IMG/VR virus record: IMGVR_UViG_3300020403_000005
Span: 20,363-84,362 of that record
Length of the DNA: 64,000 nt
Source: a virus
Direction: 5' to 3' (one strand)
Shown here piece by piece: positions 1 through 64,000 of this stretch. The notes beneath the pieces were generated by a model. It did not search any database, was not told the origin of the DNA, and was given only the letters and a program-made list of their open reading frames with translations. The position numbers and the translations under genes were made by a program. Position 1 is the stretch's first letter; the number at the start of each line of letters is the position of its first letter.

Positions 1-245
1 TCTACGTCCATATTTTTTTTGAGGATTGTAGCCAACTCCTTATTATGCTGCAAAGAGAAGGCCATAGCATTGTATAGATTTATTACATTTTGCTCTTTCT
101 TCGCTTTGTTGCACTTGCAGCCCCTCATTTTGGCGGCGTGTACTTTTACTAGCTCCTTGGCCCAAGAAAAATTATCCCAAGACTCTGCGTTATCTTGAAA
201 GTAGATAATCAACTCCTCCATGTCTTTAAATCGCATTTGTTTCAT
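1..245 (-). CDS. hypothetical protein, partial (runs off the window)
   Basis: Translated by hand: ATG at 245, MKQMRFKDMEELIIYFQDNAESW...GCKCNK..., no stop before position 1; starts just after the stop of the 247..612 ORF. Confidence 0.7.
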   Translation of the reverse strand, partial: MKQMRFKDMEELIIYFQDNAESWDNFSWAKELVKVHAAKMRGCKCNKAKKEQNVINLYNAMAFSLQHNKELATILKKNMDV

Positions 246-246
246 A

Positions 247-612
247 TTAAATATCAGAAGACTTAATAGTTGACTTCAGTTTAAAATAAAGAAATAAAGA
301 TAAATAAAAGCAAAGGAAAAATATTAAAAAATTTTCAAATAAGTAAGCTGCCAAGCCAGAAAGCCAAACGCTAAGGCATATTGGACAGCATATCAATCTA
401 ACCAAAAACTTCTCATGATACGCGCTCATTAAGTAGTCCGTAAACGGTATGCCAGCTTGCTCTTGGATTTTGTAACCCTCCAAAGAAAAACCCAGCAATC
501 TGCAATACTCCACAAAAGCATTGGTTTCGTTCCATATAATTAACACGAACACAACCACAACAGAGCTTATCACACTATCGCAAATAAGGCTGTATAGAGA
601 CTGTAAATCCAT
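247..612 (-). CDS. small membrane protein with CxxC (DUF1360-like)
   Basis: Hydrophobic segments at both ends and a CCPICLSVW motif. Confidence 0.55.
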   Translation of the reverse strand: MDLQSLYSLICDSVISSVVVVFVLIIWNETNAFVEYCRLLGFSLEGYKIQEQAGIPFTDYLMSAYHEKFLVRLICCPICLSVWLSGLAAYLFENFLIFFLCFYLSLFLYFKLKSTIKSSDI

Positions 613-613
613 A

Positions 614-1021
614 TTATAATTTTATTAATTCAATATCATAGAAATCAAAAATTTCTAAAGCTTTTTTGTCTCTCTCATAAACTTCCGAATACACAACTCT
701 TTTAATATGGTAGGCTGCTATCATAGTAGCGCAGTAAGAGCAGGGGAGTAAGGTGACGGCTAGTGTCTTACAGTCTCCAGATTTAAATAGAGATAAACAA
801 TTTACTTCTGCGTGAATTATGTAGGGGCGGCGAGCATCTCTATCTTCCCAGAACGAAAGATCAACATCTTTATTGGAAGCTAGGCCGTTATAGCCTAGCC
901 CTAAAACTTTATTGTCCCACCCCAAAGCGCAAGCCCCCACTTTCTTGTAGGGGTCTTCGCTTCTGGTTGCCGCAGTTTGCGCTAAATTTAGGGCGTATTG
1001 ATCCCAGCTAATTCTAAGCAT
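614..1021 (-). CDS. dCMP deaminase
   Basis: RSED...KVGA, GYNG, HAEVN and PCSYC zinc-deaminase motifs. Confidence 0.92.
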   Translation of the reverse strand: MLRISWDQYALNLAQTAATRSEDPYKKVGACALGWDNKVLGLGYNGLASNKDVDLSFWEDRDARRPYIIHAEVNCLSLFKSGDCKTLAVTLLPCSYCATMIAAYHIKRVVYSEVYERDKKALEIFDFYDIELIKL

Positions 1022-1289
1022 TTTCTTCTTGCGCTCGTTTGTAAACCATTTTCGGTCTTCCCGTTCTTGGTTTAATTTTACCGACCGTAACCAACACCCC
1101 TTCTGAAATAGCTTTATTTATCTTTGCGTGAACAGAAACTCTAGACAGTTTTCTCTCCAGAGAATTGTATACCTCTTCAGCCGTAAATTCAGTATTAGGC
1201 CATGAGACATTGACTGTTGGTCTTCCTCTTTTTTTACCTACAACGGATTTTGTAGGCGTGGTGTTCTGATCGTCTAGGTCATTACTCAT
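1014..1289 (-). CDS. winged-helix DNA-binding protein with AT-hook-like motifs
   Basis: KKRGRP at the N-terminus, FTAEEV...LSRVSVHAKI helix-turn-helix, wing ending in TGRPKMVY. Confidence 0.65.
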   Translation of the reverse strand: MSNDLDDQNTTPTKSVVGKKRGRPTVNVSWPNTEFTAEEVYNSLERKLSRVSVHAKINKAISEGVLVTVGKIKPRTGRPKMVYKRAQEENA

Positions 1290-1295
1290 ATGTTC

Positions 1296-1323
1296 ATTAT
1301 AGTAGTATTTTAAGAAATTTCAA
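1296..1323 (-). promoter_or_regulatory. sigma70-type promoter
   Basis: TTGAAA-16-TATAAT, 6 nt before the ATG at 1289. Confidence 0.7.
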
Positions 1324-1330
1324 GTTTTTT

Positions 1331-1359
1331 TTGTATCACTACGTGAATTTGCGTATTAT
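1331..1359 (+). promoter_or_regulatory. sigma70-type promoter (divergent from 1296..1323)
   Basis: TTGTAT-17-TATTAT, 5 nt before the ATG at 1365. Confidence 0.6.
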
Positions 1360-1364
1360 GAGGT

Positions 1365-1787
1365 ATGAATATAAGAGATGTTTCTAATGAGTTGTTTCAG
1401 TGGTTTTCCGACAATGACTCGTTTTGTATCTCAAAAGATTTCAATAAAGTAATTTTAATCACAGAGCATAGACAAAGAGACACCGCCGCCCTCAAGGCTG
1501 CTTTAAATAATCTAGAAAAAGTAAACTTAATACAAAAACAAGAAATCGAAGGAGAAGAAATTTGGGTTTTAGAAAAACCATTCGAACAATACGAGCAAAC
1601 AGTGGAGATACCGCCGCAGACCTGTATAGCCATAACTGAAATAATTAACTCTTTTTGCGATGAAATAGAAGACCAAACAGACCGAGTAAACTCATCCGAA
1701 ATAACCCCAAAAGACATTAATAATTTAGTTATTTTATGTAATCATTTCAAATCTTTAACTCTGCCGAGTCAAAATAACGAAGCCTGA
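1365..1787 (+). CDS. hypothetical protein
   Basis: 140-aa ORF directly after a promoter; no recognisable motif. Confidence 0.75.
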   Translation: MNIRDVSNELFQWFSDNDSFCISKDFNKVILITEHRQRDTAALKAALNNLEKVNLIQKQEIEGEEIWVLEKPFEQYEQTVEIPPQTCIAITEIINSFCDEIEDQTDRVNSSEITPKDINNLVILCNHFKSLTLPSQNNEA

Positions 1788-1788
1788 G

Positions 1789-1817
1789 TTGACTTTTGTT
1801 CAAAAACAGTTTATTGT
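1789..1817 (+). promoter_or_regulatory. sigma70-type promoter driving a non-coding region
   Basis: TTGACT-17-TATTGT with the CAAAAA spacer box. Confidence 0.65.
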
Positions 1818-1823
1818 ACAACA

Positions 1824-2195
1824 GATAATAAAAGGCTATACCTTTTAAGCTCGCTGAGAAACAACAGTGGAGTTTTCCTTGAGGCAATCGAATGCAGTAG
1901 ATGGGGTAGCTGGCCGCTACCTAGCCAACGGGTGATAGGCTGTCCGTGTCCGTGCACGGTCAAAAAACATTCAGTTAATTACTGAAGCATTACCCCAGCG
2001 TAAGCAATATGCTAGGTGAATCAATGTAAGTAGAGTTTTCTGTGGAACGGTTTCTCTCGCCTTTATTTAGGTAGTTGATTTCGGATTTAATCCGATTGCG
2101 GTGTGTGTGGAATGTCTCATCCATGTTAAAAACACAGAGCTACGAAGAAAAGTCACACAGCAGCATCCCCCCCTCTGGGGGGGTGTTGTGTTCGT
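1824..2195 (+). ncRNA. putative large structured ncRNA of unknown family
   Basis: ORF-free 480-nt gap, GC-richer than its flanks, upstream promoter, many hairpins and long-range complementarity, closing C7/G7 hairpin at 2156..2190. Confidence 0.5.
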
Positions 2196-2230
2196 TCTAA
2201 AGAAAAAGTATACACAGCTTAAAATTCGTC

Positions 2231-2259
2231 TGGACTTTTCTTCAAAAATAACTTAATAT
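2231..2259 (+). promoter_or_regulatory. sigma70-type promoter
   Basis: TGGACT-17-TAATAT with the CAAAAA box, 9 nt before ATG 2269. Confidence 0.6.
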
Positions 2260-2268
2260 AAATTAATC

Positions 2269-2877
2269 ATGATTATCGGACTTTCTGGAGTTGCTGGTGC
2301 TGGCAAGGACACTTTTTTTAAGATATTTAAAAAGTTAATTGGTGATAAACGTAAGGTCGTAAGATTCGCTTTGGCTGACGCCCTCAAGAAAGAAGTCAGC
2401 ACTTGGACCAAAAAGCACTACGGAATTTGTGCGTTTGATTGTTCTAGAGAGCAAAAAGAAGTTATTCGTCCTTTTTTAGTGTTGCATGGAGTTCAAAAAA
2501 GAATGGCTTCCGAAGGAAGACATTGGATCGAGCTTCTCGATCCAGAATTAAAGGATTATGTTGATTCCGACGATATCGCCATCGTGACCGACATCAGATA
2601 TGCAGACTTCGAAAAAGATGAGGCTTACTGGATTCAACATGAATTGAATGGTTTTATTGTTCATATTTCTATGTACATCCCGAAGAAGAACTCTAACGAG
2701 GGCGTGTTAGAGATGCATTTTGTGAAGCCCTATAATGAAGAAGAAGCTAGAAACGACCCGAAGTTAAAGGATGCGTCAGATATCAAGGTGGAGTGGCCTA
2801 AGATTGAAGATAATCCTGAGTTTGAGCAAAAGATAGAAAAACACGTACAAAATGTAATAGATTCTTTGGGTTTATAG
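2269..2877 (+). CDS. deoxynucleoside monophosphate kinase
   Basis: N-terminal P-loop GVAGAGKDT, FALADALK and TDIRY motifs typical of phage dNMP kinases. Confidence 0.85.
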   Translation: MIIGLSGVAGAGKDTFFKIFKKLIGDKRKVVRFALADALKKEVSTWTKKHYGICAFDCSREQKEVIRPFLVLHGVQKRMASEGRHWIELLDPELKDYVDSDDIAIVTDIRYADFEKDEAYWIQHELNGFIVHISMYIPKKNSNEGVLEMHFVKPYNEEEARNDPKLKDASDIKVEWPKIEDNPEFEQKIEKHVQNVIDSLGL

Positions 2878-2940
2878 TAAATATTTAAATTTTAAAATAT
2901 TCCTTCGTTCGCCCCGTCATATATTTAGGGGTAAATAAAA

Positions 2941-3531
2941 ATGAACGAAGATGAACGTCTAGCACTAAACGTTGCGAAAAACAACTGCGATAAAAGCCTG
3001 AAGGTATTAATAAACAAGCATTCCGCATTATGCTACAATATTTGCAATAAGTATTCAGCCACACTAAACTCTCGCGGAGTAAGCTTCGCAGACATCCTAA
3101 AAGAAAGAGAATACATAATTTATAAAGCTGCGCTATCTTTTAAACCAGACAGAAAGGCTAAATTTTCAACTTGGTTGGGTAACTTTGCTAGATACCACTG
3201 CCTAAACCTTATAAACGAAAAGAAAAACCATTTTTGCGTAGAAGATAAAGAATTGCACTACCATATAGATAAAGAGTCCTTATCAGCGGTTGAAACAGAA
3301 AACCCAAAAGAGTTAAAAGACTTTGCACTCAACATCTTAAAGCAGCTAAAAGACAAAAGAATAATAAAAGTATTTGAGCTTAGATACTTCTCAAACGAAG
3401 GAAAAGTAACTTGGAGTAAAATATCGAAACAAATGAATATAAGCATACAAACCGCCATAAACCTACATGAAAGAGGAAGACTCATTTTATCAAAAAAAAT
3501 AAAAAGTAAAAATTCAGAAGATTTAATTTGA
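2941..3531 (+). CDS. phage-encoded sigma70-family sigma factor
   Basis: Region 2-like KAALSFKPDRKAKFSTWL and region 4-like VFELRY...TWSKISKQMNISIQTA HTH. Confidence 0.85.
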   Translation: MNEDERLALNVAKNNCDKSLKVLINKHSALCYNICNKYSATLNSRGVSFADILKEREYIIYKAALSFKPDRKAKFSTWLGNFARYHCLNLINEKKNHFCVEDKELHYHIDKESLSAVETENPKELKDFALNILKQLKDKRIIKVFELRYFSNEGKVTWSKISKQMNISIQTAINLHERGRLILSKKIKSKNSEDLI

Positions 3532-3556
3532 CAAAACACCAAAAACAAACTAGACT
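3528..3556 (+). promoter_or_regulatory. sigma70-type promoter
   Basis: TTGACA-17-TAGACT with the CAAAAA box, 10 nt before ATG 3567. Confidence 0.75.
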
Positions 3557-3566
3557 CTAAGAAGTT

Positions 3567-3839
3567 ATGGAAAACACAAGTAACACCACAGGAAACAAGA
3601 ACCAAAACCAAGAAATGGGAGCTTTTTGGAAGCGAACATCTAAAGGTGGTATGCAATATCTTGCTGGCCATGTGACCAACAAGGATGGAACCACTAGCAA
3701 GGTGGTCGTATTTAAAAACGACAAAAAGACAGCAGATAATCAACCAGATTATCGAATCTATGAGTCGAAGCCCCTCAACGGGCAACAGGAGCAAAAACAG
3801 GCGGTGGCCCAAACCACGTCAGATGAAGACCTCATGTAA
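3567..3839 (+). CDS. DUF736-like small protein, possibly ssDNA-binding
   Basis: GAFWKRTSK..YLAG and NQPDYRIY motifs, acidic C-terminal tail. Confidence 0.65.
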   Translation: MENTSNTTGNKNQNQEMGAFWKRTSKGGMQYLAGHVTNKDGTTSKVVVFKNDKKTADNQPDYRIYESKPLNGQQEQKQAVAQTTSDEDLM

Positions 3840-4931
3840 ATGAGCTTAATCTTCAATGTTCCTATTAACGGCGTCTCCTTTGGGCAAGTATCAACATGCT
3901 TGCTCAGGGAGGCGTTCTCTCGTAATCTACAGACGGGCGGTGTAATACCTCTGGCTGGGCAAGTAGATTTAAGCTCTCAAAAGCCAGACGATTCCTTCCA
4001 GAGAAGTTTATCGGAAGCCTTGTCAAAATCCTTAACGAATCACGACCCAAACATTCCAAGCTTCAAAGTTTGGCACTTGAACAACGACAGTCTCAGTTCT
4101 GTATCTCATAGACAATTTTTACTGTCTTTTCATGAGACCGATTCAGTTACTCAACATGAACTTAATGTCGCAAAGCGTAGCGAGAAGTTAATTTTTAGCT
4201 CTAAATATACGTGCGATGTATTTAAATCTGCTGGACTGAAAAACGTAGAGCATATGCCTCTCGCTTTTGATAGTTATAATTTTAAAGCTCTAAAAGCCAA
4301 AGCCTTCTCGGATGACAGAATAACATTTACCTTGGGTGGCAAGTTCGAACACAGAAAACACCACGCTAAAATCCTATCTGCATGGGCGAAGAAGTTCGGT
4401 GACAATAAAAACTATTATTTGAATTGCAGTCTTTTTAATAAGTTTGTTTCCCCAGAAGATAATAACGCTTTAATAGCTCAAGCCCTCCAAGGGAAGAGAT
4501 ATTTTAATATTAATTTTTTGGGTTTTATGGATGATAATTTATCTTATAACGATTTCCTGAACTCTGGGGATATAATCATCGGAATGTCTGGTGGAGAAGG
4601 TTGGGGGCTACCTGAATTTCAATCAGTTGCTATGGGTAAGCACTCGGTGATACTAAATGGACATGGCTACAAAGAGTGGGCAACCTCAGAGAATTCTGTA
4701 TTAGTAGAACCAAAGGGTACTGTACCCGTTTACGATGGAATGTTCTTCAAGGAGGGGGCCATATCAAACCAAGGAAATATCTTAAACTGGCAAGAGGATG
4801 ACTTCGTAAGTGCTTGTGAGTTAGCTATCAAAAGAGTGCAAGCTAACAAAGTTAATGAAGCTGGCTTAAAATTACAAGAAGACTTTTCGGAAAAGAAGTC
4901 ATTAGACCGATTACTGGAGATAGTCCAATAG
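3840..4931 (+). CDS. glycosyltransferase (GT-B fold, GT4-like)
   Basis: GKFEHRK and EGWGLPEFQSVAMG donor-binding motifs. Confidence 0.85.
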   Translation: MSLIFNVPINGVSFGQVSTCLLREAFSRNLQTGGVIPLAGQVDLSSQKPDDSFQRSLSEALSKSLTNHDPNIPSFKVWHLNNDSLSSVSHRQFLLSFHETDSVTQHELNVAKRSEKLIFSSKYTCDVFKSAGLKNVEHMPLAFDSYNFKALKAKAFSDDRITFTLGGKFEHRKHHAKILSAWAKKFGDNKNYYLNCSLFNKFVSPEDNNALIAQALQGKRYFNINFLGFMDDNLSYNDFLNSGDIIIGMSGGEGWGLPEFQSVAMGKHSVILNGHGYKEWATSENSVLVEPKGTVPVYDGMFFKEGAISNQGNILNWQEDDFVSACELAIKRVQANKVNEAGLKLQEDFSEKKSLDRLLEIVQ

Positions 4932-4932
4932 T

Positions 4933-5292
4933 ATGCCGTTTTATCTTTACCAGCACCCGAAAACAGAGCAGATAATCGAAGTCATGCAATCCTGCAAGGA
5001 TAAACATGAATTCATCGACAGCGAAGGAGTTCAGTGGAATCGAGTCTGGACAGTACCTAATGCCTCAGTAGACAACTGCAACGACGGAACAGAGGAAGGC
5101 TTCATGAGATACACTCAAGACAAAGCGGGAACCATTGGGGATTTGTGGGACGCAAGCAAGGAATCTAGCGAAAAAAGAAAACAAAGATACGGTGAAGATA
5201 AAGTCCAGCAAAAGTTTTTTAAGGATTACTCCCAAAAACGCAAGGGTCTCAAGCACGAAAAAGAAAGAGGTAATGGCGACATTACACTCTAA
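4933..5292 (+). CDS. FmdB-like protein with a degenerate zinc ribbon
   Basis: MPFYLYQHP...IEVMQS...WNRVW resembles the FmdB N-terminus but the Cys pairs are missing. Confidence 0.5.
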   Translation: MPFYLYQHPKTEQIIEVMQSCKDKHEFIDSEGVQWNRVWTVPNASVDNCNDGTEEGFMRYTQDKAGTIGDLWDASKESSEKRKQRYGEDKVQQKFFKDYSQKRKGLKHEKERGNGDITL

Positions 5293-5407
5293 CTTTGTTG
5301 TTAATAAAAAATATTAACCCTTCGTCGTTTTTTTCTTTTATTCGCATCAAAATTGATGTAATATATTATCCATAGTCAAAATATCCAACAGGAAAGATTT
5401 TTAAAAA

Positions 5408-7849
5408 ATGAGTTCGGCAATTAACGTAAAGAAGAGAAATGGAAGACTTGAAAAACTCGACACAAACAAAATTAACTTATGTGCAGAAAGAGCCTGTGAA
5501 AACCTACAAGATGTTTCAGCTAGTGAGATCGTCCTAGACGCTCACGTACAGTTTTACGACAAAATAACCACAGAAGACATTGACAAGGCTCTCATCATGA
5601 GTGCTCGTCAAAAAATAGAAAAAGAACCAAATTACACTTTTGCGGCAGCTAGACTACTTCTATCAAACGTTCACAAGGAGGTTTTTGGTGAGAATAGAGA
5701 TGCAGACGTTTTCGACCAGCAGTATAAACTAAGCTTTGTTAAAAATATCAAGAAGCTAGTCAAGGAAGAGCTTCTTAGCGAGGACATGCTTGAGTTTGAC
5801 CTTAAAAAACTAGCAGACGCTATCGTCCCAGATAGAGATTTAAAATTCAAATACTTGGGACTGCAAATAATCTACGATAGATACCTTCTTCACGTACAAG
5901 GAAGAAGAATGGAGACTCCGCAAGCCTTTTGGATGAGAGTATCCATGGGTTTAGCGAAAAACGAGGAGAATAAAGAAGAATCTGCAATTAAATTTTATAA
6001 TATTCTATCAACATTTAGACTTTGCTGTTCAACACCTACCTTATTCAACAGTGGAACCAACAGAAGTCAACTAAGCTCATGTTATCTAAATACATTTGAC
6101 GATTCTATAGATGGAATCTTTGAGGGGTTATGGCAAGAGGCCAGAAAAAGCAAATTCGCTGGAGGTCTAGGCTTCGATGTCACAAACTTCAGAGCGAGCA
6201 ACTCTTACGTCAAGGGTACTAACGGTAAATCTTCAGGACTCATTCCTTGGCTTAAAATTTACAACGACACCCTAATCGCAGTTGACCAAGGCGGCAAAAG
6301 ACCAGGTGCTGGCTGCGCCTATCTGGAGCCTTGGCATCTCGACATTGAAGACTTTTTGGATTTAAAAAAGAATACGGGAGACGAGAGACGCCGCTGCCAT
6401 GACATGAACACGGCAAACTGGCTACCAGACCTTTTTATTAGAAAGGTTCAAAACGATGAAGATTGGTATATGTTCTCGCCTTCGGACGTTAGAGACCTAC
6501 ATGACCTGTACGGCGACAAGTTCGACAAAAGATACAAAAAGTATTGCAAACTAGCTGATGAAGGCCAACTAGAAAACCACAGAGTAATCAAGGCTAAAGA
6601 CTTATGGAAAAAAATGCTAAGAGCATTGTTTGAAACTGGTCACCCTTGGATGACATTTAAAGATAACGCCAACATGCGCTACTCAAACACTCATGAGGGT
6701 GTAGTGCATAGTTCTAACTTATGTACAGAGATATTCTTACATACAAAGCACTCGGAATATGAACTAGGCGTAAAAACAGAAGTTGGTGAAACAGCCGTGT
6801 GCAATTTAAGCTCCGTGAACCTCAAGGAACACTTAAATGAAGATAATGAGCTTGATTTTGAATTACTTTCTGAAACCATTGCAGTTCAGATGCGTATGTT
6901 GGATAATGTAATTGATTTAAATTTTTATCCAACCAAGGAAGCGGAAAAGTCTAACCTGAAGCACAGACCAGTTGGAGCGGGAAGCATGGGCTGGGCCGAT
7001 GTTTTTCACGCCTATAAAGTAGATTTTTCTAGTGACGAAGCCGTAAAGTTTTCTGATGAGCTTTACGAATTCATTTCGTATCATTGTATCTTAAATTCAA
7101 ATAAGATAGCCGAGGAGAAAGGAACCTACCCATCTTACGAAGGCTCTTTATGGAGTCAGGGTATCTTACCGATAGATACATACAAGAACCTAATGTCGTA
7201 CCTAAACGAAAAGCCAATGATCCACAGAGGTAAGAAGTTCTGCCCCGAAGTTGATTGGAAAAAATTAAGACACGACATCAAAGAAAACGGAGTACGTAAC
7301 AGTAATACTATGGCTATTGCGCCAACAGCTACGATCTCGTACATCCAAGGATGTTCCCCGTGTATTGAACCAGACTTTTCTGTATTGTTCGTTTATGAAA
7401 ACAAAAGCGGCAACTTAACGATAGTTAACGAATGGTTCATCAAGGAATGCAAGGAGTTGGGTATATGGAATCAGTCTGTAGTAGATGCAATTAAAGCTGT
7501 TGATGGAGATTTATCCCAGCTAAGTGATGACATTATCCCCCAAGAACTAAAGAATAGATTCTGCACCGCCTTTGACAGAGATCAATTTAAATTGATTGAA
7601 TCGGCTGCGGCCAAGCAAAAATGGATCGACATGGGGCAATCTTTAAATCTGTTTAATAAAAACACTAGCCTAAAATATTTAAATGATTTGTATATGTTTG
7701 CTCGCTCTCAAGGGCTGAAATCAACCTACTACCTAAGAAATCGATCAGCAAGCAAAATAGAAAAATCTACCACCAACACGAGCGAGGCGGACGGGTCTAC
7801 CGCTAAAGCTTGCTCAATTATAGACCCAACATGCGAAAGTTGTCAATAA
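5408..7849 (+). CDS. nrdA: ribonucleotide reductase class I alpha subunit
   Basis: N-terminal ATP cone (VKKRNG), TPTLFNSG, LSSCY, SNLCTEI, APTATIS, TYYLR and C-terminal CSIIDPTCESCQ. Confidence 0.97.
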   Translation: MSSAINVKKRNGRLEKLDTNKINLCAERACENLQDVSASEIVLDAHVQFYDKITTEDIDKALIMSARQKIEKEPNYTFAAARLLLSNVHKEVFGENRDADVFDQQYKLSFVKNIKKLVKEELLSEDMLEFDLKKLADAIVPDRDLKFKYLGLQIIYDRYLLHVQGRRMETPQAFWMRVSMGLAKNEENKEESAIKFYNILSTFRLCCSTPTLFNSGTNRSQLSSCYLNTFDDSIDGIFEGLWQEARKSKFAGGLGFDVTNFRASNSYVKGTNGKSSGLIPWLKIYNDTLIAVDQGGKRPGAGCAYLEPWHLDIEDFLDLKKNTGDERRRCHDMNTANWLPDLFIRKVQNDEDWYMFSPSDVRDLHDLYGDKFDKRYKKYCKLADEGQLENHRVIKAKDLWKKMLRALFETGHPWMTFKDNANMRYSNTHEGVVHSSNLCTEIFLHTKHSEYELGVKTEVGETAVCNLSSVNLKEHLNEDNELDFELLSETIAVQMRMLDNVIDLNFYPTKEAEKSNLKHRPVGAGSMGWADVFHAYKVDFSSDEAVKFSDELYEFISYHCILNSNKIAEEKGTYPSYEGSLWSQGILPIDTYKNLMSYLNEKPMIHRGKKFCPEVDWKKLRHDIKENGVRNSNTMAIAPTATISYIQGCSPCIEPDFSVLFVYENKSGNLTIVNEWFIKECKELGIWNQSVVDAIKAVDGDLSQLSDDIIPQELKNRFCTAFDRDQFKLIESAAAKQKWIDMGQSLNLFNKNTSLKYLNDLYMFARSQGLKSTYYLRNRSASKIEKSTTNTSEADGSTAKACSIIDPTCESCQ

Positions 7850-8859
7850 TGAATAAGAATGGATTGTTATTTGGAGAAGAAATCGCGGGGGTAAACCAAA
7901 TCCTACCGCATAAACATGAAATGGTCTGGGATTTATTTCTCAAAGGGGTAGCCAACAACTGGTCTCCAGCAGAAATTAATATGTCTAACGACATCGAACA
8001 ATGGAAAGACGGAACGCTCTCAAAAGATGAAAAACTACTCGTCAAAAGATGTCTGGGCTTTTTTGCTGGAAGTGAGTCCTTGGTTGGTAATAATCTACTA
8101 CTTACTGTCGCAAAATGGGTAACAGACCCAGAATGCCGCCAGTATATATTAAGACAAGCTTACGAGGAGTCACTGCACAACTGGACGGTGGTTACGTGTT
8201 GCGACAGCTTCAACCTAAAGGTCAGCGATGTTTATGAGGCTTATGTTAATATTCCATCTATCAAAGCAAAAGACGATTTCCTAATGGAGATTACCTCTGA
8301 TGTAAACAGAGCAGAATTCACAACTAAAACTATTGAAGGTAAAAGAGAGTTTCTTAGAAATTTAATTACATATTATATTGTTTGTGAAGGAACATTCTTC
8401 TTTAGCGGCTTCGCCATGCTTTTGGCACTCGGCAGACAAAACAAGCTGTCAGGACTGTCTGATCAAATTAGATACACCCTAAGAGATGAGAGCTTGCATA
8501 TAAAATTCGGAACATATCTGATCAACACTGTCAAGGAGCAATACCCAACCGTGTGGACTAAAAAATTCGAAGAAGAAACGGTAGAGCACATTAAAAAGGC
8601 TGTAGAGCTAGAGGTCAAATACGCCCACGACGTTCTACCTCGTGGTATTTTGGGGCTAAACGCTGAAATGTTTGTAGACTACATGCAGTATATCGGAAAT
8701 AGAAGATTGGAGGGTATCGGAATTGATTATCGATTCGATAGCGATAACAACCCCTTCCCTTGGCTGTCTGAAGTTGTAGACACTGGAGCGATGACTAATT
8801 TCTTTGAAAGAAAAGTCAAAGATTACCAGAGTTCTGGAGTTTTAGAAGACGATTTTTAA
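7849..8859 (+). CDS. nrdB: ribonucleotide reductase beta subunit, class Ic-like
   Basis: Ferritin-like EESLH, EGTFFFSGF, RDESLH and NFFE motifs; start moved to the ATG overlapping the nrdA stop (TAATG). Confidence 0.95.
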   Translation: MNKNGLLFGEEIAGVNQILPHKHEMVWDLFLKGVANNWSPAEINMSNDIEQWKDGTLSKDEKLLVKRCLGFFAGSESLVGNNLLLTVAKWVTDPECRQYILRQAYEESLHNWTVVTCCDSFNLKVSDVYEAYVNIPSIKAKDDFLMEITSDVNRAEFTTKTIEGKREFLRNLITYYIVCEGTFFFSGFAMLLALGRQNKLSGLSDQIRYTLRDESLHIKFGTYLINTVKEQYPTVWTKKFEEETVEHIKKAVELEVKYAHDVLPRGILGLNAEMFVDYMQYIGNRRLEGIGIDYRFDSDNNPFPWLSEVVDTGAMTNFFERKVKDYQSSGVLEDDF

Positions 8860-8860
8860 T

Positions 8861-9223
8861 ATGAACAATGTACAAGGCAAGGTTTGGGGGCTTACTCAAC
8901 CATTATTCTGTAAAAATAATGTAGAAATACATAGAATCGAAGCTAAAAAAGGCGGATACTGCTCAAAACATAAGCACGAGTATAAATACAACGCTTTTTT
9001 TGTTGAGTCTGGTTGTTTGAAGATTACCGCGTGGAAGAATGACTACAACCTTGTAGACGAAACTCTAGTAGGCGCAGGTCAAATAACAACCTGTCCGCCC
9101 AATGAATATCATATGTTCGAAGCGGTGGAGGATACTGTTGCTTATGAAATTTACTGGGTAGAATTAAATGAAAAAGATATAGTTCGAGAAAATTGCGGCG
9201 GAACGGAATCTTTATTAGATTAA
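8861..9223 (+). CDS. cupin-domain protein (sugar isomerase-like)
   Basis: KVWG, CSKHKH, FFVESG and PPNEYHMF cupin motifs. Confidence 0.8.
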   Translation: MNNVQGKVWGLTQPLFCKNNVEIHRIEAKKGGYCSKHKHEYKYNAFFVESGCLKITAWKNDYNLVDETLVGAGQITTCPPNEYHMFEAVEDTVAYEIYWVELNEKDIVRENCGGTESLLD

Positions 9224-9257
9224 TTTAACAAAGCCATTTCTCTAATTGTAAATGATC

Positions 9258-9266
9258 GTGTAAATA
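9258..9266 (+). promoter_or_regulatory. putative late promoter motif GTGTAAATA
   Basis: Same motif precedes the structural genes; 8 nt before ATG 9275. Confidence 0.6.
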
Positions 9267-9274
9267 TAAGTGAC

Positions 9275-17957: not shown

Positions 17958-18309
17958 ACCCAAGAAAGTAAAGAAAGAGTGGGGGTATGAATTATGGCTC
18001 GCCAACAACGAAAAAGAAGACTACTGCGGTAAGATTCTTTTTATTAAAAGCGGTCACTCCACCTCAATGCACTATCACGTACACAAACACGAGACATTCC
18101 ATGTTTTAGAGGGCGTACTGAGAGTAGATATGCTTAGAGATATTAATAAACCATCCTCGCACCCATTCAGCATGACCGCAAAAAAAGGCGAAAGCATGGA
18201 AATGGAAAGAGGGCAAGCTCACAAACTAATGGCTACCAACGGAGACGTAACGCTAATAGAAATAAGCAAGTTCCACAGAGACGAAGACAGCAAAAGACTT
18301 TACAAATAA
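17944..18309 (+). CDS. cupin-domain protein (sugar isomerase-like)
   Basis: KEWGYE, YCGKIL, SMHYHVHKHETFHVLEG, H...IEIS. Confidence 0.82.
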   Translation: MTPFEPKKVKKEWGYELWLANNEKEDYCGKILFIKSGHSTSMHYHVHKHETFHVLEGVLRVDMLRDINKPSSHPFSMTAKKGESMEMERGQAHKLMATNGDVTLIEISKFHRDEDSKRLYK

Positions 18310-18947
18310 TGGACGACCACTTACTTAGATTTGACAAAGATAAAACTCTAGTTTTTATTGACTGTGAGACATTAAATTTATGCCTTAATAAATGTCACAA
18401 TTTACCTTGGCAGGTATCAATGATAAAAGTTCAAGGCGACAGAGGCGTATCCCAGAAAGACTTTTTTATAAAGTGGGACACAAACCTCAAGATAAGCGAG
18501 GACGCCGCGAGAATAACCAGATACAGCCAATCAAAGATAGACAAACACGGCCTTCCGCCAGATGAAGTGTTCCCAACTATTCAAGATTGGCTAGACAACT
18601 GCGATTACGTTGTCGGTCATAATATCTTAGGTTTTGATATTTATTTAATTAAAGATTTGTACGAGGCTCATGGCGCAGATTGGAAACATTTAGTTAATAA
18701 AGTTATAGACACCAACTGTGTCGCCAGAGGTATTAAAATGGGCCTCCAATACCGCCCTGAGAGCGACTTCACGTCCTACCAATACCGAGTATACCACACA
18801 CGAAAAAAAGGGCTTAAATCGAGCCTGACGGCCTTGGGCAAGGAGTTCAGCATAGATCACGACTACGAAAACCTACACAACGCAATCGTAGATTTAGAGC
18901 TTAATATTAAGGTTTGGAATAAACTAAAATGGCAACTTGAAATTTAA
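18309..18947 (+). CDS. DEDDh 3'-5' exonuclease (DnaQ/epsilon-like)
   Basis: FIDCET, GHNILGFD and HNAIVD exonuclease motifs. Confidence 0.9.
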   Translation: MDDHLLRFDKDKTLVFIDCETLNLCLNKCHNLPWQVSMIKVQGDRGVSQKDFFIKWDTNLKISEDAARITRYSQSKIDKHGLPPDEVFPTIQDWLDNCDYVVGHNILGFDIYLIKDLYEAHGADWKHLVNKVIDTNCVARGIKMGLQYRPESDFTSYQYRVYHTRKKGLKSSLTALGKEFSIDHDYENLHNAIVDLELNIKVWNKLKWQLEI

Positions 18948-18970
18948 CCAAAAATGATGTATTATATAAT

Positions 18971-19261
18971 ATGTCGATGGATTTTGTTTACGACCTGACA
19001 GATAAATTAAAAGAGCAGAAAATTGATTACCTCTTAGTCACTGTAAGAACTGGAGAAAAATCAGACAATGCAGATGTTTTTTATCATTTTAAAGATCAAG
19101 ACTCTGTAGACTCTTTAGTAAAAGTTTTAAATACATTTGAAGATATCGTAATACCAGAACAGCCCAAGAAACAACCCAAGAAAAATGATGCCAAAACAAA
19201 AAACACAAGTAAAAAAACGCCCCGCAAAAACCGCCGCAAGAAAGACAAAGACGAAGAATAA
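18971..19261 (+). CDS. hypothetical protein with a basic C-terminal tail
   Basis: 96-aa ORF preceded by TGTATTATA; overlaps the start of dnaE. Confidence 0.65.
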   Translation: MSMDFVYDLTDKLKEQKIDYLLVTVRTGEKSDNADVFYHFKDQDSVDSLVKVLNTFEDIVIPEQPKKQPKKNDAKTKNTSKKTPRKNRRKKDKDEE

Positions 19262-21800
19262 CTTTTCTGATAATTTTGATTTTATTGATTTAGATTTACA
19301 TGGAGTTAGACTGCCATCTTTCGACATCCCAAATGAAGAAAAACGCAAGATTAAAGTAAGTGAAGATGTAGATAATTATGATTTTTTACGAGCGTTATGC
19401 TTGGATGGATTCAACAAACTTAAATTAAAGAAAAACTCCAAAAAGTACAAAGAGTATGTAGAAAGAGTAAAGTACGAACTAGAGACTTTAAAAGATTTAG
19501 GTTTTATTGATTATGTTCTTTTGGTTTGGGACGTAATCAACTTCTGCAAAAAAAATGATATCCCTACAGGATTGGGAAGAGGCTCCGCAGCGGGAAGCAT
19601 TGTTCTGTTTTTGATTGGTGTCACCAAGATCGACCCAGTTAGATATGGCTTATATTTTGAGAGATTCGTTTCAAAGATTCGTGCGAAAAAGCAAATTGTT
19701 GATGGTATCACCTACCTCGATGGATCACTGATGTGTGATGTTGATTTGGACATTTGCTACTACAACCGACAAAAAGTATTGCAGTATTTAGAAGAAAAGT
19801 TCGAAGGTAAAACAAGCAAAATCTTAACCTTAAATACTTTAAGTACCAAATTATTAATCAAAGAATGCGGTAAGATAATCGAAGAAATAGAAGACTCTGA
19901 AATGACTCGCGTTTCAGGATTGATTCCAAAGATGTTCGGCCAAGTCAAAGACCTTCAAGAGTCCTACGATGAGGTAGAAGAATTCAAAAATTGGTGCGAA
20001 AGCAATAAAGATGTCTACAACGTAGCTCTAAAGCTTAGAGGGCTTGTAAAAAATAAGGGGGTGCATCCTTCGGCAGTTGCCATCTCTTATGATAAAATGG
20101 ATAGCTCATGCCCGACTGAATTAACCTCTGACAAGTCTACGTTCGTTTCGTCGTTTGATATGAATTGGGTTTCTGAGTTCAATGTAAAGCTAGATATCCT
20201 TGGACTGAGAAGCGTCTCGGTAGTTGACCAAGCATGTAAACTGATCGGAATAAAAGTAGAGGATATTGATATCAACGATCTTGAGATTTACAGACAGCTA
20301 CAAGACCTGAAGACTCCTCATGGGTTATTCCAAATTGAAGCAGAGACAAACTACAAGGTCTGCCAAACCGTCAAGCCGATGAATCTAGAGCAGTTGAGCG
20401 CGGTTTTGGCTATCGCCCGACCAGGTGCATTATCATTCATGGACCAGTATGCGCGTTATGTGCAGACGGGAGAACCAGAATCAATTCATCCATTTTTTGA
20501 TGACATCCTCGAAGAGACGGGCGGCGTTGCGCTCTATCAAGAGCAGTTAATGAAGATGGCTCACAAGATTGGTTTTACTCTCGACGAAGCGGAAATTTTA
20601 CGCCGAATCGTAGGAAAGAAAAAAGTCGAACAGGTCAGAGAATGGAAACAAAAAATTTCTGACAAAATTCAAGAAAATAAACTAGACCCAGAAATTGGAG
20701 ATGTGCTCTGGAAAATTCTGGAAGACTCAGCAAATTATTCGTTCAATAAGTCTCACTCGATTGCATACGCAGCATTAGCCGCTTCTACGATCTGGCTCAA
20801 GTTCAAGTACCCAAAAGAGTTCTTTATGAGCTTGCTACAAATGACTAGACACGAACCTGATCCGATTGCGGAGATATCCAAGATTCACAAAGAGTTTCAT
20901 TACTTCAACTTGCAGCTTCACCCGCCGCACATAATTAAATCCGAAATGGACTTTAACATTGAAGAAGATGGCATCAGATTTGGACTACTCTCAATTAAAG
21001 GGATATCTGAAAAATCTATCGAAAAGCTAAACGACTTCAAAGACGAATACTCCAATAAGTTTGAAATCTTCCAAGCCGCAGAAGAAGCTGGCGTGAGTAC
21101 GAGTGTTTTATGTCCATTGATTCAAGCTGGAGCTTTAGAAGGCTTTAAACAGTCACGCGCTAAAGTAGCCTACGAGGCCCAACTCTGGAGTATTTTAACC
21201 AACAGAGAAAAGAAACTAGCTATACCACTAGCAGAAAAATACGATTATGATTTAGTTAAAGTGGTTAAATATATGTCTAGCTCTAAGGATGAAAATAGCA
21301 AAGACATGATTAAAGAGTCCAGATTAGACACTATAAGTAAACGATGCGAACGATACAAAGAAATATATAACCATAATAAATCTAATGAAAGTTTTACTAA
21401 TTGGTATTATGAGAAAAATTTATTAGGATATACTTATGGTAAAACATTGTATGATATCTTTTCCTGCGAGCGTAGAGGGTTAATGCACATCGAAACCGTA
21501 AACGGACTTTCAGAAAGAGATCGTTGCGTTTTTGTGGGTAGAGTTGAAGAAGATGCAATATCAAGAACCTCCAAGAACGGTAATAAATATGGTAAAATAC
21601 TAGTTGGAGATGAAACGGCCAGTGTAAGAGTTATGATTTTTAAAGAAAAGCTGGAACAATGCAAAGAGATGAACGGAGGTTTACCGAAGGCTGGAGAAAT
21701 AGTTATAGTAAAAGGAACAAAAATGGATGAACCAGTTTTTGCTGACGTTATTTCCGTGCAGGACAGAGCAGTAATAAAGTACGCAGAACTCAAAAAATAG
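19185..21800 (+). CDS. dnaE: DNA polymerase III alpha catalytic subunit lacking the PHP domain
   Basis: GRGSAAGS, FERF, DVDLD, KLDILGL, YQEQLM, FNKSHS and a C-terminal OB fold. Confidence 0.95.
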   Translation: MMPKQKTQVKKRPAKTAARKTKTKNNFSDNFDFIDLDLHGVRLPSFDIPNEEKRKIKVSEDVDNYDFLRALCLDGFNKLKLKKNSKKYKEYVERVKYELETLKDLGFIDYVLLVWDVINFCKKNDIPTGLGRGSAAGSIVLFLIGVTKIDPVRYGLYFERFVSKIRAKKQIVDGITYLDGSLMCDVDLDICYYNRQKVLQYLEEKFEGKTSKILTLNTLSTKLLIKECGKIIEEIEDSEMTRVSGLIPKMFGQVKDLQESYDEVEEFKNWCESNKDVYNVALKLRGLVKNKGVHPSAVAISYDKMDSSCPTELTSDKSTFVSSFDMNWVSEFNVKLDILGLRSVSVVDQACKLIGIKVEDIDINDLEIYRQLQDLKTPHGLFQIEAETNYKVCQTVKPMNLEQLSAVLAIARPGALSFMDQYARYVQTGEPESIHPFFDDILEETGGVALYQEQLMKMAHKIGFTLDEAEILRRIVGKKKVEQVREWKQKISDKIQENKLDPEIGDVLWKILEDSANYSFNKSHSIAYAALAASTIWLKFKYPKEFFMSLLQMTRHEPDPIAEISKIHKEFHYFNLQLHPPHIIKSEMDFNIEEDGIRFGLLSIKGISEKSIEKLNDFKDEYSNKFEIFQAAEEAGVSTSVLCPLIQAGALEGFKQSRAKVAYEAQLWSILTNREKKLAIPLAEKYDYDLVKVVKYMSSSKDENSKDMIKESRLDTISKRCERYKEIYNHNKSNESFTNWYYEKNLLGYTYGKTLYDIFSCERRGLMHIETVNGLSERDRCVFVGRVEEDAISRTSKNGNKYGKILVGDETASVRVMIFKEKLEQCKEMNGGLPKAGEIVIVKGTKMDEPVFADVISVQDRAVIKYAELKK

Positions 21801-21829
21801 TTGACATCAACACAAAAATAAGCTATCAT
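21801..21829 (+). promoter_or_regulatory. sigma70-type promoter
   Basis: TTGACA-17-TATCAT with the CAAAAA box, 9 nt before ATG 21839. Confidence 0.8.
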
Positions 21830-21838
21830 ATATAAACA

Positions 21839-22405
21839 ATGAGAGTTCAATTCTACAAACCAAATGCAAAAGTGACAGGTTCGGCATGTTCGTTCTGGAC
21901 CTCCGAAGACGGATCAATTATGTCTTCGATGATTAAGCAAGATTCTTGGGATGACTCGCGCAAGCGAGGCTCGTTCAGCAAGAACAAAGATAACCCAGCC
22001 AAGAAAGTGATTATCAAATTAAATGTCACTGAAGCTGGATCGATTGTTGACGCGATTGAAAATAACCGTAAATGGAGCGGCTATCACCAATCAAAAAATC
22101 AAGTCACACGAATTAATTTTGGGCCATACGAAAGAAACGGAGAGCAAATTGGGTACTCCTACTCGGTAAACAAAGAAGACAAGGAAGACTCAACCAATAA
22201 AACCAGCTTTATTATTGGCTTCACTTTTGGAGAGGGCGTAGTTCTAAGAGAGGCGTTGATAGACGCGATTAAAAACTCTCTCAAAGACGCAGCGCAGCCT
22301 CAGTCAAGCTATTCTAAACCTCAACAACAAAATCAAGCCCCACAGCAAGCTCCACAGATAGCGCAAATTGCTACGGACAGCTTTGATGACGATGACGAGT
22401 GGTAA
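21839..22405 (+). CDS. putative single-stranded DNA-binding protein
   Basis: Beta-rich aromatic core, Q/P-rich linker and acidic tail DSFDDDDEW; follows the polymerase. Confidence 0.55.
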   Translation: MRVQFYKPNAKVTGSACSFWTSEDGSIMSSMIKQDSWDDSRKRGSFSKNKDNPAKKVIIKLNVTEAGSIVDAIENNRKWSGYHQSKNQVTRINFGPYERNGEQIGYSYSVNKEDKEDSTNKTSFIIGFTFGEGVVLREALIDAIKNSLKDAAQPQSSYSKPQQQNQAPQQAPQIAQIATDSFDDDDEW

Positions 22406-24327
22406 TGGCTAAAAAACGTATTCTATATCAGTCAGACTTTTCTCTGGCTAAAACGGGCTTTGGTAGATGCTCCAAAGCTCTTTTAAGTTATTTATATAGC
22501 ACTGGTAAATATGATATCTACCACTACTGCTGCGGAATGAGAGAAGGCGATCAAGTCGCCAACCTTTCAAGAACACCTTGGAAAAGCATCGGCACGTTAC
22601 CGAGTGATAACGCCGAAATGCAAAACCTCAATAAAGACCCAGAGGCAATGAGATTGGCTAGTTATGGATCATACTCCATAGACAAAGTAATCAAGGAAAT
22701 CAAGCCCGATGTGTATATAGCGGCTCAAGATATCTGGGGTGTGGATTTCGCAATAGACAAGCCTTGGTTCAAAAATATAAACTCTGTAATCTGGACTACC
22801 CTAGATTCGCTGCCGATATTACCCACCGCAATAAAAGCCGCGAAAAAAGTTGATAATTTGTGGATTTGGTCCAACTTTGCTACCAAAGCATTAAATGAAA
22901 TGGGTTACGGGCAGGTTAAGACCATGCACGGCCCAGTAGAGTCAAAACACTTTCACAGATTAAAACACTCTGATAGACTCAAAATCAGAGAAAGATTCAA
23001 CATTGACCCAGATACCTTCATCTGCGGGTTCGTGTTCAGAAACCAATTAAGAAAATCTGTACCCAATCTTTTAGAGGGCTACGCCTTATGGAAGGAAAAA
23101 TACAAACCCGATAAACCAACAGCCCTTCTACTTCACACCCACTTTGGAGAAGGGTGGGGCATAGAAGCCTTAGCCAAAGAGTATGGAGTACCAACTAAGG
23201 AAATATTAACAACTTATATTTGCAGAGCTTGCAAGAATTATGAAGTCACAAGCTTTGACGGCGTAGAAAGATGGTGTAGATTTTGCGGATCGAAGGGTAG
23301 CCAAATAACGACAAATGTTTCTGATGGCGTTACCGAGGATCAGCTTAATGATGTTTATAATTTAATGGATTTATACGTGCATCCATTTACTTCTGGAGGT
23401 CAAGAGTACCCTATCCAAGAAGCAAAACTGGCAGAGCTTATCACCCTCGTCACTAATTATAGCTGTGGCGAAGAAATGTGCGAAGAAGGCGCATACTCTT
23501 TACCCCTTGATTGGAGTGAATACCGAGAGCATGGCACTCAATTTAAGAAGGCTTCGACAATCCCCTCAAGCATAGCAGAGCAGATTAACAAGGTTTTCAA
23601 AATGAACGCCAAACAGAGAAAGAAGATGGGCCAAAAAGCAAGAAAATGGGCTTTAGATAATTTCTCAATAGAGGTTGTGGGTAAAAAATTTGAAGATTTT
23701 ATAGATTCAGCCAAATCAGTTGACTATGAATCCTTTAAGATAGAAGGGGAAACGAAAGACCCATCTTATGATATACCCACTAGTATTTACTCTGATGTAG
23801 ATTGGATAATTGACGGATACAAAGGTATCCTAAAAATGGAAGTGGACAAAGAAAACCAAGGAGTTAAACACTGGCTAGAGCAAATTGAAAGAGGCATGTC
23901 CAGAGAAGATGTAGAAAAACATTTTAAAGCTGTAGCAGCCAAAGATAATGAAAGCGAACAGAAAAAAGACTTCGCGGATTTTCTAGATAAAGACGACGAA
24001 GGAAAAAGAATTCTGTACGTGATGCCGAGTGACGCAAGCAATGTATTTTTATCCACCAGCCTGTTCGAGTCAATAAACGAGCAATACCCCAACTATAATC
24101 TATACGTAGCAACGCAACCTGAAAACGAGTTCATCTTAGATGGCAACGAGTACGTACACAAAGTGATACCATATATTCAGCAAATGGACGATTTGCTATG
24201 GCTAGAGGGAATAAAAAAACACAAAGGCTACTTCGAAATAGCGTTCCTACCCCACCTTGGAACAGAAAGAAGCCTAGACTACTTACATAACGGCAAAGAT
24301 AAAATTGCTTTTGATATTAAGGGATAA
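22405..24327 (+). CDS. multidomain glycosyltransferase (GT4-like with a zinc-ribbon insert)
   Basis: TGFGR, RNQLRK, SGGQEYPIQEA, CxxC...CxxC insert; start at the ATG overlapping the upstream TAA. Confidence 0.85.
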   Translation: MAKKRILYQSDFSLAKTGFGRCSKALLSYLYSTGKYDIYHYCCGMREGDQVANLSRTPWKSIGTLPSDNAEMQNLNKDPEAMRLASYGSYSIDKVIKEIKPDVYIAAQDIWGVDFAIDKPWFKNINSVIWTTLDSLPILPTAIKAAKKVDNLWIWSNFATKALNEMGYGQVKTMHGPVESKHFHRLKHSDRLKIRERFNIDPDTFICGFVFRNQLRKSVPNLLEGYALWKEKYKPDKPTALLLHTHFGEGWGIEALAKEYGVPTKEILTTYICRACKNYEVTSFDGVERWCRFCGSKGSQITTNVSDGVTEDQLNDVYNLMDLYVHPFTSGGQEYPIQEAKLAELITLVTNYSCGEEMCEEGAYSLPLDWSEYREHGTQFKKASTIPSSIAEQINKVFKMNAKQRKKMGQKARKWALDNFSIEVVGKKFEDFIDSAKSVDYESFKIEGETKDPSYDIPTSIYSDVDWIIDGYKGILKMEVDKENQGVKHWLEQIERGMSREDVEKHFKAVAAKDNESEQKKDFADFLDKDDEGKRILYVMPSDASNVFLSTSLFESINEQYPNYNLYVATQPENEFILDGNEYVHKVIPYIQQMDDLLWLEGIKKHKGYFEIAFLPHLGTERSLDYLHNGKDKIAFDIKG

Positions 24328-24329
24328 AT

Positions 24330-25523
24330 ATGCATGTATTAGAAAGATTCGCGCTATCCTCTGGATTAAAGATAAAATCCCCTCAAATTTTTGAGCACTA
24401 TTACCCTATACCAATAGGCGAATATGTAACCTTTACCACAGAGACAACCTCAGAATCTAACTTTTATGACTACTGGCAAGATGTTATTGATTTGATACAT
24501 CCAGAGCTACAAAAAAATAATATTAAAATTCTACAGCTTGGAAAAGAGTCTTCGCGCAGATTTAAGAATACGCTTTTTGCTGACAACGCTAAAATCGGAC
24601 AGGAGGCATATATAATTAAAAATGGACTCCTTCACTTTGGCGCAGACTCTTACCATGTACACCTAGCAAACTCTTTGGGTAAAAAAATTGCATCAATATA
24701 TTCTCACGTCTTAGCCTCCAATAGAGGTCCGTTTTGGAGAGATGAAGAGCTACAAATTGTAATAGAGCCAGAGAGAGAAGACGATGAAAAACCCTGCTAC
24801 GGAATAGTGGAAAAGAATGACAAATCCATAAACACCATAAAACCAGAAGTCATTGCAAAATCAATTTTAAATTTATTGGGAATCGATTTTAACTTAGTTT
24901 ACTCCACAGAGCAGACGGGATATGAATATCATGAAGATTTTGTAGACGTAGTACCAAATGAGCATTTAGAGAAATACGGAGACGTTAACGGGCTTCCTAA
25001 GCATATGAGAATCAGAATGGACTTAAATTTTGATGAAAGCTTTATGGAAGACTATTTACATCAATTAGGCTCGGCTACGATTATAACCAAGCGGCCAATA
25101 AACCCAAATATATTATTTAATTTTAAAGGCAAGATAAATTCATTAATCTTTAATTATGATAAGTCTTATTCTGGCGACTTGAGCCAATTTATAGGTTTAC
25201 TTAACGCGTGTGACATCAAACATGCGTTTATTTCATTCTTACCTGAAGAGGAATGCGATAAGTTCAAGTTTAAATACATGGATTTAACATTCTTGCAAAG
25301 ACAAGAATTAAGAAGCAAGAAAGACGTTAAATGCGACTTAGACAGCTTATATTATAAATCATCCAAAAGAGTATTAAGCGGCGGTAAAATTTATCCCAGT
25401 GATTGGGCGTGGAAAAACCACAAACCCACAAATACAACACAGAAAGTACCATGCCCGATTGAGGACGATCCAGAGCTTTGGAAAGACTTGGATTATTTCG
25501 CTTTAGTTAAGAAAATTGGTTGA
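24330..25523 (+). CDS. GT9 (heptosyltransferase)-like protein
   Basis: ILQLG, HFGADSYHVHLANSLGKKIASIY and INTIKPEVI motifs. Confidence 0.7.
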   Translation: MHVLERFALSSGLKIKSPQIFEHYYPIPIGEYVTFTTETTSESNFYDYWQDVIDLIHPELQKNNIKILQLGKESSRRFKNTLFADNAKIGQEAYIIKNGLLHFGADSYHVHLANSLGKKIASIYSHVLASNRGPFWRDEELQIVIEPEREDDEKPCYGIVEKNDKSINTIKPEVIAKSILNLLGIDFNLVYSTEQTGYEYHEDFVDVVPNEHLEKYGDVNGLPKHMRIRMDLNFDESFMEDYLHQLGSATIITKRPINPNILFNFKGKINSLIFNYDKSYSGDLSQFIGLLNACDIKHAFISFLPEEECDKFKFKYMDLTFLQRQELRSKKDVKCDLDSLYYKSSKRVLSGGKIYPSDWAWKNHKPTNTTQKVPCPIEDDPELWKDLDYFALVKKIG

Positions 25524-25548
25524 CAAACAACCAAAATAATGATATATT
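25520..25548 (+). promoter_or_regulatory. sigma70-type promoter
   Basis: TTGACA-17-TATATT with an extended -10 TG, 6 nt before ATG 25555. Confidence 0.8.
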
Positions 25549-25554
25549 AAAACT

Positions 25555-26265
25555 ATGCCTAGAAGAAAAACTACTAAAAGAGTAGCCGTAGATAGAGATG
25601 ATAGCGGCTTGATTACGCAACCTGAAATTAATTATGTATTCAACGATGACGGAACCGTAGATTGGCGCAAAATGGTCAAAGAAGAGTTCCTAGTAGCAAA
25701 CAAACAAAGAACACAAGAAACAGACGTAACAAAACTAGAAGACTATCAATTAATTATTTTACTTGGCGGAATTAAAGAGTTAGCTCAGATTCGCGGGTAT
25801 ACAAACGTCCGCTACGATGTGGTATCTCCATCCCCAGATTATGTTGTTGCTACCTGCTCGATTGATTGGATTCCCAATTACGAAACAGAAGGTAGACCCG
25901 TAACCTTCTCAGCCATTGGAGACGCCTCTCCATCGAACACCCAGAGCTTTGCTAAGTTTTTCTTGGGGCCAATAGCCGAAAACAGAGCGTTTGTGAGATG
26001 CGTTCGTAATTTCTTGAAGATTAATATTGTAGCTAAAGAAGAGCTTGGCGACACAAAAATATTTGAAGAAGATCAATCGGCTGTTAAATCTACCGATCCT
26101 AAAGCCCTGCTTGAAAACGTCATGAAGGACAAGGGCGTAACATTCAAGCAAATTCAAACCAAGTTAGTTCAAGAAAAACTGTCTGGAGCCGAATCATTTG
26201 AATCGCTTTCAGATATTCCCAAAGCAAAAGTTTTTGAACTTATACAAAGAATAAAAAATAAGTAA
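25555..26265 (+). CDS. putative Rad52/ERF-like single-strand annealing protein
   Basis: Three beta strands, then AIGDAS and the helix IAENRAFVRCVRNFLKI. Confidence 0.5.
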   Translation: MPRRKTTKRVAVDRDDSGLITQPEINYVFNDDGTVDWRKMVKEEFLVANKQRTQETDVTKLEDYQLIILLGGIKELAQIRGYTNVRYDVVSPSPDYVVATCSIDWIPNYETEGRPVTFSAIGDASPSNTQSFAKFFLGPIAENRAFVRCVRNFLKINIVAKEELGDTKIFEEDQSAVKSTDPKALLENVMKDKGVTFKQIQTKLVQEKLSGAESFESLSDIPKAKVFELIQRIKNK

Positions 26266-26269
26266 CTTA

Positions 26270-29200
26270 TTAAAAGATAACAGGTCCAGCCGGTGGAAGG
26301 CCGCCGAAGCCGCCGAAGCCGCCGAAGCTGTTGAAGTCGAAATTGCCAAATGGGTTAAATGGGTCAATCGGCGGACAATTCCCTTTAGTAGCCGTTCTAG
26401 GCTCGGAAGCAGGAATTATAAAATCGCCAGTGGGCCTAGATACAGGCGGAGAAGGAGACAGGGTCGCGTAAGTTACAGTTGACCAACCATAGTTCTTTCT
26501 CCACTCCCAACTACCATCTGGTAGTCCTGTAATAATATCGGGGGTACTATAAATATTAGTGCCATACGTGCTTTTATCTTCTGTTGCATATAAAGATTTA
26601 TTTATATAATAAAATTGAGTAGGAGAAGACCAAGACATGCTCGCTGCGGGCTGCATACATATATTGTCTGCGGCTGGATCAGGACAACCAAAACAGTTCT
26701 GAGATGAAGCGGCTTGAATATACACATTGGTTCCAATCAACGACCTGTTTCCTGTTCCCGAAAGCGGAGAACCAGTTAGCTTGTGACCCGTATAAATCGC
26801 GCAATCAGGGTCTCCTGTCGCCTCGACAGTTCCGCTACAGCATCTTGTTCTTTCGTATTCCAGCATGTCATAAACGTAATCTCCAGTTCCATATTTAAGT
26901 GTCTTCTGATACCCATACCATTTATTAGGATTTGAATAATAATCGAAAGATTCATTTGCTATGATTATGCCACTATTATAAGTACGAGAAAGATATTCGT
27001 TTTCTAAATTAGCCCAAAGCCCAGTTAACTTTCGAATAACGGCGGGGTCTGTCATTTCTATTCCAGCGGACTCAAAGACTGATTTCAACTTAGCGCAAGA
27101 GGCTGGGTTTATACCAGTTCCTAAATTCAACATTGCTAAATGTGGATTTTCCTTTATAAAGTCTGAGCCAGTTGCGCCCATATGAGCATATGGCCTAAAT
27201 CCATTAGCGTTGTTATATATTGGTTTAGTTGAAGTTCCTGCTGGGTCGTCCAACTCTAAAACGTAAAAGTCAGAAAAATATTGACTACCACTTCTGCCTG
27301 ATATGTGATCTATCCAATTATCAAAGCATGGCTCTCTTGCTATCTGCCAACTATTATGCAAAAACATGTCGCCATAATAATACACGTTATTTTGAGGCAG
27401 CCCAGTTGGCCAATAGTCGTTTATCTCTTTGAGATTGATGTCGGTATTGAATGATCGTGGCCGCATTTTGCTGCCAATGTTTTGCTCATCTCCATTGCCT
27501 TTCAACACAACGCCAGTAAACTGATAATAACCAGTTCCCGTACTTATCCATTGAGAGTCTACATAACTTTGATGAGTTCTTTTGTCCACCCTTACGTAGT
27601 CCTTGGGTGCGCTTGATGCATAAACAGTCTCGGTTGTAGTTTGCGTTTGACCCCACGCATTCGTAGTTTCCACCTCAATAGTACCAGACTTAACATAATC
27701 TGCCCTTGTATATTTTTTGATGCTTGGGTCAGTATTGCCACCCGTCCAAAATGAATAAAATATATTATCGGGGTTCATTTTGGTGAAGATGTCCTCAGAC
27801 CTTAGTAATCTGAAGCTGCTGCCAAGATATTTTTTTATGTAATTATCCCAGCTTTCATACATCGCGTGATTTGAAAACTGATACCCAGAATGCTTTAAAT
27901 CTCCCACTAATTTAGTCTGTGATATATTAGGGCTAAGATTAGCTACTTGCCTCTCGACACCTTTGTCATCTAAGGCGTACCAAGTTGCATTCGTCAGATC
28001 AGAGTCTCTAGTCCAAACCAACCCCTGAAAAGCCTGTGCCTGTGCACTTACTCTCTTTTTAAGGGGATTTCCTGTATAAGTTAATTGCGTGTGAGTGACT
28101 GTATCAACTTCATAACTTGTAAATATTCTATGAGACGTGCTTACGTTTAAGCCCGATTGCTGAGTTCCATATCTACCAAAATAATAACCATTGTTATCCC
28201 CTCTTCGCCCAGACCAAAAATCTGGATATATAGCTCCAGAAGCACCACTCCCTAAAAAAGCCGAACCACCACTGCAACAGCCTGAAATGTCAAATAAAAT
28301 TGTACTAGTATTAGTTGGACTACTTGGATCAGTAGCCCCTCTACTTTTTACCCTGCCTATTTGCTCTAGTCTGAATTCATACCAATCTGGATCATCAAGC
28401 TCTGGGTAATGCTGGCCATCAAGCATGAATTTCCCAGATGGATTTGGATGCATTCCGCTATAATAAACCCACGAACCATTATTGAATTGAGTTTGATTAC
28501 TTTCTACTTGCCATCCGCCAGTATCTTCAAAGATTAACTTAGCTCCCGTGGGTAAAAAATCCACCATTATATACTCAATCCCAGCTACAGACTTTTTATC
28601 CATCAATGGGTGAGCATTAGACAACATATGTTTGCCATTATGTCCATCCCAATCATACGGCTCACGGCCTATTGTCCAAAAATTCTCCTGACCATCGCCA
28701 AGACGAGGTCTTAATGAATATATACTGTGCTCTTCCCAATACCCACTGCCAGACATGGGCCAGAACAAATGTCCATATGGGGTTTCTAACATATCTCCAG
28801 ATTTCAGATTCCAGTTATTTTCTATCGTCCACGCTCCGGTTTGAGTCCAATCTCTATAAAATTCTACTTCTAATTTTTTTCCAGCGGGGATTTTTAATAT
28901 TTTTGTGTTTCTAGTGTAAAACCAATCTCCATTACCATTGGTGGTTCCAGTGGTTCTTTCTTTGTACATGCATGAAATTTTGCCTCCCCCCGTGGGAACA
29001 AGGTCTACAATGTATTTATTCTGAGGGTTAGTAACCGTACTGCCATCGATACCGCTCCAGTATTGACCTTCCTTTATTTTTACTATATCTGGCCCAAATA
29101 AACCTCCGGTTACATACTCGGTACGTCTTTCTTCAGAAATGTTAGAAAATCTTGCATCGTGATTAAATACATATCCACTTTTATCAATATTTTTATTTAT

Positions 29201-32200
29201 AGGAGCAGAAGAATGAGTTCCAGATTGGCTCCCTAAAACGATCCATCCGGTTGGCTGAATGTCTACATAAGCTTCTCCTGCTGCGCCCCCAGATGGCACA
29301 CCGTAAAATAGTTCGACACAGGAGGTAAATCCATAGGATGTTTGGGTACAAAACCCAGTATTATTCATGTCTCTGGGGGTTTCAGGGCTTGGAATCTCTT
29401 GAAGCCCCGTAAAATCCTTCATAGTGTCCCAATTATTTATCCAACCACCACCACCCCCCGCTGGATATCCAGGTTCTTCATAAGTAGTGCCATTATAGTA
29501 ATCAGTGTACTCGTTCACATGCCACAATGGAGAACCAGAAAATAATTCACCAGTGCTACGACCAGCAAACCCAGCCCCCCAATCATACAGGTTAACAGCA
29601 GCCCCGTAGTCGAACAGCGGCATTGAGCTAGAACGACCATCAAATAAAGTTCCAGCAAAGAATGTTGCTGCTTGTGCGCGGTAAATGTCAACGACCTGCC
29701 CGTAAGCGTTGGTGGTGCCCATGCCTGGGAAGGCTACATTTAGTGGTATATTAGGGTTAGTTTCCGCTCGAAGGCCGCTTCCAGTTGGTATTCTATGCAA
29801 AATCCCAGTGCTCGAATTTGTGGTTTCTAACACCGAATATAAACTTGTAACTCCTATAGGGTTAACAGAATGTTTACCGAATCCGTATGCGGACCAATCA
29901 AAGTAGTTGGGGCTTTCCTGTATACTAGTGTTATTTCTATGCCATTGACCGTCTCGGCTGTAGTACGCTATATGCCAATTACCTCTATTTAACCCTAGGT
30001 TTTCCCAGTATCCGTATTCTGGCATTTCCTCACTTGTGCCGCCTTCAGGCGACCCGCGCAAGTACCTTGCCGCGCTCGTACTATGAATATTTGGATAAAC
30101 ATTTTGAAATCTTACAGCGTGTGAACCCGCATCTCTATAATAATTGTCACCGGCCCAATGCGGTATACCTCGCCTATCCGATCTATAATGAGTCATTGGC
30201 TTGTGAGTAAGCCCCATAATCGGATACGCCCAATGACTCAATTCGGAAACATATTGAGAATTTAACCACTCTTTAAGCAGTGGAGTTTTATTGTCATCAG
30301 CGACTTGCCCAAAAAAATAATCAGAGTCTTCAAGTAGCTCTTTTCTCACTACTCGGTCCCTGTCTAGCCACCCATAGCTGCCGTCTTTAATCTGCATTAG
30401 TTCACTATTATCTTGGCTTTCGATAAAATATTTACCCGCGAATGAAATCCCAGTTACATTGCCAGTGTGCAAGGGAAACTTTTGATTTATATCATCTAAA
30501 GAATGATAGTTGTAAATTTTTGTTCTATTTGGTGTTACAACCGCTTCTCCCTCGGTTACCGAGCCTCCCCACTGATTTCCATCCCAATATATATCCACAG
30601 ACATAGAAGGATACGATCCAGTTATACCGCAAAGATTAAAAGGTACACCGTAAGTTGCAAGCTGATAATCTGTATTTGAGTCAAAATAACCCATTCCAGA
30701 ACCCACTCTCACTATTTTATCACCATCTGTAGCGAGCAAATACTTTCTGTCTGACGAGTTTTGGATTCTAGTTGCGTGGTAAGGTTTGTAATCTAAACTG
30801 GAAGCTGGATCAACAATTTCATATACTGGTATGGCAGAACCAGTTGTACCCACGTACACGGCTTCTACACCTGATCCGCTTCCAGTTAAATTGTACCTTC
30901 CACTTGCTACGTCAAAAGAAATGTTGTTATTTACATCTTTGACTCTACCTATGTAAGCCGCGCCAAAGGTAACGTCTCCGCTCTTCCAGCCACTCCTAAT
31001 AGAGGCTTGAGATCGATAATCATTCAAGAAGTTGGCCCCTTGTTCTTGCGTGGCGGCGGGTGCTCGATCATACGGCGAATTAGCTACCAACGCCCAAGAT
31101 GCCGTACCCCTAGCCTGTGCTGCCACAGCCTCTTCCTTCTCCGCGTAGCTGTAGGGGTGCAGTTTTGCCAACTCCGCCAGAGAAGGAGGGAGGTCGAATG
31201 CAGACAAAAAACCGCTACTTTGCAAATATAAACCCGATATATCGATTACTGCACTTGCTCGCCCTGACCCCTGTAACGGCGAGTAGACGCCAGCCCTCCG
31301 TGGATCATCGTCGTCAAACACCAGCCAACTATTATAATCATGTCTTTGCAAACCAGAATAACCAGTGATAAAATCCCCACACTTGTAGCCACCGCTGTAA
31401 CCAAGCTCTAGCTGACCGTAAACTCTTTCCAAGTCTAGAGATGATAGATGCTCGATACCCTTGCAGTAATCTTCCACAATCGAAGCTTTAAAGACTTTAT
31501 TATTGTAATGATGGTCTCCCTGCCTATATCTACCCATCATTGGTAATTCTGGATCGGCCATGCAATTCACTTTACCCTGCCTGAAAAGACCCAAGTTCAA
31601 ACCACCATGAAATATAAAACCTTCAGACATACACGAAGCAGAATCATAATAATTATCCGCTAAGTTGCTGATTCCATGCCAGCCCTTCATTCTTTTATCA
31701 AAAATTACATAATCATCATAACCAGAAAAATTAGCTGTTATGAAACGCCGAGTCTCCGCATTCAAATAATAGAAATCGCTTGCGGTAGTAACCCAACGAG
31801 AGCCGCCGCTAAACGGAATATACAATAAATCCGCATAGCCACTTCTGTTTGAAAAAGCGGAGGAAACGCTTCGACCCATGCCCCGAAAACCCCCCCTAGG
31901 TATAGGATGCTGCAAACACAAATCTTTTTTAATAAAATTCTGATATTTTATAGGACTGTACTCACACCCCCAACCCTCTGTGTAATAAGTTCTAACTATT
32001 TCACTTCTACCGAAAAAAGAATTATCCGAAGTAAATCCAGCGTTATCCCACAAAGCCATCTTCGCAGCGAATGCGTCTTTTCCAGATTCATTTGATATTT
32101 CCCAAGTCCCTCTGGGATGATGGTTAGGGTCATTGTATCTAAGATTTCCATCGGTTGGACCAGTTCCAGCATAGCCAATCTCGGCGTTTCTGCTTTGGCT

Positions 32201-33478
32201 ACTATAACCGTAGCGAAGGGCGAATGCATCGGAATCTGGCATTGCGTATCCAGTTTTTAATACCTTGCTTATGTAAGGAACTTGATACGAAGCAACTCCG
32301 TTTGCAACTGTAATACCCGAAACAGGAAATGGTTCAAAAGTATTAGCGTTTGGCGTATTTGAACGTTTAAATGTGAAACTTTTATACGGTCGATTATTAC
32401 GGTGAACGCCACTTGCATAACCAATCATCTCCCACTGACTAAGGCTGAGATTAAAGGGTTGCTCGCTTTCCGAGCGACCAAGATAAGCCTCACCAGTTAT
32501 AGTGTTCCAAGCCGCACCAGAAAGACCAAGACACTCTTTCGAAGCAAATTTAACGTATAATCCATCTTCAGACTGCCTTGTACTGCTTGTTACGCCTCCC
32601 AAAAACCACTGATTCCGCCAATCAAAGCTATCAATCCCGTTACGAACAGAAAAACCCATTTGATTAGCATTTATATTATAAGTAACATTACTTTTTTCTA
32701 ATACGGCAAAGGTATAATCTAAATTGTATGCAGCAGGAAAATTTTCATTTCTGCAAGCGATTCCGCGCTGAGTGCTTGCTATAAACTTATTATCATTAGA
32801 GTCTGTTATTGCGAACATTCCCAACAACTGACTGTTTGAATTTACATAATCACAATTTTCAAGGAGGTGAGCGTTTCCAGCATTAATTTTGGGTAAAGGA
32901 CTATAGTCAGCAGCATAAAAACTTTTAAAATCGGAATTTTCAAAATATGGAATATAAGAAGTTTCAGAATAAGTATATGTAGGATTACCTAAATAATCGT
33001 CCGGTCCAGTAAATGGTCCGCCAGTTGTCCATGTAAAAGGAGCCTTATACAAGGTCGTGCCAGAGCAGCCGCTTTCGCAACCATGCCACCCGCTCGCATG
33101 GTCCTGAGTGCCGTGTAAATTGCCCCAACCTGGCGATGCCTCAAGTGGGGTTATAAAATCTGGAGTGTAGTCGATTCCAGTTAAGGCTGCATCAGTCCAG
33201 CCTTCATAAAGTCCAAGATATACAGGACTACTGTACAAAAGCGTTCCGCATGCATTAGTATTAATTCTAAGTCCAGTTGCCCCATGCGGGTCATAACTTG
33301 CAACAGAATTTAAACCACTCCAACTATTATCCAGCACATATCTTTGCTTGTTGCAAGAGCCGCAAGTCCAACAAGCATTAGAATACCAAGGAATCTGAGG
33401 ACTATTACTGCCGGTTCTCCAAGCATTGTTTATAATCCTACAGTCGCACCCGTAACCTATGTGATAACTCTTTGGCAT
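26270..33478 (-). CDS. very large tail or virion protein (2402 aa), putative fibre or receptor-binding protein
   Basis: Last gene of the tail operon; G/S/T/aromatic-rich with Cys-rich termini. Confidence 0.6.
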   Translation of the reverse strand: MPKSYHIGYGCDCRIINNAWRTGSNSPQIPWYSNACWTCGSCNKQRYVLDNSWSGLNSVASYDPHGATGLRINTNACGTLLYSSPVYLGLYEGWTDAALTGIDYTPDFITPLEASPGWGNLHGTQDHASGWHGCESGCSGTTLYKAPFTWTTGGPFTGPDDYLGNPTYTYSETSYIPYFENSDFKSFYAADYSPLPKINAGNAHLLENCDYVNSNSQLLGMFAITDSNDNKFIASTQRGIACRNENFPAAYNLDYTFAVLEKSNVTYNINANQMGFSVRNGIDSFDWRNQWFLGGVTSSTRQSEDGLYVKFASKECLGLSGAAWNTITGEAYLGRSESEQPFNLSLSQWEMIGYASGVHRNNRPYKSFTFKRSNTPNANTFEPFPVSGITVANGVASYQVPYISKVLKTGYAMPDSDAFALRYGYSSQSRNAEIGYAGTGPTDGNLRYNDPNHHPRGTWEISNESGKDAFAAKMALWDNAGFTSDNSFFGRSEIVRTYYTEGWGCEYSPIKYQNFIKKDLCLQHPIPRGGFRGMGRSVSSAFSNRSGYADLLYIPFSGGSRWVTTASDFYYLNAETRRFITANFSGYDDYVIFDKRMKGWHGISNLADNYYDSASCMSEGFIFHGGLNLGLFRQGKVNCMADPELPMMGRYRQGDHHYNNKVFKASIVEDYCKGIEHLSSLDLERVYGQLELGYSGGYKCGDFITGYSGLQRHDYNSWLVFDDDDPRRAGVYSPLQGSGRASAVIDISGLYLQSSGFLSAFDLPPSLAELAKLHPYSYAEKEEAVAAQARGTASWALVANSPYDRAPAATQEQGANFLNDYRSQASIRSGWKSGDVTFGAAYIGRVKDVNNNISFDVASGRYNLTGSGSGVEAVYVGTTGSAIPVYEIVDPASSLDYKPYHATRIQNSSDRKYLLATDGDKIVRVGSGMGYFDSNTDYQLATYGVPFNLCGITGSYPSMSVDIYWDGNQWGGSVTEGEAVVTPNRTKIYNYHSLDDINQKFPLHTGNVTGISFAGKYFIESQDNSELMQIKDGSYGWLDRDRVVRKELLEDSDYFFGQVADDNKTPLLKEWLNSQYVSELSHWAYPIMGLTHKPMTHYRSDRRGIPHWAGDNYYRDAGSHAVRFQNVYPNIHSTSAARYLRGSPEGGTSEEMPEYGYWENLGLNRGNWHIAYYSRDGQWHRNNTSIQESPNYFDWSAYGFGKHSVNPIGVTSLYSVLETTNSSTGILHRIPTGSGLRAETNPNIPLNVAFPGMGTTNAYGQVVDIYRAQAATFFAGTLFDGRSSSMPLFDYGAAVNLYDWGAGFAGRSTGELFSGSPLWHVNEYTDYYNGTTYEEPGYPAGGGGGWINNWDTMKDFTGLQEIPSPETPRDMNNTGFCTQTSYGFTSCVELFYGVPSGGAAGEAYVDIQPTGWIVLGSQSGTHSSAPINKNIDKSGYVFNHDARFSNISEERRTEYVTGGLFGPDIVKIKEGQYWSGIDGSTVTNPQNKYIVDLVPTGGGKISCMYKERTTGTTNGNGDWFYTRNTKILKIPAGKKLEVEFYRDWTQTGAWTIENNWNLKSGDMLETPYGHLFWPMSGSGYWEEHSIYSLRPRLGDGQENFWTIGREPYDWDGHNGKHMLSNAHPLMDKKSVAGIEYIMVDFLPTGAKLIFEDTGGWQVESNQTQFNNGSWVYYSGMHPNPSGKFMLDGQHYPELDDPDWYEFRLEQIGRVKSRGATDPSSPTNTSTILFDISGCCSGGSAFLGSGASGAIYPDFWSGRRGDNNGYYFGRYGTQQSGLNVSTSHRIFTSYEVDTVTHTQLTYTGNPLKKRVSAQAQAFQGLVWTRDSDLTNATWYALDDKGVERQVANLSPNISQTKLVGDLKHSGYQFSNHAMYESWDNYIKKYLGSSFRLLRSEDIFTKMNPDNIFYSFWTGGNTDPSIKKYTRADYVKSGTIEVETTNAWGQTQTTTETVYASSAPKDYVRVDKRTHQSYVDSQWISTGTGYYQFTGVVLKGNGDEQNIGSKMRPRSFNTDINLKEINDYWPTGLPQNNVYYYGDMFLHNSWQIAREPCFDNWIDHISGRSGSQYFSDFYVLELDDPAGTSTKPIYNNANGFRPYAHMGATGSDFIKENPHLAMLNLGTGINPASCAKLKSVFESAGIEMTDPAVIRKLTGLWANLENEYLSRTYNSGIIIANESFDYYSNPNKWYGYQKTLKYGTGDYVYDMLEYERTRCCSGTVEATGDPDCAIYTGHKLTGSPLSGTGNRSLIGTNVYIQAASSQNCFGCPDPAADNICMQPAASMSWSSPTQFYYINKSLYATEDKSTYGTNIYSTPDIITGLPDGSWEWRKNYGWSTVTYATLSPSPPVSRPTGDFIIPASEPRTATKGNCPPIDPFNPFGNFDFNSFGGFGGFGGLPPAGPVIF

Positions 33479-33493
33479 AAGTCTTTAAATGTG

Positions 33494-34384
33494 TTAGCAG
33501 CCAGACTTAAATAAAATTTTGCCGTCCACGTCTGCTCCCTCTATGCATAAATTAATACACTGTTCTTTGTATCCAGCGGGTACACCTCCGCCACCGCCGC
33601 CGCCACCTGAAGTAGTCCAGCTTTTTCCTGCCCTATTTTCATCTATTAAAAAATCCGCTAATTTTATGCATCCACTTCCCTGCAAGTCACCCCAAGACAT
33701 TCCCTCGAAAGGATTGCAAGTCTCCTCGTCATGCCCAGAAAGCCTGATTCCGGTTGAGCTATTGGTTACATCGAGTCTATGAATCGCAGTTCTAATTGCG
33801 TGTCGATACAATCTAAAAGTATCAGACGTGGCATCTCCAACATAATAAGAATTCCCTATATTACCAAACTCATCAACAAATGTCGCTATGTCTGCGTTTG
33901 TGAATCCGTGCTGAAATCTAGTAAAAGTATCAGTATTCGCGTCCGAAACTATTCCAGTAATCGCGACTCCTGTTCCAGTGGGGCAACAAGAAAAATTCCA
34001 GTAATCTTTTGTTACGCTTGTGGATGTTTGCGTACTATCTGATACTTTTTTTGTTATATATATCTCTTCCCCAGATTCATAAGAAGGGGTAATCCACTGC
34101 TGCGTTCCTGACCCTATTAAATCTTGCGATACAACGGGGGGGTCAGTTCTTGCTTTTGTTTCGCTACCCTTCCTAGACTGAGAGTTTAATCTAATATAAT
34201 CTCCTCCGCCATAGTAATCCATAGTACGTAAACCTATGGGTTTAGACACGGCGACTTTTATGTTTGTTTTATTACCGCTAGAGTCAAATCCCAGTATAGT
34301 ACATATTAGAAAATCGTCACATATCTCTACCACTCTAGCTTTTTGCGATTCTTGCTTTGATAAATCTATAGTTTCAAATGCCAT
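33494..34384 (-). CDS. tail-associated protein
   Basis: Position in the tail operon; poly-Gly linker near the C-terminus. Confidence 0.55.
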   Translation of the reverse strand: MAFETIDLSKQESQKARVVEICDDFLICTILGFDSSGNKTNIKVAVSKPIGLRTMDYYGGGDYIRLNSQSRKGSETKARTDPPVVSQDLIGSGTQQWITPSYESGEEIYITKKVSDSTQTSTSVTKDYWNFSCCPTGTGVAITGIVSDANTDTFTRFQHGFTNADIATFVDEFGNIGNSYYVGDATSDTFRLYRHAIRTAIHRLDVTNSSTGIRLSGHDEETCNPFEGMSWGDLQGSGCIKLADFLIDENRAGKSWTTSGGGGGGGGVPAGYKEQCINLCIEGADVDGKILFKSGC

Positions 34385-37071
34385 TATACTACCACTCCTG
34401 TTATAGTTTTAGTTAAGTTTAAGCTTCCGGAGCCGCTCAAGTGCAAAGTAGCATTCGCGCTGTTAAGCTGCAAAACTTCGCCAGTTACCAAAGGTAAGCC
34501 GCTCTTTTGGACGAAAACCGAGTGGCTACCAGAGGCTCCAGTTCCATACAAATAAGTAACTGCGTCAACGTCGCAACCGATCATTCCACTGATTTTTTCT
34601 GTTAAGTTGGTTTTAGTTGACGATGGATTTAAATTTACACCCGCGTCCTGCCATAAATTTTGTCCGCTGTTATAAAGATTAGTTAATTTAGTTACGCAGC
34701 CAGTGTGAGTAACAGAATTTGCATTAAATTGATTACTGATTCCCAAGGCCAAACCGATGCTATGAGCAGAAACCATATCGACACTAAACCCAGTTGCTCT
34801 GATGTAAGAGGCCGACGAATCATCATAATACGTTCCAGATGTTTCATTTCTCCATTTTTCTGCTGTAGAAAGAAATATATTGCTACCGCTAGAACCACTC
34901 GTGCCAAAGTTGTTGCCAGAGACAGGAAGATTAACGTGACTAATGTTTATTCCAGTAGACGCGCCTATTCTTATGTCTCCTATATTATTTGTTCCTACCG
35001 CATAAGTAGAACCAACAGAAGTACCAGTTGTTGACTCTAAACCTAAATTTATAAAGTTTAAAGTCAACCCAGTATAAGCAAATTCGAAAGCCCCCTTCCA
35101 CATATCAAAAGAAGAGCCAAACATACCCGTCATGTCAGCAAAAGACAGTGCTGGATACTGAGCTAAATAATCACCAACCTGTCTAATTTCGCCGCCTACT
35201 ACCGAATCTCCAGAAGTGCCGCTTTGTATATAGCTATATTTAATATCGACACTAGCTGGACTTCCTTGTAAAACTTGACCAGTAACAGCTTCTTTAATTT
35301 TATTAATTACTGGCATATTTTTCATTGTGTAGCTTTTAGAAATACTAGGTGGATTTTCGTAAAGCCTACCGTAAGTAGTATTTTTTGTATGAGAGCCAGT
35401 TAAATAATTATTTATTATCTTTAGATCAACGCCAGATATATAACGATCAAAGATTGCGGTTGGTTTTACGTATCTTAATTTTAATTTTATATTAGACTCA
35501 GAAGTTGTTGAAGAATTAAAATAAGAACCAGTTACAACCCTGTCTCCTTGCGGGTGATTTACTTCGTTGGATTCTCCGGTGGTTACCCCGCTCCAAAAGC
35601 CTTGAGTATTAAAATTATAAAAACCACCAGTAAACGCGCCAGTTGAAACATCCCACATACCAGTAACGACCCTAGAAACTTTATCACCAGTAGCCGTCAA
35701 AGGAACCGCTCTAGCTGATTTAATGCTATTGTCGAATAGGTATAAAATATTGTCGTAATTTCCAGAAGTATAAAGATAACTACTTGGAGAAGATTCTAAA
35801 GTATTGTCGAATTCGTGACTACCAACTGCTTGAGAATAACCAGAAGATAATTTACTCGGCCTAACATTTAAAGAGTCAACATAAGCACCAAATATATATG
35901 GATAGCTAGAATATTCACCACCACTAAAACCGATGTTAATTTTTGTGGGGTCCATATACTCCCCGCTGCTTGTCAAGTTAACCCCAACTATAGTTTTAAA
36001 TGTAACCGTATCGTAAACCGGAGAATCTGGCGCACCACTGTACCACAGCCTCGCGGTCATAAAGTCTTTCATTACGGCTGTTCCAGACGCCTGAGAATCA
36101 TTAGAGTTGTCAGAAGTAAACGTAACCGTCGGCGTTCCCGTGAATAAAAGATTGGCCGCGTTAGCCATTTGAACGCCAGTTACTTTGTGTCCATTATAAA
36201 AGATTCCAGTTGTACCAGACGAGTGCTTTAATGAAACTGTAATTGGCTTTGATGTAATTTCAGAATAATTTTTATACAAATCATACTCTAAAGTATAATT
36301 TTGAGAATTGTAGTTTTGTGTACCAGAGCTAACTGATATTTTATACCCAGAAAGAGCACCGCCAGTTAAACTATCATCTGCGTTAACCAAATCAAAAGAA
36401 GAGCCTTCTGTCGGGTCTTGCAGGGACGCTACTGATGTAAAATCTTTTGATATCGTTCCAAAGTTTGTATACAAGTCAACTTCGAAAGTATAATCTTTGT
36501 TTAAAACTGTTTCGCCTGTAGATTGTATTTTGATTGGCAAACTTCCAGTTCTACTGGTTTCTAATCCAGTTATAATAAAATGTTTAGGGGAATTTACCTT
36601 ACCAGAAAAAACTTGAAAATTATAATTTGAGTCTACGCTAGAGAGGGTTCCACTCAACGCCCCCGTATGAGTAAAAGTAGACGGGTAAGCCAAAGAGTAT
36701 TCGTATTTGTCGGTATTTACTTTGATGTCAGATGTTATGCTACACCCAGAAGAGTCTAAATAAAAACCTTGAATTTTTGTTGGTGTTTTTGTTCCTGCAT
36801 AAGATACTGGGTAGCCATTAAATGAGTATTGATATTTAGACCCAGATATAGCTCCATTTATAGTAAAATTTTCTCCGCTGGAATAAGATGAAAAATATAC
36901 ATTATTAGGGTCATATATTTTCCCACCATAAAAAGAAAACCCGCACTTGGTTCCTTCTCCAGAAAACCCAAATACACCAGAGCCACTAGCGTTACTTATG
37001 GAACCATTAAAAGAAAAAGTAATTCCACTTCTGTCCACTAAAGACCTAAATTTTGCTCCAGAAAAATTCAT
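34384..37071 (-). CDS. tail protein with a degenerate M10 metalloprotease-like domain
   Basis: [ST]G-rich; DIRIG...VSAHSIGLALGI...DAVTYLYG. Confidence 0.6.
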   Translation of the reverse strand: MNFSGAKFRSLVDRSGITFSFNGSISNASGSGVFGFSGEGTKCGFSFYGGKIYDPNNVYFSSYSSGENFTINGAISGSKYQYSFNGYPVSYAGTKTPTKIQGFYLDSSGCSITSDIKVNTDKYEYSLAYPSTFTHTGALSGTLSSVDSNYNFQVFSGKVNSPKHFIITGLETSRTGSLPIKIQSTGETVLNKDYTFEVDLYTNFGTISKDFTSVASLQDPTEGSSFDLVNADDSLTGGALSGYKISVSSGTQNYNSQNYTLEYDLYKNYSEITSKPITVSLKHSSGTTGIFYNGHKVTGVQMANAANLLFTGTPTVTFTSDNSNDSQASGTAVMKDFMTARLWYSGAPDSPVYDTVTFKTIVGVNLTSSGEYMDPTKINIGFSGGEYSSYPYIFGAYVDSLNVRPSKLSSGYSQAVGSHEFDNTLESSPSSYLYTSGNYDNILYLFDNSIKSARAVPLTATGDKVSRVVTGMWDVSTGAFTGGFYNFNTQGFWSGVTTGESNEVNHPQGDRVVTGSYFNSSTTSESNIKLKLRYVKPTAIFDRYISGVDLKIINNYLTGSHTKNTTYGRLYENPPSISKSYTMKNMPVINKIKEAVTGQVLQGSPASVDIKYSYIQSGTSGDSVVGGEIRQVGDYLAQYPALSFADMTGMFGSSFDMWKGAFEFAYTGLTLNFINLGLESTTGTSVGSTYAVGTNNIGDIRIGASTGINISHVNLPVSGNNFGTSGSSGSNIFLSTAEKWRNETSGTYYDDSSASYIRATGFSVDMVSAHSIGLALGISNQFNANSVTHTGCVTKLTNLYNSGQNLWQDAGVNLNPSSTKTNLTEKISGMIGCDVDAVTYLYGTGASGSHSVFVQKSGLPLVTGEVLQLNSANATLHLSGSGSLNLTKTITGVVV

Positions 37072-37073
37072 AG

Positions 37074-39935
37074 TTAGAAAACTCTTTGAATTCCTATGCT
37101 TTGTATTGCTAGTTCTTCTTTCGTTACTGTCGGTGGTTTATTACTGTAGTTAAAGGTTATTCTGGTTCCAGAGTCACCAACGCTAACTGAGGCTCCCTGA
37201 AAACCATGCTTTACGTCGGTATAAGGACTTAAAACTGAAAGATTTAAGCCAGCCATAGTAAAGCTGAGTGTCTCCTTGGGCATAAAATTACTGTAGTTTA
37301 ATTGTTCTGATACGGCATGAAAATCATATATGGAAACAGGAGAAAAAATACCGTTTATGATTATTTTGGGAGACACCTCGCCCGACTCAGAACCAGCGGC
37401 GACAGCTTGTAAACTTCTCTCTTTATTTCCTTGCGTTTGATCAAAGTCGCTGCTTATATCATTAACTCTTATTCTATACTCCATCGTATTACCAGCATTG
37501 CCAACAACGCCTACGTGCCTAATGATGCCGTTTTGCTGATGAGTGCTTTCTGTACTCACTGATACATAAGCTGAATAAGGATACTCAGAAGGTAAGATAA
37601 ATGAAAACGCTGGACTCCACCCTTGCCCTTGTTTTACTCTTAGTCTAAACCAGCGAGCACTAGAATTTGAAAGTCCTACGTTGTCAGGACTATATACATC
37701 ACCAGCGGGACATTCACACAATTCATCAATTAAGTCGTAGTCGCAAAGCATTTTGCATTCTTTGTCCGCGTCCGTCTCTTCTTCCTTCGTTAGAACTTCA
37801 TATTTATTTATTTTATTGTGCTCAAATGTCGGGTAATTGGGGTTAAGCCCCCTCATGAATGGATTGCCTCCATTTTTAACCCAAGTGTGTCCGCTGATGC
37901 CGTGCATAACACCAACGTCAAGCCTACTCCTAACCGTCTTTATATCAGGAAAGAATATCAACGATGGTCTTTTATTTTCGTCTTGTAATTGCTCTAATTC
38001 AGGATAAATGTTTGGGAACACATCTCTCAACATAGAGTCTAAAAATAATTTCGCAGAACCCTCAAGTGGACTGTGAGAAGGTAAAAAATCTTTTAAAAGC
38101 TCTTCTCCATCCTCAAAAAATAGGCTATCAAGCTCTTCGTCCTTGAATCCATATGAAGTTCCAGTTCTTCTGTACAAAAAGAATTCATTTTTAGTTAGAA
38201 CAGAACTCAAACCTACCGCACCTTCTGGATGCCTCATTAAATCTTTAAAAGGCAATTCATTTAAATTATTTCTTTGAAAGGTTTCTGTGTTTGGTTTGGT
38301 TGTCCATTCTTGTATTACGTTAGATAAACCTTCTACGCAGTCGAATCTATCTGCGAAAGGCTTCTGGAAAAAATAATATTGACCTATAAAGTCAGCTACC
38401 TGTCTTTCCCAATCCATCCATTTATTTTCTAAGTCTTTACTGTAAGTTCCTAAAAATACTCCAGAGTCTTTTCCGTATTTAGCTTGCTCTTTTTGTTGGC
38501 TTTGAGTAGAGAATGTTAAAGTCAACAAGTCAAATTTTTGTTGATCTGTAAGTTTCGCTCTCAGGGATATGCCGAGCGGCTTTCCATATTGCGAAAGTGC
38601 GCTCATGTCTGTAAAGTTATTGGTTCTTTCAGCTATCAGATAGTAGTTATATAATGTTCTAGCTGTCGGATTGTATTTAGCCAAAATCGCTGATTGAATT
38701 AATTCATTCTCTGTTCTCCCGCCGGTTATTCTAGCGAACACATTACTTGGAAATATATGAGATAAAGTCAAAGGTTCGAATAGAACTCTTTTATCTATCT
38801 TTCTGTTTCTGCTGGAACTTTTGGGGGCTTTTTTGTAAACCGTTATGTTGTCTTGAGCATATGTGCCGTCTAAAGAAACCGAACTTTTAATATCTGTTAT
38901 AGCTACGGGGTTATTTACGGTAGTATTTTCTTTTATACCGTCCACTCTCTTTCTGATGTCGCCAATAAGATTAGTTTGATCTAGGGCTTTTAAGTCGTAC
39001 GCCCCGATTGAACCATTTGTATTATCGTAAAACCAAGAGAACCCAAGCAGGTCGCACCACTGATTTAACACCGATCTTAGAGTTCCTCCAGAAAAATTTC
39101 TCCTTATAGCCTGAATCGCGGGGCTACCCAGCAGTCCATAACCCCTGTCAGATATATCAAAAACAGGAACTCCGATCCCAACCGCACTATCTGATATTAT
39201 ACTCAGCAACTCCGAAAAAGAATAATCGACCTTGGCTATTTCACACGAGTTACTTGTAAATTGTTCTTCTCCTATTATTATCGCTCCCCCCGCTCTACCG
39301 AAAACATTATTTGTATTAGCTGACCAAGAATTGTAATACCATTTCACTTGCGCGGGATTTCCATTGGGATCAACTCTTTTATACCCAAAGGGTTGGCCAA
39401 GAGATTTAGGATGACTTGGGGGCCAAGGATTTCTTGCTCCTTCTCCAAATGGTGGTGCCTGTGTATCTTCGCAATAGTTATTACATTCTACTGGAATATA
39501 AACTAAATGATTTTTAATTCTCCATGAATCAGCATTTTTAAATGGATTTGGTCCGTAGTTATATGGCGTAGCTTGATCGTTAAACAAAAGAACATGTGTT
39601 TTATCTAAAATTATTGATCCATCTACAAATTTTAAATTTAAGATTCTGCCAGACGTAGTATCAGTCCAATTATATTCAGTTAAAAATATAGAGTCATAAT
39701 AAAGAGAGTCACTAATATTGGTATTGTTGCCAATTATTAAAGTATAAGGAAAAATAGTAGAAAGATTTTCTGGGTATATTTCATACTCGCCCGTTTCATT
39801 CATTACGCTGATTTCAAATGAAGTTGGCTGTCTAGAACCGCCCTCATTTATACTAACGTTGTATATATAACCGCCAAAAGCCTGACCAGCAGGGAATCCA
39901 CTTAAATGTACTATTTCTGCGTTTCTTTTTGCCAT
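37074..39935 (-). CDS. baseplate hub or tail tip-like protein
   Basis: Position after the tape measure; GTLRSVLNQWCDLLGFSWFYD resembles hub proteins. Confidence 0.55.
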   Translation of the reverse strand: MAKRNAEIVHLSGFPAGQAFGGYIYNVSINEGGSRQPTSFEISVMNETGEYEIYPENLSTIFPYTLIIGNNTNISDSLYYDSIFLTEYNWTDTTSGRILNLKFVDGSIILDKTHVLLFNDQATPYNYGPNPFKNADSWRIKNHLVYIPVECNNYCEDTQAPPFGEGARNPWPPSHPKSLGQPFGYKRVDPNGNPAQVKWYYNSWSANTNNVFGRAGGAIIIGEEQFTSNSCEIAKVDYSFSELLSIISDSAVGIGVPVFDISDRGYGLLGSPAIQAIRRNFSGGTLRSVLNQWCDLLGFSWFYDNTNGSIGAYDLKALDQTNLIGDIRKRVDGIKENTTVNNPVAITDIKSSVSLDGTYAQDNITVYKKAPKSSSRNRKIDKRVLFEPLTLSHIFPSNVFARITGGRTENELIQSAILAKYNPTARTLYNYYLIAERTNNFTDMSALSQYGKPLGISLRAKLTDQQKFDLLTLTFSTQSQQKEQAKYGKDSGVFLGTYSKDLENKWMDWERQVADFIGQYYFFQKPFADRFDCVEGLSNVIQEWTTKPNTETFQRNNLNELPFKDLMRHPEGAVGLSSVLTKNEFFLYRRTGTSYGFKDEELDSLFFEDGEELLKDFLPSHSPLEGSAKLFLDSMLRDVFPNIYPELEQLQDENKRPSLIFFPDIKTVRSRLDVGVMHGISGHTWVKNGGNPFMRGLNPNYPTFEHNKINKYEVLTKEEETDADKECKMLCDYDLIDELCECPAGDVYSPDNVGLSNSSARWFRLRVKQGQGWSPAFSFILPSEYPYSAYVSVSTESTHQQNGIIRHVGVVGNAGNTMEYRIRVNDISSDFDQTQGNKERSLQAVAAGSESGEVSPKIIINGIFSPVSIYDFHAVSEQLNYSNFMPKETLSFTMAGLNLSVLSPYTDVKHGFQGASVSVGDSGTRITFNYSNKPPTVTKEELAIQSIGIQRVF

Positions 39936-41711
39936 TTAAAATCCTTGCTCCTCTCCATTATATACGCTAAAACTATCAACAAATCTAATTTTATTGTCAT
40001 TAGCAAGCAAGCTGTTGTCTGATACTAATTTATAATTTTTATTAATTATAATCCTCTGTCCGTTGTACCATACTTGAGGAGACAAGAAGCCAGATGGGTT
40101 AGAAATTAAAGAATTATTCAATTCTACAAAACGGTGATCATGCTTAATGAATGGAACCAAGGCTATTTCTCCAGTGGGCAAACCATGCAATTTACTTCTG
40201 TCTATATTTACAGAGTCATGTGCGCCTTCATACCATATGTGATCCGTGCCAGAAAGCATTTTTAATCCATTGATATATAAATCTTTATGTTCCCAAGCTA
40301 TTATTTGCTTAGAGTAGATTGTATTTCCAGATTCGTATCCAGTGAAATTCGCGGTTCCAGTCACCTTGTCATATATATTAGAATGATATATTCCACTATC
40401 CTGTATGCCCCCTGTGGGAACGATTTCATTAGTGCCAGTTTTATAGAAGTCATGTGATGCGCCCGATCTTTGGTAAAGTCCGTTTAAATAAAAGTTTATA
40501 TTCGACCCAGTATATCCAGTACCCAAGTTGTATTTCCCAGTTGAAGAGAATACGGGTTCCGCTTGAATGCCAACGTCAGGGTTAATACCCGTAAATGACC
40601 TAACTTCAACATTGTCAATTAAGTCCGAAACATCATAAAATAATGTAATATTTTTTCTTTTGTATTTTTCCAATAATGAATTATCAATATTTATTGATGG
40701 TTTTGCAAAAACTGTTCTAGTGCCAGTTAACAAACCAGTGCTGTAGCTGTATGTTATGGTTGTTCCGGTTTTGTCGCCAGATACGCCAGAGTTAACGTAG
40801 ATCGGAATATCCGCCCCACACCTCGACGCAATGACTCCAGACTGAACTTGTCTATATCCAGTTATTCCTTGACCAGTTACCCCGCTAGTCAAAGTTGGTA
40901 ATCCTGTAACCCCAGAGAAAGTAAACTGCTCTGTCGTAAGACCTCCGGTTGTATATCCAGAGGCTATCATTAAGTTGGCTAAATTTTTCGTTGTTCCGCT
41001 TGCGATAGCATTTTTAAATATAATTAAATCGTCATAATACCCGCTGAAGCCTGTATAACCATTACTAGCACTATAAAAATCTCCCACGTACAAATCGTTT
41101 GATAGGATAGTATCGGTGCTGGTAGACGTGATAGAGTCGGCGGTTGAAAAGGTTTCTCTTTTTTCGTTTTTGTATAGCTCATCATAAAAAGACATGGTTA
41201 CGCTGTTTGATGCCTTTGAGCGAACTACTGATATAATATTTTTTTCTCCCAACTCGCAATCTAAAGTAAATGTTTTTCTTTGGGAGTCTTTATTGTAGTA
41301 TTCAAAATATAATTTATGAGCACCATTCAGCCCTACGTTAAAGCCGCTTGCACTAGTGCCAGACTTCATACTAGAAAATAAAGTTCTACCTAGATTCCTA
41401 TTAGACGCAAAATCGGTGGTATAATAATTTAACAGTATTGTCCAATCTTCATTTTTAAATTCTGTTCCGACTTTAGCTATAGTATTTCCGTCGAAATACC
41501 CAGAGCCAGACACGGTATTTACATTGTCACTGTCGCACAAAGAAATAAGCGGGTAACTTTCTGACGCTTTCTTTGAGTCTTGAGACGAGTAAGTATTTTT
41601 GTCGTTAAAGGTGTACTGTCCAGAATAAGAGTCAAAGCTATAGAAACCCACCAAATCATCAAGATTTAGAGAATTAGTATTTAAATAATCTATTAGTAAA
41701 TTTCTATTCAT
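39936..41711 (-). CDS. LamG/concanavalin A-like domain tail protein
   Basis: LVGFYSFD, GYFDG, WTI, LYVG...FSGYYDDLIIFK. Confidence 0.7.
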   Translation of the reverse strand: MNRNLLIDYLNTNSLNLDDLVGFYSFDSYSGQYTFNDKNTYSSQDSKKASESYPLISLCDSDNVNTVSGSGYFDGNTIAKVGTEFKNEDWTILLNYYTTDFASNRNLGRTLFSSMKSGTSASGFNVGLNGAHKLYFEYYNKDSQRKTFTLDCELGEKNIISVVRSKASNSVTMSFYDELYKNEKRETFSTADSITSTSTDTILSNDLYVGDFYSASNGYTGFSGYYDDLIIFKNAIASGTTKNLANLMIASGYTTGGLTTEQFTFSGVTGLPTLTSGVTGQGITGYRQVQSGVIASRCGADIPIYVNSGVSGDKTGTTITYSYSTGLLTGTRTVFAKPSINIDNSLLEKYKRKNITLFYDVSDLIDNVEVRSFTGINPDVGIQAEPVFSSTGKYNLGTGYTGSNINFYLNGLYQRSGASHDFYKTGTNEIVPTGGIQDSGIYHSNIYDKVTGTANFTGYESGNTIYSKQIIAWEHKDLYINGLKMLSGTDHIWYEGAHDSVNIDRSKLHGLPTGEIALVPFIKHDHRFVELNNSLISNPSGFLSPQVWYNGQRIIINKNYKLVSDNSLLANDNKIRFVDSFSVYNGEEQGF

Positions 41712-43414
41712 TAGCTTACTTTTATGTACCCATACGCTTGATTATACGTCATATTATGTATGTTTTGCGAATAACTTTGCTTTGCTGATATTATTCTATT
41801 CTGCATTGTGTAATCTACGTTTTCTGACATTAGTATGGTATCAGAAGTCCCAACGCCTAACCATGTATTACCCAAGTTAAACATCATCTTGTTAACCAAT
41901 CTCTCTCCAAGAGAAGTCGGGGCAGATAAGGGGTCAGTTGTGACCTCACTTATTCTGCTGCTTCCGCCGTATACTCCATTTGGACCCGCGTGATTAATGT
42001 TGATAGTTGTAGAGAAGTCAACGGTCTCTCTATTTTTTGCGTTTAAATCTGTAATTATGTAATAACCATTTTGATTAACTGCCGCCGCTTCTCTGTATTG
42101 ATTTATGCTAGGTTTAACGCTGACCGTGTATTCTACATTCGAGGTATAGTTTCCGTTTGGTTCAGTATTGTTCAAAAAGTCTTTATTTGTAAATGTAGCA
42201 CTAACAGTTATTTCTCCCGCATTTGGGTTTCTGTTTATAGAAAGGTTGTCCATTGCTATTCTTAAAGGAAAAGTAATATTGTCGTAAAACTTAGAGTATA
42301 TTGTGTTTGCTAAGTTGTATAGATAATCACTACCCTCTATCGTACTCTCTACAAAAGATTCAGCGTCAGCGAGTCTTTGCTTTCTATTTCCTCTGCCCTT
42401 TATAGTTCCATTTAAACTAACTGTTGTTAATCCCATTATCTCGTCGGTACTCATTTCAACAGTATGGTCAAAATAACAAGTGCTAGAAGCGAAAAGCGGA
42501 TTATTATCGTAACTAGCTTTTACCGTAACAGTGTTATTGTTTAAATTTTGATCGAAGTTAAAATTTAAAGGTTTAGATAATAAGTCAGTTATCTTGGATA
42601 AAGACTCAGCCTTTGCGTGTAGGTCTAAAGTTTTAGAGTGGGCCAAGACTTCATCAGTTGTAAAATACTTTCCGCCTTTTACTGTTGCCGTTATATCGAC
42701 TTTGTCAAAATCTGCTGATTTATTTTTCTGAAGAGACGAAGAATAAGTAACTATCGGCGTATAGCTCGAAGCTCCATCTTGAAATGTGTAGTTTTCAGAT
42801 ATGGAGTAAGTTGAATTGATTCTGTCAATATTTTCGGAAGTATTGGTTAGTATTGGGTATGCGGTGGCTCCCCCGTTAACAAACTTTGGAGTTATCTTAT
42901 TGTTCCATCCGCTTAAACTCAGAACATAATTTTTAGCATTGTCAAATGGATTTGAGCCATCATATGATACACCTTTTGCGGAGACTTCGTGGGTAAGTGT
43001 ACTCGTACCATCATCGTTCATGTTGAACGAAAAGTTTTCGGCGGGGTCAACAACTCCGAGAGTTCCAGAGAAGTTATCATAATTTGATAAATTTATCGAA
43101 TAGTCAACCAAGGTTATTAATTTGCTTTCGTTGAATTGTATAGAGTCAACCTTACATCCAGAAAAAGAAGCTACGGTGACACCATCTTCTACAACTTCTA
43201 AAGTTTTAAATCCATTGTTGAATCCATTTGCTATACTTTGAGAAGCGGTTAAACAAGAGCTAAACGTACTTCCTGTAATTTGTCCATTTAAAGTTATGCT
43301 ATTTCTTTGAGCCTTTCTACCGCCATGAATAATCATGTCAGTAGACAACGTTACAAAAGGAGTCGGCTGACTGCCGAATACGTCTACGTTGTTGTATTTT
43401 ACCTCTGTGCTCAT
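41711..43414 (-). CDS. tail structural protein
   Basis: Beta-rich 567-aa ORF in the tail operon, similar to its upstream neighbour. Confidence 0.6.
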   Translation of the reverse strand: MSTEVKYNNVDVFGSQPTPFVTLSTDMIIHGGRKAQRNSITLNGQITGSTFSSCLTASQSIANGFNNGFKTLEVVEDGVTVASFSGCKVDSIQFNESKLITLVDYSINLSNYDNFSGTLGVVDPAENFSFNMNDDGTSTLTHEVSAKGVSYDGSNPFDNAKNYVLSLSGWNNKITPKFVNGGATAYPILTNTSENIDRINSTYSISENYTFQDGASSYTPIVTYSSSLQKNKSADFDKVDITATVKGGKYFTTDEVLAHSKTLDLHAKAESLSKITDLLSKPLNFNFDQNLNNNTVTVKASYDNNPLFASSTCYFDHTVEMSTDEIMGLTTVSLNGTIKGRGNRKQRLADAESFVESTIEGSDYLYNLANTIYSKFYDNITFPLRIAMDNLSINRNPNAGEITVSATFTNKDFLNNTEPNGNYTSNVEYTVSVKPSINQYREAAAVNQNGYYIITDLNAKNRETVDFSTTININHAGPNGVYGGSSRISEVTTDPLSAPTSLGERLVNKMMFNLGNTWLGVGTSDTILMSENVDYTMQNRIISAKQSYSQNIHNMTYNQAYGYIKVS

Positions 43415-43415
43415 T

Positions 43416-45254
43416 TTAAATTACTTCGATTAAATCATTGGCTTTTAGTTTTACATGTTTTGCAGAATAGCTATCATAGCCCTCGGCTACGAACCCTACT
43501 TCAAGATTCAAGTCTATTTTTCCTTGCGAAGAAAAAGTATAATTTAAATCTCGCACGAACATCTCTCTAATCCTCACGTTGGATAAATCGACAGGGATCA
43601 ATCGCATTTGATCAAAAGCTATTGTAATCATATAATTTAACTGCGTGTCTATATTTGGTGGAGCGGTTAAGTAATTTCCGTTTCTAACTTTTTGAGCAGA
43701 AACTTTTATTGACCTAGTTCCAAGTTTGGTTTGTTTACCGAACACGGGAGTTTGTAAAACTTCTCCAACATTTGGTACGAGTTGTGAATTAGTTATTAAT
43801 GTTGGTTCCGAATCAGACACTTCAACAGTTAAAGTATTCAACCCGATAGCGTTAGCGGTGGAACTGGGCAAAAACGTTCCATTGGCTACATATTCGCAAG
43901 AGTATGAAACTTGCCCACCCCTACTTGGATAACCTATGCTATATTTTGTTCTATTTAATGAGTCTTTTATAACATTATAATTAGAGTAATTATTAGCAAA
44001 GGCCCAATCACTTTGATGGTCTACAGCCAAAGCATTGACTCTATTAAATGCAGAATTATGAACTATTCCTGAGACTACATTTACTGCATCAAATGTATCG
44101 CTTAAATTTCCATAGGGTCTTATCGAGCCGTTTTCTGATATAGTTAAAGTGCCGCCAACTTTATCTTCAGAAATTGATTGTGTGTATTCATGTATCCCAG
44201 AAGATGTAAAAGATGGATTATTAGTAAAAGAAATATTATAATCAATAGTTTGCTCTGCTTGGTTTATGGTTGATCCTAATTCTGTATATTGAGAGAAAAG
44301 AGAATCAGAGTTACCCCCCTCGAAAGTCGCGGAAACTGACGTGAATAAATTATTACATCCCACGTAAGCGGTTCCTAACGATCCAGTAATTGAAGCTAAC
44401 TGAGTATAGGCGTTTTCAAAATTGTTTTGTTTTGCTTTTATTTTACCGTTTTCAGTTACGGTTAAGTTGCCTACTTCGTCTCTCTGAATGCTTCTGGATG
44501 TAGAAGACGTAGCATAAGCTGTGTCCTCGTCTAACGAAGAAAACTTTTTACTAAAGCTAAAATTAAGATTTACTAAATCGTAGCTTTCATTATAAAGCAT
44601 CTTAGACGATCTAATATTCGCATCGTTATATTTTCCAACGTTGTCAGAAAACAAGCCATAATCTGGCATATTGTTAACTTCGGTGTAAAATTGACTAGCT
44701 AAGTTTTGCGCGTTTGAAACATAATCATATCCAGCACTTCCTGAAATGTATCTTATGCTGAAATCATGATTAAACTCATACGTTCCATCTTCGGAAGTAG
44801 AAAAAGAAAAATTTTCATTTAAAGACTCGATTAAATCTGGTCTTCTGCTTTTTATTTCGTCTTTTAAATCAGAATTAAGTAAACTGGTTACTGCTGCGTC
44901 ATCATATGAGTTTTCATAAACTTGTAATTGTATGTCGTAACCAGCTAATCTTATAGGGTTTTCTCTTTCAGAAAAATCTACAGACAATACTCTACCCGTT
45001 CCGAAATTGACTCCATTTATTATAAACGCAGAATTGGTTTGACAAGAATCAGTCGCCGTTCTTCTAATTTCCTCGAATGTAGAAAAAGTATCTGAAATTC
45101 CACTGTTGTTGTTACTTGGCAACAAAATTCCTCTTAACCCGATTGTTTTTGATCGAGCGTAAGTAGCATATTCTTCTCCGAGGTATTTATTCTCGTAGGA
45201 AATAGATACCGCGCTTCCGCTAAGATTTAACGCATTTTGAAATGTTGTTGACAT
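43416..45254 (-). CDS. tail structural protein (distal-tail position)
   Basis: Beta-rich 612-aa ORF directly after the tape measure gene. Confidence 0.6.
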   Translation of the reverse strand: MSTTFQNALNLSGSAVSISYENKYLGEEYATYARSKTIGLRGILLPSNNNSGISDTFSTFEEIRRTATDSCQTNSAFIINGVNFGTGRVLSVDFSERENPIRLAGYDIQLQVYENSYDDAAVTSLLNSDLKDEIKSRRPDLIESLNENFSFSTSEDGTYEFNHDFSIRYISGSAGYDYVSNAQNLASQFYTEVNNMPDYGLFSDNVGKYNDANIRSSKMLYNESYDLVNLNFSFSKKFSSLDEDTAYATSSTSRSIQRDEVGNLTVTENGKIKAKQNNFENAYTQLASITGSLGTAYVGCNNLFTSVSATFEGGNSDSLFSQYTELGSTINQAEQTIDYNISFTNNPSFTSSGIHEYTQSISEDKVGGTLTISENGSIRPYGNLSDTFDAVNVVSGIVHNSAFNRVNALAVDHQSDWAFANNYSNYNVIKDSLNRTKYSIGYPSRGGQVSYSCEYVANGTFLPSSTANAIGLNTLTVEVSDSEPTLITNSQLVPNVGEVLQTPVFGKQTKLGTRSIKVSAQKVRNGNYLTAPPNIDTQLNYMITIAFDQMRLIPVDLSNVRIREMFVRDLNYTFSSQGKIDLNLEVGFVAEGYDSYSAKHVKLKANDLIEVI

Positions 45255-45281
45255 GTTTTCACCTTATTCCTTGGTTATAAA

Positions 45282-48200
45282 TTATCTACTGTATGGCATT
45301 GGCCCCGCAGGGAATCCTCCTTGTGCCGATTGTGGTGGTCTAGCAGGTGCGTTCGCAACTGCTATTAGAGCGTTAGCTGCTTGCTCTTGTCCTGCTGCTC
45401 TGAATGCTTCAGCTACTTGCTGTGTTTGCTCCGCCATTCTTCTTTCTAATTCTGCTTGGTAAGCTGCGGCGAGTTCTTCTTGAGATGGAGCATTGATAAC
45501 GATTTGGGTATTGTCTTGAGTATTAACAGCCGCACCTTCAACATTTTGATTTTGACCACCTGTCATTTCCTCTCTCATCTGAATGATCATTTGCTGAAAC
45601 TGTTCAACAAGATTTGAGATGTCTAAATTCTGGATTGCTTCGGGACGTTCCACTGGCTGTCCAGTCATCGGGTCATAACCTTCTAACCGATCATAAGAAA
45701 AGCTGAAAGGATTCATCGGTGCCGTATTGTCTCGCAAGCCGCCCTGCATCTGCACTAGCCTTCTTATTTCATCGTGATCGGCAAGTGCAGCCGCTGGCAG
45801 TCCAGTAACAGGATCAATGCCTCCATTCATCCCCGAAGCTATCCTCATTTGATCATTATATAAAACTGAGTTTTCGGCCATTGTACGCCCCCTCATTCCC
45901 ATTTGGGGGTCATATTTTCTAGCTTCTTCGAAAGCTCCTTGTCTTAATTTTTGTTCTATTTTTAAGTCTTCAAGGTGCTTCTGAGCTTCACGTTCGTCAA
46001 AAATGTCAGAGTATGCGCCCGAAGCTATTTCTTTTTCCATCCGTTCAATTTTAAGACCTCTTTCTATCATTCCCGCTTGAGTCGGCCCTTCGTACGATTG
46101 TTGCGACATAAGAGAAGGCAACCCAGTGACAGGATCAACTGGATCGGATGCGCCAACAGGTAATCCAGTGATAGGATCAATTGGACCCAATTGATCTAAG
46201 TTCTTTCGCTTTGGAAGTTGGTCAGGATGGACTCCTATTTTTTGTGCAGTAAGCTCATGTATTTTATTTTCTTTTAGCTTTCGAAATCTCTCTATATTTC
46301 TATCCGCTGCACCAGGAGTATTGCTGCCCGCGCCGAATCTGTCGTGATAAACGTTCGCTGCGAAATCTAATCCACCCATTCTCTCAAACTCTTGAAATTG
46401 CTGCTGTTGTGCGCTAAATACGGGTTTTAAATTATCCCCCTCTTCAACAAAACTTTTTGGCTGCATGAACCCAAGACTATAATCCATATTTCTTTGTATT
46501 TGCGCCGTTTCTTCTCTTTGTCTGGCTTGCCTTGCGGCTAGTTCTCGCGCTCGTTTTGCTTTTTGTTCTCTTTGTTGGTTTAAGAAAGCTAACCTTCCGC
46601 CTATACCATCGAAGCTTCCGCTGCTGGGTAACGCTTGATTTGTATAGTCTCTGTATCTGCGTAATCCCGCTACATCGCCCGCGCTATCTGGAAGCAAGTC
46701 TGAATTAAATCCTTCACCCATTATATTTTGAGGTAGATTTCTGGGGTTACTAGAGCCTAGTGTTCCCCCAAGAAGAATAGACTTTCTTTGTTTGGTGAGA
46801 GTTCTAGCTATCAACCCTTGAACATCTCCCGAACTGTCTAACTGGCCTTGGAAGGCCGCCATTTCTTCAGGAGACGCCCCCGTTCTTATCATTTCATCTT
46901 GTATAGCTCTTAGTTGAGATACTCTGTTGCCTTGCAAGCGATCTTTTGCTTTTTTAAGATTTCCTGTGTCAGTATTCATTCCCGCCGACTGAGCTTCTCT
47001 TAGCATCGTCTCTAGGTTTCTACTTTCCCCACTAAGAGCTTGTGCTCGAATCAAGGGCTTGGCAGCGGATAAACTTTCAAAAATTTCTGGATTTGTATTT
47101 ACGCCGAAGCCCTCTCCACCGAGAATTCCTAAATTTCTTTCTATATCTTCTATTGCCTGTAGACTATCGCTTTTTGGCCTGAACATTTTATCACTATCCA
47201 TTGAGGCTAAACTCCTACCAGCTTGAGCTTGTACTGCCTGTTGGCGCGTTTTATCTTTTCTGTTTTTTATGAGTCTGCCGATAGTTTGTTCGCCAGGAGT
47301 AGCTAATATTTCGCCCGCAGAACTGAGAACGCCCCCGATTAACCTCGGACCGCCCAGTAATGCGTTTTTTCCAGCTTCGCCTAAAGTTTTAGATTCAGCA
47401 AATTGTTCAAATGGACTCAACAAGGGATTTACTATGTTTCTACCTTTGTCTTTTAGCGACGTTGGGTCATTAATCATTCCCATAGTAAGACCTTGCACTG
47501 TTGAGAGATATTGACTCTCTGGATTTGATCCTACCATCGCTTTGTCGTCGAAGTAGCTCGTTGCCCCCATTACTGGACTACTGAAAATTGCTGCGGCTGC
47601 GCCACCCGCTCTTCCAACTCCACCCGATGGTGACTTTGGTGCTGTTATCCGAGGCAATGGTGTGCGTGTGCCGCTCGTTGGTGGGGCGACAAGCCTTGGT
47701 TTTTTAATGGGCATTGGCCTTGGCGTTGGCGGCGGTGTTGGCTGCTTGGGCTTGATTGGATCGATTTGCTCACCGCCGTAGCCTGGTATCTCTGGTCGTC
47801 CTATTCTAATGGCTGGTTTATTGGTTTTAGGAGTTGTTTCTAGGATTGTTTGCTGCGCTGTAGTTGTCGGTGCCGCTGCTGGTGTCGGTGCCGCTGCTGG
47901 TTTCGGTGTTAGTTTTGCTGGGTCGGTGTAGCGGTTTACTTGCTCTACCACTGGTGTCGGTGCTGCTTTTGGTGCTGAAGTCGGTTGTTTGAGCCTTTCT
48001 GTACCATCAGGGTCTGTTATAGTATTCTCTCTCAAAAACTGCTCCATCAAAGCTTGTTCTTGTTTTGTTACCGAGGGTGTTTGTGGTTTGGGCGTTTTAC
48101 CCTTCTTCTTTTTGTTCTTCTTTTCGCTCTTATTTTTGTTCTTCTTTTTGGTCTCTTCGCCCTTGCCAAATTTACTCGCGAGCTTATATCCCAATAATCC

Positions 48201-51200
48201 TAAACCGCCAAATACCCCAGCCAGCATAAATGCTTTGTCGTATTTTTTTCCATCCATCTTCTCGGAATCTTTCAAAGCAAACGTCTCTGCATCACGATTG
48301 ACGGGTATTTCCTCGTCCTTCGGAATTCTATCTAATAAATTATTTGGATTGTATGTTTTAACCGCGTTTCTTTTGTATCTTTCGGCAAACGTATGTGTGC
48401 CTTTGGCAGTTTTTCCATCTCTTTGTCCAGCCAAGTGAACGCTGTAAGTTTCTGGATCAAATATTAAATTATTTAAATCAACGCCAGTGTTTCTGCTTTC
48501 TTTTCTTGCTCCTCTTAAAATATCTCCGATTCTACTTGGCCCTCTTGTTGCGGGTGCGGGGGCGGGGGGTACTGGTGTTCCAGGAGCTGCTTGAGCGGGT
48601 GTATTTGGTTGTTGGGCAGTGTTGTTATAAATGCCTCTCAAGAAAGCAATCATACTAATCCCGTTTTTTCTTCTCCATTCTTCGCTTTTTCGATCAAGGT
48701 CTATAGCGTTTTGTAGCAACTCTTGAGTTGCAGTGTTCTCTTTTTCTCTTCCTGATTTTAAAATTGCAATAGCTGCTTGTTGCGCCGCTCTTCTTTCTTC
48801 AGTGCTTCTGTCTCCCATGAATCTAGACACGACTGATGCGGTTTGTCTGGCGATCTGCTCGTCACTCACCCTGTTGAGTTTGCTGGGGTCTGTAACATTC
48901 AAAGCTTCTAAGATTGCTGGCAGTGCTTTGATACCCCCTTCAGAACCCTGTGTCATGAGTAGCTGACCCGCTTTTACCATGTCTTTAACGTCAGTTTGAA
49001 AGATGCTTCCTAAGCTATCCATAGCCTCTGTCATGGCCTGACCAGCAAGGGTTGTATTTATATCAGTATTCTTTAAAGTTCCTGCGGTCATGATTCTTCT
49101 ACCGATATCACCCTCACCAAGTTGTTGGCGTAATCTTTTAGTTATACCATCAACATCTGCCTTGTTAAAGTCAATCTGTTCTTGAACTTCTTCTTTTTGT
49201 TGTCTTTCTCTTATGGCTTCGGTTAGTTCTGCTATTCTTCTGCCAAGTTCATCTTGAGAATTTGTAAGTTTTTCGTTAGCTATTCTTAGTGCTTTTTCTG
49301 CTGGTGTTTCGTCTTTTCTACCAAAGTCTACCTCTTGAAGAAGAGACTTACCTTCAGCCGTTTGTAGTGCGGCTAGTTGCTGTAAGCTCATTCCGCTTCC
49401 TTTCGATGCTAAATCGGCTGAAGCGTCAGTAATATCCGATCTTCGTTGATCTAATTCTTGTAGCCTCTTCTGCTCTTCAGGAGTCAGTTGATCCTTTGAT
49501 CTAAGACGACTAGACTCATTCATTATATTTTGCTCTTCTCTGGCAAGCTGTCTTTGAATTGAGTCTATCATTTCTTGTCTCTGCTTGGGATTTGCTCCTC
49601 CCATGCCAGCCAAGACACCCTCTAAATTTTGTACATTTGCTGGGTCTTTCGCTCGTCTAGCCGCATCCTGCAAACTAAACGCAGTTCTTGGGTCTTCTGT
49701 AATGCCCAATCTTGAGATTACTTGCTCTCTTGCTCCTCTTCTTATAAATTCTTTGCCTTCGTCTGTAGATAATCTCTGGTTTATTTCTTTGATAAAAGCA
49801 TCAATTAGTGGATCACGCTGGCCGCCTTTTCTTACGGATTCTTGTTGTTGTTTTTCTAAAAAGTCTCTTCTGCTTTCTAATTGAGTAACTGCATTGGCAG
49901 TTGCACCTCTTGTAGCTTCTTCAACGGCCTGTGCAATAGCTGTTCCCTCTTTGAGTCTTCCTGTGGTAGTGTCTAGTTCTGGAGCTAAACCCAAGAACTC
50001 TACGCCCTCAATACCCATATTCAAGGCGGCTCTGCCTCTAGCGGCCATACCGCCTCTAGTTCTTTGACCTGGTCCGAATTGACCCAAAGCCTTGGCGGCG
50101 GATACAAATCTTTCAACAGATTCTTTTATTTTAGATGGATCAAGAAAAGCCTCTATTCCGCCAGCGAGGTTTTTCATTACGTCTTTTTCCATATCGACGT
50201 TTATTTGAGCAACGCCGATGCCTCTTTGCTGCTCTCCAATCCTTAGTTCGGAACTGAATTCTTGCTGCGCTTCTGCTATCTCTTCTTGAGCCTGTCTTGC
50301 TCTTCTTGCGGCGTTTGCGGATTGAATCAACTCTCTTCTAAATTTAGCGAAATCACTTGTTGATAATTCTCTTAACACTAATTGTAATTGAGCAGATGCA
50401 TCATATGTGTCTCCAAGTATGTCTATAAGCTCTTCTTGACTTGATGTATGTATTTGAGTAGCGTTTTGCGCTTGACCCATATCCTGCGCGAAATCTCTAA
50501 AGTCTATTGCTTTTCTTATATCGTTTACGAACCTGTCGGCTTTTAATGCTCCTTTCGAGCCTTCGAATATATCTCTAAATTCTTTGCTTGCTCCTCCAAA
50601 TAGCTCAACCAAGCCGCTGACCACTCCAGAAGCTTCGTCTAAATCAACTTGTATGCCAGCAGATAATTGAGTTTGTAAATCTGCTTTGGCTTGCTTGCTT
50701 ACAATCTCCGCAATTTTTGATTGAAGTTCGGCGGGGTCAGTGATTCCTGCCATTTCAAATCTAAACTCATCTGGTATATCTAATAAAAGATTATCTAATT
50801 TTTCTCTTAATCTAATTAAAGTCGATGCTGCGGTTTTTGTATTTTTTGCTGCATCTTGAAATTCAGAAAAGGCTTGACCATATTGAGCAAGATTATTATT
50901 TAATTTAGTAAATTCTTCTTTTGATTTTTCTGCCGCTATTTTTATGGCTTCTCCCTTGGCTTGTAGGGCTTTTGCTATTCCACTTGATGCGCCAGCTAAT
51001 CCAATCAATCCTCCAGCGGCTAAACCAGCGGGACCAGGTAAAACACTAGCAATGCCACTAAATGTACTTATGCTAGAGCTAAGAGAGTTAACTATGGCGT
51101 CTCCCTTTTCGCTCATGCTTCCAGTTAAATTCTTAACAGTATCAGTTAATATTGGTAAAGCAAACGACAAACCCAAGGCTCTAGTTTCAAAACCCTCCAT

Positions 51201-54200
51201 AGCTTTACTAGGCTTGAGAAACGCGTCTTTAGTTTTACCGAGAATACCTCTTTGAGCTTTACCTGCTTTGGCTGCCGAATCTACTGTTTTATTAAATTTC
51301 GTGAGACGGTCGCCACTCAACTCCATGTCTTTGGCAAGCTCTCTTGTACTTTTTTCTAACTGTTCTGCGTCATCCCCGCCAGAGGAGTAAGCGAGCCTCA
51401 CTCTTTCCAAAGCGTCGGCTAATCTATCGGCCTCGTCATCTGCTAAACCAATCCCCTTGATATCTGTCACACTAAATCCACTTGTTTTTTCTGGAGCAAA
51501 ATTTGGAATGTGTCCCTGTGATTTGCCTTTTGTTTTGGGGTCTATACCAGCAGCGCGAGCCAACTGCATTCCATGCTCTAAACTAGTCTCACGCTTTTTA
51601 TCAAAAACGCCAAGACCCATTGGGTTTTGCGAAGTTCTTAGCGCAGAGTTTGAACCGATACCAATTTCTCGTCTACTGTTTCCAGTGGCAGACATTTCTC
51701 TATTGATCGCCTCTCCCAAAGAGCCTTTACCATAACCTAAAACTTCATTGAAGTTAGGAATAAAACCAGAAGATTTAAAAATGTTAGAGAAAAGACTACC
51801 TTTGATTGAGTCTTGTTCGTAGCTAAATCTAATTGTTTTATTTGCATTTTTTGCGCTTAGGACGTTCTCAGGTATTTTACCAAATTTTAAAATATCAGAA
51901 ACTTTTTCTCGGGCCTTGATTGGTTTATCGGTTCCTCCATTAATTAGCTCCTTGAAGCCTCCTACATTTCTTAATGTGGTTGTTTTTTTTCTGCCAAGTA
52001 AAGCTTTATTTAAATCCGGAGCTTTTCCTTGCTTTATTCTTTCTCTAATATATTTGTTTATAATGTAGTCATCGCCGTGTCCACTAGAATTAAAAATTGC
52101 ATCAGCGAAAGATGTATCTTGTTCCATCTTTAACTTAGCTCTTGAGATACCTCCTTTAATTGCATTAGATTTTAATTCTCTGTTTTCTGATTTATTAAAA
52201 TCTATCGCTCTGCTACTGTTGCTTGCGGCAACTCCAAAATTTTTCGCTAAAGCATTTTCAAATTGAACTCCAAGACCAGCCCCACCTATTTTTTTCAAAC
52301 CTTTTGAGCCTAATTTTTTTATTTCTTCTTGAAGTTCTTTGTATTTTTTTGTTCCAAGTTGTTTTTGGGGAGCCATTGCGTTGCGCGAATTGGGATTAGA
52401 TGCCCTAGACAATGACCCTTGATTTATTCCAAGTGCTTCCGCTGCGTCTCTTTGAGAAGGGTAGTCATTTGCTTTAATATCGCTAAGGACTTGATTCCAA
52501 TCTATCGCGAAGTTTGGAACAAAACCCTTATTTTTTCCGCTATAAAAAATTCCCCTCGGCCCAAGCGCATCGATATTCTTTTGCTCGTTATCTATTAAGT
52601 CTCTATCTAATTTATCAGCAATTAAACGTTTTTTATCTGGGCCAGTTAAATTTACTAACGGTTTTCGAACACCCTTCTTTTTCTGACTACCGAACATACT
52701 AGCTAAAGGCATAACTTTACCAACATTAACTCCAACTTTAGATAAAGCTTTTTTAATCGCTGGGGCGTCACCTTTGGCTCTAGCAGTGGCAATATCAACC
52801 ATTTCTTTGGAGGATTGAAGCCTTCTGCCTAATGCGGTTAAATCATTGGGTGTAATTTTTAAGACTTCATTTGGATCGTTCCAATTAAAAAATCCTTCTT
52901 TAATTATCGTACCATCTAAATCATAAAGCGGAGTCTTACGACCCTTTGCAGAAACAAAATTAGGAACAAAACCCCCGTACTGTAGCCCTGATCCGTCATG
53001 ACCCTGAATTTTTTCGTAGCGTCCGTCTGGAAAGAGCCAACCACCGTCCATGGTTTTACCCATTAGATTATTTTTTTTCACTAAATCGGCATGAAACATG
53101 GCAGTGGGATCGTAATGAATGGCCATATTTTGATCTCTTACCGCCAAGTGTCTTCCGCCAGCACCCCTCCCTTTGGGAAGTTTTTGCCCTATTTGATATT
53201 TAACGAAATTTGGAATAAAGCCACCACTTTTAACTTTATCTATTTTATCTTTAGTGATCTCATTAAATTTTTGATTCTTTGTATTTCTTAGGGCATTTAA
53301 AGCGGGCAAGTTTACTTTATCATCTCCGAGTGCAAACCTTTCCCCCAGATAGTTCATAGCTTTAAAATGTGTATTTTGTTGTAAACCAAGCATGGGATTA
53401 GCGGCAATCGTGTCTGTGACGGCTTTTAAAGATAACTTGGCTTTTTTTGCGCCTTCTACACTGCTTCTAACTTCAATGGGTCTATTAATCAAGCCTTCGT
53501 GTCCTACGAAATGCTTATCTAAAAAATTTTCTCCTTGTTTACTTTGTATGCCTTTTAAACCCATAGGCATATCGACGCCCCCAGAGCCAGCCCCAGAAGC
53601 ACCGCCCAACATTTGAATCATATCCTCAAACATTCTACCTCTAACTTGAGGGAAACCAACTCTATCTAATGTAATTGCAGACGGGTTATAAGAACCAAAC
53701 GTATCCGCAGCGGAGTTAGCAATGGCGGTTTTATATTGTTTTTCTACGCTCTTATTAAATTTATCTGAAACAGACTTTTTGAAGCCCACTAAGGTCTCTT
53801 CTCCTGTTCTAAATTTCTCCGCGCCGTCTTGCTTTCCTGGTAAAGATGCAATTTTTTCTCCAGCGAAATCAGCATCTGGAGCTAATACCCCAGCGGGCAT
53901 ACGCCTAGCGATGGCCGCCATTAATTTCCCGCGCTGCATTGCCTCTTTTACGATTTTAGTTTGTTCGCTAGTAGCAAAATTTGGTACAAACCCCTCACTT
54001 AATGAATAAGGATCAATTCCAGTTTTCTTTATTGAATTTGCTCGATGTAATTTTCCTTCAATGCTATCTTTCGGGGGATTGATGAAGGGTTGTCGCATAC
54101 CAGAAACCTTAACCTTTTCTTCGTCAGTGTTTCTTATGATAGACCCTACGCCAGCTATGTTATCTTTCACCGCTCTAGTTGATGAATTAGAATAAGAAGC

Positions 54201-55904
54201 GTTTCTAATCTCCATTTCTTTCATCACCTTTTCTCTACTGGAGAAGTTAGGAATAAATCCTTCAGATTTTAATTTAGCATTACCCAAGGTTAAGGCTTGC
54301 CCTCCACTCGCCAACGTTCTTACTTGCGCTCCAGCACTGGTAAGTAAGCTAGAAAGCTGCCTAATAACGGTCGCCTCTTTCTCTAGCATTGATGTCTCTT
54401 TTGCTATCCTGCTGATGATTAAATTATGAGCTTCTGCTACATCTAAAGTTCCGTCCTCAATTCTGTCTAAAATTTCTGGATTGTCGGCTAGAACCTGTGA
54501 AACTTTTTGTTGTATTTGAAGTTGCTGTTGAGAAGCAGCACCTATTCCTGATATAGTTTTAAAAGCATCAGTAACCTGTCTGCTTAAATTTGTGAACACT
54601 TTAATTAAAGTTACGCCCAATACGGCGAAACCAGGTCCAGCTAAAAATTTTCCTATTCCGCCTAATACCCCAGAAGCTATCTTCTCCCCTGCGCTTTCGG
54701 CATTTTCTAAATCTATATTATCTAAAGCCGCATTTATACCACCCAAACCTTTTGAGATCGCTGGTCCAAAAGTTATTTTACCTACCTGTGATCCAAACTT
54801 TCTAAAGTTCTCAATAGTTTTGTTTAATGTTGCACTTACTGTTTTGTTTAATTCTTCATTTCTTCTGGCGGCTTCATCAGTAGCTGTATTAGAGATTTCT
54901 AAAGCATTGTTGTAAAGTGAAAATTCTTTACCCAAATCTCTTAACGCCGCTTTTAAAACGTTAACTTGGAATACACCACCAACTAATTCTGCTATTTGAG
55001 ACCTTTGGGCGGAACTCAGAGTGTCATATGTTTGAGCTAAATCTTTTAAAATTCCGATTGCTGGTTTTGTATTGCCAGCTAAATCTCTTACGCCTATTCC
55101 TATATTCTCTAGCTCTTTGATTACTCTGGGTCTTTGAATGCGAGTAAATATAGTTTTGAATGAGTTACCAATAACAGCACCACCACGAGCGGTAATTTGC
55201 TGTGCGGAGGTTACAATAGCTATTAATTCGTCCAAACTAACACCAGCCTCTTGAGCCGAGCTACCCACTCTTTGAATAGCTTTAGCTAAATCTCCAGAAC
55301 TGACAGCGAACGCTGCATCAACAGCAGCTAACTTGCTTACAAACTCACTTGAATCCAAAGCCGCTTGACTAAAAGAGTTTAAAGCGGCAGTGACAGCTTC
55401 CACAGATTCGGCTGCTTTTAAACCAGATAACCTAGTTAACACTAAAGCGTCTTGAGTTCTTTTTAGGGTTTCTTCTACACTTAAACCTTGACGAGATAAT
55501 TCTGTTGCGGCTTCAGCTACTTCATTAAAGCTTTGCCCTGTATTTTTCGCTACGTTAAAAAGGCTTTTGGAAAATTTATTTAAAGTGCCAGAACTTACAT
55601 TAAGAATTACATTAATATCAGCTAAACTTTTCTCTACCTGAATTGAAGAATCTACAATAGCTTTTAAGCCCTGCTGTACAGCGACTAGAGCACCAGCAGA
55701 AGCACCGAAGGCTAACACGCGAGCATTAGAGGCTTCTAGAGCCTTTTGGAACTCACCCATTTGACCAGTAATTTTGCCAAGCGGATTTTTGAAATTGCCC
55801 GTTCCGCCTAGGTTAAGATTAACCTTTTTCTTGCGGACCTTGTCAATTTCTTTAACAAGTGGCCTTACATCGCCACCCACCTCTATTCTAATGTCTTCTG
55901 GCAT
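45282..55904 (-). CDS. tape measure protein, 3540 aa, with an internal domain-cassette array
   Basis: N-terminal tape-measure core (VAEAATELSRQG...VDAAFAVSSGDLAKAIQRVG...GAVIGNSFKTIFTRI), A/L-rich helical regions and predicted TM segments; follows tube and chaperone genes. Confidence 0.9.
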   Translation of the reverse strand: MPEDIRIEVGGDVRPLVKEIDKVRKKKVNLNLGGTGNFKNPLGKITGQMGEFQKALEASNARVLAFGASAGALVAVQQGLKAIVDSSIQVEKSLADINVILNVSSGTLNKFSKSLFNVAKNTGQSFNEVAEAATELSRQGLSVEETLKRTQDALVLTRLSGLKAAESVEAVTAALNSFSQAALDSSEFVSKLAAVDAAFAVSSGDLAKAIQRVGSSAQEAGVSLDELIAIVTSAQQITARGGAVIGNSFKTIFTRIQRPRVIKELENIGIGVRDLAGNTKPAIGILKDLAQTYDTLSSAQRSQIAELVGGVFQVNVLKAALRDLGKEFSLYNNALEISNTATDEAARRNEELNKTVSATLNKTIENFRKFGSQVGKITFGPAISKGLGGINAALDNIDLENAESAGEKIASGVLGGIGKFLAGPGFAVLGVTLIKVFTNLSRQVTDAFKTISGIGAASQQQLQIQQKVSQVLADNPEILDRIEDGTLDVAEAHNLIISRIAKETSMLEKEATVIRQLSSLLTSAGAQVRTLASGGQALTLGNAKLKSEGFIPNFSSREKVMKEMEIRNASYSNSSTRAVKDNIAGVGSIIRNTDEEKVKVSGMRQPFINPPKDSIEGKLHRANSIKKTGIDPYSLSEGFVPNFATSEQTKIVKEAMQRGKLMAAIARRMPAGVLAPDADFAGEKIASLPGKQDGAEKFRTGEETLVGFKKSVSDKFNKSVEKQYKTAIANSAADTFGSYNPSAITLDRVGFPQVRGRMFEDMIQMLGGASGAGSGGVDMPMGLKGIQSKQGENFLDKHFVGHEGLINRPIEVRSSVEGAKKAKLSLKAVTDTIAANPMLGLQQNTHFKAMNYLGERFALGDDKVNLPALNALRNTKNQKFNEITKDKIDKVKSGGFIPNFVKYQIGQKLPKGRGAGGRHLAVRDQNMAIHYDPTAMFHADLVKKNNLMGKTMDGGWLFPDGRYEKIQGHDGSGLQYGGFVPNFVSAKGRKTPLYDLDGTIIKEGFFNWNDPNEVLKITPNDLTALGRRLQSSKEMVDIATARAKGDAPAIKKALSKVGVNVGKVMPLASMFGSQKKKGVRKPLVNLTGPDKKRLIADKLDRDLIDNEQKNIDALGPRGIFYSGKNKGFVPNFAIDWNQVLSDIKANDYPSQRDAAEALGINQGSLSRASNPNSRNAMAPQKQLGTKKYKELQEEIKKLGSKGLKKIGGAGLGVQFENALAKNFGVAASNSSRAIDFNKSENRELKSNAIKGGISRAKLKMEQDTSFADAIFNSSGHGDDYIINKYIRERIKQGKAPDLNKALLGRKKTTTLRNVGGFKELINGGTDKPIKAREKVSDILKFGKIPENVLSAKNANKTIRFSYEQDSIKGSLFSNIFKSSGFIPNFNEVLGYGKGSLGEAINREMSATGNSRREIGIGSNSALRTSQNPMGLGVFDKKRETSLEHGMQLARAAGIDPKTKGKSQGHIPNFAPEKTSGFSVTDIKGIGLADDEADRLADALERVRLAYSSGGDDAEQLEKSTRELAKDMELSGDRLTKFNKTVDSAAKAGKAQRGILGKTKDAFLKPSKAMEGFETRALGLSFALPILTDTVKNLTGSMSEKGDAIVNSLSSSISTFSGIASVLPGPAGLAAGGLIGLAGASSGIAKALQAKGEAIKIAAEKSKEEFTKLNNNLAQYGQAFSEFQDAAKNTKTAASTLIRLREKLDNLLLDIPDEFRFEMAGITDPAELQSKIAEIVSKQAKADLQTQLSAGIQVDLDEASGVVSGLVELFGGASKEFRDIFEGSKGALKADRFVNDIRKAIDFRDFAQDMGQAQNATQIHTSSQEELIDILGDTYDASAQLQLVLRELSTSDFAKFRRELIQSANAARRARQAQEEIAEAQQEFSSELRIGEQQRGIGVAQINVDMEKDVMKNLAGGIEAFLDPSKIKESVERFVSAAKALGQFGPGQRTRGGMAARGRAALNMGIEGVEFLGLAPELDTTTGRLKEGTAIAQAVEEATRGATANAVTQLESRRDFLEKQQQESVRKGGQRDPLIDAFIKEINQRLSTDEGKEFIRRGAREQVISRLGITEDPRTAFSLQDAARRAKDPANVQNLEGVLAGMGGANPKQRQEMIDSIQRQLAREEQNIMNESSRLRSKDQLTPEEQKRLQELDQRRSDITDASADLASKGSGMSLQQLAALQTAEGKSLLQEVDFGRKDETPAEKALRIANEKLTNSQDELGRRIAELTEAIRERQQKEEVQEQIDFNKADVDGITKRLRQQLGEGDIGRRIMTAGTLKNTDINTTLAGQAMTEAMDSLGSIFQTDVKDMVKAGQLLMTQGSEGGIKALPAILEALNVTDPSKLNRVSDEQIARQTASVVSRFMGDRSTEERRAAQQAAIAILKSGREKENTATQELLQNAIDLDRKSEEWRRKNGISMIAFLRGIYNNTAQQPNTPAQAAPGTPVPPAPAPATRGPSRIGDILRGARKESRNTGVDLNNLIFDPETYSVHLAGQRDGKTAKGTHTFAERYKRNAVKTYNPNNLLDRIPKDEEIPVNRDAETFALKDSEKMDGKKYDKAFMLAGVFGGLGLLGYKLASKFGKGEETKKKNKNKSEKKNKKKKGKTPKPQTPSVTKQEQALMEQFLRENTITDPDGTERLKQPTSAPKAAPTPVVEQVNRYTDPAKLTPKPAAAPTPAAAPTTTAQQTILETTPKTNKPAIRIGRPEIPGYGGEQIDPIKPKQPTPPPTPRPMPIKKPRLVAPPTSGTRTPLPRITAPKSPSGGVGRAGGAAAAIFSSPVMGATSYFDDKAMVGSNPESQYLSTVQGLTMGMINDPTSLKDKGRNIVNPLLSPFEQFAESKTLGEAGKNALLGGPRLIGGVLSSAGEILATPGEQTIGRLIKNRKDKTRQQAVQAQAGRSLASMDSDKMFRPKSDSLQAIEDIERNLGILGGEGFGVNTNPEIFESLSAAKPLIRAQALSGESRNLETMLREAQSAGMNTDTGNLKKAKDRLQGNRVSQLRAIQDEMIRTGASPEEMAAFQGQLDSSGDVQGLIARTLTKQRKSILLGGTLGSSNPRNLPQNIMGEGFNSDLLPDSAGDVAGLRRYRDYTNQALPSSGSFDGIGGRLAFLNQQREQKAKRARELAARQARQREETAQIQRNMDYSLGFMQPKSFVEEGDNLKPVFSAQQQQFQEFERMGGLDFAANVYHDRFGAGSNTPGAADRNIERFRKLKENKIHELTAQKIGVHPDQLPKRKNLDQLGPIDPITGLPVGASDPVDPVTGLPSLMSQQSYEGPTQAGMIERGLKIERMEKEIASGAYSDIFDEREAQKHLEDLKIEQKLRQGAFEEARKYDPQMGMRGRTMAENSVLYNDQMRIASGMNGGIDPVTGLPAAALADHDEIRRLVQMQGGLRDNTAPMNPFSFSYDRLEGYDPMTGQPVERPEAIQNLDISNLVEQFQQMIIQMREEMTGGQNQNVEGAAVNTQDNTQIVINAPSQEELAAAYQAELERRMAEQTQQVAEAFRAAGQEQAANALIAVANAPARPPQSAQGGFPAGPMPYSR
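51498..54260 (-). repeat. seven dispersed G(F/H)(I/V)PNF-coding 18-nt repeats
   Basis: At 54243-54260, 53976-53993, 53205-53222, 52956-52973, 52509-52526, 51750-51767 and 51498-51515. Confidence 0.92.
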
Positions 55905-55925
55905 TTAAAATACTTTTCCCGACTA

Positions 55926-55934
55926 TATTTACAC
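55926..55934 (-). promoter_or_regulatory. putative late promoter motif GTGTAAATA
   Basis: Intergenic, 21 nt before the tape measure ATG. Confidence 0.65.
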
Positions 55935-55962
55935 TTTTTAATGTTAAATAATATTATTTTTT

Positions 55963-56988
55963 TTAGTCTAATTCGCCGTGTATTTTAAGCATATCCATCA
56001 TATCTAACGACTTTTTACCTTTCTCTTTCATTAGTTTGGATGCTGATGTATTTAAGTCCACTACATTTCTATCATCTCCGCTTGTGTCTGTCATTGACAT
56101 TAACTCTTCTTTAGTTGCCCCAAACACAGTGCTTCCGCCAACTTCTTTTTCTGGGGCAGAAGAGCTACTTGAGGAAGAACCCCCCATTGCGTCATACCAA
56201 TCTGCTGTTTCTTTTAGTGTTTCGTATCTGGGTGGAGTTTTGCCTTTTTGTTCTATGATGGTTTTATTTCTAACCCCCGAAGCAAAAAGGTCTGCTTGAT
56301 AATTTGTTAAATTGCAAACTGGCTTACCATAAAATACATATGGATCATCTTTACAAATCATTATAGAATTTATAAAAAACGCCGCCGCAGACACTTTTCT
56401 TATTTCCGATTGTGAAAATTGTCCGAGTTTAGCGTTATTAAGTAAAACATAAGCTGTTAACTCTTGATCATCAAGATCGTCAAATTCTTCTTCTGTGAAT
56501 TTTAATTGAGTTAATTCTATGTCTTTGTGAAGGGTATACTGTAAATATTTTTCATTTGCTTTTTTGTTTGAGTAGCTTTCGCAAGTTACTCCGAGTAGAG
56601 AAGATTTCTCTTCGGACATTTCTGATAATTTTTTTTCTTGCTTTTTAATCTCGCGTTCAACTTGTTTAACTTGAGACTTTACAACTAGTTTAGCTTTAGT
56701 TGTGTATAAAGAGCTAACGTGACTTGCTAGGTCTTTTAATTCCTCATCTTTCTCTTTTGACCATAATTGTTGCTCAATTAAAGTATTAATTTTCTCCTCT
56801 TCAGAGGAAAGCCCTTTTTGATGAGCTTCATAATAAATTTTATTTTTGTATTCTTGAATCCAGCCGTGGTCTATATCAGATAAATGCTTTATGTACATCG
56901 TGTTTGAATCATATTCAAGCACGGAATAACCATTGAGTATATCTTTATATACCCTTTGAGCGTTCTGAATCTCTTCGGCAAAACTCAA
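55963..56988 (-). CDS. putative tail assembly chaperone
   Basis: Lies between tube and tape measure genes; TTG start overlaps the upstream TGA. Confidence 0.5.
   Translation of the reverse strand: MSFAEEIQNAQRVYKDILNGYSVLEYDSNTMYIKHLSDIDHGWIQEYKNKIYYEAHQKGLSSEEEKINTLIEQQLWSKEKDEELKDLASHVSSLYTTKAKLVVKSQVKQVEREIKKQEKKLSEMSEEKSSLLGVTCESYSNKKANEKYLQYTLHKDIELTQLKFTEEEFDDLDDQELTAYVLLNNAKLGQFSQSEIRKVSAAAFFINSIMICKDDPYVFYGKPVCNLTNYQADLFASGVRNKTIIEQKGKTPPRYETLKETADWYDAMGGSSSSSSSAPEKEVGGSTVFGATKEELMSMTDTSGDDRNVVDLNTSASKLMKEKGKKSLDMMDMLKIHGELD

Positions 56989-64000: not shown

Follow-up and report, generated by a model that had tools for sequence, protein, structure and literature searches.

Tape measure proteins (TMPs) are usually regarded as rulers and channel formers, and some of them reportedly carry enzyme motifs, such as the muralytic domain of pb2 of phage T5 and the wall-hydrolase motif in the TMP of mycobacteriophage TM4. 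In the Thermus phage P23-45 the N-terminal part of the 5,002-residue TMP gp96 is described as a virion RNA polymerase, and the authors propose that the fused enzyme works tethered, without release (PMC10770324). Phages and conjugative elements also encode polyvalent proteins, described as large mosaics of unrelated effector domains; their entry into the host along with the DNA is a prediction, as is, for some of them, their processing (Iyer et al. 2017, PMC5512222). Finally, the TMP-related effectors of the Sle1 type from actinobacterial contractile injection systems are reported to carry a functional module that varies between species and can be exchanged experimentally (PMC13277306). The motif strings dealt with below are absent from the relevant papers, and in the main texts of the open literature we found no TMP array fenced by a motif.

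Our analysis concerns such an array in an uncultured phage known only from marine metagenomes. The window, that is the whole stretch of 64,000 nucleotides that was analysed (positions 20,363 to 84,362 of the IMG/VR record IMGVR_UViG_3300020403_000005), contains on its minus strand an open reading frame of 3,540 codons (45282-55904, protein P0001). An earlier reading from the sequence alone had taken its product for a TMP, and profile searches bear this out: PF10145 (PhageMin_Tail) matches residues 119-306 with 108.2 bits against a curated cut-off of 33.2, which makes the protein a TP901-type TMP, and PHROG tape measure families match down to an E value of 3.9e-53. Other than PF10145/TMP_3, the Pfam search of the protein returned only SLATT_4, below threshold (E 0.008). 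The array occupies residues 549-1469 in the middle of the TMP, between two hydrophobic segments, and is laid out as follows, in the direction of translation:

54261-55904, minus strand, N-terminal TMP core (residues 1-548), with a hydrophobic segment at residues 413-438
54243-54260, minus strand, motif 1, GFIPNF, residues 549-554
53994-54242, minus strand, cassette 1 (S1, 83 residues), conserved entry module ending in G-I-D-P-Y
53976-53993, minus strand, motif 2, GFVPNF, residues 638-643
53223-53975, minus strand, cassette 2 (S2, 251 residues)
53205-53222, minus strand, motif 3, GFIPNF, residues 895-900
52974-53204, minus strand, cassette 3 (S3, 77 residues), small and strongly conserved
52956-52973, minus strand, motif 4, GFVPNF, residues 978-983
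52527-52955, minus strand, cassette 4 (S4, 143 residues), predicted capless HAD phosphatase resembling the T4 Pnkp phosphatase
52509-52526, minus strand, motif 5, GFVPNF, residues 1127-1132
51768-52508, minus strand, cassette 5 (S5, 247 residues), possibly a helix-turn-helix and a restriction-endonuclease-like domain (weak leads)
51750-51767, minus strand, motif 6, GFIPNF, residues 1380-1385
51516-51749, minus strand, cassette 6 (S6, 78 residues), conserved exit module with RE..AG, NPxGLGV and GI[DN]PKT
51498-51515, minus strand, motif 7, GHIPNF, residues 1464-1469
45282-51497, minus strand, C-terminal part of the TMP (2,071 residues), with hydrophobic segments at residues 1618-1636 and 2558-2576 and a Pro/Lys-rich stretch

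The seven G[FH][IV]PNF copies at residues 549, 638, 895, 978, 1127, 1380 and 1464 and the six spacers of 83, 251, 77, 143, 247 and 78 residues are thus confirmed as first read, and the protein contains no further PNF. The full motif never arose in 2,000 shuffles of the TMP (PNF alone occurred 0.3 times on average and at most four times), and in all six frames of the 84,362-bp genome G-x-[IV]-PNF occurs in the TMP reading frame only. Across the family the peptide takes the form [AS]-x-G-[FLYH]-[IV]-P-N-[FY]-(A) and is present at every junction. In a leave-one-out count the glycine is kept at 536 of 539 sites, the proline at 536 of 537, the asparagine at 536 of 575 and the final phenylalanine at 536 of 595; in the other 39 cases S, A, G, Q or K takes the place of the asparagine, and the second position is F, L or Y in 492 of 560 (88%). 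Positions 2, 3 and 6 are hydrophobic, G and P are nearly invariant and position 5 tolerates small residues. The view that selection acts on the peptide holds, as the codons of the motif copies differ synonymously. The description of the coding 18-mers as near-identical repeats, on the other hand, was overstated: pairs share 11 to 17 of 18 letters (mean 13.8), and their 30-nt flanks are unrelated. Two AlphaFold2 (AF2) models, of cassette 4 and of S6, place the motifs on either side at pLDDT values below 50 next to well-folded cores, so that in both modelled regions the peptide is predicted to sit in disordered linkers.

This arrangement is common to a large family, which comprises at least 198 clusters at 50% identity. 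Each of the 87 homologues of at least 1,500 residues contains the motif, in 1-13 copies, and 85 of them contain two or more. A strict two-motif DNA pattern picked out 114 IMG/VR contigs and four genome contigs, all 118 with a reading frame that contains at least two motifs. The four genome contigs belong to metagenome-assembled genomes labelled Proteobacteria (three) and Saccharibacteria (one), labels that we do not take as evidence of the host. A tblastn search of the isolate phages in the collection with the cassette region gave no match; isolate phages match the TMP only up to about residue 450, in the generic TMP core.

When the homologues were split at the motif, as the sequence-only reading had proposed, the flanks proved conserved and the cassettes variable in number and identity. 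Residues 1-650 and 1351-1470 of the TMP are well conserved and those between them poorly; residues 1-548 are aligned in 51-79 of 86 large homologues. The 420 segments between motifs form 176 clusters, of which 127 are singletons, and 58-69% of BLAST block ends lie within 10 residues of a motif edge, against 13% at random. The closest homologue, P0002, illustrates the pattern. Its N-terminal core is 78% identical to ours, its cassettes 3, 5 and 6 are 92-96% identical (S5 96%), and its slot 4 holds a cassette unrelated to cassette 4, a P-loop module, with breakpoints at the motifs. The C-terminal parts are 45% identical up to about residue 2307 and unrelated beyond.

The spacers had been described as different from one another, and among the six we indeed find no significant BLAST similarity (best E 0.023). 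Together with the two models, this supports the reading that the motifs mark off modules which fold on their own and are unrelated to each other. Two of these appear tied to their place. S1 belongs to a family of 37 segments, of which 35 come first in their array, and has BLAST matches in 20 of 27 homologues, while 61 of the 66 segments of the S6 family come last and up to 59 of 86 homologues align with S6. We considered S1 and S6 as possible paralogues and rejected this, since with the motifs removed the hhalign probability is 0.7%; earlier high scores between them were due to the shared motif. The S6 core is modelled with pLDDT 73-84 as helix-strand-strand-helix, a fold for which neither Foldseek (best E 2.7) nor the VIA structure comparison (best Z 2.7) found a match. 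S3 keeps 79-95% identity among TMPs whose remaining parts agree at about 45%, and it also occurs at other ordinal positions. Recent horizontal transfer of S3 was rejected as well: it shares 79% of its amino acids with the cassette of locus L001 and just 57% of third-codon positions, hence its high conservation reflects constraint.

Of the four variable cassettes only cassette 4 has a supported function, and it is to this cassette that the claim of a complete enzyme domain with its ends at the motifs applies, by HAD motifs and by fold. It retains D995-x-D997-x-T999, T1040-A-R1042, the lysine of PDKK and LIDNE; in an alignment of 16 sequences D26, D28, T30 and R73 are invariant, T71 and A72 are kept in at least 90%, and most rows, by eye, contain the lysine (PDKK in the window) and V/I-D-[ND]-[DE]. 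The AF2 model exceeds pLDDT 90 over about 130 residues (roughly 990-1119). All top Foldseek matches are HAD enzymes, at weak E values, and the VIA comparison aligns 119 residues with 5uj0_A (Z 10.9, rmsd 3.2 Å), followed by 4xru_D (Z 10.5); AphA-type acid phosphatases are nearly as close (Z about 9). A search with cassette 4 alone returned no HAD Pfam family even at E values up to 10, and its HAD membership therefore rests on motifs and fold. Together these features suggest an enzyme like a polynucleotide 3'-phosphatase, with catalysis as a prediction. Free-standing homologues of the cassette exist (P0096, P0119 and P0120). For S5 the leads are weak: residues 15-38 of the cassette give sub-threshold matches to Cro, NUMOD1 and HTH_50, and an Atlas search points at 0.77 to clusters of ThaI, PDDEXK_16, SmaI and PvuII, from which we do not claim a nuclease. 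Pfam, PDB sequence and Atlas searches with S2 gave no lead; its cluster has only two members, and it is 31% identical over part of its length to a 215-residue cassette in the same slot of P0002. The cassettes of nine other homologues match nothing in Pfam except, weakly, AAA_33 (E 0.098).

Exchange of cassettes is also seen in the wild. In one seawater contig 476 other letters stand in place of 422 nt of cassette 4, between 52532 and 52955. A second skips the 249 nt from 52962 to 53212, which amount to cassette 3 and one motif, and according to a reading of the two 18-mers is left with an in-frame hybrid GFIPNF. Altogether, 10 of 18 endpoints of metagenome joints are no more than 6 nt away from a motif, in windows that make up 4.7% of the stretch. 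One joint begins inside motif 2; three end inside motif 3 and one begins at its last letter; joints fall at 52955, 52962, 52966 and 52970 around motif 4; and the replacement joint at 52532 is 6 nt away from motif 5. Relatives and wild variants gain, lose and replace cassettes, with junctions at or inside the motif peptide. The proposal that the 18-mers act as crossover points is nevertheless weak as worded: they share 11-17 of 18 letters, and homologous recombination through them is unsupported, the flanks being unrelated and the clean deletion junction sharing only four letters. Because the same peptide stands in frame on both sides of the cassettes, an exchange with its junction there would give a functional protein, and this in turn would explain the modular evolution of the TMP.

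What might read the peptide? Two conserved genes precede the TMP gene:

55963-56988, minus strand, reading frame of 341 codons directly upstream of the TMP gene, in the position of a tail chaperone gene
56985-57902, minus strand, reading frame of 305 codons, second upstream of the TMP gene

The gene order around the TMP is kept in L001 and in 50 loci. Among the 50 loci with upstream sequence the 341-residue family is present in all, at a median distance of 53 nt from the TMP, and the 305-residue family in 43. The 341-residue protein has no match in Pfam, PHROG or the PDB, and annotation searches with the 305-residue protein gave none; likewise, none of 17 neighbouring reading frames matches Pfam at the curated cut-off, nor do ten of them match PHROGs. 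No protease was recognised in the TMP, the 17 neighbouring frames or the two upstream families, all of them within genome positions 20,363-84,362. The motif is missing from all other reading frames of the genome, which makes the general prohead protease an improbable reader.

The middle of the TMP is a rack of modules that fold independently, in which S1 as entry and S6 as exit bracket the variable cassettes. We propose that the cassettes are cargo, which would be built into the virion within the TMP, leave the tail together with it on infection and then act on cytoplasmic targets. One common factor would read the motif at each junction, which would then be a processing site that frees the modules, either while the tail matures or once they have been ejected. 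The bond cut could be that between G and F, since small residues at positions -3 and -1 precede it, or that between N and F; the replacement of the asparagine at 39 of 575 sites fits badly with an asparagine-driven self-cleavage. The parts of this proposal are not equally secure. That the cassettes are delivered and act in the cytoplasm we consider somewhat probable, although folded domains of 140-250 residues, in three copies, would be hard to fit into the lumen of the tail tube, which is about 4 nm wide. That the motif is a processing site is a tentative choice, less probable than not, which we rank just a little ahead of a docking role. Against cleavage, cuts at the first and the last motif would sever the ruler, and no gene is naturally split at the motif (0 of 56 reading-frame ends and 0 of 52 starts), which we count against release. 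For the explanation as a whole, exchangeable cassette cargo together with a peptide read by a common factor, we see the chances as evenly balanced.

But would the peptide have to be cut at all? It may be an uncut docking or handling peptide that binds one common partner in tail assembly, a reading that we regard as possible if doubtful. The partner could be the two upstream proteins or the lumen of the tube, and binding would let the tube polymerise around the inserts by keeping these soluble, unfolded or in register. A short hydrophobic motif in predicted disordered linkers would suit this role, and near-invariant G and P, hydrophobic positions 2, 3 and 6 and a position 5 tolerant of small residues would fit a bound turn. 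The two upstream families accompany the motif-bearing TMP (50/50 and 43/50 loci), their members of 341 and 305 residues exceed lambda G, which has about 140, and the protease search of the TMP, its neighbours and these families came up empty. The upstream proteins match no recognisable family, however, which leaves them candidates for the partner, and their co-occurrence may reflect mere synteny within one phage lineage. Rather less probable is that the cassettes remain covalently joined to the TMP and work at the entry pore, with the incoming DNA or host factors close by as targets; the peptide would then be a passive linker that persists since exchanges which keep it stay viable. The absence of gene splits at the motif (0/56 ends, 0/52 starts) and the hydrophobic segments 413-438 and 1618-1636 on either side of the array agree with such tethering, and the authors of the P23-45 work propose that the TMP-fused RNA polymerase works at the TMP pore (PMC10770324). 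A passive linker, though, would not hold G at 536/539 and P at 536/537 sites across clusters of at most 50% identity while synonymous sites drift.

Very improbable, in our judgement, is that the cassettes are no cargo at all and serve as tail parts (a plug, spacers that tune length, modules that penetrate the envelope) or act in the producing cell ahead of assembly and are then discarded. Apart from cassette 4, no variable cassette has a supported enzymatic function, nor has S1 or S6, and TMPs with wall-degrading inserts are known. Yet cassette 4 is predicted to resemble a nucleic-acid end-healing phosphatase, whose target would be cytoplasmic, and near-identical strains differ in cassette content, as one would not expect of parts that determine the geometry of the tail. 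A bolder form of the cargo proposal makes the peptide a universal plug-in signal of a large aquatic phage group, so that whatever domain stands between two copies would be loaded into the tail within the TMP, injected before the DNA and cleaved off in the host. The phage population would then shuffle a library of hundreds of early effectors at one locus, among them end-healing enzymes, nucleases and others so far unrecognisable. The residues F, L and Y at an N-terminus are N-degron residues in bacteria; a cut between G and F would expose one of them at 492 of 560 sites and would build a short life into the effectors. We think this form unlikely.

Returning to the cassette array itself, for which the reading is supported, the TMP cassettes may form a changeable set of enzymes carried into the host. 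In a widespread TMP family roughly a quarter of the chain consists of folded modules that can be exchanged, most of them without a recognisable family. If the cassettes are delivered, the locus would be a minable source of early phage effectors and counter-defence enzymes, which the simple pattern of the fencing peptide would find, and the peptide would lend itself to the loading of foreign proteins into tails. Delivery aside, the locus presents an unusually clean case of natural in-frame domain shuffling at a defined peptide, seen within wild populations.

How does the array relate to the systems named at the outset? With pb2 of T5 and the TMP of TM4 it shares a TP901-1-type TMP core (PF10145) and an enzyme domain inside the ruler; theirs is reportedly a single wall-degrading insert, which is not known to be fenced by a motif. 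As in viral polyproteins whose junctions are cut by a protease, one conserved peptide recurs here at each domain boundary. Cassette 4 has the capless HAD fold and the DxDxT of the 3'-phosphatase of T4 polynucleotide kinase/phosphatase (5uj0, 2ia5, 1ltq), to which it is 13% identical with 119 of 143 residues aligned; it differs in having no attached kinase domain. The TMP strings together six mutually unrelated modules, of which one has a supported enzymatic identity, and may in this resemble the polyvalent proteins. In what is described of those proteins there is no recurrent junction peptide, the main text never uses the term "tape measure" (PMC5512222), and their hallmark domains (MPTase, ArdC-N, methylases) were not detected by Pfam in the TMP or nine homologues. 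The Sle1-type effectors, compared by description, belong to a cellular injection system and have one functional domain, at the C-terminus, without a motif-fenced array. The likeness to gp96 of P23-45 is functional only, there being no BLAST match between the two at E values up to 0.01 and no PN[FY] in gp96, and it carries one fused enzyme as compared to an exchangeable array of several cassettes here. Both are giant TMPs, and the enzyme borne by that of P23-45 is described as active in the host cytoplasm as soon as it has been ejected (PMC10770324), which shows that a TMP can be a delivery vehicle.

The window forms the final 64 kb of a virus record that consists of one contig of 84,362 bp. 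Its ORF 45282..55904 (minus strand) encodes 3,540 residues and takes up 12.6% of the genome. PF10145 (PhageMin_Tail) matches residues 119-306 with 108.2 bits (cut-off 33.2), and 15 of the 16 PHROG families matching residues ~20-470 carry a tape measure annotation; judged by sequence, the product is a TP901-type tape measure protein (TMP). A sequence-only reading had placed seven copies of the motif G[FH][IV]PNF in it, at residues 549, 638, 895, 978, 1127, 1380 and 1464, had described the six spacers (cassettes 1 to 6) as differing from one another and had put selection on the peptide. All three claims are confirmed. The seven starts are correct and the protein holds no further PNF; the spacers are mutually unrelated; and codons vary freely among the copies, whose 18-mers are pairwise identical at 11-17 of 18 letters (mean 13.8) between unrelated 30-nt flanks. 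By this comparison the conserved entity is the motif peptide rather than its DNA. In 2,000 shuffles of the TMP the full motif never arose (PNF: mean 0.3, maximum 4), and in the whole genome the form G-x-[IV]-PNF is confined to the TMP ORF.

A word-indexed search with residues 540-1480 returned 27 giant TMPs of 2,196-4,800 aa with 2-7 motifs apiece. When 1.84 billion representatives were scanned exhaustively with phmmer, 198 proteins reached an E of 0.001 or lower, and 173 sequences including the query were compared. The motif is present in all 87 of these that have at least 1,500 aa, in two or more copies in 85; with PN[FY] allowed, the 87 contain 458 motifs (1-13 per protein), and the wider consensus reads [AS]-x-G-[FLYH]-[IV]-P-N-[FY]-A. 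Leave-one-out counts put G at 536/539, P at 536/537, N at 536/575 (replaced by S 25, A 7 and G 4 times) and the final F at 536/595 (Y at 41); position 2 is F 374, L 64, Y 54 and H 44 times, position 3 I 314 and V 222 times. A strict DNA pattern of two motifs 65-75 codons apart, which by a hand estimate should turn up by chance far less than once, occurs in 114 IMG/VR contigs and 4 genome contigs; each of these 118 loci has an ORF with at least two motifs, and the 26 complete ORFs span 1,867-3,302 aa.

The array has constant ends and a variable middle. Residues 1-650 of the query align in 51-79 of the 86 large homologues and residues 1351-1470 in up to 59, those between (651-1350) in just 3-14. 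The expectation that homologues split at the motif would keep their ends while cassette number and identity vary holds: 130 multi-motif proteins yielded 420 segments, which BLAST grouped into 176 clusters (127 singletons). The cluster of cassette 1, the entry module (37 members, ~81 aa), supplies the opening segment in 35 cases, and that of cassette 6, the exit module (66 members, ~70 aa), the final segment in 61; the segments between are diverse and shift in ordinal position. BLAST blocks start (58%) and end (69%) no more than 10 residues from a motif edge, as against 13% for random points. That the entry and exit modules are paralogues could not be demonstrated after removal of the motif.

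Exchange is seen against P0002, the closest TMP: identity is 78% in the N-terminal core, 71% in cassette 1, 31% in the part of cassette 2 that aligns, and 95%, 96% and 92% in cassettes 3, 5 and 6. The cassette 4 slot is dissimilar, holding a 143-aa HAD module in the query and 161 aa in P0002:

P0002 residues 946-1106: Walker-A-like GAAGTGKTT module, replacing the HAD phosphatase in the slot

Similarity breaks off and restarts at the motifs, residue-exact. In L001, a 56-kb IMG/VR contig from a more distant phage, seven syntenic upstream genes are 32-48% and the TMP core 45% identical to the query, and the sole common cassette is cassette 3 (79% identical; slot 4 of 5 in L001, 3 of 6 in the query). 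Third-codon identity is 57%, so the likeness reflects constraint and not recent transfer. Cassette 3 (52974-53204, minus strand, 77 aa) is 79-95% identical among TMPs with ~45% identical cores, its synonymous sites having diverged.

The same exchange is visible in wild populations. Marine and seawater metagenomes from 12 studies contain this stretch, and the DNA described here may itself come from one of those studies. When contigs from four runs were aligned to window 50500-55000, two runs yielded near-identical pieces (10/12 and 9/12 aligned pieces at least 99% alike), and runs X5 and X6 carry variants. A 3,549-nt X5 contig tracks the window across cassette 5 with 27 differences over 956 nt, has 476 other letters instead of 52533-52954, then tracks cassette 3 with 16 differences over 268 nt and diverges exactly at 53222, where motif 3 has its last letter. 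In length the replacement differs by 54 nt (18 codons), in agreement with the 161-aa cassette found in P0002. A 311-nt X5 contig of low depth (3.7) joins 52962 to 53212, skipping 249 nt, that is cassette 3 and one motif. Read via the two motif 18-mers, GFIPNF stays intact and in frame across this joint, where only 4 letters are shared; since the 18-mers differ at 5/18 letters, a mistaken assembler join would, we reason, have lacked a long shared word. X6, from a different study, joins 52966 to 53206 at depth 23.6. Over nine listed joints, 10 of 18 endpoints are at most 6 nt from a motif, such windows making up 4.7% of the stretch, the endpoints not being independent because three joints involve the same cassette. 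A 66-nt indel variant (50822 to 50889) was also seen in metagenome contigs, in the C-terminal TMP region (window 50774-50889), with no motif nearby.

What are the modules? At least one had been read as a complete enzyme domain between motifs, and cassette 4 bears this out, with HAD motifs and an AlphaFold2 pLDDT >90 over ~130 residues, falling to <50 at both flanking motifs. An alignment that adds six short proteins and ten cassettes homologous to it shows D995, D997, T999 and R1042 as invariant and T1040 and A1041 as nearly so; by eye, most rows also retain a Lys (PDKK) and an acidic I/V-D-[ND]-[DE] motif. Its homologues P0096, P0119 and P0120 are free-standing, motif-less proteins of 131-163 aa. 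The top Foldseek rows are all HAD phosphatases with weak E; the best VIA-align match is the T4 Pnkp 3'-phosphatase domain (5uj0_A, Z 10.9, rmsd 3.2 A, 119 aligned), followed by Pnkp1 (Z 10.5) and AphA (Z ~9). None of the HAD models in Pfam matches, so it is the motifs and the fold that carry the assignment; we regard cassette 4 as a putative HAD phosphatase, Pnkp-phosphatase-like in its motifs and predicted structure. The cassette 6 model has a helix-strand-strand-helix core of moderate pLDDT (73-84), without a match in the fold search, and both its motifs are <50. Cassette 5 gave sub-threshold helix-turn-helix matches and weak Atlas leads to restriction-endonuclease clusters, cassette 2 no Pfam, PDB or Atlas lead, and cassette 3 no recognised family. 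In nine further homologues, Pfam found nothing in the cassettes besides

P0029 residues 1257-1317: weak AAA_33 match (E 0.098) in a cassette

Kinase-like and phosphatase-like modules would be reminiscent of the two halves of T4 Pnkp.

The structural module around the TMP gene is unusually dark. No Pfam model matched at its curated cut-off in 17 ORFs around it (26270-45254 and 55963-63889, minus strand), a 2,402-aa ORF included, nor any PHROG in the ten scanned. Three of the ORFs have families in related loci:

55963-56988, minus strand: 341-aa ORF directly upstream of the TMP; family in 50/50 loci including upstream DNA
56985-57902, minus strand: 305-aa ORF upstream of the TMP; family in 43/50 loci including upstream DNA
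58411-59493, minus strand: 360-aa ORF; family in 53 related loci, upstream of the TMP in 29 and downstream in 41

Occurrence on both sides suggests that the last family comprises paralogous tail proteins. The first two, which have no Pfam, PHROG or PDB-sequence match, occupy the usual tail assembly chaperone position and are two- to threefold larger than such chaperones. Within the TMP, the C-terminal ~1,230-1,240 residues (~2308-3540, window 45282-48983, minus strand) match 0/86 large homologues by BLAST at E 1e-4, and the closest homologue gives a single weak 23% match (E 8e-6); this region contains a hydrophobic segment (2558-2576) and a low-complexity stretch rich in Lys and Pro.

We conclude that the TMP carries a peptide-fenced rack, in which folded modules alternate with motif-bearing linkers, predicted to be disordered, and are exchanged with junctions at the peptide. 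TMPs leave the tail at infection, and the modules would probably be cargo that exits along with the TMP. Two things support this reading: cassette 4 looks directed at the cytoplasm, and there is the precedent of P23-45 gp96, a TMP whose N-terminal part is reported to be a virion RNA polymerase for pre-early gene transcription (PMC10770324).

Why would the cassettes be fenced by one peptide? Signal-peptidase-type cuts call for small residues at -3 and -1. The role we favour, tentatively, is that of a processing site: the peptide marks each junction and lies in a linker that is accessible, its conservation is as strict as that of specific viral protease sites, and the small residues at -3 and -1 of G|F resemble the signal-peptidase-type rule. 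Against this, no protease was recognised in the TMP and 17 neighbouring ORFs, the motif is restricted to the TMP in this genome, its Asn is not invariant, and genes are never split at it (0/56 ORF ends, 0/52 ORF starts); moreover, the P23-45 authors envisage tethered enzyme action (PMC10770324). Nearly as likely as processing is that the motif would be a docking peptide, for which the unannotated proteins immediately upstream of the TMP, in chaperone position and with families in 50/50 and 43/50 loci, could be partners. A passive linker is unlikely, as the invariance of G and P speaks against it.

The array belongs with two known kinds of protein, TMPs with embedded enzymes and polyvalent proteins. 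P23-45 gp96 has neither the motif nor sequence similarity to this TMP, and the hallmark domains of polyvalent proteins were not found in this TMP with Pfam; the main text of the polyvalent-protein paper leaves tape measure proteins unmentioned (PMC5512222). Isolate phages in the collection match the generic TMP core only, and the motif strings were not found in relevant open-literature papers. Actinobacterial injection systems have, according to a recent report, TMP-related effectors with an exchangeable functional domain (PMC13277306, 2026). What is new here is the invariant fencing peptide, together with cassette exchange at the level of populations.
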